Both the position numbers and the translations under genes were made by a program. Positions 1-64,000 of a stretch of 64,000 nt of DNA are shown in pieces; the stretch's first letter is position 1; the number at the start of each line of letters is the position of its first letter. The notes beneath the pieces were generated by a model. It was not told where the DNA came from. It saw nothing but the letters and a program-made list of their open reading frames with translations, and did no database searches. Origin of the DNA: Mobula hypostoma (Eukaryota). Location of the stretch: positions 116,314,001 to 116,378,000 of the forward strand of contig NC_086107.1 of NCBI RefSeq assembly GCF_963921235.1, given 5' to 3'.

Positions 1-1110
1 CACACTTCTCCAATCTGTTGACCCTCCCCCAATTATTCAGTTTAATGCCCTATCCACAGCCCTAGTTAGCGATTCGCTGGGATCCAGGCCCCATCCCGGT
101 TCAGGTGGAGCCTGCCCCATTGGTACAGCTTCCTCCTTCCCCAATACTGGTGCCAATTTCCCATGAATTCAAACCCACTTTTCCCACACCGATCCCTAAG
201 CCACACATTTAATTCTCTAATCTTTTTGACCCTAAACCAATTTGCATGTGGCTCAGGTAGTAATCCAGAGATTGTCACCATTTTGGTTTTGCTTTTTAGT
301 TTAGTCCCTAGCTGCTCCAATTCCCTCAGCAGAACCTCTTTCCTCGTTCTACCTATGTCATTGGTACCCACATGGACCATGACAACTGGATCTTTCCCCT
401 CCCACTGCAAATTCCTCTGCAGGTCACGTAAGATGTCCCGAATCCGGACATCAGGCAGGCAACACAGCCTTTGGCACGCTGTATCCTCGTGACAGAGAAC
501 TCTGTCTACTCCCCTGACTATACTATCCCCAATTACCACTAAATTTCTCTTCTCTCCCGCCTCAGGAATGGCTCCCTGAACCACAGTGCCACAGTTAGGC
601 TGCTCATCCTTCCTACAGCCCCACCCTCATCCACACAGGGAGCAAGAATCTCAGACCTGCTGGACAAGCTCAAGGGCTGAGACTCCTCTTGGATCCCACT
701 CCCCACCCCACTCGCAGTCACACCCTCTAGTCCCTGACCACAGACTGAATTTGAAGCAGCTGATCTAACAGGTGTGACTACCTCCTGAAACAGAGAATCC
801 AGGTAACTCTCCCCCTCCCTGATGTGCTGCAGTGTTTGAAGCTCAGATTCCAGGTCATCAACTTTGAGTCTGAGTTCCTCGAGCCGCCAACACTTGCTGC
901 AGATGTGGTCACCAGGAACCACAGTGGGGTCCACCAGCTCCCACATGATGCAGCTACAGCACATCACCTGATCCTACATCATCCCTACTTTAGTTAATTA
1001 GCTGTAATTTAGTGACTTTTTATTCAAGCCTTACCTGTGCCTCCTCACTGAAGCACTTCAGCCAAAGCCTCGAGTTCCCACTCCGACACTGGTCCATTCA
1101 CACAATGGCC
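1..1110 (-). mobile_element. CR1-type LINE 5' portion with frameshifted ORF1 (Cys-pair N-terminus, leucine zipper, SGNH esterase)
   Basis: ORF 539-967 has CCSC...HICSKC and LEELRLKVDDLESEL. ORF 66-584 has VIGDSIVRG, VHVGTNDI and LHLN, the esterase-type ORF1 motifs of CR1 elements. Confidence 0.85.
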
Positions 1111-1919
1111 GCTCTGCTTTACTTTTATTTGCTCCTCTAATGAATCACGAATCGATTGGTCTGCTGCTAATGCGCTGATCCCCATGAAACGCTCCATTTT
1201 TAAACACTCCTCCCCAACCTGCGCAAAGCTCTCTCTGTGAATTGATTGGCCCACCACTATTGCACCAAGCCCGCAAAATGCTCCCTTTTCAAACTCTTCT
1301 TCTTGACCTGTGCGAAGCGCTCCGTCTCTCTCTCTTTGCGAATTGATTGGTCCATCGCTATTGCCATCTCTCCACCTTCACCCAGTGTTGTCCTTGCCCA
1401 CACTCCCACAATATCTCCATGTCTCGTGATTGCCTGCCCCTTTCTTGAGGTGTTTTGTCTCTCTCGTCTCACCAATTCCCGTCTCCCCATCTCCAATCTC
1501 CCACCTTCACCCATTTCCCATCTCCCACCAGTGAATCTGTACCACTCCCCCCCCATCTCCTGTCTCCCCACTGTCTGTCCCTTTATCCCGTGCCCTGTCT
1601 CTTCCTCATCACCCCCCACCCCCATCTACTGTCTTCACCCATCTGTCTCCTGTCTCGCTTGTCTCACCCTGTCACATCCCATCTCTCGTCTTTACTTGTC
1701 TCCTCTTACCCCGACTCCTGTCTCCCCCTCATCTCCCTGCCCTCCCCCGTATCCCCACCTGACCCCATTTCCCGCGTGTCCTGTCTCTTCCTTGTTTCAC
1801 CGTCTCTGTCATCTTCTGTCTCCGTCTCCACTTCATCACTCCCATCGTCTCCTTGTCTCCCCAGCAGCACTCTGCAGATTTCCTTACTGTAACTTTTCAT
1901 TCTCTGCCTCCCTCCCCAG

Positions 1920-2033
1920 GACTGTGGACGGGGCAACTGCCCTTGCTGCCCCCTCTGTGACTGTGCCTGTGCCTTCCAGCTGCCCGACTGTGAGACCACC
2001 AACTGCATCTGCTTTGAGATCAAACTCCGCTGA
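1920..2033 (+). CDS. Putative terminal coding exon of an unidentified Cys-rich protein (DCGRGNCPCCPLCDCACAFQLPDCETTNCICFEIKLR*)
   Basis: Strong acceptor (ttttcattctctgcctccctccccag) at 1918-1919, then a phase-0 frame of 37 aa with 10 Cys ending TGA 2031-2033. Non-repetitive sequence; upstream exons not seen in the window. Confidence 0.65.
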   Translation, partial: DCGRGNCPCCPLCDCACAFQLPDCETTNCICFEIKLR

Positions 2034-2376
2034 TGGGGAGAGGACATTCCCTCAGTCCTTCATTCGGCCTTCCAGTGGCTTGGTAATCCACAATATCAGA
2101 GCAGAATGAGGCCATTCAACCCATTGTCTGCTCACGCATTCTAACCCATTCCCATTCTCCCACCCTCTCTGTTCCCCCCATTATCCATCAAGAACCTATC
2201 AATCTCTGCCTTAAATACCATCAATGACCAGCCCTCCACAGCTGTCCTTGCCAACGAATCCCACTGATCACCACCTTACAGCTGAGGAAATTCCTCCTTG
2301 TCTCATTTCTAAATGAGGTCCCTTTCACTGATGCTATGCTATTGGATCACAGTCTATGCCACTACTGGAGACATCC

Positions 2377-3290
2377 ATAGAACATAGAACATAAAATAGT
2401 ACAGCACAGTACAGGCCCTTCGGCCCACTATGTTGTGCCGACCCTCAAACCCTGCCTCCCATATAACCCCCCACCTTAAATTCCTCCATATACCTGTCTA
2501 GTAGTCTCTTAAACTTCACTAGTGTATCTGCCTCCACCACTGACTCAGGCAGTGCATTCCACGCACGAACCACTCTCTGAGTAAAAAACCTTCCTCTAAT
2601 ATCCCCCTTGAACTTCCCACCCCTTACCTTAAAGCCTTGTCCTCTTGTATTGAGCAGTGGTGCCCTGGGGAAGAGGCGCTGGCTACCCACTCTATCTATT
2701 CCTCTTATTATCTTGTACACATCTATCATGTCTCCTCTCATCCTCCTTCTCTCCAAAGAGTAAAGCCCAAGCTCCCTTAATCTCTGATCATAATGCATAC
2801 TCTCTAAACCAGGCAGCATCCTGGTAAATCTCCTCTGTACCCTTTCCAATGCTTTCACATACTTCCTATAGTGAGGCGACCAGAACTGGACACAGTACTC
2901 CAAGTGCCCTCTGCTTTTAGAAACCATAGAAACTACAGCACAGAAACAGGCCTTTTGGCCCTTCTTGGCTGTGCCGAACCATTTTCTGCCTAGTCCCACT
3001 GACCTGCACACAGACCATATCCCTCCATACACCTCCCATCCATGTATCTGTCCAATTTATTCTTAAATGTTAAAAAAGAACCTGCATTTACCACCTTGTC
3101 TGGCAGCTCATTCCATACTCCCACCACTCTCTGTGTGAAGAAGCCCCCCCTAATGTTCCCTTTAAACTTTCCCCCCCTCACCCTTAACCCATGTCCTCTG
3201 GTTTTTTTCTCCCCTTGCCTCAGTGGAAAAAGCCTGCTTGCATTCACTCTATCCATACCCATCATAATTTTATATACCTCTTATTAAATC
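2377..3290 (-). mobile_element. Two adjacent, relatively young CR1 3'-end fragments
   Basis: ORFs 2445-3032 and 2990-3265 carry HLEYCVQFWSP, LERVQRRFTRM, TRGH and FFTQRVV..WN. Short tandem tails (catagaa)n at about 2377 and (tagaaacca) at about 2918. Confidence 0.9.
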
Positions 3291-4250
3291 TCCCCTCATT
3301 TTTCAATGAGATCTTCCCCCTCCTCCTGACCCCAGTCGAGTAGAGGCCCAGGACCCCAGTGGCTCCTCCTGTGTCAAGCCGTCTCCATCCAGGGACCGTC
3401 CTTCTGAATCTCCCCTTTCCAATGGCAGCACACAGGGCCCAAAACTGCTCACAGTACTCCAAGTGCGTCTGACTGATTCCCTATGTACAGCCTCACTGGT
3501 ACAGGTCGACCTTCACTAATCCGACTACCTGTAATCTGGTTTCTTCCATACTCTGGCACTGATCATGCTTAATGTGATCCTTCTGTAATTCGGCATTTTC
3601 ACTAATCCGGTCCCAGTGGTGCTGGATTAGAGAAGGTCGACCTGTACAACGTGGAACAATACAGTACAGGCCCTTCGGCCCTCGATGTTGTACCGACCTC
3701 GTAACCTACTCCACCATCAATCTAACCCTTCCCACCCACACAGTCCATCATTTTTCTTTCATCCATGTGCCAATCTAAAAGTCTCTGACACTATCCCTGA
3801 GAGGGCATCCCGCACATCCACCACTCTCTGTGTAAAAATGCCCCCTGACATCCCCCTATACTTTCCTTCAATCATTTTAGCATTATGCCCCCACATATTA
3901 GCCATGTGTACCCTGGGAGGAAGGGGTATTATAGCAGCCCCTATTTGCCATTTCTACCACAGGATACAGGCACTGGTTGTGCCTCACTAACTTGTATACC
4001 CGCGTCAGATCACCTTTCATCCTCCTGCATATTCTAAAGGGGAAAACCCTAGCTTGCTTAAACTTTCCTCATACAACATGCTCTCTAAACCAGGCCGCAT
4101 CCTGGTGAATCTCCTCTGCACCCTCTCTAAGCCTTCTACATCTTCCTGTAATGATGCAACGAGAACTGAACACAATATTCCAAGTGTGGTCTGACCAGGG
4201 TTGCAGATCTTGAACTCAATCCCCCGACTAATGAAGGCCACCTTGTGCCT
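3290..4250 (-). mobile_element. Degenerate CR1 ORF2 3' fragments
   Basis: Fragmentary LEYC.QFW and ERVQRRFTRM motifs in ORFs 3262-3462 and 4017-4241. Confidence 0.75.
3502..3644. mobile_element. 143-bp Tc1/mariner-superfamily MITE
   Basis: 21-bp terminal inverted repeats (caggtcgaccttcactaatcc / ggattagagaaggtcgacctg, 1 mismatch) flanked by TA on both sides (3500-3501, 3645-3646). Confidence 0.85.
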
Positions 4251-4429
4251 TCATGTTCGAGTCCTGGGTGAATGAGAAGGGAGGGGACCAGTATATCTAC
4301 CTCGAGGGGTGGTGTAAGTTGAAACTTTGTACTTTGCGCGGTTTTGTATATGATATTAAATATCTTTTACACCCACCCTCGTCCTCACCAGCTCTGGGTC
4401 TCTGTCCAGGAAAGATACTGTGGAATATC

Positions 4430-5570
4430 GCAATGAGTACAGACTGGGGGTGAGGGAGCCATTCGTGTCTGTCCCAGGGGTTCTCGATTCCCACACTGGG
4501 GGTTGAGGTAGAGGAAGCCTCACACAGTCTGTACCCACTGTCTCTGTCCTGGAATTCCCACACTGGGGGGTGAGGTAGAGGGTGTGTGTGTGTCTGGTAC
4601 CTGTCCCCGGAGCTCTCTATACACACTGGGTACAGACTGGCGGGGGCGGTGAGGTAGAGGGAGCATGTGTGTCTGATACCTGGCCTGGGAGCTCTCTATA
4701 CTCACACTGGGTACAGACTGGGGGGTGAGGTAGAGGGAGCGTGTGTGTCTGATACCTGGCCTGGGAGCTCTCGATGTCCACACTGGGTACATACTGGGGG
4801 GTGAGGTAGAGGGAGCGTGTGTGTCTGATACCTGGCCTGGGAGCTCTCTATACTCACACTGGGTACAGACTGGGGGGTGAGGTAGAGGGAGCGTGTGTGT
4901 CTGATACCTGACCTGGGAGCTCTCTATACTCACACTGGGTACAGATTTGGGGGGTGAGGTAGAGGGAGCGTGTGTGTCTGATACCTGGCCTGGGAGCTCT
5001 CTATACTCACACTGGGTACAGATTTGGGGGGTGAGGTAGAGGGAGCGTGTGTGTCTGATACCTGGCCTGGGGGCTCTCTATGTCCACACTGGGTACAGAC
5101 TGGGGGGTGAGGTAGAGGGAGCGTGTGTGTCTGATACCTGGCCTGGGAGCTCTCTATACCCACACTGGGTATAGATTTGGGGGGGTGAGGTAGAGGGAGC
5201 CGTGTGTGTCTGATACCTGTCCCGGGAGCTCTCTATGTCCACACTGGGTACAGACTGGGGGGTGAGGTAGAGGGAGCGTGTGTGTCTGATACCTGGCCTG
5301 GGAGCTCTCTATACCCACACTGGGTATAGATTTGGGGGGTGAGGTAGAGGGAGCCGTGTGTGTCTGATACCTGTCCCGGGAGCTCTCTATGTCCACACTG
5401 GGTACAGACTGGGGGGGGGGGGGGCAGGTGAGGTAGAGGGAGTGTGTGTGCAGTACCTGGCCTGGGAGACCTCAGAGCCCACAGTGGATACAGACTGGGG
5501 GTTGAGGGGGAGGGACCTGCCCCGAGGGCTCTCTATACCCACACTGGGTACAGGCTGGGGGGTGGGGTGT
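4430..5570. repeat. ~76-bp minisatellite
   Basis: Unit gtgtgtgtctgatacctggcctgggagctctctatactcacactgggtacagactggggggtgaggtagagggagc; period 76 (4741 to 4817); degenerate edge units. Confidence 0.95.
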
Positions 5571-5584
5571 GTGTGTATTAGAGA

Positions 5585-7420
5585 AAACACAGAACTGTAC
5601 TGCACAGGAACCACAATGTTGGGCCAAACTAGTTCAACTAATCTCATTGAATTCTTTCAGCCTACACTGTAGCATCTCCCTCTATATCCATGCGTCTGTC
5701 TAAGTCTCCACCGTCACCGTGGCAGTATGTTACAGGCACCCACCATTCTGCCTTAAAAAATTCTTCACCGAACATCTGCTGTGAACTTATGCAACACTCA
5801 CAAAATGCTGGAGGAACTCAGCCAGGCAGCATCTGTGGGGAGGAATAATGAGTCGGTTTCGTCAGGACTGGAAAGGAGGGGGGCAGGGAAGAGGAGGGAT
5901 GAAGAAGTAATAAGCTGGTAGGTGAGAGGAGGAAGGGATCAATAGGACAGGACAGTGGGCCACGGGAGGAATGGAGGGTCTCCAGATAATGGGTAGGTGA
6001 GGTACCAGCTGTTTACTCTATCTGTGCCTCTTGTAATTTCTCAGATCTCCCGTAAGCCTCCACCTCTCTGGAGAAAACAACCCAAGTTTGTCCAGCCTCT
6101 CCTTACAGCTCAGGCCTCTAATCCAGGAAGCACCCTGGTGAATCTCCCCTGCACTCTCTCCAAAGCCCCCACACCCTTCCAGAACTGAATGTAATACTCC
6201 AGATGTGGCCTGACTAGAGTTTGATATTGCTTAACATAACTTCTCAATTCTTGAACCTAGCGTCTCGACTGATAAAGGCAGGTGTGCCATACACACCTTC
6301 AGGCCTTCTTTACCAGCCTGTTAACCTGTGGGGCCCTTCCAGGGAGCTGCGGACTTGGAGCCCAAGAGCCCTCTGTACATCCAACACTGTTAGGGGTCCT
6401 GTCCCTTTATAGGTGACCTCCAAATGTAACATTTCAGAGCATAAAGCAGAAAGTCATAGGAGCAGAATGAAGCGGTTCAGCTCATTGAGCCATGGCTGAT
6501 TTAGACAACAGGTGCAGGAGTAGGCCATTCGGCCCCTCGAGCCAGCACCCCCATTCACTGTGATCATGGCTGATCATCCACAATCAGTACCCCGTTCCTG
6601 CCTTCTCCCCATATCCTTCACTCTGCTATCATTAAGAGCGCTATCTAACTCTTTCTTGAAAGAATCAAGAGAATTGGCCTCCACTGCCTTCTGAGGCAGA
6701 GCATTCCACAGATCCACAACCCTCTGTGTGAAAAAGTTTTTCCTCAACTCCGTTCTAAATGGCCTACCCCTTATTCTCAAACTGTGCCCTCTGGTTCTGG
6801 ACTCACCCATCAGTGGGAACAGGCTTCCTGCCTGCAGCGTGTCCAATCCCTTAATAATCTTAGATGTTTCAATCAGATCCCCTCTCAGCCTTCTAAATTC
6901 CAGAGTATACAAGCCCAGTCGCTCCAATCTTTCAACATATGACAGTCCCACCATCCCGGGAATTAACCTCGTGAACCTACGCTGCACTCCCTCAATAGCA
7001 AGAATGTCTTTCCTCAAATTTAGAGACCAAAACTGTACACAATATTCCAGGTGTGGTCTCACCAGGGCCCTGTACAGCTGCAGAAGGACCTCTTTGCTCT
7101 TATACTCAACTCCCCTTGTTATGAAGGCCAACATGCCATTAGCTTTCTTCACTGCCTGCTGTACTTGCATGCTTACTTTCAGTGACTGATGTACAAGGAC
7201 ACCTAGATCTCGTTGTACTTCCCCTTTTCCTAACTTGACACCATTCAGATAGTAATCTGCCTTCCTGTTCTTGCCACCAAAGTGGATAACCTCACATTTA
7301 TCCACATTAAACTGCATCTGCCCACTCACCCAGCCTCTCCAAGTCACCCCGCATTCTCATAACATCCTCTGCACATTTCACACTGTCACCCAGCTTTGTG
7401 TCATCGGCAAATTTGCTAAA
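5585..7420 (-). mobile_element. Nested CR1 3' fragments, including a well-preserved RT C-terminal segment (ORF 6574-7347), with a Penelope-type insert at ~5790-6000
   Basis: QMQFNVDKCEVIHFG, RDLGVLV, LYRALVRPHLEYCVQFW and FFTQRVVDLWNALP motifs. Confidence 0.9.
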
Positions 7421-7619
7421 ATTACTTTCCATCCCATTCTCCTGCCTTTCCCCCGTTACCTTTGACGCTGAGTAACCAAAAACCAATCAAACTCCGCTTT
7501 AAATATACGGCCTCCAAAGCCATCGGTGGCAATAAAGTCCAGATTCACCAAGAAATTCAAATAAGTTCACTCTTCAAAGTAAACGTTTATTATCAACATG
7601 TGGCCATTTTATCAAGCAC

Positions 7620-7755
7620 ACGCACACATTAGGCAAATATCTAATCAGCCAATCTTGTGGCAGCAACTCCAGGACTAAAGGCATGCAGACACGGTCAAGA
7701 CCAGAGTGGGAAAGAAACGATTCTGAGCACGGAATGATTGTTGGTGCCAGACGCG
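7620..7755 (+). mobile_element. Tc1-like transposon fragment
   Basis: Encodes EHGMIVGARR, typical of the Tc1 transposase N-terminal HTH; short and degenerate. Confidence 0.5.
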
Positions 7756-7817
7756 GTGGGGAGGGAGAGAGAAAGAGACGGACGGGTGTCAGGGAGAGGG
7801 AGGGTGTGTCGGGGAGA

Positions 7818-8155
7818 GAGAGACGGGCGTCGGGGAGCGGGAGAGGGAGACGGGCGTCGGGGAGCGGGAGAGGGAGACGGGCGTCGGGGAGCGGGAGAGG
7901 GAGACGGGCGTCGGGGAGCGGGAGAGGGAGACGGGCGTCGGGGAGCGGGAGAGGGAGACGGGCGTCGGGGAGCGGGAGAGGGAGACGGGCGTCGGGGAGC
8001 GGGAGAGGGAGACGGGCGTCGGGGAGCGGGAGAGGGAGACGGGCGTCGGGGAGCGGGAGAGGGAGACGGGCGTCGGGGAGCGGGAGAGGGAGACGGGCGT
8101 CGGGGAGCGGGAGACGGGCGTCGGGGAGAGGGAGACGGGCGTCGGGGAGAGGGAG
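7818..8155. repeat. 27-bp purine-rich minisatellite
   Basis: (gagacgggcgtcggggagcgggagagg)n, about 12 copies. Confidence 0.95.
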
Positions 8156-8259
8156 GAAGATTCACTTTTTCACTGGCATTTACAGGATAAAGAAATACAA
8201 TCAAATTTACAAAAACCTGATAAACAAAGACATACAGCCAATGTGCAAAGACCGCAAAC

Positions 8260-8440
8260 GAGAACATCTGCAGGGTCTGGAAATCTGAGCAACACACACA
8301 AAGCACTGGAGGAGCTCAGCAGGCCGGGCAGCATCTATGGAAAAAAGTACAGTCAATGTTTCGGGCCAAAAAGTCAACTACATTTTCCATAGATGCTGCC
8401 TGGCCTGCTGAGTTCCTCCAACATTTTGTGTGTGTTGCAA
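8260..8440. mobile_element. Palindromic short element of the Penelope-like terminal-repeat family
   Basis: Inverted arms gcaacacacacaaa..ctggagga.ctcagcaggcc.ggcagcatctatggaaaa / ttttccatagatgctgcctggcctgctgagttcctcca.cattttgtgtgtgttgc. The same sequence family terminates the GIY-YIG fragment at 37665-38320; related copy at ~34520-34650. Confidence 0.65.
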
Positions 8441-8874
8441 AAGAAGACATTGTGCAAATTAAGAATAATACTAAGAATAAGAGTTATATAGAACCCAAGA
8501 AAGCGAGCCTGCAGAAGCTTGATGGAATCAGTTCAGAGTTGAGGATAGTTAATATGTCCCCTCTGGTTCAGGAGCAGGAGCCTGATGGCTGAGGGGTAAT
8601 AATGGAAAGAGAGCAGGCCCTGGATGCTGGGGTCCTTGCTAGAAGCTGCTTTCTTGTGGCAGTGTTCAGTGGTGGGGAGGACTTTTCTCCTGATAGACTA
8701 TGTCCACCAGTTTCTGCAGCCATTTCTATACCAGGTTGTGATGCAACCAGTAAGAATACTCCCTAATGTACATTGACAGAATTTGTCAGTTTTTGGTGGG
8801 ATACCAAATCTACACAAACTTCTGAAAAAAAGCAGAGATGCTGTCATCCCTTCTTTGTGATTGTACGTGCTGAC

Positions 8875-11800
8875 TTGGCCTCCTGTGGCAATGAATTCCC
8901 TGGCTAAAGAAATTCTTCTCATCTCTACAGGATGGCCCTCTGTCCTGAAGCTGCACCCTCTGGTCCTAGACTCCCCACCTGTAAGAAACATCCTCTCTAC
9001 ATCTACTTTATTAAGGCCTTTCAAAATTCAATGCATTTCAATGAGATACCCTCTTGTTCTTCTAAACTTCAGTGAGTAGAGGCCCAGAGCCATATACATT
9101 AACTTTTTAATTCCCAGGATCATTTTTGCGAACCTCCTCCGGATCCTCTCCAATGCCAACATATCCTTTCTCAGATAAAGAGCCCAAGTCTGCTCACAAC
9201 ACTCAAAGTGCAAAGTCTCAGCATTACATCCTTGCTTTTATACAGTGTTCTATTCCTCTTGAAATGAATGCTAACATTGCATTTGCTTTCTTCGCTACTC
9301 ACTCAACCCGCAAAATAACCTTTAGGGAATCCTGCACAAGAACTCCCAAGTCCCTTTGCACTTTGGGTTTTTCAATTTTCTCCCCGTTTAGAAAATAAGT
9401 ATGCCCTTACTGCTTCTACCGAAGTGCACTATATTCCATCTTCCACTTCTTTGCCCATTCTAATCTGCCTAAATCCTTTTGCAGGCTCCCTGTTTCCTCA
9501 ACATTACCTGCCCCTCCACCTATCTTCATATCGTCTTCATATTTTGCAACAAAGCCATCATTTCTATAATGTGAATCATTGACGTATAATATAAAAAGAA
9601 TTGGTCCCAACAGACCCCTGTAGAACACCATTAGTCACTGTCAGCCAGTCAGAAAAGGTTCCCTTTATTCCCACTCTTTGCCTCCTGCCAATTGGCCACT
9701 GCTTTATCCTGCTAGAAACTTTCCTGTAATACCACGGGCTCGTAGCTTGTTAAGCAGCCTCATGTATGACACCTTGTCAAAGACCTTCTGAAAACCCAAG
9801 TACATAACATCCACTAACTCTCCTTTGTCAATCCTGCCTGTTATTTTCTCAAAGAATTCCAACAGGTTTGTCAGGCAAGATCTTCTCTTAAGGAAATCAT
9901 GTTGACTTCAGCCTTTATCATGTGCCAAGTATCCCGAAACCACATTCTTAACAATCAACTCCAATCTTCCCAGCCGCTGTGGTCAGACTAACTGGCCTAT
10001 AATTTCCTTTCTTCTGCCTCTCTCCCTTCTTAGAGTTGAGTAACATTTGCAATTTTCCAGTTCTCCAGTGATTCTTGAAAGATCATTATTAATGTCTTCA
10101 CAGTCTCTTTCAGAACCCTGGGGTGTAGTGCAGGTGACTTACCTACCTTCAGACCTTTCAGTTTCCCGAGCACCTTCTCCCTGGTAATAGCAACTACACT
10201 CACTTCTGCCTATTCTCCAATTTTTGGCATGCTACGTAGCTATTCAGTTTGTCTGCCATTTCTTTGTCCATTACTACATCTCCAGCATCATTTCTAACGG
10301 CTTGATATTAACTCTCGTCTCTCTTTTACTATTTATATAACTAAAAAATCACTTGGTATCCTCTTTTATATTATTGGCTAGTTTACCTTCATATTCCACA
10401 TTCTCTCTCCTTATGCCTTTTTTAGTTTCCTTCTGTTGGATTTTAAAAGCTTTCTAACCCTCTAATTTTGCTGTAAGACCTCCTTTTTGCTTTTATGCTG
10501 TTACCTCATCCTCACTTTGGAATGCTTCTTCATCTTTGGGATGTATCTGAACCTTCTGAATTTCCCCCAGAAACTCTAGCCACCATCCCTGCCAGTGTCC
10601 TCCTGCAATAACTTCAGCCAGCTCCTCTCTCATGCCTCTGTAATTCTCTTTACTCCACTATAATACTGACACATCTGACTTTAGCTTCTCCAACTCGTAT
10701 TGCAGGGAGAATCCCATCACATTATGATCACTTTCTCCTAACAGTACCTTTATCTTAAGCTCCCTAATCCAATCTGGTTCATTCACAACTGCCTTTTCCC
10801 TAGTGGAAAGCTGCTCTAAAAAGCCATCTCACACACAAATTCCATCTCTTGGGATCCAGCACCAACCTGATTTTCCCAATCTCCCTATACTGTATATCAA
10901 AGCACCCCTCCCTCATTGCCCTTTTGACATGCATTTTCCATCTCCCTTTGTTATTTGTAGCCTACATCCTAGCTACTGTTTGGGTGTCTGACCCAGAATA
11001 AATCCCATTCTGGGTCGTTTTACTCTTGTAGTTTCTTAACTCTACCAATAAGGATTCTATATCTTCTGATCCTATGTTACCTCCTCCCAACGATTTGATT
11101 TAATTTTTTTCTACCAGAAGTGCCACACCACCCCCTCTGTCCTTTCAATATGATGGGTATCATTGGATGTTAAGCTCCGAACTACGATTTTCTTGCAGTC
11201 ATGCCTCCGATGTCTACACCGCCATACACACAAATCTCTTAACTTATTCCACAGTCAAATGCAACACTTCAGTCCTGTATTCACCACTTTTGAATTTGTC
11301 TCCATGTAACTTGAAGGTAAATTCTCAGTCCTTTTTATTTCCTTTGTCAAGTCTTTAGAACAGAATATTACTGAAGAATCCAGGCCCTTCAGCCCACAAT
11401 GTTGTAATCAACCTTTTAACCTACTCCATGATCAATCTAACCCTTCCCTCCCACACAGCCCTCAAAATCCAAAGTAAATCTAACACCATATGCAACCCTA
11501 AGATTCATTTTCTTGCAGGCATTCTGCTTTTTCCATCATCCATGTGCCTATCTAAATTTCTTAAATTCCCCTTAAAATATTTGTCTCCAGCACCACAGCT
11601 GGCAGTGCATGTGTAAAAAAAATCCTACCTCTGACATCTCCCTGTGCTTTTCTTTAGTCACCCTGGTTCAGACATTTCCACCCTGAGAAAAACTCTCCAG
11701 TTATCCACGCAATTTATGCCTCATATTGTTTTGTCCACCTCTATCAAGTCACCTCTCATCCTCCTTCGCTCCGAAGAGAAAAGCACCAGCTCACTCAGCC

Positions 11801-13760
11801 TCTCCTCATAAGACATGCTCCCCAAACCAGGCAGCATCCTGGTAAATCTCCTCTGTGCTCTCTTTAAAGCTTCCACCTCCTTCCTGTAATGAGATGACCA
11901 GAAATGAACACAGTATTCCAAGTGTGGTCTGACCAGGGTTTTATAGCGCTGTAACTCACAGCTCTTGAACTCAAACCCTCAACTAAAGGTAAACACACCA
12001 TACTCCTTCTCACCAACCCTATCAACTTGTGGACCCCAAGATTGCTCTGCTCCTCCACACTGCTAAGAATGCTGCCATTAACCCTGTCTTTTGCCTTCAA
12101 TTTTCACCTTCCAAAGTGAATCACTTCACACTTTTCTGGGTTAAACCCTATCTGCCATTTCTCAGGCCAGCTCTGCATCCTATTGTAATCTACGACAACT
12201 TTAACATGATCCACTGTTTCACCAACCTTCATGTCATCTCCAAACTTTCTAACCCACCCTTCCTCTTCCTCATCCAAGCCATTTATAAAAATCACAAAGA
12301 GCAGGGGTCCCAGAACAGGCAGAATGCACTCCATCAACACCCATTATCTGCCTTCCATAGACACAGCTCCTGACTACCTTGGGGAATCTTGTCAAACCCC
12401 TTACTAAAATCCACACACACATTTGGTGACTGGAGACCTCCTTCCCTTTTGCTTTATCCTTACTTTTCCAAGCTGTTGTACCTGCAATCCCCCATCCTCC
12501 TACTAGTTGGTTTAAAACCCAAATCCTATTCAAAGCTCTAGTTCTGTGATTTGCCAGGACCTTGGTCCCAGCATGGTTGAAAGGGAGCCCACCCCATCGG
12601 AACAAATCCTCCTTGCCAATCTTTGGGCTATGCTCTCTGAACCTTTGCCAATTGCATGTGGCTTGGGTAACAATCCAGAGACCTGCTGACTTCCTCCAGC
12701 ATTTTGAGTGTTAATCTAAAGATTATTACATTTTAATTTAGTACCTAGCTGATTAGGTTCCCTCAGCAGAACACAGGACATAGAAATCTACAGCACATCA
12801 CAGGCCCTTCGGTCCACAATGTTGTGCAGACCAAGTAACCTACTCTCGAAACTACCTAGAATTTCCTTACCGCATAGCCCTCCATTTTTCTAAGATTCAC
12901 GTAGCTATCTAAGTGTCTCTTCAAAGACCCTATTGTGTCCTATTTTTCCTGTTCTTCCTACATTGTCCGTAACACACAGACCATGGCAGCTGGATCTCTC
13001 CCCTCCCACTCCAAACTCCTCAGCAAGTCAGGTGAGTTGTCCCGAACCTGAACACCAGGGAGTCAAAACGGCCTTCAGGACTCTCGACCCTTGTGTCTGC
13101 ACCCTGACTATCCCCAATCTCCACTACATTTCTCTTCTGTCCCCCTGAACCCCCAGCGTGCCAGAGTTCGGCTGCTCATCTTTCCTACAGCCGCCTCTCT
13201 TACCCTCATGGGGAGCAACAATCTCAGACCTGTTGGCCAACCTCCGGGCCGCGTCTCCTCCCACACAGCTTCTGGAGTGCCCCGACCCGCCTTGCTCCAG
13301 TCACACCCTCGTCAGCCAGGCCACACACTGTTTCTGAGGTTCATCTAGTGGGTGTGTCTGCCTCCTGAAACGCAGTGTCCACATAACCCTCCCGATGCAC
13401 CGGGTGCCAGGTCATCAACTTTGGGCAAAGTTTGGCCCCCCCCACGCCGATCAGGGCCACGTGAAGCCACGGGAGCAGCCGGTGCAGATCACAAGTCCTG
13501 GTTACGCCACCGCTGACGCCAGGCAGACAGTCTCTGAAGAGTATTGGTAATGGCTGGGGTATGTCTTGTAAAGATACTGCCCAGAAGAAGGCAATGGCAA
13601 ACCACTTCTGCAGAAAACTTTGGCAAGAACAATCATTGTCATTGATAAACCATGATCGCCCATGTCATCACGAACGATTACAAAAATAAAGCCTTACCTG
13701 ATCTTACCTGCTACTCACCTGTGCCTCACTGCCAAAGCCTGAGACTCCATTGGTGGCCTT
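8875..13760 (-). mobile_element. Old, near full-length but decayed CR1 LINE interrupted by younger insertions
   Basis: RT remnants (LLGPILFILYVND, AKYEDDMKIGG) at ~9000-10300 and endonuclease-region remnants to ~11300. ORF1/5' remnants at 12530-13760 resemble 1-1110. Nested CR1 3' pieces at ~11360-12360 and ~12775-12935. Confidence 0.75.
13450..13675 (+). mobile_element. RTE-related SINE/LINE fragment
   Basis: Contains gaagaaggcaatggcaaaccacttc, resembling the conserved motif of RTE/BovB-associated elements. Confidence 0.45.
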
Positions 13761-13937
13761 GGCATCTTCTGTCCAGCTCCTCCTTCCCAGTTACCACCAT
13801 CCTAGCACCCGACCCTCCTCCCTCCCAGTTACCTCTATTTCTCTCTCCACATCCTTATCCCTCCGTCACTCCCTCTCCCTCCCCATCCAAAAGGAACGAA
13901 AATCCCGACGGCAGTGACTTTAACAAAAAGTGAAATG

Positions 13938-13943
13938 TTTATT
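13938..13943 (-). terminator. TAOK2: Polyadenylation signal AATAAA of TAOK2
   Basis: tttatt on + strand, about 270 nt downstream of the stop codon at 14212. Confidence 0.7.
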
Positions 13944-14211
13944 AAAAAAAAACTCAAATTACCAAAACGGTAAGGGGATAGGGGAGGGGAGAGGGGAGGG
14001 AGGAGTAAATGACCTCAAATGAAAAGTAACAAACAATAATAACTTACTGATGACCGGGGTGTAGTACAGAGTCTGATCCCCTCCCAAACCCATCGCTCTC
14101 TGTCCCCGTCCCTCCACAACGCCGAATGCCCCAGTCACTAGTGTTCTGTGAAGGTCTTTACGAGGAAGGTGGGAGAGAACAGAGGGTGTGGGGGTGGACA
14201 GAGACATCCCA

Positions 14212-16146
14212 TCAGGGGATCCACACAGCCGGACGCCTCTGCCCACCCCTGGGTACAGTGCTCTTCCCCCTCCCCCTCCCCCTGCAGCCCCCACCCCCCA
14301 CCCCCTTCCTGCCTCTCTCCCCCTGGGGCAGCAGCCGGGGGATGCGGCTGGGCCGGGGGCTGGGAGGGGTCTGCATTAGGCCGGCCCGGCGGGCCAAGGC
14401 AAGGAGGAGCAGGAGGAAGCGAGCGAGCAGCGATGGAGGAGAGGGGACTCGGGCGACCCCACCGACGCCCTCCCTGTGTCCCCGGCTCCGGCAGGGGAGG
14501 GGCAGCCGGCTGCCCCCTGGCACCCTCCCGGCCTTGGGGAAGAGGCTGAAGAGGCTGCTCTCACGCACCAGGCCACAGCGCTGGGCGGCGCGGAACACGG
14601 GGGCCGGCAGCCTCAGCAGCAGGCGCAGCCAGAGCCGTAGACCGTGCCGAGGCACAGGGGGCCGAGGCGGCGGAGGGAGTAGGGCGAGAGCGAGGAGGAG
14701 GGGGAGCAGAAGGAGTGAGGGGGAGGCGGAGCAAGCGGCCCACGTTAAGGTGCAGGCTGAGAGCAGCAGGCCTACAGGGAGCAGGAGGCGAGAGTTCAGC
14801 CGGAGGGAGCTGGGGACCAGCTGGTGGGAGAGGAGGAGTAGAGGGACGAGGAGGAGAAGAAGGGAGAGGGTGAGGGAGGAGGATGAGGTGGCCCAAGCCA
14901 GGGAAGAGGATGTGAGCAAGCCGAGGGGCAGGAGGGAATATTTCTGGGGCAGATGACCTGGGAAAAGCTGTAGGGCGAGGAGGAGGAGGCAGAAGAGAGC
15001 GAGGGCGAGTGAATAGGAGGAAGAGGCCCAGACCAAGGAACTGGCCGAGAGCAGCGTGAGGGTTAAGCCTCGGAGAAGGAGGCCATACTTCTGGGGAAAG
15101 AGGCCGGGGACAAGCTGGAGGGTGAGGAGGAGGAGGAGGAGGGCAAGTAAGATGAAGAGGAGTGGTGTGAGGGCGAGGGAGGAGGAGGCCCAGACCAGGC
15201 CGCACGATGTGAACAACAGCAGGAAAGCAGGAAGCCGTAGGCCGAAGCCAAGGAGGCCCAGGCTTCCCAGGACCCCGAGCAGGAGGCCAGGCCCCAGCCA
15301 GGAACCCAGGCTGAGTAGGAGGCGCAAGCAGCCCACAATGGCCAGGAGAGAGCCCAGGGCGGGTCGGTCCAGGGCCGGAGAGAGGAGGAGCAGCAGGGCA
15401 GCGAGGGAGGGCAGCAGGAGGAGGAGGGGTGGCCCAGCCCAGAGAAGGGCCAGCGGAGGGCCGAGGAGGAGGAGGGAGAGACGCTGGAGGGGCCGGGGGG
15501 GTGGGGAGGGGAGCAGAGAGGGGTCCTCAAGATCTGGGAGGACGAGGCCTTCCTCATATGGGTCGGAGGGAGGGGATGAGGAGGGAGGGGTTGTGGAGGG
15601 AGGGGAAGTGGAGGGGGATGGGGAGGATTGGAGCTCAAAGTAGGGCAGAGTGTCTGGAGAACCATCCCCCCTCCCTTGGACATTCTCTTCCGACCTTCCC
15701 GAGGGTGTCACCCCCAAATAGACCCTCTCCCTTCCCTCTTCCTCCTCTTCTGGGACACCCTCCTTCTCCCAAACAGCATCCCTTTCCTCTTGACCCTCAA
15801 CCACCTCCCCTGGGTCACCCTCCTTCTCCCAGACATCCACCCCTCCCTCCAGTCCTTCCTCCAACCCACTCGGGACCCCCTCCCTGCTCTCCCCGCCCTT
15901 TGGCCCCTGGCTGGACATCACCAGCACCCTCTCCACCCCCTCAGGTGGGGCCCCCTGGCAGAGAGAAAGGTGTTGGTCGCTGGGCTGGGTTGGAATGAAG
16001 TCCTGATGCCTCGGCTCTGTTGAACGATCTGAGGGGAGCTGGACAGCGCTCCCCGTGCCTGTTCTCCACTCCTGCCCCACCACCTCGTCCTCCCGTAGCA
16101 GAGAACAGCTTTCCAGGGAGTCTGGCCGTTGGGAAGTGTTCGACTC
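14212..16146 (-). CDS. TAOK2: TAOK2 terminal (alpha-type) coding exon: acidic linker, multi-pass hydrophobic region, basic tail
   Basis: Acceptor tctcctctcttcccaccacag (16147-16148) is in frame with ORF 14212-16083. RLWLRLLLRLPAPVFRAAQRCGLVRESSLFSLFPK, GSRLPLP and PSRIPRLLP match the C-terminus specific to TAOK2-alpha. Confidence 0.88.
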   Translation of the reverse strand, partial: ESNTSQRPDSLESCSLLREDEVVGQEWRTGTGSAVQLPSDRSTEPRHQDFIPTQPSDQHLSLCQGAPPEGVERVLVMSSQGPKGGESREGVPSGLEEGLEGGVDVWEKEGDPGEVVEGQEERDAVWEKEGVPEEEEEGRERVYLGVTPSGRSEENVQGRGDGSPDTLPYFELQSSPSPSTSPPSTTPPSSSPPSDPYEEGLVLPDLEDPSLLPSPPPRPLQRLSLLLLGPPLALLWAGPPLLLLLPSLAALLLLLSPALDRPALGSLLAIVGCLRLLLSLGSWLGPGLLLGVLGSLGLLGFGLRLPAFLLLFTSCGLVWASSSLALTPLLFILLALLLLLLTLQLVPGLFPQKYGLLLRGLTLTLLSASSLVWASSSYSLALALFCLLLLALQLFPGHLPQKYSLLPLGLLTSSSLAWATSSSSLTLSLLLLLVPLLLLSHQLVPSSLRLNSRLLLPVGLLLSACTLTWAACSASPSLLLLPLLLALALLPPPPRPPVPRHGLRLWLRLLLRLPAPVFRAAQRCGLVRESSLFSLFPKAGRVPGGSRLPLPCRSRGHREGVGGVARVPSPPSLLARFLLLLLALARRAGLMQTPPSPRPSRIPRLLPQGERGRKGVGGGGCRGRGRGKSTVPRGGQRRPAVWIP

Positions 16147-16354
16147 CTGTGGTGGGAAGAGAGGAGAGGGAGGTAGGAGAGAGAGGAGGGGTGAGGTTAG
16201 AGGGGATGGGGAGTGAGTGACATGATAAGGGGAGAAGCTGACAGTGTGTTCACTCCAGGTACCAGTTTACCCCAATACTCCCAACCCGTCCCTCACCTCT
16301 TCGCCATCATGAAACTTAACAGCCACAAATACTCTTCATCCATTCTCTCACTGT

Positions 16355-19300
16355 TAATCGACAATCCCCTTCACTCCTTCCTGTCCGACCAACAATCCCC
16401 TCCCCTCCAAACCTCTCCCTCCCCTCTGTCCGACCAACAATCCCCTCCCCTCCGAACCTCTCCCTCCCCTCTGTCCGACCAACAATCCCCTCCCCTCCGA
16501 ACCTCTCCCACCCCTCTGTCCGACCAACAATCCCCTCCCTCCCTTCTGTCCAACAGTCCTGTCCACTCCAAACCTCTCCCTCCCTTCTGGCCGACCAACA
16601 ATCCCCTCCAAACCTCTCCCTCCCCTCTGTCCAACAATCCCCTCCCCTCGGAACATCTCCCTCCCCTCTGTCCGACCAACAATCCCCTCCCCTCCGAACC
16701 TCTCCCTCCCCTCTGTCCGACCAACAATCCCCTCCCCTCCGAACCTCTCCCACCCCTCTGTCCGACCAACAATCCCCTCCCTCCCTTCTGTCCAACAGTC
16801 CTGTCCACTCCAAACCTCTCCCTCCCTTCTGGCCGACCAACAATCCCCTCCAAACCTCTCCCTCCCCTCTGTCCAACAATCCCCTCCCCTCGGAACATCT
16901 CCCTCCCCTCTGTCCGACCAACAATCCCCTCCCCTCCAAACCTCTCCCTCCCCTCTGTCCAACAATCCCCTCCCCTCGGAACATCTCCCTCCCCTCTGTC
17001 CGACCAACAATCCCCTCCCCTCCAAACCTCTCCCTCCCCTCTGTCCAACAATCCCCTCCCCTCGGAACATCTCCCTCCCCTCTGTCCAACAATCCCCTCC
17101 CCTCGGAACATCTCCCTCCCCTCTGTCCGACCAACAATCCCCTCCCCTCGGAACATCTCCCTCCCCTCTGTCGGACCAACAATCCCCTCCCCTCCAAACC
17201 TCTCCTTCCCTTCTGGCCGACCAACAATCCCCTCCAAACCTCTCCCTCCCTTCTGTCCGACCAACAATCCCCTCCAAACCCCTCTCCCTCCCTTCTGTCC
17301 GACCAACAATCCTCTCCAAACCTCTCCCTCCCCTCTGTCCAACAATCCCCTCCCCTCGGAACATCTCCCTCCCCTCTGTCCAACAATCCCCTCCCCTCGG
17401 AACATCTCCCTCCCCTCTGTCCAACAATCCCCTCCCCTCGGAACATCTCCCTCCCCTCTGTCCGACCAACAATCCCCTCCCCTCGGAACATCTCCCTCCC
17501 CTCTGTCGGACCAACAATCCCCTCCCCTCCAAACCTCTCCTTCCCTTCTGGCCGACCAACAATCCCCTCCAAACCTCTCCCTCCCTTCTGTCCGACCAAC
17601 AATCCCCTCCAAACCTCTCCCTCCCTTCTGTCCGACCAACAATCCTCTCCAAACCTCTCCCTCCCCTCTGTCCAACAATCCCCTCCCCTCGGAACATCTC
17701 CCTCCCCTCTGTCCGACCAACAATCCCCTCCCCTCCAAACCTCTCCCTCCCCTCTGTCCGACCAACAATCCCCTCCCCTCCAAACCTCTCCCTCCCCTCT
17801 GTCCGACCAACAATCCCCTCCCCTCCAAACCTCTCCCTCCCTTCTGTCCGACCAACAATCCCCTCCCCTCCAAACCTCTCCTTCCCCTCTGTCCAACAAT
17901 TCCCTCCCCTCCGAACATCTCCCTCCCCTCTGTCCGACCAACAATCCCCTCCCCTCCAAACCTCTCCCTCCCTTCTGTCCGACCAACAATCCCCTCCAAA
18001 CCTCTCCCTCCCCTCTGTCCGACCAACAATCCCCTCCCCTCCAAACCTCTCCTTCCACTCTGTCCAACAATTCCCTCCCCTCCGAACATCTCCCTCCCCT
18101 CTGTCCGACCAACAATCCCCTCCCGTCCAAACCTCTCCGTCCCTTCTGTCCGACCAACAACCCCCTCCAAACCTCTCCCTCCTTTCTGGCCGACCAACAA
18201 TCCCCTCCAAACCTCTCCCTCCCCTCTGTCCGACCAACAATGCCCTCCCCTCCAAACCTCTCCCTCCCTTCTGTCCGACCAAAAATTCCCTCCCCTCCAA
18301 ACCTCTCCCTCCCCTCTGTCCGACCAACAATCCCCTCCCCTCCGATCCTCTCCCTCCCCTCTGTCCGACCAACAATCCCCTCCCCTCCAAACCTCTCCCT
18401 CCCTTCTGTCCGACCAACAATCCCCTCCCCTCCAAACCTCTCCCTCCCCTCCAAACCTCTCCCTCCCTTCTGTCCGACCAACAATCCCCTCCAAACCTCT
18501 CCCTCCCCTCTGTCCGACCAACAATCCCCTCCCCTCCAAACCTCTCCCTCCCTTGTCCGAACAACAATCCCTTCCCCTCCGAACCTCTCCCTCCCCTGTC
18601 CGACCAACAATCCCCTCCCCTCCCAACCTCTCCCTCCCCTCTGTCCGACCAACAATCCCCTCCCCTCCGAACCTCTCCCACCTCTCTGTCCGACCAACAA
18701 TCCCCTCCCTCCCTTCTGTCCAACAGTCCTGTCCCCTCCGAACCTCTCCCTCCCCTCTGTCCAACAATCCCCTCCCCTCCGAACCTCTCCCTTCCCTCTG
18801 TCCGACCAACAATCCCCTCCCCTCCAAACCTCTCCTTCCCTCCTGTCCGACCAACAATCCCCTCCGAACCTCTCCCTCCCTTCTGTCCGACCAACAATCC
18901 CCTCCCTTCCAAACTTCTCCCTCCCTTCTGTCCAACAGTCCTGTCCCCTCCAAACCTCTCCCTCCCTTCTGTCCGACCAACAATTCCCTCCCCTCCAAAC
19001 CGCTCCCTCCCTTCTGTCCGACCAACAATCCACTCCCCTCCAAACCTCTCCCTCCCTTCTGTCTGACCAACAATCCCCTCCAAACCTCTCCCTCCCTTCT
19101 GTCCGACCAACAATCCCCTCCCCTCCGAACCTCTCGTTCTCCTCTGTCCGACCAACAATCCCCTCCAAACCTCTCCCTCCCCTCTGTCCGACCAACAATT
19201 CCCTCCCCTCCAAACCTCTCCCTCCCTACTGTCCGACCAACAATCCCCTCCCCTCCAAACCTCTCCCTCCCTTCTGTACGACCAACAATCCCCTCCAAAC

Positions 19301-19360
19301 CTCTCCCTCCCCTCTGTCCGACCAATAATTCCCTCTCCTCCGAACCTCTCCCTTCTGTCC
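16355..19360. repeat. Compound pyrimidine-rich minisatellite filling the last TAOK2 intron
   Basis: Shuffled modules ccgaccaacaatcccctcccct / ccaaacctctccctcccctctgt over about 3 kb. Confidence 0.95.
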
Positions 19361-19546
19361 TTCCTAGGAACGGGGTGAGACAGTGAAGGGAGAGAGGGGA
19401 GAGAGAAGGGGGAGAGAGAATGCGGAGGTGGGAGAGAGAAATGGTGAGGGGGAAGACAGTGAATGGAGAGGGGGGGAGAGAGTGAAGGGGAGAGGAGAGA
19501 GGGGACGGAGACGCTGGAGGTGAAATGAGGAGTGAGGCTCACTTAC

Positions 19547-19720
19547 CGTCTGGCACTGGGTGACGACACTGTCATTGTGCGCTGTGATCTCGTCTGCCTG
19601 CGGTCCCACATCTGAGCTTTGGTCCCAGCCTTGGGTCAGACTGCTGAGGCTGCTGTCAACATCGGGGCTGTCCTTCATGCTGGTCATCGTGTCTGACTGT
19701 CCCGCGCAGGGGTCCGGCTC
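19547..19720 (-). CDS. TAOK2: TAOK2 coding exon 10 (Ser-rich, EPDPCAG...VVTQCQT)
   Basis: AG acceptor 19721-19722, donor gtaagt 19546-19541, 174 nt, phase 0/0; positionally equivalent to the Ser-rich exon of TAOKs. Confidence 0.75.
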
Positions 19721-19966
19721 CTGGGGGAGGAACACACGAGTAAGCAACATGCTGGGGAGGTGCAGAGAATACACACACATCCTCAGCCTCCCACCCTTCC
19801 GGCTTCTTCACCTCTCTCTCCTCTTCTTCTGCCTCACATATCCCCTTCCCTCATCCTTACAAAACCCCTGCCCCACGCACCAATCTTCCTCCCTCCCTCT
19901 CTACTTGCAACACCCTCCCTCCCAGCAGATGCTCCCTGCCCCATTACGGCCAGTTCCCAGCCCCAC

Positions 19967-20146
19967 CTCGTCCTCCTCGTCTTCCTCCTCCTCCTCTTCC
20001 TCCTCGGGGGTGTCGGGCACGTCCTGGAACAGCAGCTTCTTCAGCCTCCGGTGTTCGGGAGTCTCCATCTCCCTCACTGCAGCCTTGGTTCTCTGCAGCA
20101 GCTCCTCGATCACAGACAGGGGCCGCTCCCTCTCTACGAAGATGTG
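19967..20146 (-). CDS. TAOK2: TAOK2 coding exon 9 (HIFVERERPLSVIEELLQRTKAAVRE...EEDE)
   Basis: Homologous to TAOK HxFVxRERPxxVIxDLIQRTKDAVRE; AG/GT boundaries; 180 nt. Confidence 0.9.
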
Positions 20147-20399
20147 CTGCGGGAGAGACACTGGGACGTGAGACTCACACGTAAACCCCCACCCTCACAC
20201 CTTCACAACCCGCCTGTGGGAAGAGGTTCGAGGGGCAGACAGAGGCGAGAGCGAGAGGATGACAGAACGGAGGTGGAAGAGAAGGGGGGAAGGAGGAGAA
20301 GGAAAGGATGGTGGAGGGAGAAGGTGGAGACGGTTGAGAATGGGGTTGAGGGATTTGAAGACGAGGCGGAGGGGGGAGGGGGTAGGGTGAGGGGGGAGG

Positions 20400-23300
20400 G
20401 TGAGGACGAGGCGGAGGGGGCGAGGGCGAGGAGGGGGCGGGGGCGAGGCGGCGGGGGTGAGGACGGGGACGAGGCGGCGGGGGTGAGGACGGGGACGAGG
20501 CGGAGGGGGTGAGGACGGGGACGAGGCGGACGGGGTGAGGACGGGGACGAGGCGGAGGGGGTGAGGACGGGGACGAGGCGGAGGGGGTGAGGACGGGGAC
20601 GAGGCGGAGGGGGTGAGGACGGGGACGAGGCGGAGGGGGTGAGGACGAGGCGGAGGGGGTGAGGACGAGGCGGAGGGGGTGAGGACGTGGCGGAGGGGGT
20701 GACGTGGCGGAGGGGGTGAGGACGTGGCGGAGGGGTGAGGACGAGGCGGAGGGGGTGAGGACGAGGCGGAGGGGGTGAGGACGAGGCGGAGGGGGTGAGG
20801 ACGAGGCGGAGGGGGTGAGGACGAGGCGGAGGGGGGTGAGGACGAGGCGGAGGGGGTGAGGACGAGGCGGAGGGGGTGAGGACGAGGCGGAGGGGGTGAG
20901 GACGAGGACGAGGCGGAGGGGGTGAGGACGAGGACGAGGCGGAGGGGGTGAGGACGAGGACGAGGCGGAGGGGGTGAGGACGAGGACGAGGCGGAGGGGG
21001 TGAGGACGAGGACGAGGCGGAGGGGGTGAGGACGAGGACGAGGCGGAGGGGGTGAGGACGAGGACGAGGCGGAGGGGGTGAGGACGAGGACGAGGCGGAG
21101 GGGGTGAGGACGAGGACGAGGCGGAGGGGGTGAGGACGAGGACGAGGCGGAGGGGGTGAGGACGAGGACGAGGCGGAGGGGGTGAGGACGAGGACGAGGC
21201 GGAGGGGGTGAGGACGAGGACGAGGCGGAGGGGGTGAGGACGAGGACGAGGCGGAGGGGGTGAGGACGAGGACGAGGCGGAGGGGGTGAGGACGAGGACG
21301 AGGCGGAGGGGGTGAGGACGAGGACGAGGCGGAGGGGGTGAGGACGAGGACGAGGCGGAGGGGGTGAGGACGAGGACGAGGCGGAGGGGGTGAGGACGAG
21401 GACGAGGCGGAGGGGGTGAGGACGAGGACGAGGCGGAGGGGGTGAGGACGAGGACGAGGCGGAGGGGGTGAGGACGAGGACGAGGCGGAGGGGGTGAGGA
21501 CGAGGACGAGGCGGAGGGGGTGAGGACGAGGACGAGGCGGAGGGGGTGAGGACGAGGACGAGGCGGAGGGGGTGAGGACGAGGACGAGGCGGAGGGGGTG
21601 AGGACGAGGACGAGGCGGAGGGGGTGAGGACGAGGACGAGGCGGAGGGGGTGAGGACGAGGACGAGGCGGAGGGGGTGAGGACGAGGACGAGGCGGAGGG
21701 GGTGAGGACGAGGACGAGGCGGAGGGGGTGAGGACGAGGACGAGGCGGAGGGGGTGAGGACGAGGACGAGGCGGAGGGGGTGAGGACGAGGACGAGGCGG
21801 AGGGGGTGAGGACGAGGACGAGGCGGAGGGGGTGAGGACGAGGACGAGGCGGAGGGGGTGAGGACGAGGACGAGGCGGAGGGGGTGAGGACGAGGACGAG
21901 GCGGAGGGGGTGAGGACGAGGACGAGGCGGAGGGGGTGAGGACGAGGACGAGGCGGAGGGGGTGAGGACGAGGACGAGGCGGAGGGGGTGAGGACGAGGA
22001 CGAGGCGGAGGGGGTGAGGACGAGGACGAGGCGGAGGGGGTGAGGACGAGGACGAGGCGGAGGGGGTGAGGACGAGGACGAGGCGGAGGGGGTGAGGACG
22101 AGGACGAGGCGGAGGGGGTGAGGACGAGGACGAGGCGGAGGGGGTGAGGACGAGGACGAGGCGGAGGGGGTGAGGACGAGGACGAGGCGGAGGGGGTGAG
22201 GACGAGGACGAGGCGGAGGGGGTGAGGACGAGGACGAGGCGGAGGGGGTGAGGACGAGGACGAGGCGGAGGGGGTGAGGACGAGGACGAGGCGGAGGGGG
22301 TGAGGACGAGGACGAGGCGGAGGGGGTGAGGACGAGGACGAGGCGGAGGGGGTGAGGACGAGGACGAGGCGGAGGGGGTGAGGACGAGGACGAGGCGGAG
22401 GGGGTGAGGACGAGGACGAGGCGGAGGGGGTGAGGACGAGGACGAGGCGGAGGGGGTGAGGACGAGGACGAGGCGGAGGGGGTGAGGACGAGGACGAGGC
22501 GGAGGGGGTGAGGACGAGGACGAGGCGGAGGGGGTGAGGACGAGGACGAGGCGGAGGGGGTGAGGACGAGGACGAGGCGGAGGGGGTGAGGACGAGGACG
22601 AGGCGGAGGGGGTGAGGACGAGGACGAGGCGGAGGGGGTGAGGACGAGGACGAGGCGGAGGGGGTGAGGACGAGGACGAGGCGGAGGGGGTGAGGACGAG
22701 GACGAGGCGGAGGGGGTGAGGACGAGGACGAGGCGGAGGGGGTGAGGACGAGGACGAGGCGGAGGGGGTGAGGACGAGGACGAGGCGGAGGGGGTGAGGA
22801 CGAGGACGAGGCGGAGGGGGTGAGGACGAGGACGAGGCGGAGGGGGTGAGGACGAGGACGAGGCGGAGGGGGTGAGGACGAGGACGAGGCGGAGGGGGTG
22901 AGGACGAGGACGAGGCGGAGGGGGTGAGGACGAGGACGAGGCGGAGGGGGTGAGGACGAGGACGAGGCGGAGGGGGTGAGGACGAGGACGAGGCGGAGGG
23001 GGTGAGGACGAGGACGAGGCGGAGGGGGTGAGGACGAGGACGAGGCGGAGGGGGTGAGGACGAGGACGAGGCGGAGGGGGTGAGGACGAGGACGAGGCGG
23101 AGGGGGTGAGGACGAGGACGAGGCGGAGGGGGTGAGGACGAGGACGAGGCGGAGGGGGTGAGGACGAGGACGAGGCGGAGGGGGTGAGGACGAGGACGAG
23201 GCGGAGGGGGTGAGGACGAGGACGAGGCGGAGGGGGTGAGGACGAGGACGAGGCGGAGGGGGTGAGGACGAGGACGAGGCGGAGGGGGTGAGGACGAGGA

Positions 23301-24290
23301 CGAGGCGGAGGGGGTGAGGACGAGGACGAGGCGGAGGGGGTGAGGACGAGGCGGAGGGGGTGAGGACGAGGACGAGGCGGAGGGGGTGAGGCGGAGGGGG
23401 TGAGGGTGAGGCGGAGGGGGTGAGGGTGAGGCGGAGGGGGTGAGGACGAGGACGAGGCGGAGGGGGTGAGGCGGAGGGGGTGAGGGTGAGGCGGAGGGGG
23501 TGAGGACGTGGCGGAGGGGGTGAGGACGAGGCGGAGGGGGTGAGGACGAGGCGGAGGGGGTGAGGACGAGGGGGAGGGGACGAGGACGAGGCGGAGGGGG
23601 TGAGGACGAGGCGGAAGGGGTGAGGGTGAGGCGGAAGGGGTGAGGGTGAGGACGAGGTGGAGGGGGAGAGGGTGAGGACGAGTCGGAGGGGGTGAGGACG
23701 AGGCGGAGGGGGTGAGGACGAGGCGGAGGGAGTGAGGACGAGGCGGAGGGAGTGAGGACGAGGCGGAGGGAGTGAGGACGAGGCGGAGGGAGTGAGGGTG
23801 AGGCGGAGGGGTGAGGACGAGTCGGAGGGGGTGAGGACGAGTCGGAGGGGGTGAGGACGAGTCGGAGGGGGTGAGGGTGAGGACGAGGCGGAGGGGGTGA
23901 GGACGAGGCGGAGGGGGTGAGGACGAACGGAGGGGGTGAGGACGAGGCGGAGGGGGTGAGGACGAGGCGGAGGGGGTGAGGACGAGGCGGAGGGGGTGAG
24001 GACGAGGCGGAGGGGGTGAGGACGAGGCGGAGGGGGTGAGGACGAGGTGGAGGGAGTGAGGGTGAGGCGGAGGGGGTGAGGACGAGGCGGAGGGGCTGAG
24101 GACGAGGTGGAGGGGGTGAGGACGAAGCGGAGGGGGTGAGGACGAGGCAGAGGCGGAGGGGGTGAGGACGAGGCAGAGGCGGAGGGTTGAGGACGAGGCG
24201 GAGGGGGTGAGGTCGAGGCGGAGGGGGTGAGGACGAGGCGGAGGGGGTGAGGGTGAGGCGGAGGGGGTGAGGGTGAGGCGGAGGGGTTCA
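20400..24290. repeat. 26-bp (core) and 20-bp (flank) purine-rich minisatellite
   Basis: (gaggacgaggacgaggcggagggggt)n is near-perfect over ~20900-23340, with variant units on both flanks. Confidence 0.97.
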
Positions 24291-24373
24291 GATGGGAAGC
24301 AGCAGTGAGTGGTGGGGAATTGAGGAGCGAGGGGAGGGAGGTGGAGGGGCTCTGAGGAGTCGAGGCTCCCTAC

Positions 24374-24455
24374 CTTGAGCAGCTGTTCTGAGCTGGGACG
24401 ATCCTGAGGGAGCTTCTGCAAGCAGGAATCGACAAAACTCCGGAACGGGGCTGAC
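24374..24455 (-). CDS. TAOK2: TAOK2 coding exon 8 (SAPFRSFVDSCLQKLPQDRPSSEQLLK)
   Basis: Kinase subdomain XI; 82 nt; AG/GT. Confidence 0.95.
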
Positions 24456-24915
24456 CTGCAACCGGAGCGGAGTACGAACCCGTCAACGGGAAACCAGGTG
24501 CGGCCCACACAGACCAGGGCAGGGCGACATTTCAGGAGTGACTGGGGGGAGGGGGAGGGGGAGAGCGAGGGGGGAGGGGGATAGCGAGGGGGGCAGGGGA
24601 GAGTAGGAGAGGGCGGAGGAAGGGAGAGGGGAAGGATGGGGATGGGGAGGGGGAGACGGGGACGCAGAGCACAAGGCAGTGTGTAAGAGATGGGGGTGCA
24701 GCCAGGGAATGTGAAGGAGGAGTGGGTGTGGGAAGCTTTGAGGGAGGGTGTCCCCGATACCGGGATCGCAGGTCAGGAGCCCTGACTCTCAGTAATGTGC
24801 GGGGGGGGGGGTGAGGAAATGACTGGGGATGCTGAGAGTAGGGAGTGAGAAAGGGAGTAGTGATTCCGGATGGGGAATGCGGAGGGAGGATGAGGGTAGA
24901 GGGGTCGTTCCTCAC

Positions 24916-25009
24916 CAGTGGTCAGACTGCAGAGCAGGAGCCTGGCTCTGCGCGATGTGGTACAGGGCGCTCATTGCGTTCATGTTAAACAGGGGGGGCT
25001 TCTTCTCCG
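24916..25009 (-). CDS. TAOK2: TAOK2 coding exon 7 ([31 protein letters not shown])
   Basis: TAO-family signature; 94 nt; AG/GT. Confidence 0.95.
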
Positions 25010-25069
25010 CTGGAAAAGAACAGCGGAAAGTTAGTGTGGGATGGGACGGGGAGGACACAAAGAATGGAA

Positions 25070-25500
25070 ATCTGCGAATTACGGAGAGCATTCTAACTGA
25101 TTGCAACACCGTCTGGTATGGCTTGGGGGGTGATCAAAGTAACCTGCAGAGAGTTGCAAACTCAGCCAGCCCCATCACGGCATGACACGACCCAGTATCC
25201 AGAGCATCTTCAAGGAGCCATTCCTCAAAACGGTGGCACCCCCACCCACCCAGGACACGCCTCGTTCTCATTGCTACCATCAGGAGGCACTCAGATACTT
25301 CCCTCTGCTATCCGATTTCTGAATGGACACTAAACCCAGCAACACTACCTCACCGCTTTGTTTTCTTTTGTGTAGTACTTATTTAACTTTCCGGTAATAC
25401 ACATACTCCGTACCGCACCGTATTACAACACGTCGCACTCCGTACCCCCCGCGTTACAACGCGTTTCATGACATACGCCAGTGATATTAAACCTGACTCT
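25070..25500 (+). mobile_element. Rex1/Babar-type LINE 3' fragment
   Basis: [17 protein letters not shown] and LLPSG..PSAIRFLN motifs. Similar fragments at ~41075-41730 and (minus strand) ~8600-8870. Confidence 0.7.
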
Positions 25501-25805
25501 GGAAATAGGAGAGGAGGGGAGGTGAGACCAGCTGGAGACAGGAGGCGAGGAGAAGAAGCAAAAGGAAGAGGGTGGAGGGGAGGGGAAGGGGTGGAGGAGG
25601 GGGCGAGGATGGGGGGAGGAGGAGGAGAGGGGAGGAGAGTGGGAGGGGAAGGGGTGAGGAAGAAAGGGGGAGGAGGAGAAGACAGAAGGGGAGAAGGGAG
25701 GATGAGAGGTAGAAGGGGGCATAAACAATGGCCACAATCCCCTGCTGTCCAGCTCTTCCTCATCAAGGTGTCAGTCGTCAGTCCCCCACCGTAACCGCAG
25801 TGCGG

Positions 25806-26690
25806 CGGTGGTTCCCAAGTAGACAATATTGCCACCCTCGGGGTGGTGGCAGATGCTACGTGGGCAGCGGTGGCAATTGCTTGGTAGCAAGGGATTATAG
25901 GGTTAATTTAAGAAAGGAATGACTTTGTAAGCTTTTGATCATCAGCGGTCAATGACCACGTGGCCCACCGTTCTCTCAGTTAGCTCAGAATGCCTTATCG
26001 TTGTTGAGAAGCAACGAGACAGTTCTGTATTTGGCATATGATGAGAAATCTGGACAGAGACATTGTGTTATCTCCAGACCCACTACTGCCACTTGCTAGT
26101 AAGATTCCTGGAGTCTAATCGTGCAGTGCAGCTCCTGTGAAGTAGGGTATGCCCAGAATCTGCCCTTTCAAATGATCTTCACCACACCTCTCCGGCCCGC
26201 GGCCCCATTTTATGTACCTTCAGGCAGAGCGAGTTTTTGCCTGAGCTATGATGCCATCGTAACTTCCCCCTTTATTGATCACGCTGTTTGAGGTTGGACT
26301 TAAACAACAGGGTCATTAGTCGGTAACGAAAATTGCAGAAGTGGAGCAAACGAGGAAGAACTGTAGACAATACAGAGGGAGGATCTGAAACGTGGATTTA
26401 TACTAGCACCAAGCAACTGACAGCAGCCCAAGTTCTGTGTGTGGAAAAGTTCCTTCAAATGAGGCAACAAAACCATCCAGGCTCCTTGAACATTTGAAGA
26501 GAATACACTCTGATAAAGCAAACAAGAACTTGACTTGTGTCCTGCCACTTCGTGAAAACTTCCAGAAACAAAAACACTTCAAACCATGTTTGCCAGCACA
26601 TCACAACAAAACAGCAATGGCTTGTGTGTTTCATACAACATTTCATTGCTCATTGCTAAATCTGGTAAACTCAACACAACTCAGAATCAA
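25806..26690 (+). mobile_element. hAT (Charlie/Buster-like) DNA transposon 5' relic
   Basis: Left end cggtggttcccaa resembles Charlie TIRs. CGKVPSNEATKPSRLLEHLKRIH (26437-) resembles the BED-finger N-terminus of Buster/ZBED5-type transposases. Confidence 0.65.
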
Positions 26691-26974
26691 AATCAGGTTT
26701 AATATCACTGGGGCACGTCTCATAAAATTTATTAACTTACCACAGAACTACAATGCAATACATGATAATATAGTGAAAGAACAATTACAGTAAGTATATC
26801 TACATTAAACATAGTGCAAAAACTGAAATTTTAAAAATTGAGGCAGCATTTATGGGTTCAATGTTCATTTAGGAATCAGATGGCAGAGGAGAAGAAACTG
26901 TTCCTGAATCGCTGAGAGTGTGCCTTCAGGCTTCTGTACCCTCCCAATCACCACCTAAATGCCCCTTCTGATCA

Positions 26975-28590
26975 CCACCCAGACACATCTCCCCCCCCCG
27001 TCTGTCTCAATGTCCCTCCCAACCACCAACCAGACACATCTCCCCCCACGTCTGTCTCAACGTCCCTCCCAACCACCACCCAGACACATCTCCCCCACGT
27101 CTGTCTCAACGTCCCTCCCAATCACCACCCAGACACAACTCCCCCACGTGTCTCAACGTCCCTCCCAATCACCAACCAGACACATCTCCCCCACGTCTGT
27201 CTCAACGTCCCTCCCAATCACCAACCAGACACATCTCCCCCACGTCTGTCTCAACGTCCCTCCCAATCACCAAGACACATCTCCCCCACGTCTGTCTCAA
27301 CGTCCCTCCCAATCACCACCAAGACAACACACACCAACGTCTGTCTCAACGTCCCTCCCAATCACCACCCAGACACATCTCCCCCACGTCTGTCTCAACG
27401 TCCCTCCCAATCACCACCCAGACACAACTCCCCACGTCCGTCTCAACGTCCCTCCCAATCACCACCCAGACACATCTCCCCCACGTCTGTCTCAATGTCC
27501 CTCCCAATCACCACCCAGACAACACTCCCCCACGTCTGTCTCAACGTCCCTCCCAATCACCACCCAGACACATCTCCCCCATGTCAGTCTCAATGTCCCT
27601 CCCAACCACCGAGACAACACTCCTCCACGTCTGTCTCAACGTCCCCCCAATCACCACCCAGACACAACTCTCCCACGTGTCTCAACGTCCCTCCCAATCA
27701 CCAAGACACATCTCCCCCACGTCTGTCTCAACGTCCCTCCCAATCACCACCAAGACAACACACACCAACGTCTGTCTCAACGTCCCTCCCAGTCACCACC
27801 CAGACACATCTCCCCCACGTCTGTCTCAACGTCCCTCCCAATCACCACCCAGACAACACACCCCAACGTCTGTCTCAACGTCCCTCCCAATCACCACCCA
27901 GACACAACTCCCCACGTCCGTCTCAACGTCCCTCCCAATCACCACCCAGACACATCTCCCCCACGTCTGTCTCAATGTCCCTCCCAATCACCACCCAGAC
28001 ACATCTCCCCCATGTCAGTCTCAATGTCCCTCCCAATCACCACCCAGACACATCTCCCCCACGTCTGTCTCAACGTCCCTCCCAATCACCACTGAGACAA
28101 CACTCCCCCACGTCTGTCTCAACGTCCCCCCAATCACCACCCAGACACAACTCCCCGTGTCTCAACGTCCCTCCCAATCACCACCCAGACAACACTCCCC
28201 CACGTGTCTCAACGTCCCTCCCAATCACCACCCAGACAACACTGCCCCACGTCTGTCTCAACGTCCCTCCCAATCACTACCCAGACACATCTCCCCCACG
28301 TCTGTCTCAACGTCCCTCCCAACCACCACCCAGACACATCTCCCCCACGTCAGTCTCAATGTCCCTCCCAATCACCACCCAGACACATCTCCCCCACGTC
28401 TGTCTCAACGATCCTCCCAATCACCACCGAGACAACACTCCCCCACGTCTGTCTCAACGTCCCTCCCAATCACCACCGAGACACAACTCCCCCACGTCTG
28501 TCTCAACGTCCCTCCCAATCACCACCGAGACACAACTCCCCCACGTCAGTCTCAATGTCCCTCCCAATCACCACCGAGACAACACTCCCT
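26975..28590. repeat. ~49-bp minisatellite
   Basis: Unit approx. cagacacatctcccccacgtctgtctcaacgtccctcccaatcaccacc, ending about 50 nt from a TAOK2 splice donor. Confidence 0.95.
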
Positions 28591-28635
28591 CATGTCTGTT
28601 TAAGGCCCAGGGGCAGCAATAGCAGACAAACGTCA

Positions 28636-28749
<114 letters not shown>

Positions 28750-29538
28750 TCAGGGGTCACAGAGCAGAGACGCAGGTCAAGTAGACGGGAGTATGGTGGG
28801 CAGAGCAGAAGCTCACAGGAGGTCACAGTGTGATACGATCAGTTTGGCAGACAAAACTCCGATGGTGTTCAATGCAGACAAACGTGAGGTGTAGCACTTT
28901 GGGAGGTCAAATGTAAAGGGACAGGACATGGTTAATGGCAGGATCCTTTACAGTTTGGTCACCCCATTACAGGAAGGGTGTGGAGGCTTTGCAGAGGGTG
29001 CGGAAGAAATTTGTGCAGAAGGCATAAGCTGAAAGGAGAGGGTAGACAAACTTGGGTTGTTGTATCTGAAGCGGAAGAGGCTGAGGGGAGACCTGATAGA
29101 TCTTACAGACGTTTCTCAGATCATCAGATACACAGAATTGGTTTATTAAGCCACACCTACTGAGATCCAGTGAAAAGCTTGTCTACGTACTGTTCATACA
29201 GATCGTTACACAGCGCTTTGAGGCAAAGCAAGGGAAAACAATAACAGAGACCAGAATAAACCCGCAGGCAGGCAGTAAGGTACAAGGTCATAAGATAAGG
29301 GTGGACAGCTGGCATCTTTAACCCCAGGGTGAAAATGTCTTATACTAAAGTGCATACATTTAAGGTGAGGGGGTGATGTTCAAAGGAGATGAGGGGGTCG
29401 GGGGAAGAGGGCAAGGTGTTTTTTGCGCAGAGGTGATTATTGCCAGGGATGGTGGTGGAGGCAGATATGACAGAGGCTGTCAGACGCGTGGAAATGGAGG
29501 GAGATGCACACTGTCGGCAGAAGGAATAATATTGCTTA

Positions 29539-29673
<135 letters not shown>

Positions 29674-29729
29674 TCAGTCACTCAGCACGAAAGCAAATCA
29701 TTCCAGGCTGGCTCAGACTCCCAGCTGCC

Positions 29730-31650
29730 TGTCTTCGGCCCATATCCCTCTAAACCTTTCCTATCCACATACCTGTCCGAGGCTCTTTTAAATGTAGCTG
29801 CCTCGATCACTTCTTCTGACAGCTCATTCCCTCAGGGCGAAAGAGTTGCCCTTGCATTGCTGTTAAATCTCTCCCCTCTCACCTTAACCCTGTGCCCCCC
29901 CCCACTATTGATTGCCCAACCCTGGGGAAAAAGACTGCACATTCACCTTATCTGTGCCCCTCGTGGTTTTACACCCCTCTGTAAGGTCACCCCTCAGTCT
30001 CCTGCACACCAGGGAATAAAGTGGTTCTGAAAATCATGATAACCATCTTCACTGTCGATTCCAGTGTCATGTGCAAACTTACTAACCACATCTCGTACAT
30101 TCTCATCCAAACTGTGGATAGAGATGGTAACAGCAAAGGGCCCAGCACTGACTCCTTGGAATCACCACTAGTCACAGACCTCCAGTCCGAGAAACAACCT
30201 CCCACCCTCACCCTCTGCTCCCCACTGTCAAGCCAGTTGTTTGTCCAGTTACTGTCGAAGGTTGTCATAGATCACAGTGGGACATTGATAGGATGCAGAG
30301 TTGGGCAGACTGAGTTAGAGATGGAAAAGTGTGAAGTGATTCATTTTGCAAGGTCAAACAAAGGCAGAATACAGGGTTAATGGCAGGAACAGGGTTCACA
30401 TCCATCGATTCTTCAAACGAATCACAAAATGTTGCCAGGATTGTTAGGAAAGTGTATGGTCTATTGACTAATAGTTGGGGGATTGAGTTCAAATGCCCCG
30501 AGGTAAAGTTACAGCTCGATAGAACTGGTCAACCCACACTTGGAGTCCTGTGTTCAGTTAGAGGACGGATGTGGAAGCTTTAGGGAAGGTGCAGAGGAGA
30601 TTGATCTGTTATTCACAGTTTTAGAGATACACACTGTAACAGCCCCTTCCAGCCCAAAGACCCCAATCACACCCATGTAAATATCTACCAGAATGCTGTT
30701 TGCATTACAGAGCGATTATTAGGAAAGACTGAGAGAGCTTAGGCTTTCCTCTTCCGAGTGAAGGAAGATGAGAGGCAACTCGATGCAGGTGTATATAGAA
30801 ATAGACATACAGTCCTTGTCCAAGATTCCCAAAAGGTTAACTTGCAGATTGAGTCCGTGGTGAGGAAGGCAAATGCAATGTTGGCATTTATTACGAAAGC
30901 ACTACAATATAAAAGCAAGGATGTAATACCAAGGCTTTCTAAGACCTTATAAGTCAGCTCAGACTTGGTAAGGTACAGAAGGGATAGAGTGGTGGAGGAG
31001 GAGGCGGAGCAACAGATAGAGAGGGGAAGGGTGGGAGGACACAGGGAGAGGGAGGGGAGGATAGGTGTAGGGACAAAGGGAAGCAAGAGTAGTTCAAAGG
31101 ATAGAGGGAGGAGAAGTATAGGATGGATTGAGGAGAAATTTCTTCAGCCAGAGGGTGAATCTGTGGAATGCATTGACACAGATGGCCAAGGAGGCCAAGT
31201 CATTTAAAGTGGAAATTGACAGGTTCATGATTAATTATTATGGAGAATGGGGTTGGGAGCGAAAATAAAACATCCATGATGGAATGGTGGAACAGGCTCG
31301 ACGGACCAGATGGCCTAATTCTACTCCGTCGTCTTATGGTCTACTAAGGTGGTAAGAGGCTTAAACTGAGTGGACAGCCAGAGACTTTTGCCCAGAGTGG
31401 AAATGGCTCATTTGAGGGGCATAATTTTAAGGAGGGAGGGAGATATGGGGGAGATGCCAGAGGCAGGTCCTTTTACAAAGACTGACCAGTGTGGGAATGC
31501 GTTGCCAGGGGTGGTGGGAGAGGCAGATCCATTCGGGATACACAAGAGACTTTTAGATAGGCACATGGATGATGGAAAGACGGAGGGAAGGGTTAGAGTG
31601 ATGGTGTAGGTTAAAAGGTCAGCACAATATCGTGTGTTGAAGGGTTTAGA
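29730..31650. mobile_element. Mixed-orientation degenerate CR1 fragments in a TAOK2 intron
   Basis: SDWRSVTSG..SVLGPLL (minus) and EKCEVIHF, KANAMLAFI (plus) remnants. Confidence 0.7.
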
Positions 31651-31729
31651 CGCCCATGTGATCTGACATTCCAGAACAGGGAACCTTACTGAAGTCTATA
31701 TACCACATGTACCACCCTGCCCTAGTTAC

Positions 31730-31826
31730 CTGTGGATAAGGTTGTGGGAGTGCAGATACGCCAGTCCGTAGAGAGCGCCGTGGATAATGGCGGCGATTTC
31801 CATCTCTTGCAGCGGCTTCCGGTGCA
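31730..31826 (-). CDS. TAOK2: TAOK2 coding exon 4b ([33 protein letters not shown])
   Basis: Manual translation; 97 nt; AG/GT; phases match the neighbouring exons. Confidence 0.95.
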
Positions 31827-32381
31827 CTGGGAAGCATGAGGCAAGGGTCAGGCCAGGATTGTTGGACCAACCTCCGGTGGCGAGGAGTCAGGACAGAGGG
31901 CCAAGGTAGGACAGCACACACATACCTCCCCACCTCGCATGCACCCTCTGACCCCTCACCGTCCCATCCCGCAGTCTGAACACAGTGCAATCTCCTCCCC
32001 CCTCACACATTTCTGCTCCCTGCCATCTGCCCCCACCCCCCCACGTTCCCTCTCGCCACCTCTGGCACCCCAAACACCTTTCTGCTGCTCCCCCCACACT
32101 CTCTCTGCACCTCTCACCTCCTCCCCTCCCTCCAAGTCATTGGGTATATTTAAAGTGGAGGTTGACATGTTCTTGATTCATCAGGGTGTCAAATGTTACG
32201 GGGCGAAGGCAGGAGAATGGGGAGATAAATCAGCCACGATGGAATAGCGCAGCAGACTCGATGGGCAGAAAGGTTCGATTATCTGAGATGTTTTTTGTTG
32301 CACCTCTGCACACGGGGACTGCCAATAAACTTTGTACAAGCCCCTGGGTGGGGTCAAAGTGAGGTGGGACCACACACTTAC

Positions 32382-32427
32382 CCTCCAGCAGGTCCGACAC
32401 TGATCCCAGACAGTACTCCATCACCAG
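32382..32427 (-). CDS. TAOK2: TAOK2 coding exon 4a (LVMEYCLGSVSDLLE)
   Basis: Hinge motif; 46 nt; cag/gtaagt. Confidence 0.95.
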
Positions 32428-32855
32428 CTGTAGGGAGAGGAGCAGGAGGAGGGGGGTAGTTAAGGCAGGAGGAGGTGCAGAGGTGGTGGAGCCGACGTGT
32501 AGGGTGAGGGAAGGTAGGGACACGCTGGGCGTTCGTGACGATGGGCTCAGGCTGGAGTTTAAAGGTGAGGGGTGGGAAAATGGGGGGAGGGGAGGGCAGG
32601 GGAGGGGGAGGGGGAGATGGGGGGAGGGGGAGATATGGGGAGATGGGGAGGGGGAGATGGGGAGGGGGAGATGGGGAGGGGGAGATGGGGAGGGGGAATG
32701 AGAGAAGGGGATGGAAGGAGGAGACACAGGGTGGGGGAGGTGGTGAGGAGGGGAATGGGGAGTTGAGACAGGGAGGGGAAATGGGAGGCAAGGGAAGGGA
32801 TACTGACTGAGTACAGGATGAGGGGTGGGTACGAGGAGGGGGTTGTATCACCCAC

Positions 32856-32957
32856 CCAGGCCGTGTGCTCCCGGAGGTAGCAGCCCCGGAAGGCGATGGT
32901 GTTGGGATGCTGGAGCAGTCGCAGGAACTTCACCTCCTTCACGATGTCCTGCCACCT
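32856..32957 (-). CDS. TAOK2: TAOK2 coding exon 3 (RWQDIVKEVKFLRLLQHPNTIAFRGCYLREHTAW)
   Basis: alphaC Glu; 102 nt; AG/GT. Confidence 0.95.
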
Positions 32958-33301
32958 CTGCACAGGGGAGAGAGAATGCAGGGTGAGGGCAGGCCGGGAA
33001 AGCACACACACCCACCACACCAACCTGAACCCAGTGACAGTCCTGGGACCCAAATGGCCACACAATGTGGGCAAACCAGACCACTCCATCCCACCCTGGC
33101 ACCCTCCCCTACCCCCAACCCTCCGCCTTCCTATTCCCCCCTCCTTCCCTGCATTCCCTCACCTCGCCCAATCCCTCCCTCTCTCTCCACCCCGGCACCC
33201 TCCCCTACCCCCAACCCTCTGCCTTCCTATTCCCCCCCCCCGCATCCCCTCACCTCGCTCAATCCCTCCCTCTCCCCCCACACCGGCACCCTGATCCATA
33301 C

Positions 33302-33373
33302 CTCACTGGACTGCTTCCCACCGTACGACATCTTCTTGATGGCAACAACTTCCCCATTCCTCACGTCCCGCGC
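33302..33373 (-). CDS. TAOK2: TAOK2 coding exon 2 (ARDVRNGEVVAIKKMSYGGKQSSE)
   Basis: VAIK catalytic Lys; 72 nt; AG/GT. Confidence 0.95.
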
Positions 33374-33938
33374 CTGTGGAATGGGACAGAGGGGGTCAGT
33401 GCAATGGGAGGGGGCACTGTGTGCTGAGCAAGGTGCCGGATACACCCAGGAAGGGGGGCGGGGGGAGTGCGGAGTTGTTGGTGCACTGGGAGCCCTTAAC
33501 ATGATCGATGTACCAGGCAAAATGTCGTTTCTACTCAGAGGTGGGGGCAAGAGTCTGTGTTGGGGATTGGGGTGAAGGGGTCTGTAACCCCAGGGGTGGG
33601 GGAAGGGGTCATCGGGTTTGTAAGGGGGGGGAAGGGATATGTAACCGGGGTTGCAGGGGGATGGGGTCTGTGACCAGGGTAGGGGGGGCAGTGGGGGAGG
33701 AGGTCTCCGACCAGGGAGGTGGAAGGTCTGTATAACTATGGTGCGGGGGGGGGGTCCATCAGGTTTGTAAGTGGGGAGGGATGTGTAACTGGGGGTGATG
33801 ATGTCTGTGACCAGGGTGGGGGGGAGGAGGTCTGTGACTAGGGGTGGGGGGGTCTGTAACCAGGGTGGGGGTGGGGGGGAGGTCTGTGATTGGGGGAGGA
33901 GGGGTCTGTAACCAGGGTGGGGGTCTGTAACCACTCAC

Positions 33939-34058
33939 GAAGTAGACAGCTCCGAAGCTGCCGTGGCCAATCTCACGTAAGTCAGCGAAGAATTCCTCAG
34001 GGTCACCGCGGTCGAAGAGACGTCCCGACGTCCCTGTCCTCCTCCCGCCAGGCAGCAT
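33939..34058 (-). CDS. TAOK2: TAOK2 first coding exon (MLPGGRR...[15 protein letters not shown])
   Basis: ATG 34058-34056, Gly-rich loop, donor gtgagt. An acceptor at 34140-34141 implies an upstream non-coding exon. Confidence 0.93.
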
Positions 34059-34279
34059 GGCTTTGTCCAGGGGTCAGGGGTCGTCCTGCTCCACCCCCGC
34101 CCCCCCTCGGACCCGGCGAAGGAGCAGGGGATGCGGCAGCTGTTGGGGGGGGGGGAAGAGAGAAAGGAAAGCGTCAGTGTGGGCTGTGTCAGCAAGCAGG
34201 GTGGGGAGGGAAGTGGTGAACTGGGGCAAAGGGATTCAAATAGGGATGGGGGAGGGGGGGCGGTCAGAGAACAATATTT

Positions 34280-35270
34280 ACCAAGCACGTTTCATGATGT
34301 AGTCCAAAGTGCTTCACAACGCGATAAAGTGCAAACGTCAGGGTCAAGACAAAAAGATGTCAGTTAGAAGCAAAGCTAAACAAATAGGTTTAGAGTTGTC
34401 GTTTACACGTGACAATTAAGTCTGCATCCCTTATAGTTTTAGGAAAGGAATTCCACAATTTTGGAGTGCAGTTCAGGGAAACTGACCTGCCAATTATCTT
34501 GTAAGGAAACAAGAGAAAATCTGCAAATGCCAGAAATCCGAGCAACACACACAAAAAGCTGGAGGAACTCAGCAGGCCCAAAACATCAACTGTACTTTTT
34601 TTACATAGATGCTGCCTCGTCTGCTGAGTTCCTCCAGCTTTTTGCATATGTATCTTTTACGAGAGATTGTTTAAAATTTAAGAGACCGATGGAAGAAAAC
34701 CTGAGAGTTTGAGCAGGATTACAAAAAAGTGATTCAATGATGTTCTCTGGTCCCAGACCATTAAAAGCTTTAAAAACAGGTAAGAGAAATTTAAAATCAA
34801 TTTCTAAAGGATACAGGAAGCCAATGCAGAGTAGCTACGACAGAGCGACATGCTCCCTCATCCTGGTTTTAATTAAAAGTGTAGCATTGGTGTCCTGAAC
34901 AAATTATGTTTATCAGTAGATCGTTTTGGAAGGCCAGTGAATTGCAGTCATCTGATCCATTCGACATAAAGGCGTGAATTAGTTTTTCAGCATCATTACG
35001 TGACAGAAATGGACGTACTGCAGCTTTCCAACATCTGCTATATATTGAAATGTTGCTGTGGTCACTTCTTTTTTTTAAATGAGGGTTTTAAAATTCAAAT
35101 CTGAGGCAAGAAAACAACCCAGGATAGTTACCTGTGACCCAACTTCCCTTGTTTATCAAGAAGTTTATCTCATTTGACTTTGGGGCCAGCCAGAAGTACT
35201 TCATTTTTATTCACATTTCATTTTAGTAATTATTACAGCCGCAGCAGACTCAGAGAGTTGTCATTCTCAG
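34280..35270 (-). mobile_element. Degenerate L2-type LINE 3' fragment with a nested palindromic Penelope-type insert
   Basis: Minus-strand remnants of LHWLPV..IDFK..FKAFNGLGP and PKLWNSFP typical of the L2 ORF2 C-terminus. Confidence 0.6.
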
Positions 35271-35344
35271 TCTCGGCCGAGATGTGTGTCATCTGCAGAG
35301 CTACCAGATGAAGGGCAGCGTGCAAAAGGAGAAGGGGCGATTGA

Positions 35345-36627
35345 GGGGAACGCCGCGGTCAGCGGTGTGGGGGGAGACGTGGGAGTGGAGCCGCGCTGGG
35401 GGAGGACAGTCTCCCCGCCGCTGCTCTCTGAGACCCGGGGGAACGCCGCGGTCAGCGGTGTGGGGGGAGACGTGGGAGTGGAGCCGCGCTGGGGGAGGAC
35501 AGTCTCCCCGCCGCTGCTCTCTGAGACCCGGGGGAACGCCGCGGTCAGCGGTGTGGGGGGAGACGTGGGAGTGGAGCCGCGCTGGGGGAGGACAGTCTCC
35601 CCGCCGCTGCTCTCTGAGACCCGGGGGAACGCCGCGGTCAGCGGTGTGGGGGGAGACGTGGGAGTGGAGCCGCGCTGGGGGAGGACAGTCTCCCCGCCGC
35701 TGCTCTCTGAGACCCGGGGGAACGCCGCGGTCAGCGGTGTGGGGGGAGACGTGGGAGTGGAGCCGCGCTGGGGGAGGACAGTCTCCCCGCCGCTGCTCTC
35801 TGAGACCCGGGGGAACGCCGCGGTCAGCGGTGTGGGGGGAGACGTGGGAGTGGAGCCGCGCTGGGGGAGGACAGTCTCCCCGCCGCTGCTCTCTGAGACC
35901 CGGGGGAACGCCGCGGTCAGCGGTGTGGGGGGAGACGTGGGAGTGGAGCCGCGCTGGGGGAGGACAGTCTCCCCGCCGCTGCTCTCTGAGACCCGGGGGA
36001 ACGCCGCGGTCAGCGGTGTGGGGGGAGACGTGGGAGTGGAGCCGCGCTGGGGGAGGACAGTCTCCCCGCCGCTGCTCTCTGAGACCCGGGGGAACGCCGC
36101 GGTCAGCGGTGTGGGGGGAGACGTGGGAGTGGAGCCGCGCTGGGGGAGGACAGTCTCCCCGCCGCTGCTCTCTGAGACCCGGGGGAACGCCGCGGTCAGC
36201 GGTGTGGGGGGAGACGTGGGAGTGGAGCCGCGCTGGGGGAGGACAGTCTCCCCGCCGCTGCTCTCTGAGACCCGGGGGAACGCCGCGGTCAGCGGTGTGG
36301 GGGGAGACGTGGGAGTGGAGCCGCGCTGGGGGAGGACAGTCTCCCCGCCGCTGCTCTCTGAGACCCGGGGGAACGCCGCGGTCAGCGGTGTGGGGGGAGA
36401 CGTGGGAGTGGAGCCGCGCTGGGGGAGGACAGTCTCCCCGCCGCTGCTCTCTGAGACCCGGGGGAACGCCGCGGTCAGCGGTGTGGGGGGAGACGTGGGA
36501 GTGGAGCCGCGCTGGGGGAGGACAGTCTCCCCGCCGCTGCTCTCTGAGACCCGGGGGAACGCCGCGGTCAGCGGTGTGGGGGGAGACGTGGGAGTGGAGC
36601 CGCGCTGGGGGAGGACAGTCTCCCCGC
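35345..36627. repeat. 93-bp CpG-rich, apparently invariant tandem repeat (~13.8 copies)
   Basis: Unit ggggaacgccgcggtcagcggtgtggggggagacgtgggagtggagccgcgctgggggaggacagtctccccgccgctgctctctgagacccg. Confidence 0.97.
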
Positions 36628-36709
36628 TGAAAGCCGCCCGGATCTTTCCCAGGAAGGGGAGATGTGATCACAGGCCGGTGGGGAGGGGCAGGTTCCCAAC
36701 ATTTCTCAC

Positions 36710-36920
36710 CGACTGCCACCCCGAGCCCCGCTCCCTCCCCTCACACTACCGGCCGAACCCTCCCCTCCGCCCTCAACTCAACTCCCCTCCCCTCCGTCCC
36801 CTCGACCTCACCCTCCTCCGCCGCCAGTCCCTCCAAGCCGCTCCACTTCCGGTTTATCTACCCCACTTCCTGCGTTCCGTCCATTTACCGTTCCCCCCCC
36901 CAGACGCACTTCCCGTGTCC
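36710..36920 (-). promoter_or_regulatory. TAOK2: Putative TAOK2 promoter and non-coding exon 1
   Basis: Three clustered ETS/GABP-like motifs (cacttccgg 36844, cacttcctg 36864, cacttcccg 36907), CpG-rich context, minus-strand donor cg|gtgaga at 36709. Confidence 0.6.
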
Positions 36921-37664
36921 GTCCGACCTTCCTTCACTCAACGTCCCTGCTCCGGAACCTTTCTCCACCTCCCCCTCTCCCTCTCGGTTCTCCAACTGTT
37001 ATCCCTCCTTCCCTCCATTCTGTCTTTTTCTTCCCCTATCCCCCTACCTCACCTTTCCTTCTCCTCCCTTTATCCTTTCAACTACTCTTGCTTCCCTTTC
37101 CCTCCGTCCCGACGCCTATCCTCCTCTCTCTATCTGGTAGTCATAGTCATAGTTTATTGATCCCGGGGGAAACTGGTTTTCGTTACAGTTGCTCCATAAA
37201 TAATTAAATAGTAATAAAAGCATAAATAGTTAAATAGTAATATGTAAATTATGCCGGGATGTATTTACATCTCTTGCTGTTTACTCCGTCCACACTCCAT
37301 CCCCACCTGACTATCCCTTCTGCACCTCCTCCACTGACATCCCAGCCCTCAATTGCTCTCTCCCTGCCTGCTTTCTCCCACTATCATTCGAACCGTCCAT
37401 CATCCTCCTCCTCTACCTTCTGCACTCTCCTGTCTAAGAGTGGGTGATGCTCTCTCCCCTCACCATCGTCGCTTCTCCATTTACCCCCCTCTCCGTCATC
37501 TCTTTCCATCCCCTTTCTCGCTCCGTCCTTCCCCTCTCCCTATCTCTCCTTCTACATGTAACGAAATCCTGTGAAGATACTTCAAAAATAAAGAAGTAAA
37601 AAGTTTGTAGATATCAAAAAAAAAGAATACTATAAAGAGCAGTAAATGATTTAAAAAAAACCTA

Positions 37665-38320
37665 AATCAAGTCCTTCCAGGTGAGGCTGCACTTCATCTG
37701 TGAGCCTGTTGGGGCCGTCGACTGTATCCAGTGCTCCCGTTGTGGCCTCCTGTGTATCAGTGAGACCAGATGTAGATCTGGGGACTGCTTTACTGAGCAC
37801 CTGTGCTCTGTCCACTGGAAAAAGCAGGATTCCACTTCTCATTCCCGTATGTCAGTTCACGGCCCCCTCTACTGCCGTGATGAGGGTGGAAGAGCAACAC
37901 CTTATATTGCCTGGGTAGCCTCCAAGCTGATGAACAAGAACATCGATTTCTTGAACTTCTGGTACTGGTCTCCCCACCCCCCACCATTCCCTTCTCTCTC
38001 TTTATCTGTCGGTCACCTCCCTCTAGTTCTCCTCCCCATTCCCTTTTCCCATGGCCTTCTGACTCCCCTATCAGATTCCCCTTCTCCAGCCCTTTATTTC
38101 TTTTGCCAATTAACTTACCAGCTACTTACCTCATCCCTCCCCCCTCCCAGTTTCACCTATCACCGACCACTTTGTACTTCTTCCTCCCCTCCCCCCCCCA
38201 ACTTCCTACTCCGACTTCCTCTTTTTTCTCCAGTCCTGGTGAAGGGTCTCGGCCTGAAACGTCAGCTGTTTACTATTTTTCATGGATGCTGCCTGGCAGT
38301 TTGTATGTGTTTTGCTTAGA
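37665..38320 (+). mobile_element. Penelope-like element 3' fragment (decayed GIY-YIG endonuclease plus terminal repeat)
   Basis: FICEPVGAVDCIQCSRCGLLCISETRCRSGDCFTEHL is a decayed GIY-YIG with CxxC, followed by a hammerhead-like core. Related minus-strand copy at ~42505-42930. Confidence 0.8.
38231..38268 (+). ncRNA. Degenerate minimal hammerhead ribozyme of the Penelope-like element
   Basis: cagtc-CTGGTGA-a-gggtctcggcct-GAAA-cgtc-agctg; CUGAUGA core has A>G and stem I is mismatched, so probably inactive. Confidence 0.55.
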
Positions 38321-38580
38321 TCAAATCACTATTTGGTGTGACAGCCTTTTGCTGTAAAAACTGCATCAATTCCCTTAGGCACACTGTCATGCAGTTTTAT
38401 GAGAAAATTGGCTGGTAGGTTCTTCAAAGCATCTTGGAGAACTTGCCACAGTTCTTCTGCAGACTTTGGCTTTCTTGCTTGCTTCTATCTCACCAGGTGA
38501 TCTGAGACAGACTTGGTGATGTTGAGGTCACACCATCTGAAAGCATATAAAAAATCTAGGGTGCCTAAGACAGTACTATA
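38320..38580 (-). mobile_element. Tc1-like transposon fragment
   Basis: Resembles the Tc1 transposase C-terminus (LWQVLQDALK..LIKLHDSVPKGIDAV) on the minus strand. Confidence 0.5.
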
Positions 38581-38889
38581 GGTATATGCGTGTTTTTATA
38601 CGGTATGTATATATACACACACATACATACTTGCTGACATTTATAGCTTTTGCAGTGCACTGCTGCTGCAAAACAACAAATTTCACAACATATGCCAGTG
38701 ATATAAAACTTCATTCCTATTCCGAATGTGCACAGACTGTTTTCCCAGGGTTGGGCAATCAAGAACCAGAGGGCAAATGTTTAGGGTGAGAGGGGAGAAG
38801 TTTAATAGGGACCTGAGGGGGAAACTTTTTATTTTTTATTTCTTTAGAGATGCAGCACGGAACAGGCCCAACGAGCCGCACTGTCCAGT

Positions 38890-41073
38890 AACCCATCGGT
38901 TTAACCCCAGCCTAGTTACAACCCACCCGTTTAACCCCAGCCTAATTACAACCCACCCGTTTAACCCCAGCCTAATTACAACCCATCGGTTTAACCCCAG
39001 CCTAATTACAACCCATCGGTTTAACCCCAGCCTAGTTACAACCCACCCGTTTAACCCCAGCCTAATTACAACCCATCGGTTTAACCCCAGCCTAATTACA
39101 ACCCACCCATTTAACCCCAGCCTAATTACAACCCACCCATTTAACCCCAGCCTAATTACAACCCATCGGTTTAACCCCAGCCTAGTTACAACCCACCCGT
39201 TTAACCCCAGCCTAATTACAACCCATCGGTTTAACCCCAGCCTAATTACAACCGATCGGTATAACCCCAGCCTAGTTACAACCCACCCGTTTAACCCCAG
39301 CCTAATTACAACCCATCGGTTTAACCCCAGCCTAATTACAACCCACCCATTTAACCCCAGCCTAATTACAGCCCATCGGTTTAACCCCAGCCTAATTACA
39401 ACCCACACATTTAACCCCAGCCTAATTACAACCCATCGGTTTAACCCCAGCCTAATTACAACCCACACATTTAACCCCAGCCTAATTACAACCCATCGGT
39501 TTAACCCCAGCCTAGTTACAACCCATCCGTTTAACCCCAGCCTAATTACAACCCACCCATTTAACCCCAGCCTAATTACAACCCACCCGTTTAACCCCAG
39601 CCTAATTACAACCCATCGGTTTCACCACAGCCTAATTACAACCCATCGGTTTAACCCCAGCCTAGTTACAACCCACCCATTTAACCCCAGCCTAATTACA
39701 ACCCACCCGTTTAACCCCAGCCTAATTACAACCCATCGGTTTCACCACAGCCTAATTACAACCCATCGGTTTAACCCCAGCCTAATTACAACCCACCTGT
39801 TTAACCCCAGCCTAATTACAACCCATCGGTTTAACCCCAGCCTAATTACAACCCATCCGTTTAACCCCAGCCTAGTTACAACCCACCCGTTTAACCCCAG
39901 CCTAATTACAACCCATCGGTTTAACCCCAGCCTAATTACAACCCACCCATTTAACCCCAGCCTAATTACAACCCATCGGTTTAACCCCAGCCTAATTACA
40001 ACCCACACATTTAACCCCAGCCTAATTACAACCCATCGGTTTAACCCCAGCCTAGTTACAACCCATCCGTTTAACCCCAGCCTAATTACAACCCACCCAT
40101 TTAACCCCAGCCTAATTACAACCCATCGGTTTAACCCCAGCCTAATTACAACCCACCCATTTAACCCCAGCCTAATTACAACCCACCCGTTTAACCCCAG
40201 CCTAATTACAACCCATCGGTTTAACCCCAGCCTAGTTACAACCCATCCGTTTAACCCCAGCCTAATTACAACCCACCCATTTAACCCCAGCCTAATTACA
40301 ACCCACCCATTTAACCCCAGCCTAATTACAACCCATCGGTTTCACCACAGCCTAATTACAACCCATCGGTTTAACCCCAGCCTAATTACAACCCACCCAT
40401 TTAACCCCAGCCTAATTACAACCCACCCATTTAACCCCAGCCTAATTACAACCCATCGGTTTAACCCCAGCCTAATTACAACCCACCCATTTAACCCCAG
40501 CCTAATTACAACCCACACATTTAACCGCAGCCTAATTACAACCCACACATTTAACCCCAGCCTAATTACAACCCATTGGTTTCACCACAGCCTAATTACA
40601 ACCCATCCGTTTAACCCCAGCCTAATTACCACCCATCCGTTTAACCCCAGCCTAATTACAACCCATCCGTTTAACCCCAGCCTAATTACAACCCACCCAT
40701 TTAACCCCAGCCTAATTACAACCCACCCATTTAACCCCAGCCTAATTACAACCCATCGGTTTAACCCCAGCCTAATTACAACCCACCGGTTTAACCCCAG
40801 CCTAATTACAACCCACCCGTTTAACCCCAGCCTAATTACAACCCACCCATTTAACCCCAGCCTAATTGCAACCCACCCATTTAACCCCAGCCTAATTACA
40901 ACCCACCCGTTTAACCCCAGCCTAATTACAACCCATCGGTTTAACCCCAGCCTAATTGCAACCCACCCATTTAACCCCAGCCTAATTACAACCCACCCAT
41001 TTAACCCCAGCCTAATTACAACCCATCGATTTAACCCCAGCCTAATTACAACCCACCCATTTAACCCCAGCCT
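38890..41073. repeat. 30-bp minisatellite (~72 copies)
   Basis: (acccatcggtttaaccccagcctaattaca)n with interspersed variants and no indels. Confidence 0.97.
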
Positions 41074-43814
41074 ACCTCCCAGGACATGCCCTTTTCTCAC
41101 TGTTACCATCAGGTAGGAGGTACAAAAGCCTGAAGGCACACACTCAGCGATTCAGGAACAGCTTCTTCCCCTCTGCCATCCGATTCCTAAATGGACATTG
41201 AAACTTTGGATACTATCTCACTTTTTAAAATGATTATTTCAATTTTTGCACAATTTTTAATTTAACTGTTTAATATAGAATCATGTACGGTGTGATTTAT
41301 TTATTTATTTTTCTGAGGTTTTCACTGTATTGTATTGTAGTGCTGCGCATTACTCAACGTTTGCTGATGATATTAGACCTGATTGTGATGTGTCATCGAG
41401 GATATCTTCATCACTGTGCCTGTGTCCATCACTGAAGACCCTCACCACACTGGACTGGCCCTCTTCTCATCGCTACCATGGGTGAGGAGCTACAGGAGCC
41501 TGAAGAACCACGCTCAGCGATTCAGGAACAGCTTCTTCCCCTCCGCCATCAGATTTCCGGAAGGATAGTGAACCCTTGAACACGGCGTCACTACTGCGCT
41601 CTTATTTTGCAATACTCATTTATTTTATACATTCTTAATTGTAATTTGTAAAAGTTTTATGTATTCTGCTGCATAAAACAACCAATGTCACCTCATCCAG
41701 TGAGCTGGTGATAATAAAGCTGATTCTGACTGTCTTTGTAAAACTCTATTGTATCTCTTTTCTGCTGTGAATGGGAATTCCAGGGTTGTCTCTGACAATG
41801 AACTGAATGTAATATCTGAGTCTCTGGCGAGAGGAATTGACTATGGTCTTCAGGATGGGGACACACACTAGACCCTTTCCTGGGTGTCAATGTCTCTGAA
41901 AATCTACCCTGGGCTCAATCACACCGACGGTATACCAGAGGCCTTCACGGGTACCACCCTCCCTACTGGCAAGGATATCTTACCAGTGTCTCTACTCTCT
42001 CAGGAGAGGCATGTTCCTCACCACAGAAAGCACCCTATCCGCATACTTCACATCTCGGTACAGAGAAAGGTCAGCACATCATGGAATCAAGCGACCCCTC
42101 CACAGACTCTGTCTGCACCTCTCGTTGTCTCAGTAAAGTGGCCAGCGTCATTAAAGACCCTCCCCCCACTCCGGACGTTCCCTCTTCTCCCCACTCCCAT
42201 TGGGCAGAAGTACGTAGCACTGGGCTCAAGGAGTTGTTAGACTATTGCAGAATGCCCTGGAACACCAGTCTCAAGTTAACGTTTTCTGTCTTTAAAACTG
42301 TAGAGATTCACACTGATAAATGAAACAATGCTCCTCTGGACCAAGGTGCACAACACAGTACCTATACCTCACACACAACACATCGTAATATTACCACAAA
42401 CAAATCCACAAATAATAAGGTGCAATTATGACAGTTTACACGACGAGACCTGGGTGTTGGCAGGGAGTTCAGGGAGGAGAAGCTGTTTCCCACCCTAACA
42501 GTCCTTGAACACACACAAAATCCTGGAGGAACTCAACAGGTCAAGCAGCATGAACAGATAGTCCACGTTTCAAGCTGAGACCCTTCTTTGGGACTGAGAA
42601 GGAAGGGGGAAGACGCCAGAATAAAAAGGCAGGGAAGAAGGGAAGGAGGCTAACTGAAGGTGATCGGTGAAGGTAGGTGGGTGGGAAAGGTCAAGGGCTG
42701 GAGAAGAAAGAATCTGACAGGACAGGAGACTGAACCATAGAAGAAAGGGAAGGAGGAGGGGTCCCGGGGGAAGTAATAGGCAAGTGAGAAGAGGTAACAG
42801 GTCTGAGGGGGGAACAGAGGAAGGGGAGGAGGGTGGAAAGGGGAGTTTTTTCCTGGAAGCAGTAATCAATATTTGTACCATCAGGTTGAAGTACCCAGAC
42901 GGAATACAAGGCATTGCTCCTCGACCCTCTGCTTGGCACAAGATGATGTTACTGCTACAGTACCTCCTGCCCTGACAGTAGTGGGTCAACGTGATTGTTA
43001 AGGCCTTGCACCTTCTTGTCTGCCTGCACTGCACTCTCTTTTAACAGTGACACTTTATTCTGCACTCTCTAGTTGCTCTGCCTCAGTGTCTTACGGCCTG
43101 TATAATGATATGATCGGTATGAACAGAGTGCGAGACATTTTTCGCCGTATCTCCATACATGTAACAATAATAAACCAATCTGCCAAATGGCCTCAAGAAG
43201 GCAGCATCCATTACTGAGGCCCTCATCACCCTGGGCATGATCTCTCCTCACTGCTCCCGTCAGGGAAGAGGAACAGGGGTTCAGGAACAGTTTCTTCCCT
43301 TGCACCATCTGATTTCTGCATGAACACCACTGGAATTTGTGGTATTTTTTGGCAGTACTGCTGTTGCATATAATCTACTTCACTACACTTGTCAATGAAA
43401 ACAAACCTGATTCTCATTTAAACGTTGGTGGTGCATGCTGCTCTCAAGTCTAATGTTGTTTCAGACAAAAATGAAGCCCAACTGACCATTTAGCCTCTCC
43501 AGTTAACAAAAGATGATTCTCCCCATAATCATTAGCGTAATCCACCCTGTGATTCTCCCCTTACCAATGAACCTATCAATCTCAGCCTTAAATGCACCCA
43601 AGAATTTGGCTTCCACAGCCACCAACGGCAACAAATTCACCACCCTTCAGCTGAACAAATTCCTCCCTGTCTCCGTTCCAAATGGAGGTCCATTTTTCCT
43701 GAGGCTGTATCATTGGATCATGGTCTTTCCCATTGTTGGAGATATCCTCTCCACATCCACTCTGCCCTTGGTTTTTCAGTGAGACCTGAACCACACATGT
43801 GACATCTGTTCAAA

Positions 43815-44932
43815 GGTGGGTGAGGAGGGAGATTCACTCTGTGTCAGACCCCAGGAGTGTGTGATGGGACAGTGTGGAGGGAGATTCACTCTGTGTCTGA
43901 CCCCGGGAGTGTGTGATGGGACGGTGTGGAGGGAGTTTCACTCTGTGTCTGACCCCGGGAGTGTGTGATGGGACGGTGTGGAGGGAGTTTCACTCTGTGT
44001 CTGACCCCGGGAGTGTGTGATGGGACGGTGTGGAGGGAGATTCACTCTGTGTCTGACCCCGGGAGTGTGTGATGGGACGGTGTGGAGGGAGATTCACTCT
44101 GTGTCTGACCCCGGGAGTGTGTGATGGGACGGTGTGGAGGGAGATTCACTCTGTGTCTGACCCCGGGAGTGTGTGATGGGACGGTGTGGAGGGAGATTCA
44201 CTCTGTGTCTGACCCCGGGAGTGTGTGATGGGACGGTGTGGAGGGAGTTTCACTCTGTTTCTGACCCCGGGAGTGTGTGATGGGACGGTGTGGAGGGAGT
44301 TTCACTCTGTGTCTGACCCCGGGAGTGTGTGATGGGACGGTGTGGAGGGAGTTTCACTCTGTGTCTGACCCCGGGAGTGTGTGATGGGACGGTGTGGAGG
44401 GAGTTTCACTCTGTGTCTGACCCCGGGAGTGTGTGATGGGACGGTGCGGAGGGAGATTCACTCTGTGTCTGACTCCGGGAGTGTGTGATGGGGGGTGTGG
44501 ATGGAGATTCACTCTGTGTCTGACTCCGGGAGTGTGTGAAGGGACGGTGTGGAGGGACATTCACTCTGTGTCTGACCCTGGGAGTGTGTGATGGGACGGT
44601 GTGGAGGGAGCTTCACTCTGTGTCTGACCCCGGGAGTGTGTGATGGGACGGTGTGCAGCGAGCTTCACTCTGTGTCTGACCCCGGGAGTGTGTGATGGGA
44701 CGGTGTGGAGGGAGATTCACTCTGTGTCTGACCCCGGGAGTGTGTGATGGGACGGTGTGCAGCGAGCTTCACTCTGTGTCTGACCCCGGGAGTGTGTGAT
44801 GGGACGGTGTGGAGGGAGATTCACTCTGTGTCTGACCCCAGGAGTGTGTGATGGGACGGTGTGGAGGGAGATTCACTCTGTGTCTGACCCCAGGAGTGTG
44901 TGATGGGACGGTGTGGAGGGGTTTCACTCTGT
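43815..44932. repeat. 52-bp minisatellite array A (upstream of MAZ)
   Basis: (ctctgtgtctgaccccgggagtgtgtgatgggacggtgtggagggagattca)n, about 21 copies. Confidence 0.97.
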
Positions 44933-45059
44933 CTCTCTCCCCCTTACTCCCTCCGTTGTCCTCAACCTCTCCCTGCTTTCCTTCCCCTCTCTCCACCCCG
45001 CCCCTGCCTCTATCTCTGTCTATCCTCCCTCTATCCCCACTCTCTCCTTCCGTCTCCCT

Positions 45060-45583
45060 ACCCCCGGGGGAAGGGGGCGGGGACACCCCGGGTTCAGGGG
45101 TCACGCCGCTGCCGCCATGTCGCTGAGCGGCTGCTGTTTGTAAATAGAGGCGTGCGAGAGGACGCAAGCACCCGAGGCCGGGGTCTGGGGCCCAGCCAGG
45201 CCCGTGGCTCCCGAGGGGGCAGGAGCACCAGCAGCACGAAGAGCATCTGCAACCCGGGGCGAAGAACGGCAGGAGAGGCCGGCGCACGCCTGAGGCCCAG
45301 GCCACAGGGCCCGAGCCGAGCCTCAGCGCCGAAACCTCCTCTGCCGCTGCCGTCCCGGTTCCGGGAGCGCGGAGACCCGGCACCAGGAAAGGCGAGCCCC
45401 GAGCTGGGAGGTTCCACGGCTGAGGACCGAGGGTCCTGGGAGGACCTACGGAATTCGGGAGGACCGAGTCCCGGGCCCGGAGGACCGCGGTTCGGAAGCT
45501 GGGAGGACTGAGGGTCCTGGAGGACCGGGGACCGGCGGGAGGACTAAGAGCGGGGAAGACCGAGGGGTGGCGGGAGGACTGGC
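45060..45583 (+). promoter_or_regulatory. MAZ: MAZ CpG-rich promoter / 5' UTR
   Basis: CpG-rich; GC box ggggcgggg at ~45074; gccgccatgt (YY1-like or Kozak uATG) at 45111-45120; directly upstream of the MAZ ATG. Confidence 0.65.
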
Positions 45584-45616
45584 ATGGACGCCGCTTGGAG
45601 CAGCTTCATCTTCCCG
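45584..45616 (+). CDS. MAZ: MAZ coding exon 1 (MDAAWSSFIFP)
   Basis: ATG in ggcATGg context and donor gtgaga; matches the short WxxFxF N-terminal exon of the MAZ/VEZF1 family; phase 0. Confidence 0.85.
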
Positions 45617-45884
45617 GTGAGACCCAGGGGAGCGGGGGGCGGGGCTACGGGGGAGGGGGGAGTGGGAGGGCGAGGCCACGGGGTGGGGTGGGAGAGGGGA
45701 ATGGGCGTGGCCACACGGTATATGGGGGAGGGGAGGGGCTAGGGGTAACGGGCGTGATTAGAGGGGGGCTATACTGGGCGCAGCTCCGTGGGTGGGGGTC
45801 TGTAGGGAATGGGCGTGGCTTCGGGGTAAGGGGCGGGGCTACATGAACGGGGTCGGGGGAAGGGACATTACGGCGATAAGGGGT

Positions 45885-46175
45885 GGGGCTAATGGGAGGG
45901 GGCAGGAGTGTGGGGTGGGGCTAGAGGGAGGGGGCAGGGGTGTGGGGTGGGGCTAGAGGGAGGGGGCAGGGTGTGGGGTGGGGCTAGAGGGAGGGGGCAG
46001 GGTGTGGGGTGGGGCTAGAGGGAGGGGGCAGGGGTGTGGGGTGGGGCTAGAGGGAGGGGGCAGGGTGTGGGGTGGGGCTACAGGGAGGGGGCAGGGTGCC
46101 GGGTGTGGCTAGAGGGAGGGGGCTGGGGTGTGGGGTGGGGCTACAGGGAAGGGGCAGGGGTGTGGGGTGGGGGTA
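45885..46175. repeat. ~31-bp G-rich tandem repeat in MAZ intron 1
   Basis: (ggggtggggctagagggagggggcagggtgt)n, about 9 copies. Confidence 0.9.
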
Positions 46176-47025
46176 GAGGAGTGAGGCTTTGTGAGGAGGG
46201 ACAGAACCACCAGAGTGGGGCAGGACTACCAGCGAGCCTGCAGAAGGGGTTGGGGGGGTGAGTGAGGGTCTGAGGGGTGAGCATGGCCCACCAGCCCATG
46301 GGGATTTAAGGGAGGGTGGGTGTGGCCTGAGTTGTTGGGGCACTGTGATTGGCTGCTGGGCTCGAAGGGGTGGGAACTGAGCCATGAGTGACACGGTAGG
46401 TGACCAGTGCGAGAGGCAGAGACACTGGTGACTGACGGGCTCGGGATGACATATTGGGTACTGGCATTTCAGGAACTGTGGGGCGCTGGATTAGCCTGTT
46501 CGAACTTCAACAGGGTTGTCTATCATCGGACTGGGGTAAAGGAATGAAAGGTTAGGGATCAAAGGTCCAGAGATGAGCATTTGAGCATTTAGGGTCAAGG
46601 GGGCAGCGGGTGGAAGGTTGAGAGGTGAGGGTGAACAGTAAAGTGTAGGATTGAAGTGAGGGGTCAAATGTCAGAGGTGAGGGGTTAGGCAGTGAGGACG
46701 AAGGCAGAGATGTGGAGAGCAGAGAGGCTGGCGTCAGGGGCGAGGGTGCAGGGTACGAGGGTTAAGATGTGTAGGGGTTGAAGGGTGGAGAGGACAGTTG
46801 AGGGGTTAGGGGTCAGTGGGTCGAGATGAGAAGCTGAGAGGTGGGGTGCTCAAGGATTAAGAGGCTGGTGTTGAGAGATTTGGCTCCTGGCGGGGTTGAG
46901 GAGTGGGAGGTGTTGGGGGGTGGTGAAATGTAAAAATGCCACTCACTCCTCCATATTGCTCCTTGTATCCCTCACCCCACCTTTCTCCCCAAATCCCTTC
47001 ACCCCCCACTCCCGATACACAACAG

Positions 47026-47585
47026 CCGACCTCGTCTGATACTCCCACAACTCTTCAGGCTGACTTTCTTCCCATCCTGGGCTCCCCCCCAGAGGAAGGG
47101 GCAGCCCCCCCTCCAGCACCTCCTCCTCCTGCACCCAGTACACCGGCTCCAGGACAGGATGAGGAGGGAAGGGGCGGGACACCGGAGGCAGCCCCCACAC
47201 CCCGCTCCCGCCCACGGGGCCCCTTCATCTGCCCCCTCTGCGGGAAGCACTTCAAGAACAGCTACAACCTGAGGCGTCACCAGGGGACCCACCGAGCAGG
47301 GGCCAGGAGGGCCCCCACCTCCTCGCCCTCCTCCCCCACCACCCCCAGCCCCCCTCCCCGGCCGCCCAGGAAGGAGCACAGCTGCGAGCTCTGCGCCAAG
47401 GCATTCCGCGACGTCTACCACTTGAACCGTCACCGCCTCTCGCACTCGGACGAGAAGCCCTTCGAGTGCCCCGTCTGCCAGCAGAGGTTCAAACGCAAGG
47501 ACCGCATGAGCTACCACGTCCGCTCGCACGAGGGTGGCGTGCACCGGCCCTACGGCTGCAGCCACTGCGGCAAGGGCTTCTCCAG
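47026..47585 (+). CDS. MAZ: MAZ coding exon 2 (Pro-rich region, C2H2 fingers 1-3 and start of finger 4)
   Basis: LQADFLPIL, CPLCGKHFKNSYNLRRH, AFRDVYHLNRH and RFKRKDRMSYHVRSH. Acceptor at 47024-47025 (alternative in-frame AG at 47057-47058); donor gtgag. Confidence 0.93.
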
Positions 47586-48135
47586 GTGAGGGGGAGGCAG
47601 AGGGGGGAGAGAGGGGAGAGAGGGGAAGATGGGGCAGAGAGAGGAGGGAAGTGGAGGGGAGAGGGGAGCGGAGAGTGGAGCGGAAGATGGAGGGGAGTGG
47701 AGGGAGGGAGGGAGGGGGAGTGGAGGGGGAGATGGGGCAGTGAGGGGGAGGGGATGAAGCGTGCGAGGGGGAGGGGAGAGTTGAGAAGGGAGGGAGAGGA
47801 GGGGTGAGGGAGAATGTGATGGAGGAGAGGACGGGGAGGTGGAGGGAGAGGAGGAGGAGGAGGGAAAGGATGGGAGGTGATGGCGAGGGAACACAGTGTG
47901 AGAGAGGCAATGGTGCTATACTGACCCAATGGCTGCAGCCACTGTGACACGATTCTCTGGGAGTATCTCAGGTACCGGGGCGGGTGGAGAAGGGGCAGAG
48001 GGCGAAGGTGAGGAAAGGGAGAGGTGGAAGTGGGTAACGGAGGATGTGGCCATGTGGGATTATTTTGGACATTTACCTTTACTTGTTCCCTCCCCCACCC
48101 CAAACCAACCCCCCTCACCATCGGCTCTGTTCCAG

Positions 48136-48199
48136 ACCCGACCACCTCAATAGTCACATCCGGCAGGTCCACTCGACAGAGAGACCCTTCAAGTGTCAG
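48136..48199 (+). CDS. MAZ: MAZ coding exon 3 (PDHLNSHIRQVHSTERPFKCQ)
   Basis: 64 nt; AG/GT; HLNSH.RQVH is MAZ-type rather than VEZF1-type. Confidence 0.95.
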
Positions 48200-48433
48200 G
48201 TAGGGCGAAAGCGGCAATGGGGGGGCGGGGGTCCAGATGGAGGAATGGTGGGAGGGGGAACATAGAGGAAGGGAAGCTGTGCATAGCTTGGGAATATGCC
48301 ATAATCTGACACTCCCCCCCCCCACTCCCCCCTCCCCACCTCTCTGTCCCTCCCTCTCTCCTCCTCCCCCACTCCCCCACTTCCCCTGTCTCACCTCCCC
48401 CCCCATCCCCACCATCCCCCCACCCCTGGACAG

Positions 48434-48605
48434 ACATGTACAGCTGCGTTTGCCACGAAGGACCGTCTCCGGGCCCACATGATCCGACACGAAGAGAAGG
48501 TCCCATGTCACGTTTGTGGGAAACTACTGAGTGCAGCCTATATCACCGACCACATGAAGGTTCACAATGACAGCCCCAATCACACATGTGACATCTGTAA
48601 CAAAG
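48434..48605 (+). CDS. MAZ: MAZ coding exon 4 (TCTAAFATKDRLRAHMIRHEEKVPCHVCGK...CDICNK)
   Basis: 172 nt; AG/GT; HEEKVPCHVCGK diagnostic for MAZ. Confidence 0.95.
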
Positions 48606-48611
48606 GTGGGT

Positions 48612-49246
48612 GCAGAGGGAACTTCACTCCGTGTCTGACCCCGGGAGTGTGTGATGGGACAGTGTGGAGGGAGATTCACTCTGTGTCTGACCCCGGGAGT
48701 GTGTGATGGGATGGTGTGGAGGGAGATTCACTGTGTGTCTGACCCCGGGAGTGTGTGATGTGATGTTGTAGAGGGAGATTCACTCTGTGCTGATCCCGGG
48801 ATTGTGTGATGGGACGGTGTGGAGGGAGATTCACTCTGTGTCTGACCCCGGGAGTGTGTGATGGGACGGAACTTCACTCCGTGTCTGACCACGGGAGTGT
48901 GTGATGGGACGGTGTGGAGGGAGTTTCACTCTGTGTCTGACCGCGGGAGTGTGTGATGGGACGGTGTGGAGGGAGATTCACTCTGTGTCTGACCCCGGGA
49001 GTGTGTGATGGGACGGTGTGGAGGGAGATTCACTCTGTGTCTGACCCCGGGAGTGCGTGATGGGACGGTGTGGAGGTAGATTCACTCTGTGTCTGACCCC
49101 GGGAGTGTGTGATGGGACGGTGTGGAGGGAGATTCACTCTGTGTCTGACCCCGGGAGAGTGTGATGGGACGGTGTGGAGGGAGCTTCACTCTGTGTCTGA
49201 CCCCGGGAGTGTGTGATGGAGGGTGTGTCACTCTGTGTCTGACCCC
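48612..49246. repeat. 52-bp minisatellite array B, left part (MAZ intron 4)
   Basis: Same unit as 43815-44932; starts just after the exon 4 donor. Confidence 0.95.
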
Positions 49247-49361
49247 TTTTTTTTTTGTTTTTGTTTTTATACAAAATTCTTTATTACAAATGTCGGTGCT
49301 ATACAATATTTACAAACCCAGTGACTAACATATTTACTACACTACAAACAGACAATACATC

Positions 49362-52300
49362 TTAAACCAATATATTGCCATCCTCATCAATGATGGCATT
49401 TACACCCCGCGGAGCCCAACGGTCCCGGAACACCTCTACGGTCGCCGTGGACTGTGCGTATTCCTTTTCAATGTTCACCCGGGCACGAACATACCCCCTA
49501 AACATAGCCAGGCAGTCCACCCGGGGAGAACCTCCTGCCACCCTTTTCCAGGAGCCCCGGATGGCAATTTTCGCCAGCCCCAGGAGCAAGTTGACAAGGA
49601 CATCCTCATCCCTCTGTGCCCCCCTCCTTACTGGATGACCATATATAAATAGGGTGGGACTGAAATGCAACCAGAAGGCGAGAAGCAGCCCACGCAAAAA
49701 CGCGAAAAGGGGCTGCAGCCTCACACACTCCGTGTACATGTGGTACACCGTCTCCTCCAGCCCGCAGAAGTGACACGCGGCTGGGAGATCCGTGTACAGA
49801 CTAAAGAACTTATTGCAGGGCACCGCTTTATGCAGCACCCTCCAGCCGAGATCCCCAAGGTGCATGGGGAGGACTCCCTTGTAAAGGGACTGCCATTGGG
49901 GACCCCCCCTCACCTCCAGGTGGAAAGACCGACCGCCATGGCGTGTCGGGACGGTGGACAAAGGCTAGGAAGTGGAGGGTGTGGAGCAGCAGCCCATAAA
50001 GGTACCTCCTGCCTGCATCCCTGAATGGGATTGTGGGTGTCGATGAAAGACGGCTCAAGTTGTGCGGATTCGTCTCTCGGGTAAGGCTGCGGGGCCTGGG
50101 CCCGACGAGCAGCTCAGCTTGAGTCGATCCACACACCTGAGCCGCACCGACATCCGCTGAGGTAGGGCAAGGGTCGGCCAGGACCCCGCCCTCTGCCAGA
50201 GGAGGGGATTCCCGGCCTGAGGCAACCATGTTCCAGACTCTCAGTAGGTCCTGATAGAAGCCGGGCAGCCTCTGCAAAGCAGCACGGCTGACGCCTGCCG
50301 GTGGTAGCTGCATATCTTCGTGAAGGCAGCAGCCCCTCCGGAGGAAGAAAGTCGCCAACACGTGCCACCTGGGAGGGCGCTCGGCGTACAGGAATCTCTG
50401 CAGAGTCCTGAGGCGGAGAGCCGCCAGTCGTGTGCGTACACACACCAGCGACTGTCCGCCCTCTCCTACTGGGAGACTCAGAACCGCTGCAGAGACCCAG
50501 TGTTTCCTGTTTCCCCAGAAGAAGTCCACCAGCTTCCTCTGCATTCTCGCAACAAAAGGGGCAGGGGGGGCCAAGGTGACCATCCGGTACCACAACACGG
50601 AGGCCACCAGCTGGTTTATGACCACCACCCTGCCTCGATAGGAAAGCACCCTGAGAAGGCCTGACCAGCGCCCTAGCCGGGCCATGACCTTTGTCTCCAG
50701 GTCCTGCCAGTTCGCCAGCCAGGTCTCCCCAGAAGGACTCAGGTAGACTCCCAGATAGAGAAGACGTCTGGTGCTCCACTCAAAAGCTCTCATCTCCTCC
50801 GGCAGGGAGTCCACCTGCCACTGGCCGACTAAGAGTCCGGAACATTTCGCCCAGTTGATCCTGGCGGAGGATGCCGCCGAGAAAACATCTTGGCACTCGC
50901 GCATCCTCCGCAGGTCACAGGGGTCTGTCATCATGAGGAGTACGTCATCGGCGTAGGCCGAGAGGACGACCCTCATGTCCGGTTCGCGCAGAACCAGACC
51001 TGTCAGCCTTCGCCGAAGAAGGCCGAGGAATGGCTCGACACAGATCGCATACAGTTGACCGGACATGGGGCACCCTTGACGCACTCCTCTTCGGAAGTGG
51101 ATAGGTCCTGTCAGTGATCCGTTGATCTTAACTAGGCACTCTGCGGCAGAGTACAGGAGCCGAACTCGGGCCACAAAGTGTGGTCCGAGCCCAAAAGCCT
51201 GCAGGGTGCCCAGCAGGAAACTGTGGTCCACCCGGTCAAACGCCTTCTCCTGGTCAAGAGAAAGAAACGCTGCCGGGGTCCCAGTCTCCTGGAGCAGGTG
51301 GATCAGGTCCCGTACTAGGTGGACATTGTCCTGGATGGAGCGGCCCGGGACCGTGTAAGATTGGTCAGGATGGACCACCTGTCCAATTACCGAACCCAGA
51401 CGGTTGGCCATTGCCCGGGCGAAGATCTTGTAGTCCGCGCACAAGAGGGAGACCGGCCGCCAGTTCTTTAGCAGGCGGAGGTCTCCCTTCTTGGGCAGTA
51501 GGACCACAACAGCTCTTCGCCATGAGAGGGGCATTTCTCCGGTGGCTAGGCTCTCCCCTAGGACAAGGCTGTAATCATCCCCCAGGACATCCCAAAAAGC
51601 CTGATAAAACTCAACACTCAGTCCATCCAAACCAGGGGACTTGCCCCTCCGGAGTTGCCGAAGGGCAGTGGACAGCTCCTCCCGAGTCAGGGGGGCATCC
51701 AGACGCACTGCATCCTCTGGACTGACCTTAGGCAAATCCTTCCAGACCTCATTGCACGCCTCCGCATTTGACGGATCAGGCGAGAATAAGGACCGATAGA
51801 ATGAACGGACCTCGTTGTTAATTCCATCAGGGTCCGTGATGGAGGAGCCATCGGCAGCCAGCAATTCCACTAGCTGCTTTTGAACTCCCCGCCACCTCTC
51901 CAACGAGTAGAAGAAGGTTGAGCCACGGTCCAAATCCTGCAGCATTTGGATCCGTGACCTCACGTACGCACCTCGGGACTGCTGAAGCTGCAAGTCCCTT
52001 AGTGCGTCCTCCTTCTCCTGGTATTCCTGCCATAGCTGCTGGTCTCCAGTGGTCGGACCGAGGCGGGACTCCAGGTCAAGCAACGCTCTCTCAAGCTGCT
52101 CAACCTCAGAGCCCCGCCTCTTTGTCGACCCCCTAGTGTACTCCCGACATAAAAACCGGATGTGGGCTTTGCCCACATCCCACCATAGCCGTAGGGAGCA
52201 GAACTCTCTCCGCCTCTCCTTCCAGGAGACCCAGAACGCTCGGAACGAATCCCGGAAACGGCTGTCCTCCAGCAGCCGGTTGTTAAAATGCCAATACCCG

Positions 52301-53025
52301 GATCCCACCCGAGGGTGTAGTGGAATAAATTCCATCCACACAAGGTGATGATCCGAGCACGACACTGGCCGCATGGAGGACGCCGACACGCGGGAGGCGT
52401 AGGCCCGAGAGATGTAAATGCGGTCTATCCTGGAACCTCCTTCTCTAGACCTTCTCGAGAAGGCGCTAGAGTTGGGGTGAAAATTCCGCCAGCTGTCCAC
52501 CAAGTCAAAGGAGCCGACTAGCTCCTTTAACTTTTTTGCTGATGCTGGGTCGCGTTGGAGGCCCGAACGATCCTCCGCCTCGAGGGTACAATTGAAATCT
52601 CCCCCGAGGATGACGCAGTCCCCAGGATCGATGGAGCTCAGCAGGGTGGACAGCTGACAGAATAGGCACGTCTGCATCACACCGCGCCTGGGAGCGTACA
52701 CATTGATAAAATGCAATGGTACGCCATCCAGGCGCACAACCAGGTGGAGCAGACGGCCGGGCACAACGTCTTGGACCCTTTCAATTACTGGCTGGAAGGT
52801 CGAGGCCAACAGGATCGCCACCCCGCTAGAAATGGAGCTGAGGTGGCTCATGTAGACCCCGCCCTGCCACTCCAGGAGCCAAGCAGACTCGTCCCCAGGG
52901 ATGGTATGGGTTTCCTGCAGGAAACTCACCGTATACCGCCCATCCCTGAGGACTGAGAGATTGTTATGCCTGCGAAGAGGACCCCTGCTGCCGTTTACAT
53001 TGAGACTAGCTATGGTAAGCTTCAT
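49362..53025 (-). CDS. Tx1 ORF2 (APE endonuclease + reverse transcriptase + C-terminal Cys/His motif); one +1 frameshift at the 49903-49909 homopolymer; ~1220 aa if corrected
   Basis: SLNVNG, FLQETH, GGDFN, SRIDRIY, SDH; PGLDG, WRPVSLL, LDQEKAFDRV, RQGCPMS, YADD; CHFCGLEETVYHMYTEC. Confidence 0.93.
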
Positions 53026-53037
53026 GGCGGGAGCACA

Positions 53038-55093
53038 CTAGGTCTCAGCAGCTGCGCCCATTTCGGTGAGAGCGGAGGCGCCTTCCACCACACTGTCCGG
53101 AAAGAAAGCAAGGATACCTTTTGCTTTCCGGGCTCGAGCGGTACCAGCAACACCCTGTGACCCGCCATCCCCCGTAGGAGCGAGGCTGCTTCTCCCTCTG
53201 ATGTCCCTTACTAGGTCATCCAGGAAAGATTTTAGTTGCCGTCTGTCGTTCCCCGACACCGCATTCCTCTTTCCCTTTCCCTTTCGTCTGAGGATGACTC
53301 GCAGGGACCTCACCAGCCTCGGCATGCTGGGCCAGCAAAGCGAGGCTAGCTGAGGCCGGTGCTTGGCACCCTCAGAGGTGAGAATGAAATGCTTAATTTC
53401 CTCTACAGGTATCAATGGGGATTTCTCAGGAGGGGTGAGGATGTCCATTGTTTCACTATCGAAAGAGTCCCCCTCCAACCCGTCACTGCAGACAGAATCC
53501 CCATCGGCCTCCCCGCATGTTCCAATAGATGGCTGCGCCTGCGACCCACACCGCGCAGCGGGCACCTCGCTCTTACCTGCCTGCTCCACCGTCGCATCAG
53601 CCTCATCCACATTTGCGACAGTGGAGAGACAATCCCCAGGGACTCCCTGCAAGTCATTTATTGCTGGGGTCGATGTGCACAGAATATCGTCCTCCCTAGG
53701 GGGCAGGCATAGAGGGGAACCCGGCACCTTTGGTCCAAGGGATTCATAAGCCGCCAGGTGCTGAGAATGAGAGAGCTTTGCCTCGTCTCCTCTTACACTA
53801 TTCGGTACACTGGCCTCCAGAGAGGCGCTGACTTGTAGGTCCTGGGTGGAGGCCTCCAGGGCTGCCTCATTTGTGCAAACAGGCCTATCACAAGCTTTTT
53901 GCACAACCACACCATCTACCCCAGGACTGGTGGTTACATCTGAGGACTCAGGTTTAGAACCAACCCCTACCCGGATTCCCACCCCTTCCTGGGACTCCCC
54001 CGCATCTACATCCCCTGCCCTCTTGCGGGAACGTTCCCTTCTCCTCTTCACGCTGGAGGAGCACACAGGTGCAGGCTTCACCGATGGGGCGGCGCCTTCT
54101 GTTTCCATCGCCCCGTCTGCTTGCGCACCTCCCCGAGCCCCACGCTCCACTTCAGACGAAATGGGTGTGAGCTCTGCGGCCTCAAAGGCCCGCTTCTTAC
54201 TATGTTTGGATTTCCCCTTTGCCTTCTTACTCCGCACAGACTTCACCCCGTCCCCCACCTGAACCACAGGGAGAGGAGCAGGGACCGACCCAACCGTAGA
54301 AGTAGGGACAGGGGTAGGGGTAGGGGCAGGGTGAGGGGCTGGGGCAGGATCACGGGCGGGGGCAGGGTCAGATGCAGGTGCAGGCGCACGCGCAGGAGTA
54401 GGATCAGGGGCAGAGGTAGCTGCGGCACTGGTGCCCGAAGTGGGCTCCCTCGGGTTCCGGGCGGCAGGACAGTCCCTCCGAAAGTGCCCCACCTCCCTGC
54501 ACGCATGGCACCGTGGGCGCTCCGAGCTCCAGTACACCTGATAATCTACTCCCTCGTGCCGGACAGTAAAGCGGCCCTCAACATCGTCCTCCCTTTCCAG
54601 CTGCATGAAAACCTGACGCCGGAAAGAGATTACGGTGCGGAGGGTGCGTCTCTTAAATTTGTGTCGGATGGCAGTGATCTCCGACCTTACTTGCCCTAAA
54701 CGGGCCAGTGGGGGAAGCAAGTCCTCATTTGGAATGAAAGGCTTAACATGCCCAAGCACGATACGTTGCGTGGGGGGCCGTCACCAGCTCCATAGGTAAA
54801 AAGATGTTGTCCACCGTGACTCCCCTGCTTAGGGCCCGGTGCACTAGCTCTTCATTCACCAGATAGAACACCGCCTTTCCGAACTCCTTCTCGGTGGCCA
54901 GAATACCACCTTTCCCCACAAGGTCCTCCATTGCCTCCGTACACTTTTCTAGTGTCATTCCAGGGCGCAAAATACATTGCACCCCACGTTCCACCTTCAC
55001 CGACCAAAACAGGGCGTTGTCCGAGGCCGGGGAGGCAGCCGCCCTTGCGTAACTCCCCGAAGGCCCGCGACTCCCTGGAGACCGGTCCGGCAT
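53038..55093 (-). CDS. Tx1 ORF1 (RRM-like N-terminus, CCHC zinc knuckle, long low-complexity tail); one +1 frameshift at the 54772-54777 homopolymer; ~684 aa if corrected
   Basis: SYARAAA..KAVFYL..TAP/TQRIVLGHVKPFIPNEDL..RRQVFM..CHACREVGHFRRDC; stops 12 nt before the ORF2 ATG. Confidence 0.88.
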
Positions 55094-55614
55094 GCTGGCG
55101 CTCTTTCCAGTCCGAGAATTTTGCGGCGGTGCCAGTTAGAAGTCCTGGAGCGAGTCGAATAACTGGCCGGGAAAGTTTGCAGTCGACAGTTCCTCGCTGG
55201 CTCGGCGCCAGGAAAGGCTCCGTCGGACTTGCAGAGACCCAGGCCGGGAGAGGCCGAAACGTCCTTCCAGATGCTCCGGCACCGGCACCAACACCGGACG
55301 AAAAATCAGGAAAACAATGGAGGAGGAACGTTGCCCCGATGTCAATGGGGGGAAAACGACGGCGTTTGCCTCCGGTTTTGGAGCGAACCGGCTTACTGGC
55401 GAGTTGCCAGCGGCCGCAGCTGGGAGCTACGCAGTAAGCAGCCGCCAACAAACCCAGTCCAAACCGGCAGCAAAAACTCCACACCGAGCTTCCACGCCAA
55501 CGCCGTCACTCACTCAGTTGTCCAAGAGACTTTTAGAGCCACCTCCAAAGTATTCCACGAACTTTATCCAGTAGTTTTCCTTCGATTTCTCCCAGCTCAG
55601 TCAGCACAGCTCCT

Positions 55615-58440
55615 CTCTGTGTCTGACCCCGGGGGTGTGTGATGGGACGGTGTGGAGGGAGATTCACTCTGTGTCTGACCCCGGGAGGGTGTGATGGGAC
55701 GGTGTGGAGGGAGATTCACTCTGTGTCTGACCCCGGGAGGGTGTGATGGGACGGTGTGGAGGGAGATTCACTCTGTGTCTGACCCCGGGAGGGTGTGATG
55801 GGACGGTGTGGAGGTAGTTTCACTCTGTGTCTGACCCCGGGAGTGTGTGATGGGACGGTGTGGAGGGAGCTTCACTCTGTGTCTGACCCCGGGAGTGTGT
55901 GATGGGACGGTGTGGAGGGAGATTCACTCTGTGTCTGACCCCGGGAGGGTGTGATGGGACGGTGTGGAGGGAGATTCACTCTGTGTCTGACCCCGGGAGG
56001 GTGTGATGGGACGGTGTGGAGGTAGTTTCACTCTGTGTCTGACCCCGGGAGTGTGTGATGGGACGGTGCGGAGGGAGATTCACTCAGTGTCTGACCCCGG
56101 GAGTGTGTGATGGGACGGTGTGGAGGGAGTTTCAGTCTGTTTCTGAACCTGGAATTGTGTGATGGGACGGTGTGGCAGGAGGTTCAGTCTGTGTCTGACC
56201 CCGGGAGTGTGTGATCGGACGGTGTGGAGGGAGCTTCACTCTGTGTCTGACTCGGGGAGTGTGTGATGGGACGGTGTGGAGGGAGTTTCACTCTGTGTCT
56301 GACCCCGGGAGTGTGTGATGGGACGGTGTGGAGGGAGATTCACTCTGTGTCTAACCTTGTGAGTGTGTGATGGGACGGCGTGGAGGGAGATTCACTCTTT
56401 GTCTAACCCTGTGAGTGTGTGATGGGACGGCGTGGAGGGAGATTCACTCTGTGTATGACCCTGGGAGTGTGTGATCGGACGGTGTGGAGGGAGATTCACT
56501 CTGTGTCTGACCCCGGGAGTCTGGAGGGATTTCCTCTCTGTGACTTACCCCGGGAGTGTGTGATGGGATGTGCGTCACTCTGTATCTGACCCTGGGAGTT
56601 TGTGATGGGACGGTGTGCAGGGAGATTCACTCTGTGCCTGATGCCGAGAGTGTATGATGGTACGGCGTGGAGGGAGATTCACTCTGTGTCTAACCCCGGG
56701 AGTGTGTGATGGGACGGCGTGGAAGGAGATTCACTCTGTGCCTGACCTCGGGAGTGTGTGATCGGACGGTGTGGAGGGAGGTTCACTCTGTACCTGACCC
56801 CGGGAGTGTGTGATGGGACGGTGTGCAGGGAGCTTCACTCTGTGTCTGACCCCGGGAGTGTGTTATTAGACGGTGTGGAGGGAGTTTCTCTCTATGTCTG
56901 ACCCACGGAGTGTGTGATGGGACGGTGTGGAGCGAGGTTCACTCTGTGCCTGACCCCTGTAGTGTGTGATGGGACGGTGTGGGGGGAGCTTCACTCTGTG
57001 TCTGACCCCGGGAGTGTGTGATGGGACGGTGGGGAGGGAGATTCACTCTTTGTTTGACCCCGGGAGTGTGTGATGTTTCGGTGGGGAGGGAGATTCACTC
57101 TGTGTCTGACCCCGGGAGTGTCTGATGGTTCGGTGTGGAGGGAGCTTCACTCTATGTCTGACCCCGGGAGTCTGTGGTGGGACGGTGTGGAGGGAGTTTC
57201 TCTCTGTGTCTGACCCCGGGAGTGTGTGATGGGACTTTGTGGAGCGAGTTTCACTCTGTGCCTGACCCCGGGAGTGTGTGATGGGACGGTGTGCAGGGAG
57301 CTTCACTCTGTGTCTGACTCCGGGAGTGTGTGATGGGACGGCGTGGAGGGAGATTCACTCTGTGCCTGACCCCGGGAGTGTGTGATCGGACGGTGTGGAG
57401 GGAAGTTCACTCTGTATCTGACCCCGGGAGTGTGTGATGGGACGGCGTGGAGGGAGTTTCACTCTGTGCCTGACCCCGTGAGTGTGTGATGGGATGGCGT
57501 GGAGGGAGGTTCAATCTGTGTCTGACCCCGGGGGTGTGCGATGGGACGGTGTGGAGGGACCTTTACCCTGTGCCTGACCCCGGGGGTGTGCGATGGGGCG
57601 GTGTGGAGGGAGATTCACTCTGTGTCTGAGCCCGGGAGTGTGCGATGGGACGGTGCGGCGGGAGTTTCACTCTGTGTCTGAGCCCGGGGGTGTGCGATGG
57701 GGCGGTGCGGAGGGAGTTTCACTCTGCGTCTGAGCCTGGGGCTGTGCGATGGGGCGGTGCGGAGGGAGTTTCACTCTGCGTCTGAGCCCGGGGGTGTGCG
57801 ATGGGGCGGTGCGGAGGGAGATTCACTCTGCGTCTGAGCCCGGGGGTGTGCGATGGGGCGGTGCGGAGGGAGATTCACTCTGCATCTGAGCCCGGGGCTG
57901 TGCGATGGGGCGGTGCGGAGGGAGATTCACTCTGCGTCTGAGCCCGGGGGTGTGCGATGGGGCGGTGCGGAGGGAGATTCACTCTGCGTCTGCCCCCGGG
58001 GGTGTGCGATGGGGCGGTGCGGAGGGAGATTCACTCTGCGTCTGAGCCCGGGGGTGTGCGATGGGGCGGTGCGGAGGGAGATTCACTCTGCGTCTGAGCC
58101 CGGGGGTGTGCGATGGGGCGGTGCGGAGGGAGATTCACTCTGCGTCTGAGCCCGGGGGTGTGCGATGGGGCGGTGCGGAGGGAGATTCACTCTGCGTCTG
58201 AGCCCGGGGGTGTGCGATGGGGCGGTGCGGAGGGAGATTCACTCTGCGTCTGAGCCCGGGGGGTGTGCGATGGGGCGGTGCGGAGGGAGATTCACTCTGC
58301 GTCTGAGCCCGGGGGTGTGCGATGGGGCGGTGCGGAGGGAGATTCACTCTGCGTCTGCCCCCGGGGGTGTGCGATGGGGGGTGTGGAGGGAGATTCTCTC
58401 TGTGTCTGCCCCCGGGGGTCTGTCACTCTTTGTGTCTGAG
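55615..58440. repeat. 52-bp minisatellite array B, right part, with a GC-shifted distal domain
   Basis: Same unit; diverged at 56100-57500; homogeneous GC-richer variant at ~57600-58400. Confidence 0.95.
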
Positions 58441-58466
58441 CTGCTTGCTCTCTGTTGCTGATTCAG

Positions 58467-58681
58467 GATTCACCACGGCTGCCTATCTCAGGGTCCATGC
58501 CCGCAAGCATCATGGCGTTACGATGATCCAGCCGTACCGACTGGTTTGTGAGCAGTGTGGTGTGTTCTGCCACACCCAGGTCCAACTGAACGGCCATAAG
58601 GGCACGCACGTCCGCGCGGCGGAGCCGATAGTGGACGATCGCGCCTGCAGTACCGACACACAGGGACCGTTTCTGCACTGA
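58467..58681 (+). CDS. MAZ: MAZ coding exon 5, extra zinc-finger isoform (GFTTAAYLRVHARKHH...CEQC...HKGTH...FLH*)
   Basis: Acceptor 58465-58466, phase 1, completes finger 7 begun in exon 4 and adds finger 8; matches the GFTTAAYLR exon of mammalian MAZ isoform 2. Confidence 0.92.
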
Positions 58682-59132
58682 CCAGGCACGGGAACTGTCC
58701 ATCAGCTCCTTGGGGTGGGGGCGTTTGGTGAGAGGAGGATAGAGGGGTGAGAGCGAGTGGGGCGAGGAGAGAAGAGGGGACGGACAGTGGTTCAGGGTTG
58801 AGGGGGAGAGAGGGAGAGAGACAGAGGAAAGAGGGAGGGAGAGAATGATAGATGGGCAACAGAGACAAGGGGGAAAGTGTGGGCAGAAATAGAGAAAGAA
58901 GGGGTAAGGAGTGAGGTGAGAGGGAGGGGTGAGAGTCGGCAGACATAAAGGTGGGAGGCAGAGTTTGGGGGAGAGAGAGGGCAGGAACTGGAGAGAGATG
59001 TGGATGAAAATAGGAGTACATCAGCCAGCTTTCACTGTCCAATAACCCTTGGGTTTGAAGGGGAGGTTATTCACCAGGCTGCTCTGAATCCCTCTTCCCC
59101 TCCTTCCCCATCTCCCCCCTGTGTCTCTGCAG

Positions 59133-59455
59133 GTGTGGCTGTGTCCTGTCTCTCAGTTCCTGCTGTCCACCCTCTGGGACGGGGTTCCTCACTACTGGAT
59201 CCAGAGCCCCTGATCAGACCAAAACCTGAACTCATCGTTGCCCAACGCTCTGCCCCGGGCAGTACACAGAGAGAGAGGGGGAGAGTGAGAGAGCGAGGAG
59301 TAGTGGGGAGAGAGGGAGCGGGTTGGGGACAGAGAGCAAGGGGTTGGCGAGAGTCTGGGAGAAGAGCGAGTGACGGAGGGATTGGAAGACAGAAATTGGG
59401 AATGAGTGGAGGGTTGGGAGAGACAGAGAGGTGTGAGTGGTGGAGGAGATTGTAG
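59133..59455 (+). CDS. MAZ: Candidate alternative terminal MAZ exon (six-finger isoform)
   Basis: Strong acceptor ccttccccatctcccccctgtgtctctgcag, phase-compatible with exon 4, open to TAG 59455; no sequence homology recognised. Confidence 0.45.
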
Positions 59456-59759
59456 AAGAGAGGGGAGCGGGCCTGGGGTGCTGATGGGGGAGCGTGAGAG
59501 AGGTGGCGAGGGGAAGTGGGCAGAGTGTAACGGTCGGTGAGAGAGTCGGGAGGGGAGGTGGTGGTTATGGGGTGAAGAGAGACCAGGCGGGGGGGGGAGA
59601 TGGTGGATGGAGTGGGGTGTGCAGTGTATGGGGGTTGAGGGGGGAGAGTGTGAGAGGGGATCGGGGAGGTAGACACGCATCTGAGGCATTGATAGTTAAT
59701 GGGGGAGAGGGTTGTTGTGAAAGGGGGGAGTGTGAAGGGAAAAGGTGGAATATGATAGC

Positions 59760-60930
59760 ATGAGTGGAGGGAGGGGGAGTGAGGGAGGATGGAGAGTGTT
59801 TGAGGAGTGAGTGTGGGGGTGAGATGGGGAGGGGGAGTGAGGGAGGATGGAGGGGGAGTGAGGGAGGATGGAGAGGTGGAGTGAGTGTGGGGTGAGATGG
59901 AGATGGGGGAGGGGGGAGCGAGGGAGGATGGAGAGTGTTTGAGGAGTGAGTGTGGGGGTGAGATGGAGAGGGGGAGTGAGGGAGGATGGAGAGGTGGAGT
60001 GAGTGTGGGGTGAGATGGAGATGGGGAACGAGGGAGTGAGGGAAGATGGAGAGGGTGGGGAATGAGTGTTTGAGGAGTGAGTGTGGGGGCGAGATGGGGA
60101 GGGGGAGTGAGGGAGGATGGAGAGGTGGAGTGAGTGTGGGGTGAGATGGAGATGGAGAGGGGGGAGCGAGGGAGGAGGAGAGTGGGAGGTGAGATGGGGA
60201 GGGGGAGTGAGGGAGGATGGAGAGTGTTTGAGGAATGAGTGTGGGGGTGAGATGGGGAGGGGGAGTGAGGGAGGATGGAGAGTGTTAGGAGTGAGTGTGG
60301 GGGTGAGATGGAGAGGGGGAGTGAGGGAGGATGGAGAGTGTTTGAGGAGTGAGTGTGGGGGTGAGATGGGGAGGGGGAGTGAGGGAGGATGGAGAGTGTT
60401 TGAGGAGTGAGTGTGGGGGTGAGATGGGGAGGGGGAGTGAGGGAGGATGGAGAGTGAGGAGTGAGTGTGGGGGTGAGATGGGGAAGGGGAGTGAGGGAGG
60501 ATGGAGAGTGTTTGAGGAGTGAGTGTGGGGGTGAGATGGGGAGGGGGAGTGAGTGTGGGGTGAGATGGAGATGGGGAGGGGGGAGCGAGGGAGGAGGAGA
60601 GTGGGAGGTGAGATGGGGAGGGGGAGTGAGGGAGGATGGAGAGTGTTAGGAGTGAGTGTGGGGGTGAGATGGGGAGGGGGAGTGAGGGAGGATGGAGAGT
60701 GAGGAGTGAGTGTGGGGGTGAGATGGGGAGGGGGAGTGAGGGAGGATGGAGAGAGGAATGAGTGTGGGGGTGAGACGGAGAAGGGGAGTGAGGGAGGATG
60801 GAGAGTGTTTGAGGAGTGAGTGTGGGGGTGAGATGGGGAGGGGGAGTGAGGGAGGATGGAGAGGTGGAGTGAGTGTGGGGTGAGATGGAGATGGGGGAGA
60901 GGGGAGCGAGGGAGGAGGAGAGTGGGAGGT
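59760..60930. repeat. Compound GA/GT-rich tandem repeat in the MAZ 3' region
   Basis: Modules gagtgagtgtgggggtgagatggggagggg / gagtgagggaggatggagagt. Confidence 0.9.
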
Positions 60931-61281
60931 GGTTGTGGAGTGACTGGGGTGATCACTCAGTGACGGTTCATCTGTTCCCTTGCTGTCTGGGGAAGGAGGG
61001 GCTGGGTGGCTCCCTTGTCCAGGGGTTGGTGGGTCAGAGCCCTGTCTCTGCCAGGGACGGGGGAAAAGATGGGTCAGTGGAGGGAGGTTCCTGCTGCGAT
61101 TGTGCTTTTATTCTGGGGCAGGGGAGGGTGGGATCACACTATGCACTGGAGGAGACAGTGGCTACAGGAGGGCTTGCACTGTGTGCAGGAGAGGGGCCGA
61201 GGGCTCAGGGGAGGGAGTCGTGTTTCTGCATCATCCCAATACGGTTCGCCTGGATGTTGCTTCAAACCTGGGGTATTTTTA

Positions 61282-61287
61282 AATAAA
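61282..61287 (+). terminator. MAZ: Candidate MAZ polyadenylation signal AATAAA
   Basis: First AATAAA seen after the MAZ stop; followed by GT/T-rich downstream sequence. Confidence 0.6.
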
Positions 61288-61379
61288 TTCTCTGCTGTTC
61301 AATTTTGGTCTGAGCGTGTTCTGTGTGTGTCTGAGAGATACTCGCTTTGTGAGTGTGAGTGAGAGACGGAGAGTTTCCA

Positions 61380-64000
61380 TAAGGTACAGGAGCAGAATTA
61401 GGCCATTTGGCCCATCGAGTCTGCTCTGCCATTTCATCATGGCCAATCCATTTTTCCTCTCAGCCCCAATCTCCTGCCTTCTCCCTGTATCCCTTTATGC
61501 CCTGACCAGTCAAGAATCTATCAACGTCTGCCTTAAATATACATAAAGACTTGGCCTTCACGGCCGCCTGTGGCAAAGAATTCCACAGATTTACCACTCT
61601 GGCTGAAGAAATTCTTTCTCATTTCTGTCCTGAAAGGACAGCCCTCTATTCTGAGACCCCTCTCTCACCGTAGGAAACATCCACTCTATCAAGGCCTTTC
61701 ACCATTAGATAGATTCCAATGGATAACCACTCATTCTTCTAGTGAATACAGGCCCAGAGCCATCAAACATTCTTCATATGACAAGCCATTCAACCATGGA
61801 ATCATTTTCATGAACCCCCTTTAAACTCGCTCCAGTTTCAGCACATCCTTTCTGAGATAAGGGGCCCAAACCTGCTCACAATACTCCAAGTGGGGCCTCA
61901 CCAGTGCTTTATAAAGCCTCAACATTACATCCTTGCTTTTATATTCTAGTCCTCTTGAAATGAATGCTAACATTACATTTGCCTTCGTCACCACAGACTC
62001 AACTTACAAATTAACCTTTAGGGAATCCTGCACAAGGACTCCCAAATCCCTTCGCATCTCAGTTTTTTGTATTTCCTCTCCCTAAACTTTTGCCCTTTAA
62101 CTCTCAACTCATGTCCTCTTGTTTGAATCTCCCCCACTCTCAATGGAAAAAGCCTATCCACGTCAACTCTATCTATCCCCCTCATAATTTTAAACACCTC
62201 TATCAAGTCTCCCCTCAACCTTCTACGCTCCAAAGAATAAAGACCTAACTTGTTCAACCTTTCTCTGTAACTTAGGTGATGAAACCTAGACCAAGGAGGA
62301 CCGGTAGATGTTGTGTACCTGGATTTTCAGAAGGCCTTTGATAAGGTGCCACACATGAGGCTGTTTAACAAGCTATGAGCCCTTGGTATTACAAGAAAGA
62401 TTCTAGCATGGTTAAGGAAGTGACTGATTGGCAGGAGGCAAAGAGTGGCGATATATATAAACCATATAACAATTACAGCACGGAAACAGGCCATCTCAGC
62501 CCTTCTAGTCCATGCCAAACTCTTACTCTCACCTAGTTCCACCGAACTGCACTCAGCCCATAACCCTCCGTTCCTGTCCTGTCCATATATCTATCCAATT
62601 TAACTTTAAACGACAACATCGAACCTGCCTCAACCACTTCTGCTGGAAGCTCGTTCCACACAGCCACCACTCTCTGAGTAAAGAAGTTCCCCCTCATGTT
62701 ACACAACATCTACCGGTCCTCCTTGGTCTATCCTGCCTGTTAATTCTTCAAAGAATTCCAACAGATTTGTCAGGCAAGATTTCCCCATTAGGAAACCATG
62801 CTGACTACAACCTATTTTATCGTGTGCCCTGAAACCTCATCCTTAATAATCGACTCCATTTTCCCAACCATTGATGTCAGACTAACTGTTGTATAGTTTA
62901 TTTTCTTCTGCCTCTCTCCCTTCTTGAAGCGTGGAGTGACATTTGCAATTTTCCAGTCTTCGGGAACTATTTCAGAATCTAGTGATACTTGAAAGATCAT
63001 TACTAATGTTTCCATGATCTCTTCAGCCACTTCTTTCAGAACCCTGGTGTACTGTATCTGGTCCAGGTGACTTATCTACCTTCAGACCTTTAAGTTTCCC
63101 AAGAACCTTCTCTCTAGTTATGGTAACTTCACACACTTCACTCCTGACACCTGGAAGGAACTTCCACCACACTGCTAGTGTCTTCCACAGTGAAGACTGA
63201 TGCAAAATACTTATTCAGTTTGTCCGCTATTTCATTGTCCCCCATTACTGTCTCTCCAGCATCATTTTCCAGTGGCCTGACATCCACTCGCCTTTCTTTT
63301 ACGGTTATGTACTATGGCTAGCTTTTGTATACTTTTGTATTCCAACTTTACCTTAATGACTTTTTTTAGTTGCCTTCTGTCGGTTTTTTAAAGTTCCCCA
63401 ATCTTCTAACTTCCCACTAATTTTTGCTCTATTATATGCCCTACCTTTGGTTTTTATGTTGGCTTTGACCTCCCTTGTCAGCCATGGTTGTGTTATCCTG
63501 CCTTTAGAACATTTCTTCCTCTTTGGGATGTATATATCCTGTATCTTCCGAATTGCTTCCAGAAATTCCAGCCATTGCTGCTCTGCCGTCAACCCTGCCA
63601 GTGTTGTTTTCCAATCAATTCTGGCCAACTCCTCTCTCATGCCTCTGTAATTCCCCTTACTCCACTATAATACTGATATATCTGATTTTAGCTTCTCTTT
63701 CTCAAATTTCAGGGTGAATTTGATCATATTATAATCACTTCCCCTAAGGCTTCTTCTACCTTCAGCTCTCTGATCAATTCTGGTTCATTGCACAACACCC
63801 AATTCAGAGTAGCTGATCCCCCCGTGGGCTCGACCACCAGCTGCTCTAAAAAGCCATCTTGTAGGCTCTCTAGAAATTCCCCCTCTTGGAATCCAGCACT
63901 AACTGGATTTTACCTGCATATTGAAGACCCCCACAGCTATTGTAATATTGCCCTTTTGTCATACGTTTTCTACCTCCCTTGCAATTTGTAGGCCACATCC
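61380..64000 (-). mobile_element. Decayed CR1 ORF2 with a nested, rearranged younger CR1 3' fragment
   Basis: KSPGPD, PEDWKIANVTP.FKKG, QPWLTREVK and LRGDLIEVFKI remnants. Confidence 0.88.

What the first reader, a model, noticed from the sequence alone, without database searches (positions are those of the whole stretch)
49231..55630. Candidate minisatellite-targeting Tx1 retrotransposon: full-length element inserted at the CCCC^GGG site of a 52-bp repeat
Seen: a complete two-ORF APE-RT element sits inside a 52-bp tandem array with an exact 16-bp TSD (ctctgtgtctgacccc) taken from the repeat unit. The T-tract of the tail is joined directly after ...gacccc, so the priming nick fell between CCCC and GGG and there is no T-rich target like the L1 TTTT/AA site. 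Established: many Tx1-clade families are target-specific (Tx1L in a DNA transposon, Keno in U2 snRNA genes, Dewa in tRNA arrays, Kibi/Koshi in microsatellites). Inference: this may be an undescribed family whose endonuclease recognises this dispersed minisatellite, using intronic arrays as a renewable safe harbour. One copy cannot prove specificity.
Basis: partly seen in the sequence, partly recalled or inferred. Interest (0 to 1): 0.85.

Follow-up and report, generated by a model that had tools for sequence, protein, structure and literature searches.

The report
Minisatellite-targeting Tx1 retrotransposon family
A young jumping gene of the Tx1 group lands, in about half of its copies, at one exact spot of a 52-base tandem repeat; this behaviour is already known for Tx1 elements, here seen in a new family with a new target.

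Summary
The element is real. It is a 6.37-kb two-ORF APE-RT LINE on the minus strand (49247-55612), inside a 52-bp array. Its ORF2 is 52% identical to Xenopus Tx1 ORF2. The window copy has two frame breaks, neither shared by other copies.

Target preference is confirmed genome-wide. Of 100 sampled 3' ends, 54 join their T-tail at ...CCC(C/T)^GGGAG of the 52-bp unit, all in one orientation. The array is about 0.07% of the assembly. At locus level this is 41 of 82 clusters, p<=1e-59 even if the array were 1% of the genome. Specificity is partial: 45 of 100 copies lie elsewhere, often in other minisatellites and at sites that loosely resemble the target.

The "exact 16-bp TSD" is misread. The 5'-side copy belongs to the element:
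- It is the canonical 15-mer in 30 of 31 full-length array insertions, while the local target copy is canonical in only 16 of 31.
- It is also attached to all 11 full-length copies that lie outside arrays, as 8-66 nt of unit-like sequence.

The RNA therefore seems to carry a target-like 5' leader, much as some R2 elements do. Full-length copies are far commoner on target (31/54) than off target (5/45).

Verdict: new member of a known kind (target-specific Tx1 families). Interest is moderate.

The parts
48615..49246 (+). Left part of the 52-bp array. It ends in the target half-site ...CTCTGTGTCTGACCCC. The priming nick lies between 49246 and 49247.
   Evidence: TRF; sequence. The same junction phase is seen in 54 of 100 copies.
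49247..49270 (-). A-rich tail of the element, read as TTTTTTTTTTGTTTTTGTTTTTAT on the + strand.
   Evidence: Tails across copies have a median of 11 nt and a range of 4-28.
49271..49361 (-). 3' UTR.
   Evidence: Its 29-mer end occurs 278 times in the genome at <=3 mismatches.
49362..49964 (-). C-terminal part of ORF2, out of frame with the main ORF2. It holds a CX2C...H...C motif with a weak zf-RVT match.
   Evidence: PF13966, E 0.0013, below the cut-off; Tx1 alignment stops at residue 1037. The frame break lies between about 49,860 and 49,915. At ~49,903 the window differs in length by one letter from 48 of 50 locus rows; the other 2 rows are the window itself.
49828..53025 (-). ORF2 main frame, 1065 aa: APE endonuclease (residues 6-226) and reverse transcriptase (residues 511-761).
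   Evidence: Pfam; 52% identity to Xenopus Tx1 ORF2.
53038..54780 (-). ORF1 main frame with a CCHC zinc knuckle.
54743..55093 (-). N-terminal piece of ORF1 in another frame. The frame break is near 54,772.
   Evidence: Contigs of 4 runs differ from the window in length by one letter at 54772.
55094..55612 (-). 5' UTR, ending (on the + strand) in ...GTCAGCACAGCTC.
   Evidence: The 29-mer at this end occurs 123 times in the genome at <=2 mismatches.
55613..55640 (-). Target-like 5' leader carried by the element: CT plus unit positions 1 to ~26. It contains the right-hand '16-bp TSD' (55615-55630). The outer limit cannot be read inside an array.
   Evidence: The adjacent 17-mer is identical in 81 of 100 copies. 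A leader is present on all 11 full-length off-target copies. Contigs of X1-X4 bridge the 5' end out to 55633-55644.
55615..58423 (+). Right part of the 52-bp array, about 53 units.
   Evidence: TRF.
43819..44936 (+). Array of the same 52-bp unit (21.5 copies) with intact target sites and no insertion.

Best explanation
This is one copy of a young Tx1-clade LINE family. The family has about 280 3' ends and about 123 5'-complete copies, and copies are ~99% identical to the window copy. It inserts by target-primed reverse transcription, with a strong but not absolute preference for one site of a dispersed 52-bp minisatellite.

Shown:
- The cDNA-priming nick falls at 5'-...GACCC(C/T)^GGGAGTGTG...-3' on the window's + strand.
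- The short A-tail is copied with no complementarity to the target.
- The 3' junction keeps this phase even in variant units.

That stretch spans the nick site, so the apparent 16-bp TSD of full-length copies is copied from the RNA.

Inferred:
- The APE domain, perhaps with other parts of ORF2p, recognises a C-rich 5' side and a GGAG/GTGTG-rich 3' side.
- After first-strand synthesis, the leader-derived 3' end of the cDNA anneals to the target next to the nick and primes the second strand. This would give uniform 5' junctions and mostly full-length copies on target.
- Off target, joining relies on chance microhomology and mostly gives 5'-truncated copies.
- The leader arises because transcription starts, or the RNA is processed, ~24-27 nt upstream of ...GAGCTG, inside the unit-like sequence.
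For: Clade.

Sample. A 31-mer at the 3' end gives 169 genome hits at <=1 mismatch. I examined 100 of them: all 28 exact hits plus the first 72 of the 141 one-mismatch hits in contig order.

3' junctions:
- 50 of 100 lie right after ...CTGTGTCTGACCC(C), in forward orientation.
- 4 of 100 lie in a variant unit (...AACTGTCCCTGCCC^), at the same place relative to GGGAG.
- 1 of 100 lies in the array in reverse orientation.
- 45 of 100 lie elsewhere.
- Collapsing hits closer than 50 kb leaves 82 clusters, 41 of them on target, on 15 contigs.

Background. The 32-nt unit core has 46,746 hits at <=3 mismatches in 3.476 Gb, which is ~2.4 Mb or 0.07%. None of 20 random 1-kb loci holds the core. The binomial p for 41 of 82 is 2e-106 at 0.07% and 3e-59 at 1%.

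Leader:
- I examined 100 of the 123 5' ends, on 31 contigs. 81 of 100 are followed by the identical 17-mer CTCTCTGTGTCTGACCC.
- All 11 full-length copies that leave the array or lie outside arrays still carry 8, 9, 20, 23, 24, 24, 24, 27, 28, 39 and ~60-66 nt of unit-like sequence before unrelated DNA.
- In 31 on-target 3'/5' pairs, the 5'-side 15-mer is canonical in 30, the target-side 15-mer is canonical in 16, and the two differ in 15.

Full-length share: 31 of 54 on target against 5 of 45 off target (Fisher p 2e-6).

Off-target sites look like relaxed targets. The base before the tail is C in 28 of 42 (p 5e-5). Contexts include gatcc^tgggag, cagcc^tggag and cagcttt^aggagag.

Five of 100 5' ends are followed, after a 17-18-nt leader, by the tail of another copy. 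This fits re-use of the site held in the leader.

A diverged subfamily, 84% identical, sits in the same arrays with the same kind of junction.

Precedent: R2 RNAs keep up to 36 nt of 28S at their 5' end, with uniform 5' junctions attributed to annealing of the cDNA (abstract of PMC3774820).
Against: - 45 of 100 copies are off target, so this is a preference, not strict specificity.
- No nicking assay exists and there is no RNA evidence. The transcription start and the role of the leader are inferred from DNA copies only.
- No known ribozyme was found at the 5' end (Rfam, none at E<=1), and the 5' region does not fold better than shuffles (z -0.71).
- Four 5'-truncated array copies start their flank at unit phases 1, ~50, 15 and 18, so the position of the second-strand cut is not settled. 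A true ~16-bp stagger may exist: L056 shows a 15/16 repeat, and the off-target pair L004/L180 shows a TSD of 16-18 bp.
- The array may be under-represented in the assembly. Summed word depth over the array in four runs is about 2,000-5,000 times that over the element (the tool warns this is not a copy number).
- Only 100 of 169 (3') and 100 of 123 (5') places were examined. Some copies inside arrays may have been copied by unequal exchange.
- The pairing missed the 23 unlisted 5' ends.
Confidence: 0.75

Rival explanations
1. Chance: an ordinary, non-specific L1-like element happened to land in an abundant array.
For: The window is rich in this array, about 4.5 kb of 64 kb. A single copy proves nothing.
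Against: 54 of 100 sampled copies are at one phase and in one orientation, against an array share of ~0.07%. p<=3e-59 even at a 1% share. 54 of the 55 array insertions share phase and orientation.
Confidence: 0.01
2. Targeting is driven mainly by something other than a sequence-specific endonuclease. Candidates are RNA-target homology (the 5' leader, or occasional 3' read-through) and a general affinity for minisatellite DNA or chromatin. The endonuclease would contribute only a short motif such as AYYC^G.
For: - The leader is identical to the target.
- Full-length copies are 10-fold enriched on target.
- Off-target flanks are tandem-periodic in 11 of 42, against 0 of 20 random loci (p 0.012).
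- L057 shows GACCC-T8-GACCC-T9, as expected from a read-through RNA.
- The off-target consensus is short.
Against: - The 3' junction is phase-exact, although the A-tail has no homology to the target.
- On-target copies with no listed 5' end (23 of 54), and the clearly truncated L056, use the same nick.
- The unit holds other AYYC sites (e.g. GATTC^A) that were used in 0 of 54 on-target copies.
- Xenopus Tx1L endonuclease is a sequence-specific nickase in vitro (passages of PMC1950540).
Confidence: 0.2
3. The on-target copies were multiplied mostly by unequal exchange or segmental duplication of arrays that already held an element, not by repeated targeted insertion.
For: There are local clusters and head-to-tail pairs: C40:81.09 Mb has 3 copies 1.76 kb apart, and there are clusters on C12 at 106.6-106.7 Mb, on C80 and on C28. 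100 places collapse to 82 clusters.
Against: - 41 on-target clusters more than 50 kb apart lie on 15 contigs. 5' ends lie on 31 contigs, in 73 array clusters.
- The target-side 15-mers differ between loci; 15 of 31 are non-canonical, in several distinct variants.
- Tail lengths differ.
- Copies are ~99% identical across chromosomes.
Confidence: 0.04
4. The 52-bp array is derived from the element's own 5' end, as monomer-type 5' UTR repeats. The 'target' and the 'leader' would then share ancestry, and elements would insert into each other's 5' regions.
For: The leader is identical to unit positions 1 to ~27. 86 of 100 5' ends run on into an array.
Against: - There are at least 46,746 units against 123 5' ends.
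- Arrays exist without elements (43819-44936).
- The left flanks are arrays too, with local variants.
- The unit has no similarity to the rest of the element beyond <=13-nt chance matches.
Confidence: 0.08

Closest known systems
Tx1L of Xenopus laevis (Tx1 clade)
   Same: - Two ORFs; ORF2 has an N-terminal APE domain plus RT. It is 52% identical over 961 aa.
- Tx1L inserts at one site of a repeated host sequence.
- Its endonuclease is reported as a sequence-specific nickase (PMC1950540 passages; PMC4494074 introduction passage).
   Different: - The target is a 52-bp minisatellite, not the Tx1D DNA transposon.
- The beta-B6/B5 hairpin region is 4 residues shorter and differs in sequence (FSR-RSREG---GSRIDRIY here; FTYVRVRDGHVSQSRIDRIY in Tx1).
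- Only about half of the copies are on target.
- The original Tx1L papers were not held, so junction details could not be compared.
Other target-preferring Tx1 families: Keno (U2 snRNA genes), Kibi (TC)n, Koshi (TTC)n, crocodilian Tx1-Mar, and families marked 'Sat, satellites' in Kojima 2015 Fig. 3
   Same: The same clade-wide habit of preferential insertion into multicopy or repetitive targets, including satellites (PMC4494074: introduction passage, section 15 and Fig. 3 legend).
   Different: Different host lineage and target. The figure itself and Repbase were not visible to me, so I cannot say which satellite-targeting families exist or how close they are. No tree with these families was built.
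R2 elements whose RNA keeps 28S sequence at the 5' end
   Same: Target sequence sits at the RNA's 5' end, and 5' junctions are uniform. In R2 this is attributed to annealing of the first-strand cDNA to the target (abstract of PMC3774820). Here 81 of 100 junction 17-mers are identical.
   Different: R2 uses a restriction-like endonuclease and a single ORF, is co-transcribed with rRNA, and is cut out by an HDV-like ribozyme. Here the endonuclease is APE-type, no ribozyme was found, and co-transcription was not shown.
TRAS1/SART1 telomeric-repeat LINEs of Bombyx (R1 clade)
   Same: APE-type LINEs aimed at a short tandem repeat. From recall only, TRAS1 transcription starts in the upstream telomeric repeats.
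   Different: Different clade and target. The TRAS1 transcription paper was not held, so this comparison comes from memory, not from a call.

Membership tests
Tx1 clade of non-LTR retrotransposons | ORF2 with an N-terminal APE-type endonuclease followed by reverse transcriptase | tested here: met
   PF03372 at residues 6-226 (E 2e-18) and PF00078 at residues 511-761 (E 2.6e-38). Motifs SLNVNG, LQETH, GGDFN, SDHH and YADD are visible.
Tx1 clade of non-LTR retrotransposons | RT/ORF2 groups with Tx1L rather than with L1 proper or other clades | tested here: met
   The best named hit of 320 is Xenopus Tx1 ORF2 (E 0; 52% over 961 aa; 991 bits). Human L1 ORF2p scores 274 bits and R2 scores <=80 bits. 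This rests on similarity only; no tree with reference families was built.
Tx1 clade of non-LTR retrotransposons | ORF1 with CCHC zinc knuckle(s) (feature recalled, not taken from a call) | tested here: met
   PF00098, E 1.3e-4, 22.3 bits against a cut-off of 20.8.
Target-specific (site-preferring) LINE | Independent copies joined to the same target sequence at the same nucleotide and in the same orientation, far above the target's share of the genome | tested here: met
   54 of 100 copies, or 41 of 82 clusters, against ~0.07%. 54 of 55 array insertions share one orientation.
Target-specific (site-preferring) LINE | Strict specificity, with nearly all copies in the target, as in R2 and as reported for Tx1L | tested here: not met
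   45 of 100 3' ends are off target. Among 5'-complete copies, 11 of 100 are off target.
Target-specific (site-preferring) LINE | The endonuclease nicks the target sequence specifically | not testable with these tools
   Needs a nicking assay with the recombinant APE domain.
R2-like use of a target-derived 5' leader | Target sequence is part of the inserted copy even outside the target | tested here: met
   11 of 11 full-length copies outside arrays carry 8-66 nt of unit-like sequence. The 5'-side 15-mer is canonical in 30 of 31 pairs, while the local target copy is canonical in 16 of 31.
R2-like use of a target-derived 5' leader | Self-cleaving ribozyme at the 5' end, or co-transcription with the target | tested here: inconclusive
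   No Rfam family at E<=1 in 49000-56000. Fold z-score -0.71. No RNA holder was listed.

The most novel reading that the evidence does not exclude
An APE-type (Tx1) LINE has built a copy of its own target site into the 5' end of its RNA. The first-strand cDNA can then anneal across the nick and prime the second strand. This is the R2 solution, reached independently and without a recognisable ribozyme. It would explain three things at once: the pseudo-TSD, the identical 5' junctions, and the ten-fold excess of full-length copies on target. It would also mean that homing has two separable parts, a nick motif read by the protein and a leader read by base pairing.
Probability: 0.45. Interest if true: 0.65.

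Novelty: new member of a known kind. Interest (0 to 1): 0.5.

Why it matters
- It offers a young family with about 120 full-length copies and a defined target of about 30 bp. Such a family is a convenient natural system for two questions: how APE-type LINE endonucleases reach long-sequence preference, and how the poorly understood second half of LINE integration is completed.
- It shows that a 'perfect TSD' inside a tandem array can be an illusion created by sequence carried on the element. This matters for automated TE annotation.
- It documents a LINE that lives mainly in minisatellites of what is probably a cartilaginous fish. There it can both use and reshape arrays, through head-to-tail insertions and pieces of array transduced to new loci.

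Tried and rejected
- RNA evidence: no RNA holder was listed. The four best runs are of guessed kind and are kept as contigs, so they cannot show a start, a strand or a level.
- Rfam scan of 49000-56000: no match at E<=1. Fold of the leader plus 5' UTR: not better than shuffles.
- A 10-bp inverted repeat joins the leader and the first bases of the element, but it is not kept in the 84% subfamily copy L032. I dropped it as a mechanism.
I worked from short flanks instead, so most off-target copies have only one junction.
- The unit has no similarity to the inside of the element.
- Earlier findings of this scan: none for this genome or this sequence.
- Literature: no paper holds Tx1 + retrotransposon + satellite + shark. 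A looser search on L1-Tx1 with elasmobranch terms listed nothing relevant among the 15 shown. Christensen 2000, Garrett 1989 and Takahashi 1999 are not held. Figures and supplementary figures of PMC4494074 were not seen and may name satellite-targeting Tx1 families.
- Long ORFs elsewhere in the window: 9 of 9 have no Pfam match. I could say nothing about genes or introns.
Full report
**What is at the coordinates.**
The window's + strand reads ...cactctgtgtctgacccc (to 49246), then a T-tract (49247-49270). About 6.3 kb follows, ending in ...gtcagcacagctc (55612), then ct (55613-55614), then ctctgtgtctgacccc (55615-55630), and on into a 52-bp array.

TRF finds the 52-bp array at 48615-49227 and 55615-58423. 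A third, uninterrupted block lies at 43819-44936.

On the minus strand lie four frames:
- a 1065-aa frame with Exo_endo_phos and RVT_1;
- a 167-200-aa continuation in another frame, with a weak zf-RVT match;
- a 522-580-aa ORF1 with a CCHC knuckle;
- a 116-aa upstream piece, again in another frame.

So the element is full length but has two frame breaks, near 54,772 and between about 49,860 and 49,915. At both places the window differs in length by one letter from other copies:
- At ~49,903 it differs from 48 of 50 locus rows; the other two rows are the window itself.
- At 54,772 it differs from contigs of four runs.

Both breaks lie in homopolymer runs, so they could also be assembly errors.

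**Clade.**
Of 320 proteins at E<=1e-20, the best named one is the Xenopus laevis 'Transposon TX1 149 kDa protein'. It is 52% identical over 961 aa, at 991 bits. Human L1 ORF2p scores 274 bits and R2 proteins score <=80 bits.

The closest partial hits are gene models from a stingray (88% over 41% of the query) and a shark (66%). The host is therefore probably a cartilaginous fish; this is an inference.

In the alignment to Tx1, the stretch before SRIDRIY is four residues shorter and differs in sequence. In Tx1L-EN this stretch forms the beta-B6/B5 hairpin with its RDGH tip (passages of PMC1950540).

**Is the target preference real?**
The window's genome is held (3.476 Gb). A 454-nt 3' query gave 677 first-look candidates. 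All 40 scored were 98-100% identical. In 17 of the 30 loci returned, the T-tail was joined to ...CTGACCC(C) or a close variant.

For a sample not chosen by its flanks, I searched a 31-mer at the 3' end. It has 169 hits at <=1 mismatch. The 100 listed are all 28 exact hits plus the first 72 of the 141 one-mismatch hits in contig order. I read their upstream flanks.

Result:
- 50 of 100 join the tail directly to ...CTGTGTCTGACCC(C) of the unit, in forward orientation.
- 4 of 100 join it to a variant unit (...AACTGTCCCTGCCC^), at the same place relative to the following GGGAG.
- 1 of 100 lies in the array in reverse orientation.
- 45 of 100 lie elsewhere.

After collapsing places closer than 50 kb, 41 of 82 clusters are on target, on 15 contigs.

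Background:
- The 32-nt core of the unit has 46,746 hits at <=3 mismatches. That is ~2.4 Mb, or 0.07% of the assembly.
- None of 20 random 1-kb loci holds the core.
- The binomial p for 41 of 82 is 2e-106 at 0.07% and still 3e-59 at 1%.
- Independently of abundance, 54 of the 55 array insertions share one phase and one orientation.

In units that read GACCCT, the T merges with the tail. In 58-nt variant units of the form ...CTGACCCTGTCCC^TGGGAG (L006, L009), the junction sits next to GGGAG, not after GACCC. The nick is therefore best written CCC(C/T)^GGGAG.

**The '16-bp TSD'.**
The 29-mer at the element's 5' end has 123 genome hits at <=2 mismatches. I read the outer flank of 100 of them, on 31 contigs.
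- 92 continue with CT, and 8 with CA.
- 81 continue with the identical 17-mer CTCTCTGTGTCTGACCC.
- 86 run on into at least the first unit. Two of these leave the array after 39 and ~60-66 nt.
- 5 are followed, after a 17-18-nt leader, by the T-tail of another copy.
- 9 pass into unrelated DNA after 8-28 nt.

So all 11 full-length copies that are not embedded in an array still carry unit-like sequence at their 5' end: 8, 9, 20, 23, 24, 24, 24, 27, 28, 39 and ~60-66 nt. I set these boundaries by eye, to about +-2 nt.

Pairing 3' and 5' places 6.07-6.33 kb apart gave 36 full-length copies, 31 of them on target. In those 31 pairs:
- the 15 nt next to the 5' end are canonical in 30;
- the 15 nt of local target next to the tail are canonical in only 16;
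- the two copies differ in 15.

For example, one local target reads ctctttatctcaccc while the 5' side reads ctctgtgtctgaccc. A duplication of the local target would give identical copies. The right-hand 16-mer is therefore copied from the element's RNA. In the window the two copies match only because the local unit happens to be canonical.

What the real target duplication is remains open:
- Four 5'-truncated array copies start their flank at phases 1, ~50, 15 and 18.
- Off-target TSDs range from about 3-5 to 16-18 bp.

**Consequences of the leader.**
On-target copies are full length in 31 of 54 cases, off-target copies in 5 of 45 (odds ratio 10.8, p 2e-6). This is a lower bound, because 23 of the 123 5' ends were not listed. 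Conversely, 89 of 100 5'-complete copies are in arrays or in tandem with another copy, against 54 of 100 of all 3' ends.

This is what one expects if the 3' end of the cDNA can pair with the target beside the nick and prime the second strand. That end is complementary to a leader spanning unit positions 1 to ~27, that is, both sides of the nick.

The same idea was put forward for R2 elements whose RNA keeps up to 36 nt of 28S and whose 5' junctions are uniform (abstract of PMC3774820). Kojima also notes that co-transcription with the target can strengthen target-specific integration (PMC4494074, passage).

I found no ribozyme and have no RNA data. How the leader gets onto the RNA is therefore inferred: an upstream start directed from inside the element, or processing of a longer transcript. 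Leader lengths cluster at 20-28 nt (7 of 11), which favours a fairly fixed 5' end ~24-27 nt outside ...GAGCTG.

**Off-target sites.**
- After removing identical flanks, 42 remain. The base before the tail is C in 28, G in 10 and A in 4; T cannot be scored. p is 5e-5 against an expectation of 0.36. Position -4 is A in 18. This is a relaxed AYYC^ resembling ACCC^.
- Where the other side of the nick is known or can be inferred from the period, several sites read like the target: gatcc^tgggag, cagcc^tggagtgg, cagcttt^aggagag, and ^gagtg at the reverse-orientation site used twice (L025, L038). Others start with tgtgtg.
- 11 of 42 off-target flanks are themselves tandem-periodic (>=70% self-identity at one period). 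None of 100 windows from 20 random loci is (p 0.012 per locus).

The family is thus drawn to minisatellites in general. I cannot tell whether this is by motif, by DNA structure or by chromatin.

**Independence, age and spread.**
- Copies are ~99% identical to the window copy (median 99.03%). Tails are short, with a median of 11 nt.
- A second subfamily, 84% identical in the 5' region, lies in the same arrays with the same kind of junction (L032, L051). The habit is therefore older than the young burst.
- Some local clusters and head-to-tail pairs exist. The 41 on-target clusters, the distinct local unit variants and the differing tail lengths argue against spread by array duplication alone.

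**Comparison with what is known, and novelty.**
Target preference is the rule in the Tx1 clade. Known cases are Tx1L in Tx1D, Keno in U2 genes, Kibi and Koshi in microsatellites, crocodilian families in Mariner and Harbinger elements, and families whose target is given as 'Sat, satellites' (PMC4494074: introduction passage, section 15 and Fig. 3 legend). A Tx1 family aimed at a minisatellite is therefore a new member of a known kind, not a new kind.

I could not check Repbase or Dfam. The searches found no paper describing this family or a Tx1 family in a shark or ray.

The element-borne target leader and its link to full-length insertion is the most interesting part. It has a clear precedent in R2 and, from recall only, in TRAS1.

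**Verdict.**
- Interest is moderate, at 0.5.

Noticed in passing
window 4562-5416, 7812-8114, 16381-19353, 20375-24286, 26971-28599, 38890-41074, 45880-46179, 59743-60943: The window is packed with other, unrelated minisatellites (periods 76, 27, 45, 26/40, 49, 30, 32 and ~58-131 bp). By contrast, 0 of 20 random 1-kb loci of the genome are tandem-periodic. This looks like a minisatellite-rich region.
   Followed up: partly
window 35345-36627: A 93-bp unit is repeated 13.8 times at 100% identity with no indels. This is either a very recent expansion or an assembly artefact.
   Followed up: no
L036, L037, L043-L045, L060-L062, L072, L075, L077, L079, L105, L106 (genome G000): Off-target copies of the family often lie in other minisatellites: 11 of 42 flanks are periodic, against 0 of 20 random loci. 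L043-L045 are three copies 1.76 kb apart, apparently amplified together with their host array.
   Followed up: partly
L057 (G000:C92:177325): The junction reads ...GTCTGACCC-T8-GACCC-T9-element. This is as expected if the template RNA had read 5 nt into the array downstream of its source copy before polyadenylation, a small 3' transduction.
   Followed up: no
L025 (C116) and L038 (C22): Two insertions lie in the same 52-bp unit in the opposite orientation, both at GGTCAGACAC(A)^. This is a secondary site whose downstream side reads (A)GAGTG.
   Followed up: no
L076 (C9:97307505) and L081 (C12:80559317): Two off-target copies on different contigs share nearly the same flank (...GAAAATCCGCCCCC^). 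This suggests a second recurrent site inside some other dispersed repeat.
   Followed up: no
window 55600-55626: On the + strand, GTCAGCACAG ctcctct CTGTGTCTGAC forms a 10-bp inverted repeat with one bulge, joining the element's first bases to the leader. It is not kept in the 84% subfamily copy in L032.
   Followed up: partly
L032:1-1054, L051: A diverged subfamily, ~84% identical in the 5' 1-1.5 kb, occupies the same arrays at the same kind of junction.
   Followed up: partly
protein P0003: A stingray gene model named 'von Willebrand factor A domain-containing protein 7-like' is 88% identical to 41% of this ORF2 and carries an RVT_1 domain. It is probably a gene model that has absorbed a copy of a related element.
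   Followed up: no
runs X5-X9: Runs of two other coded organisms hold 24-34% of the sampled words of the 5' region. Related elements probably exist in other species.
   Followed up: no
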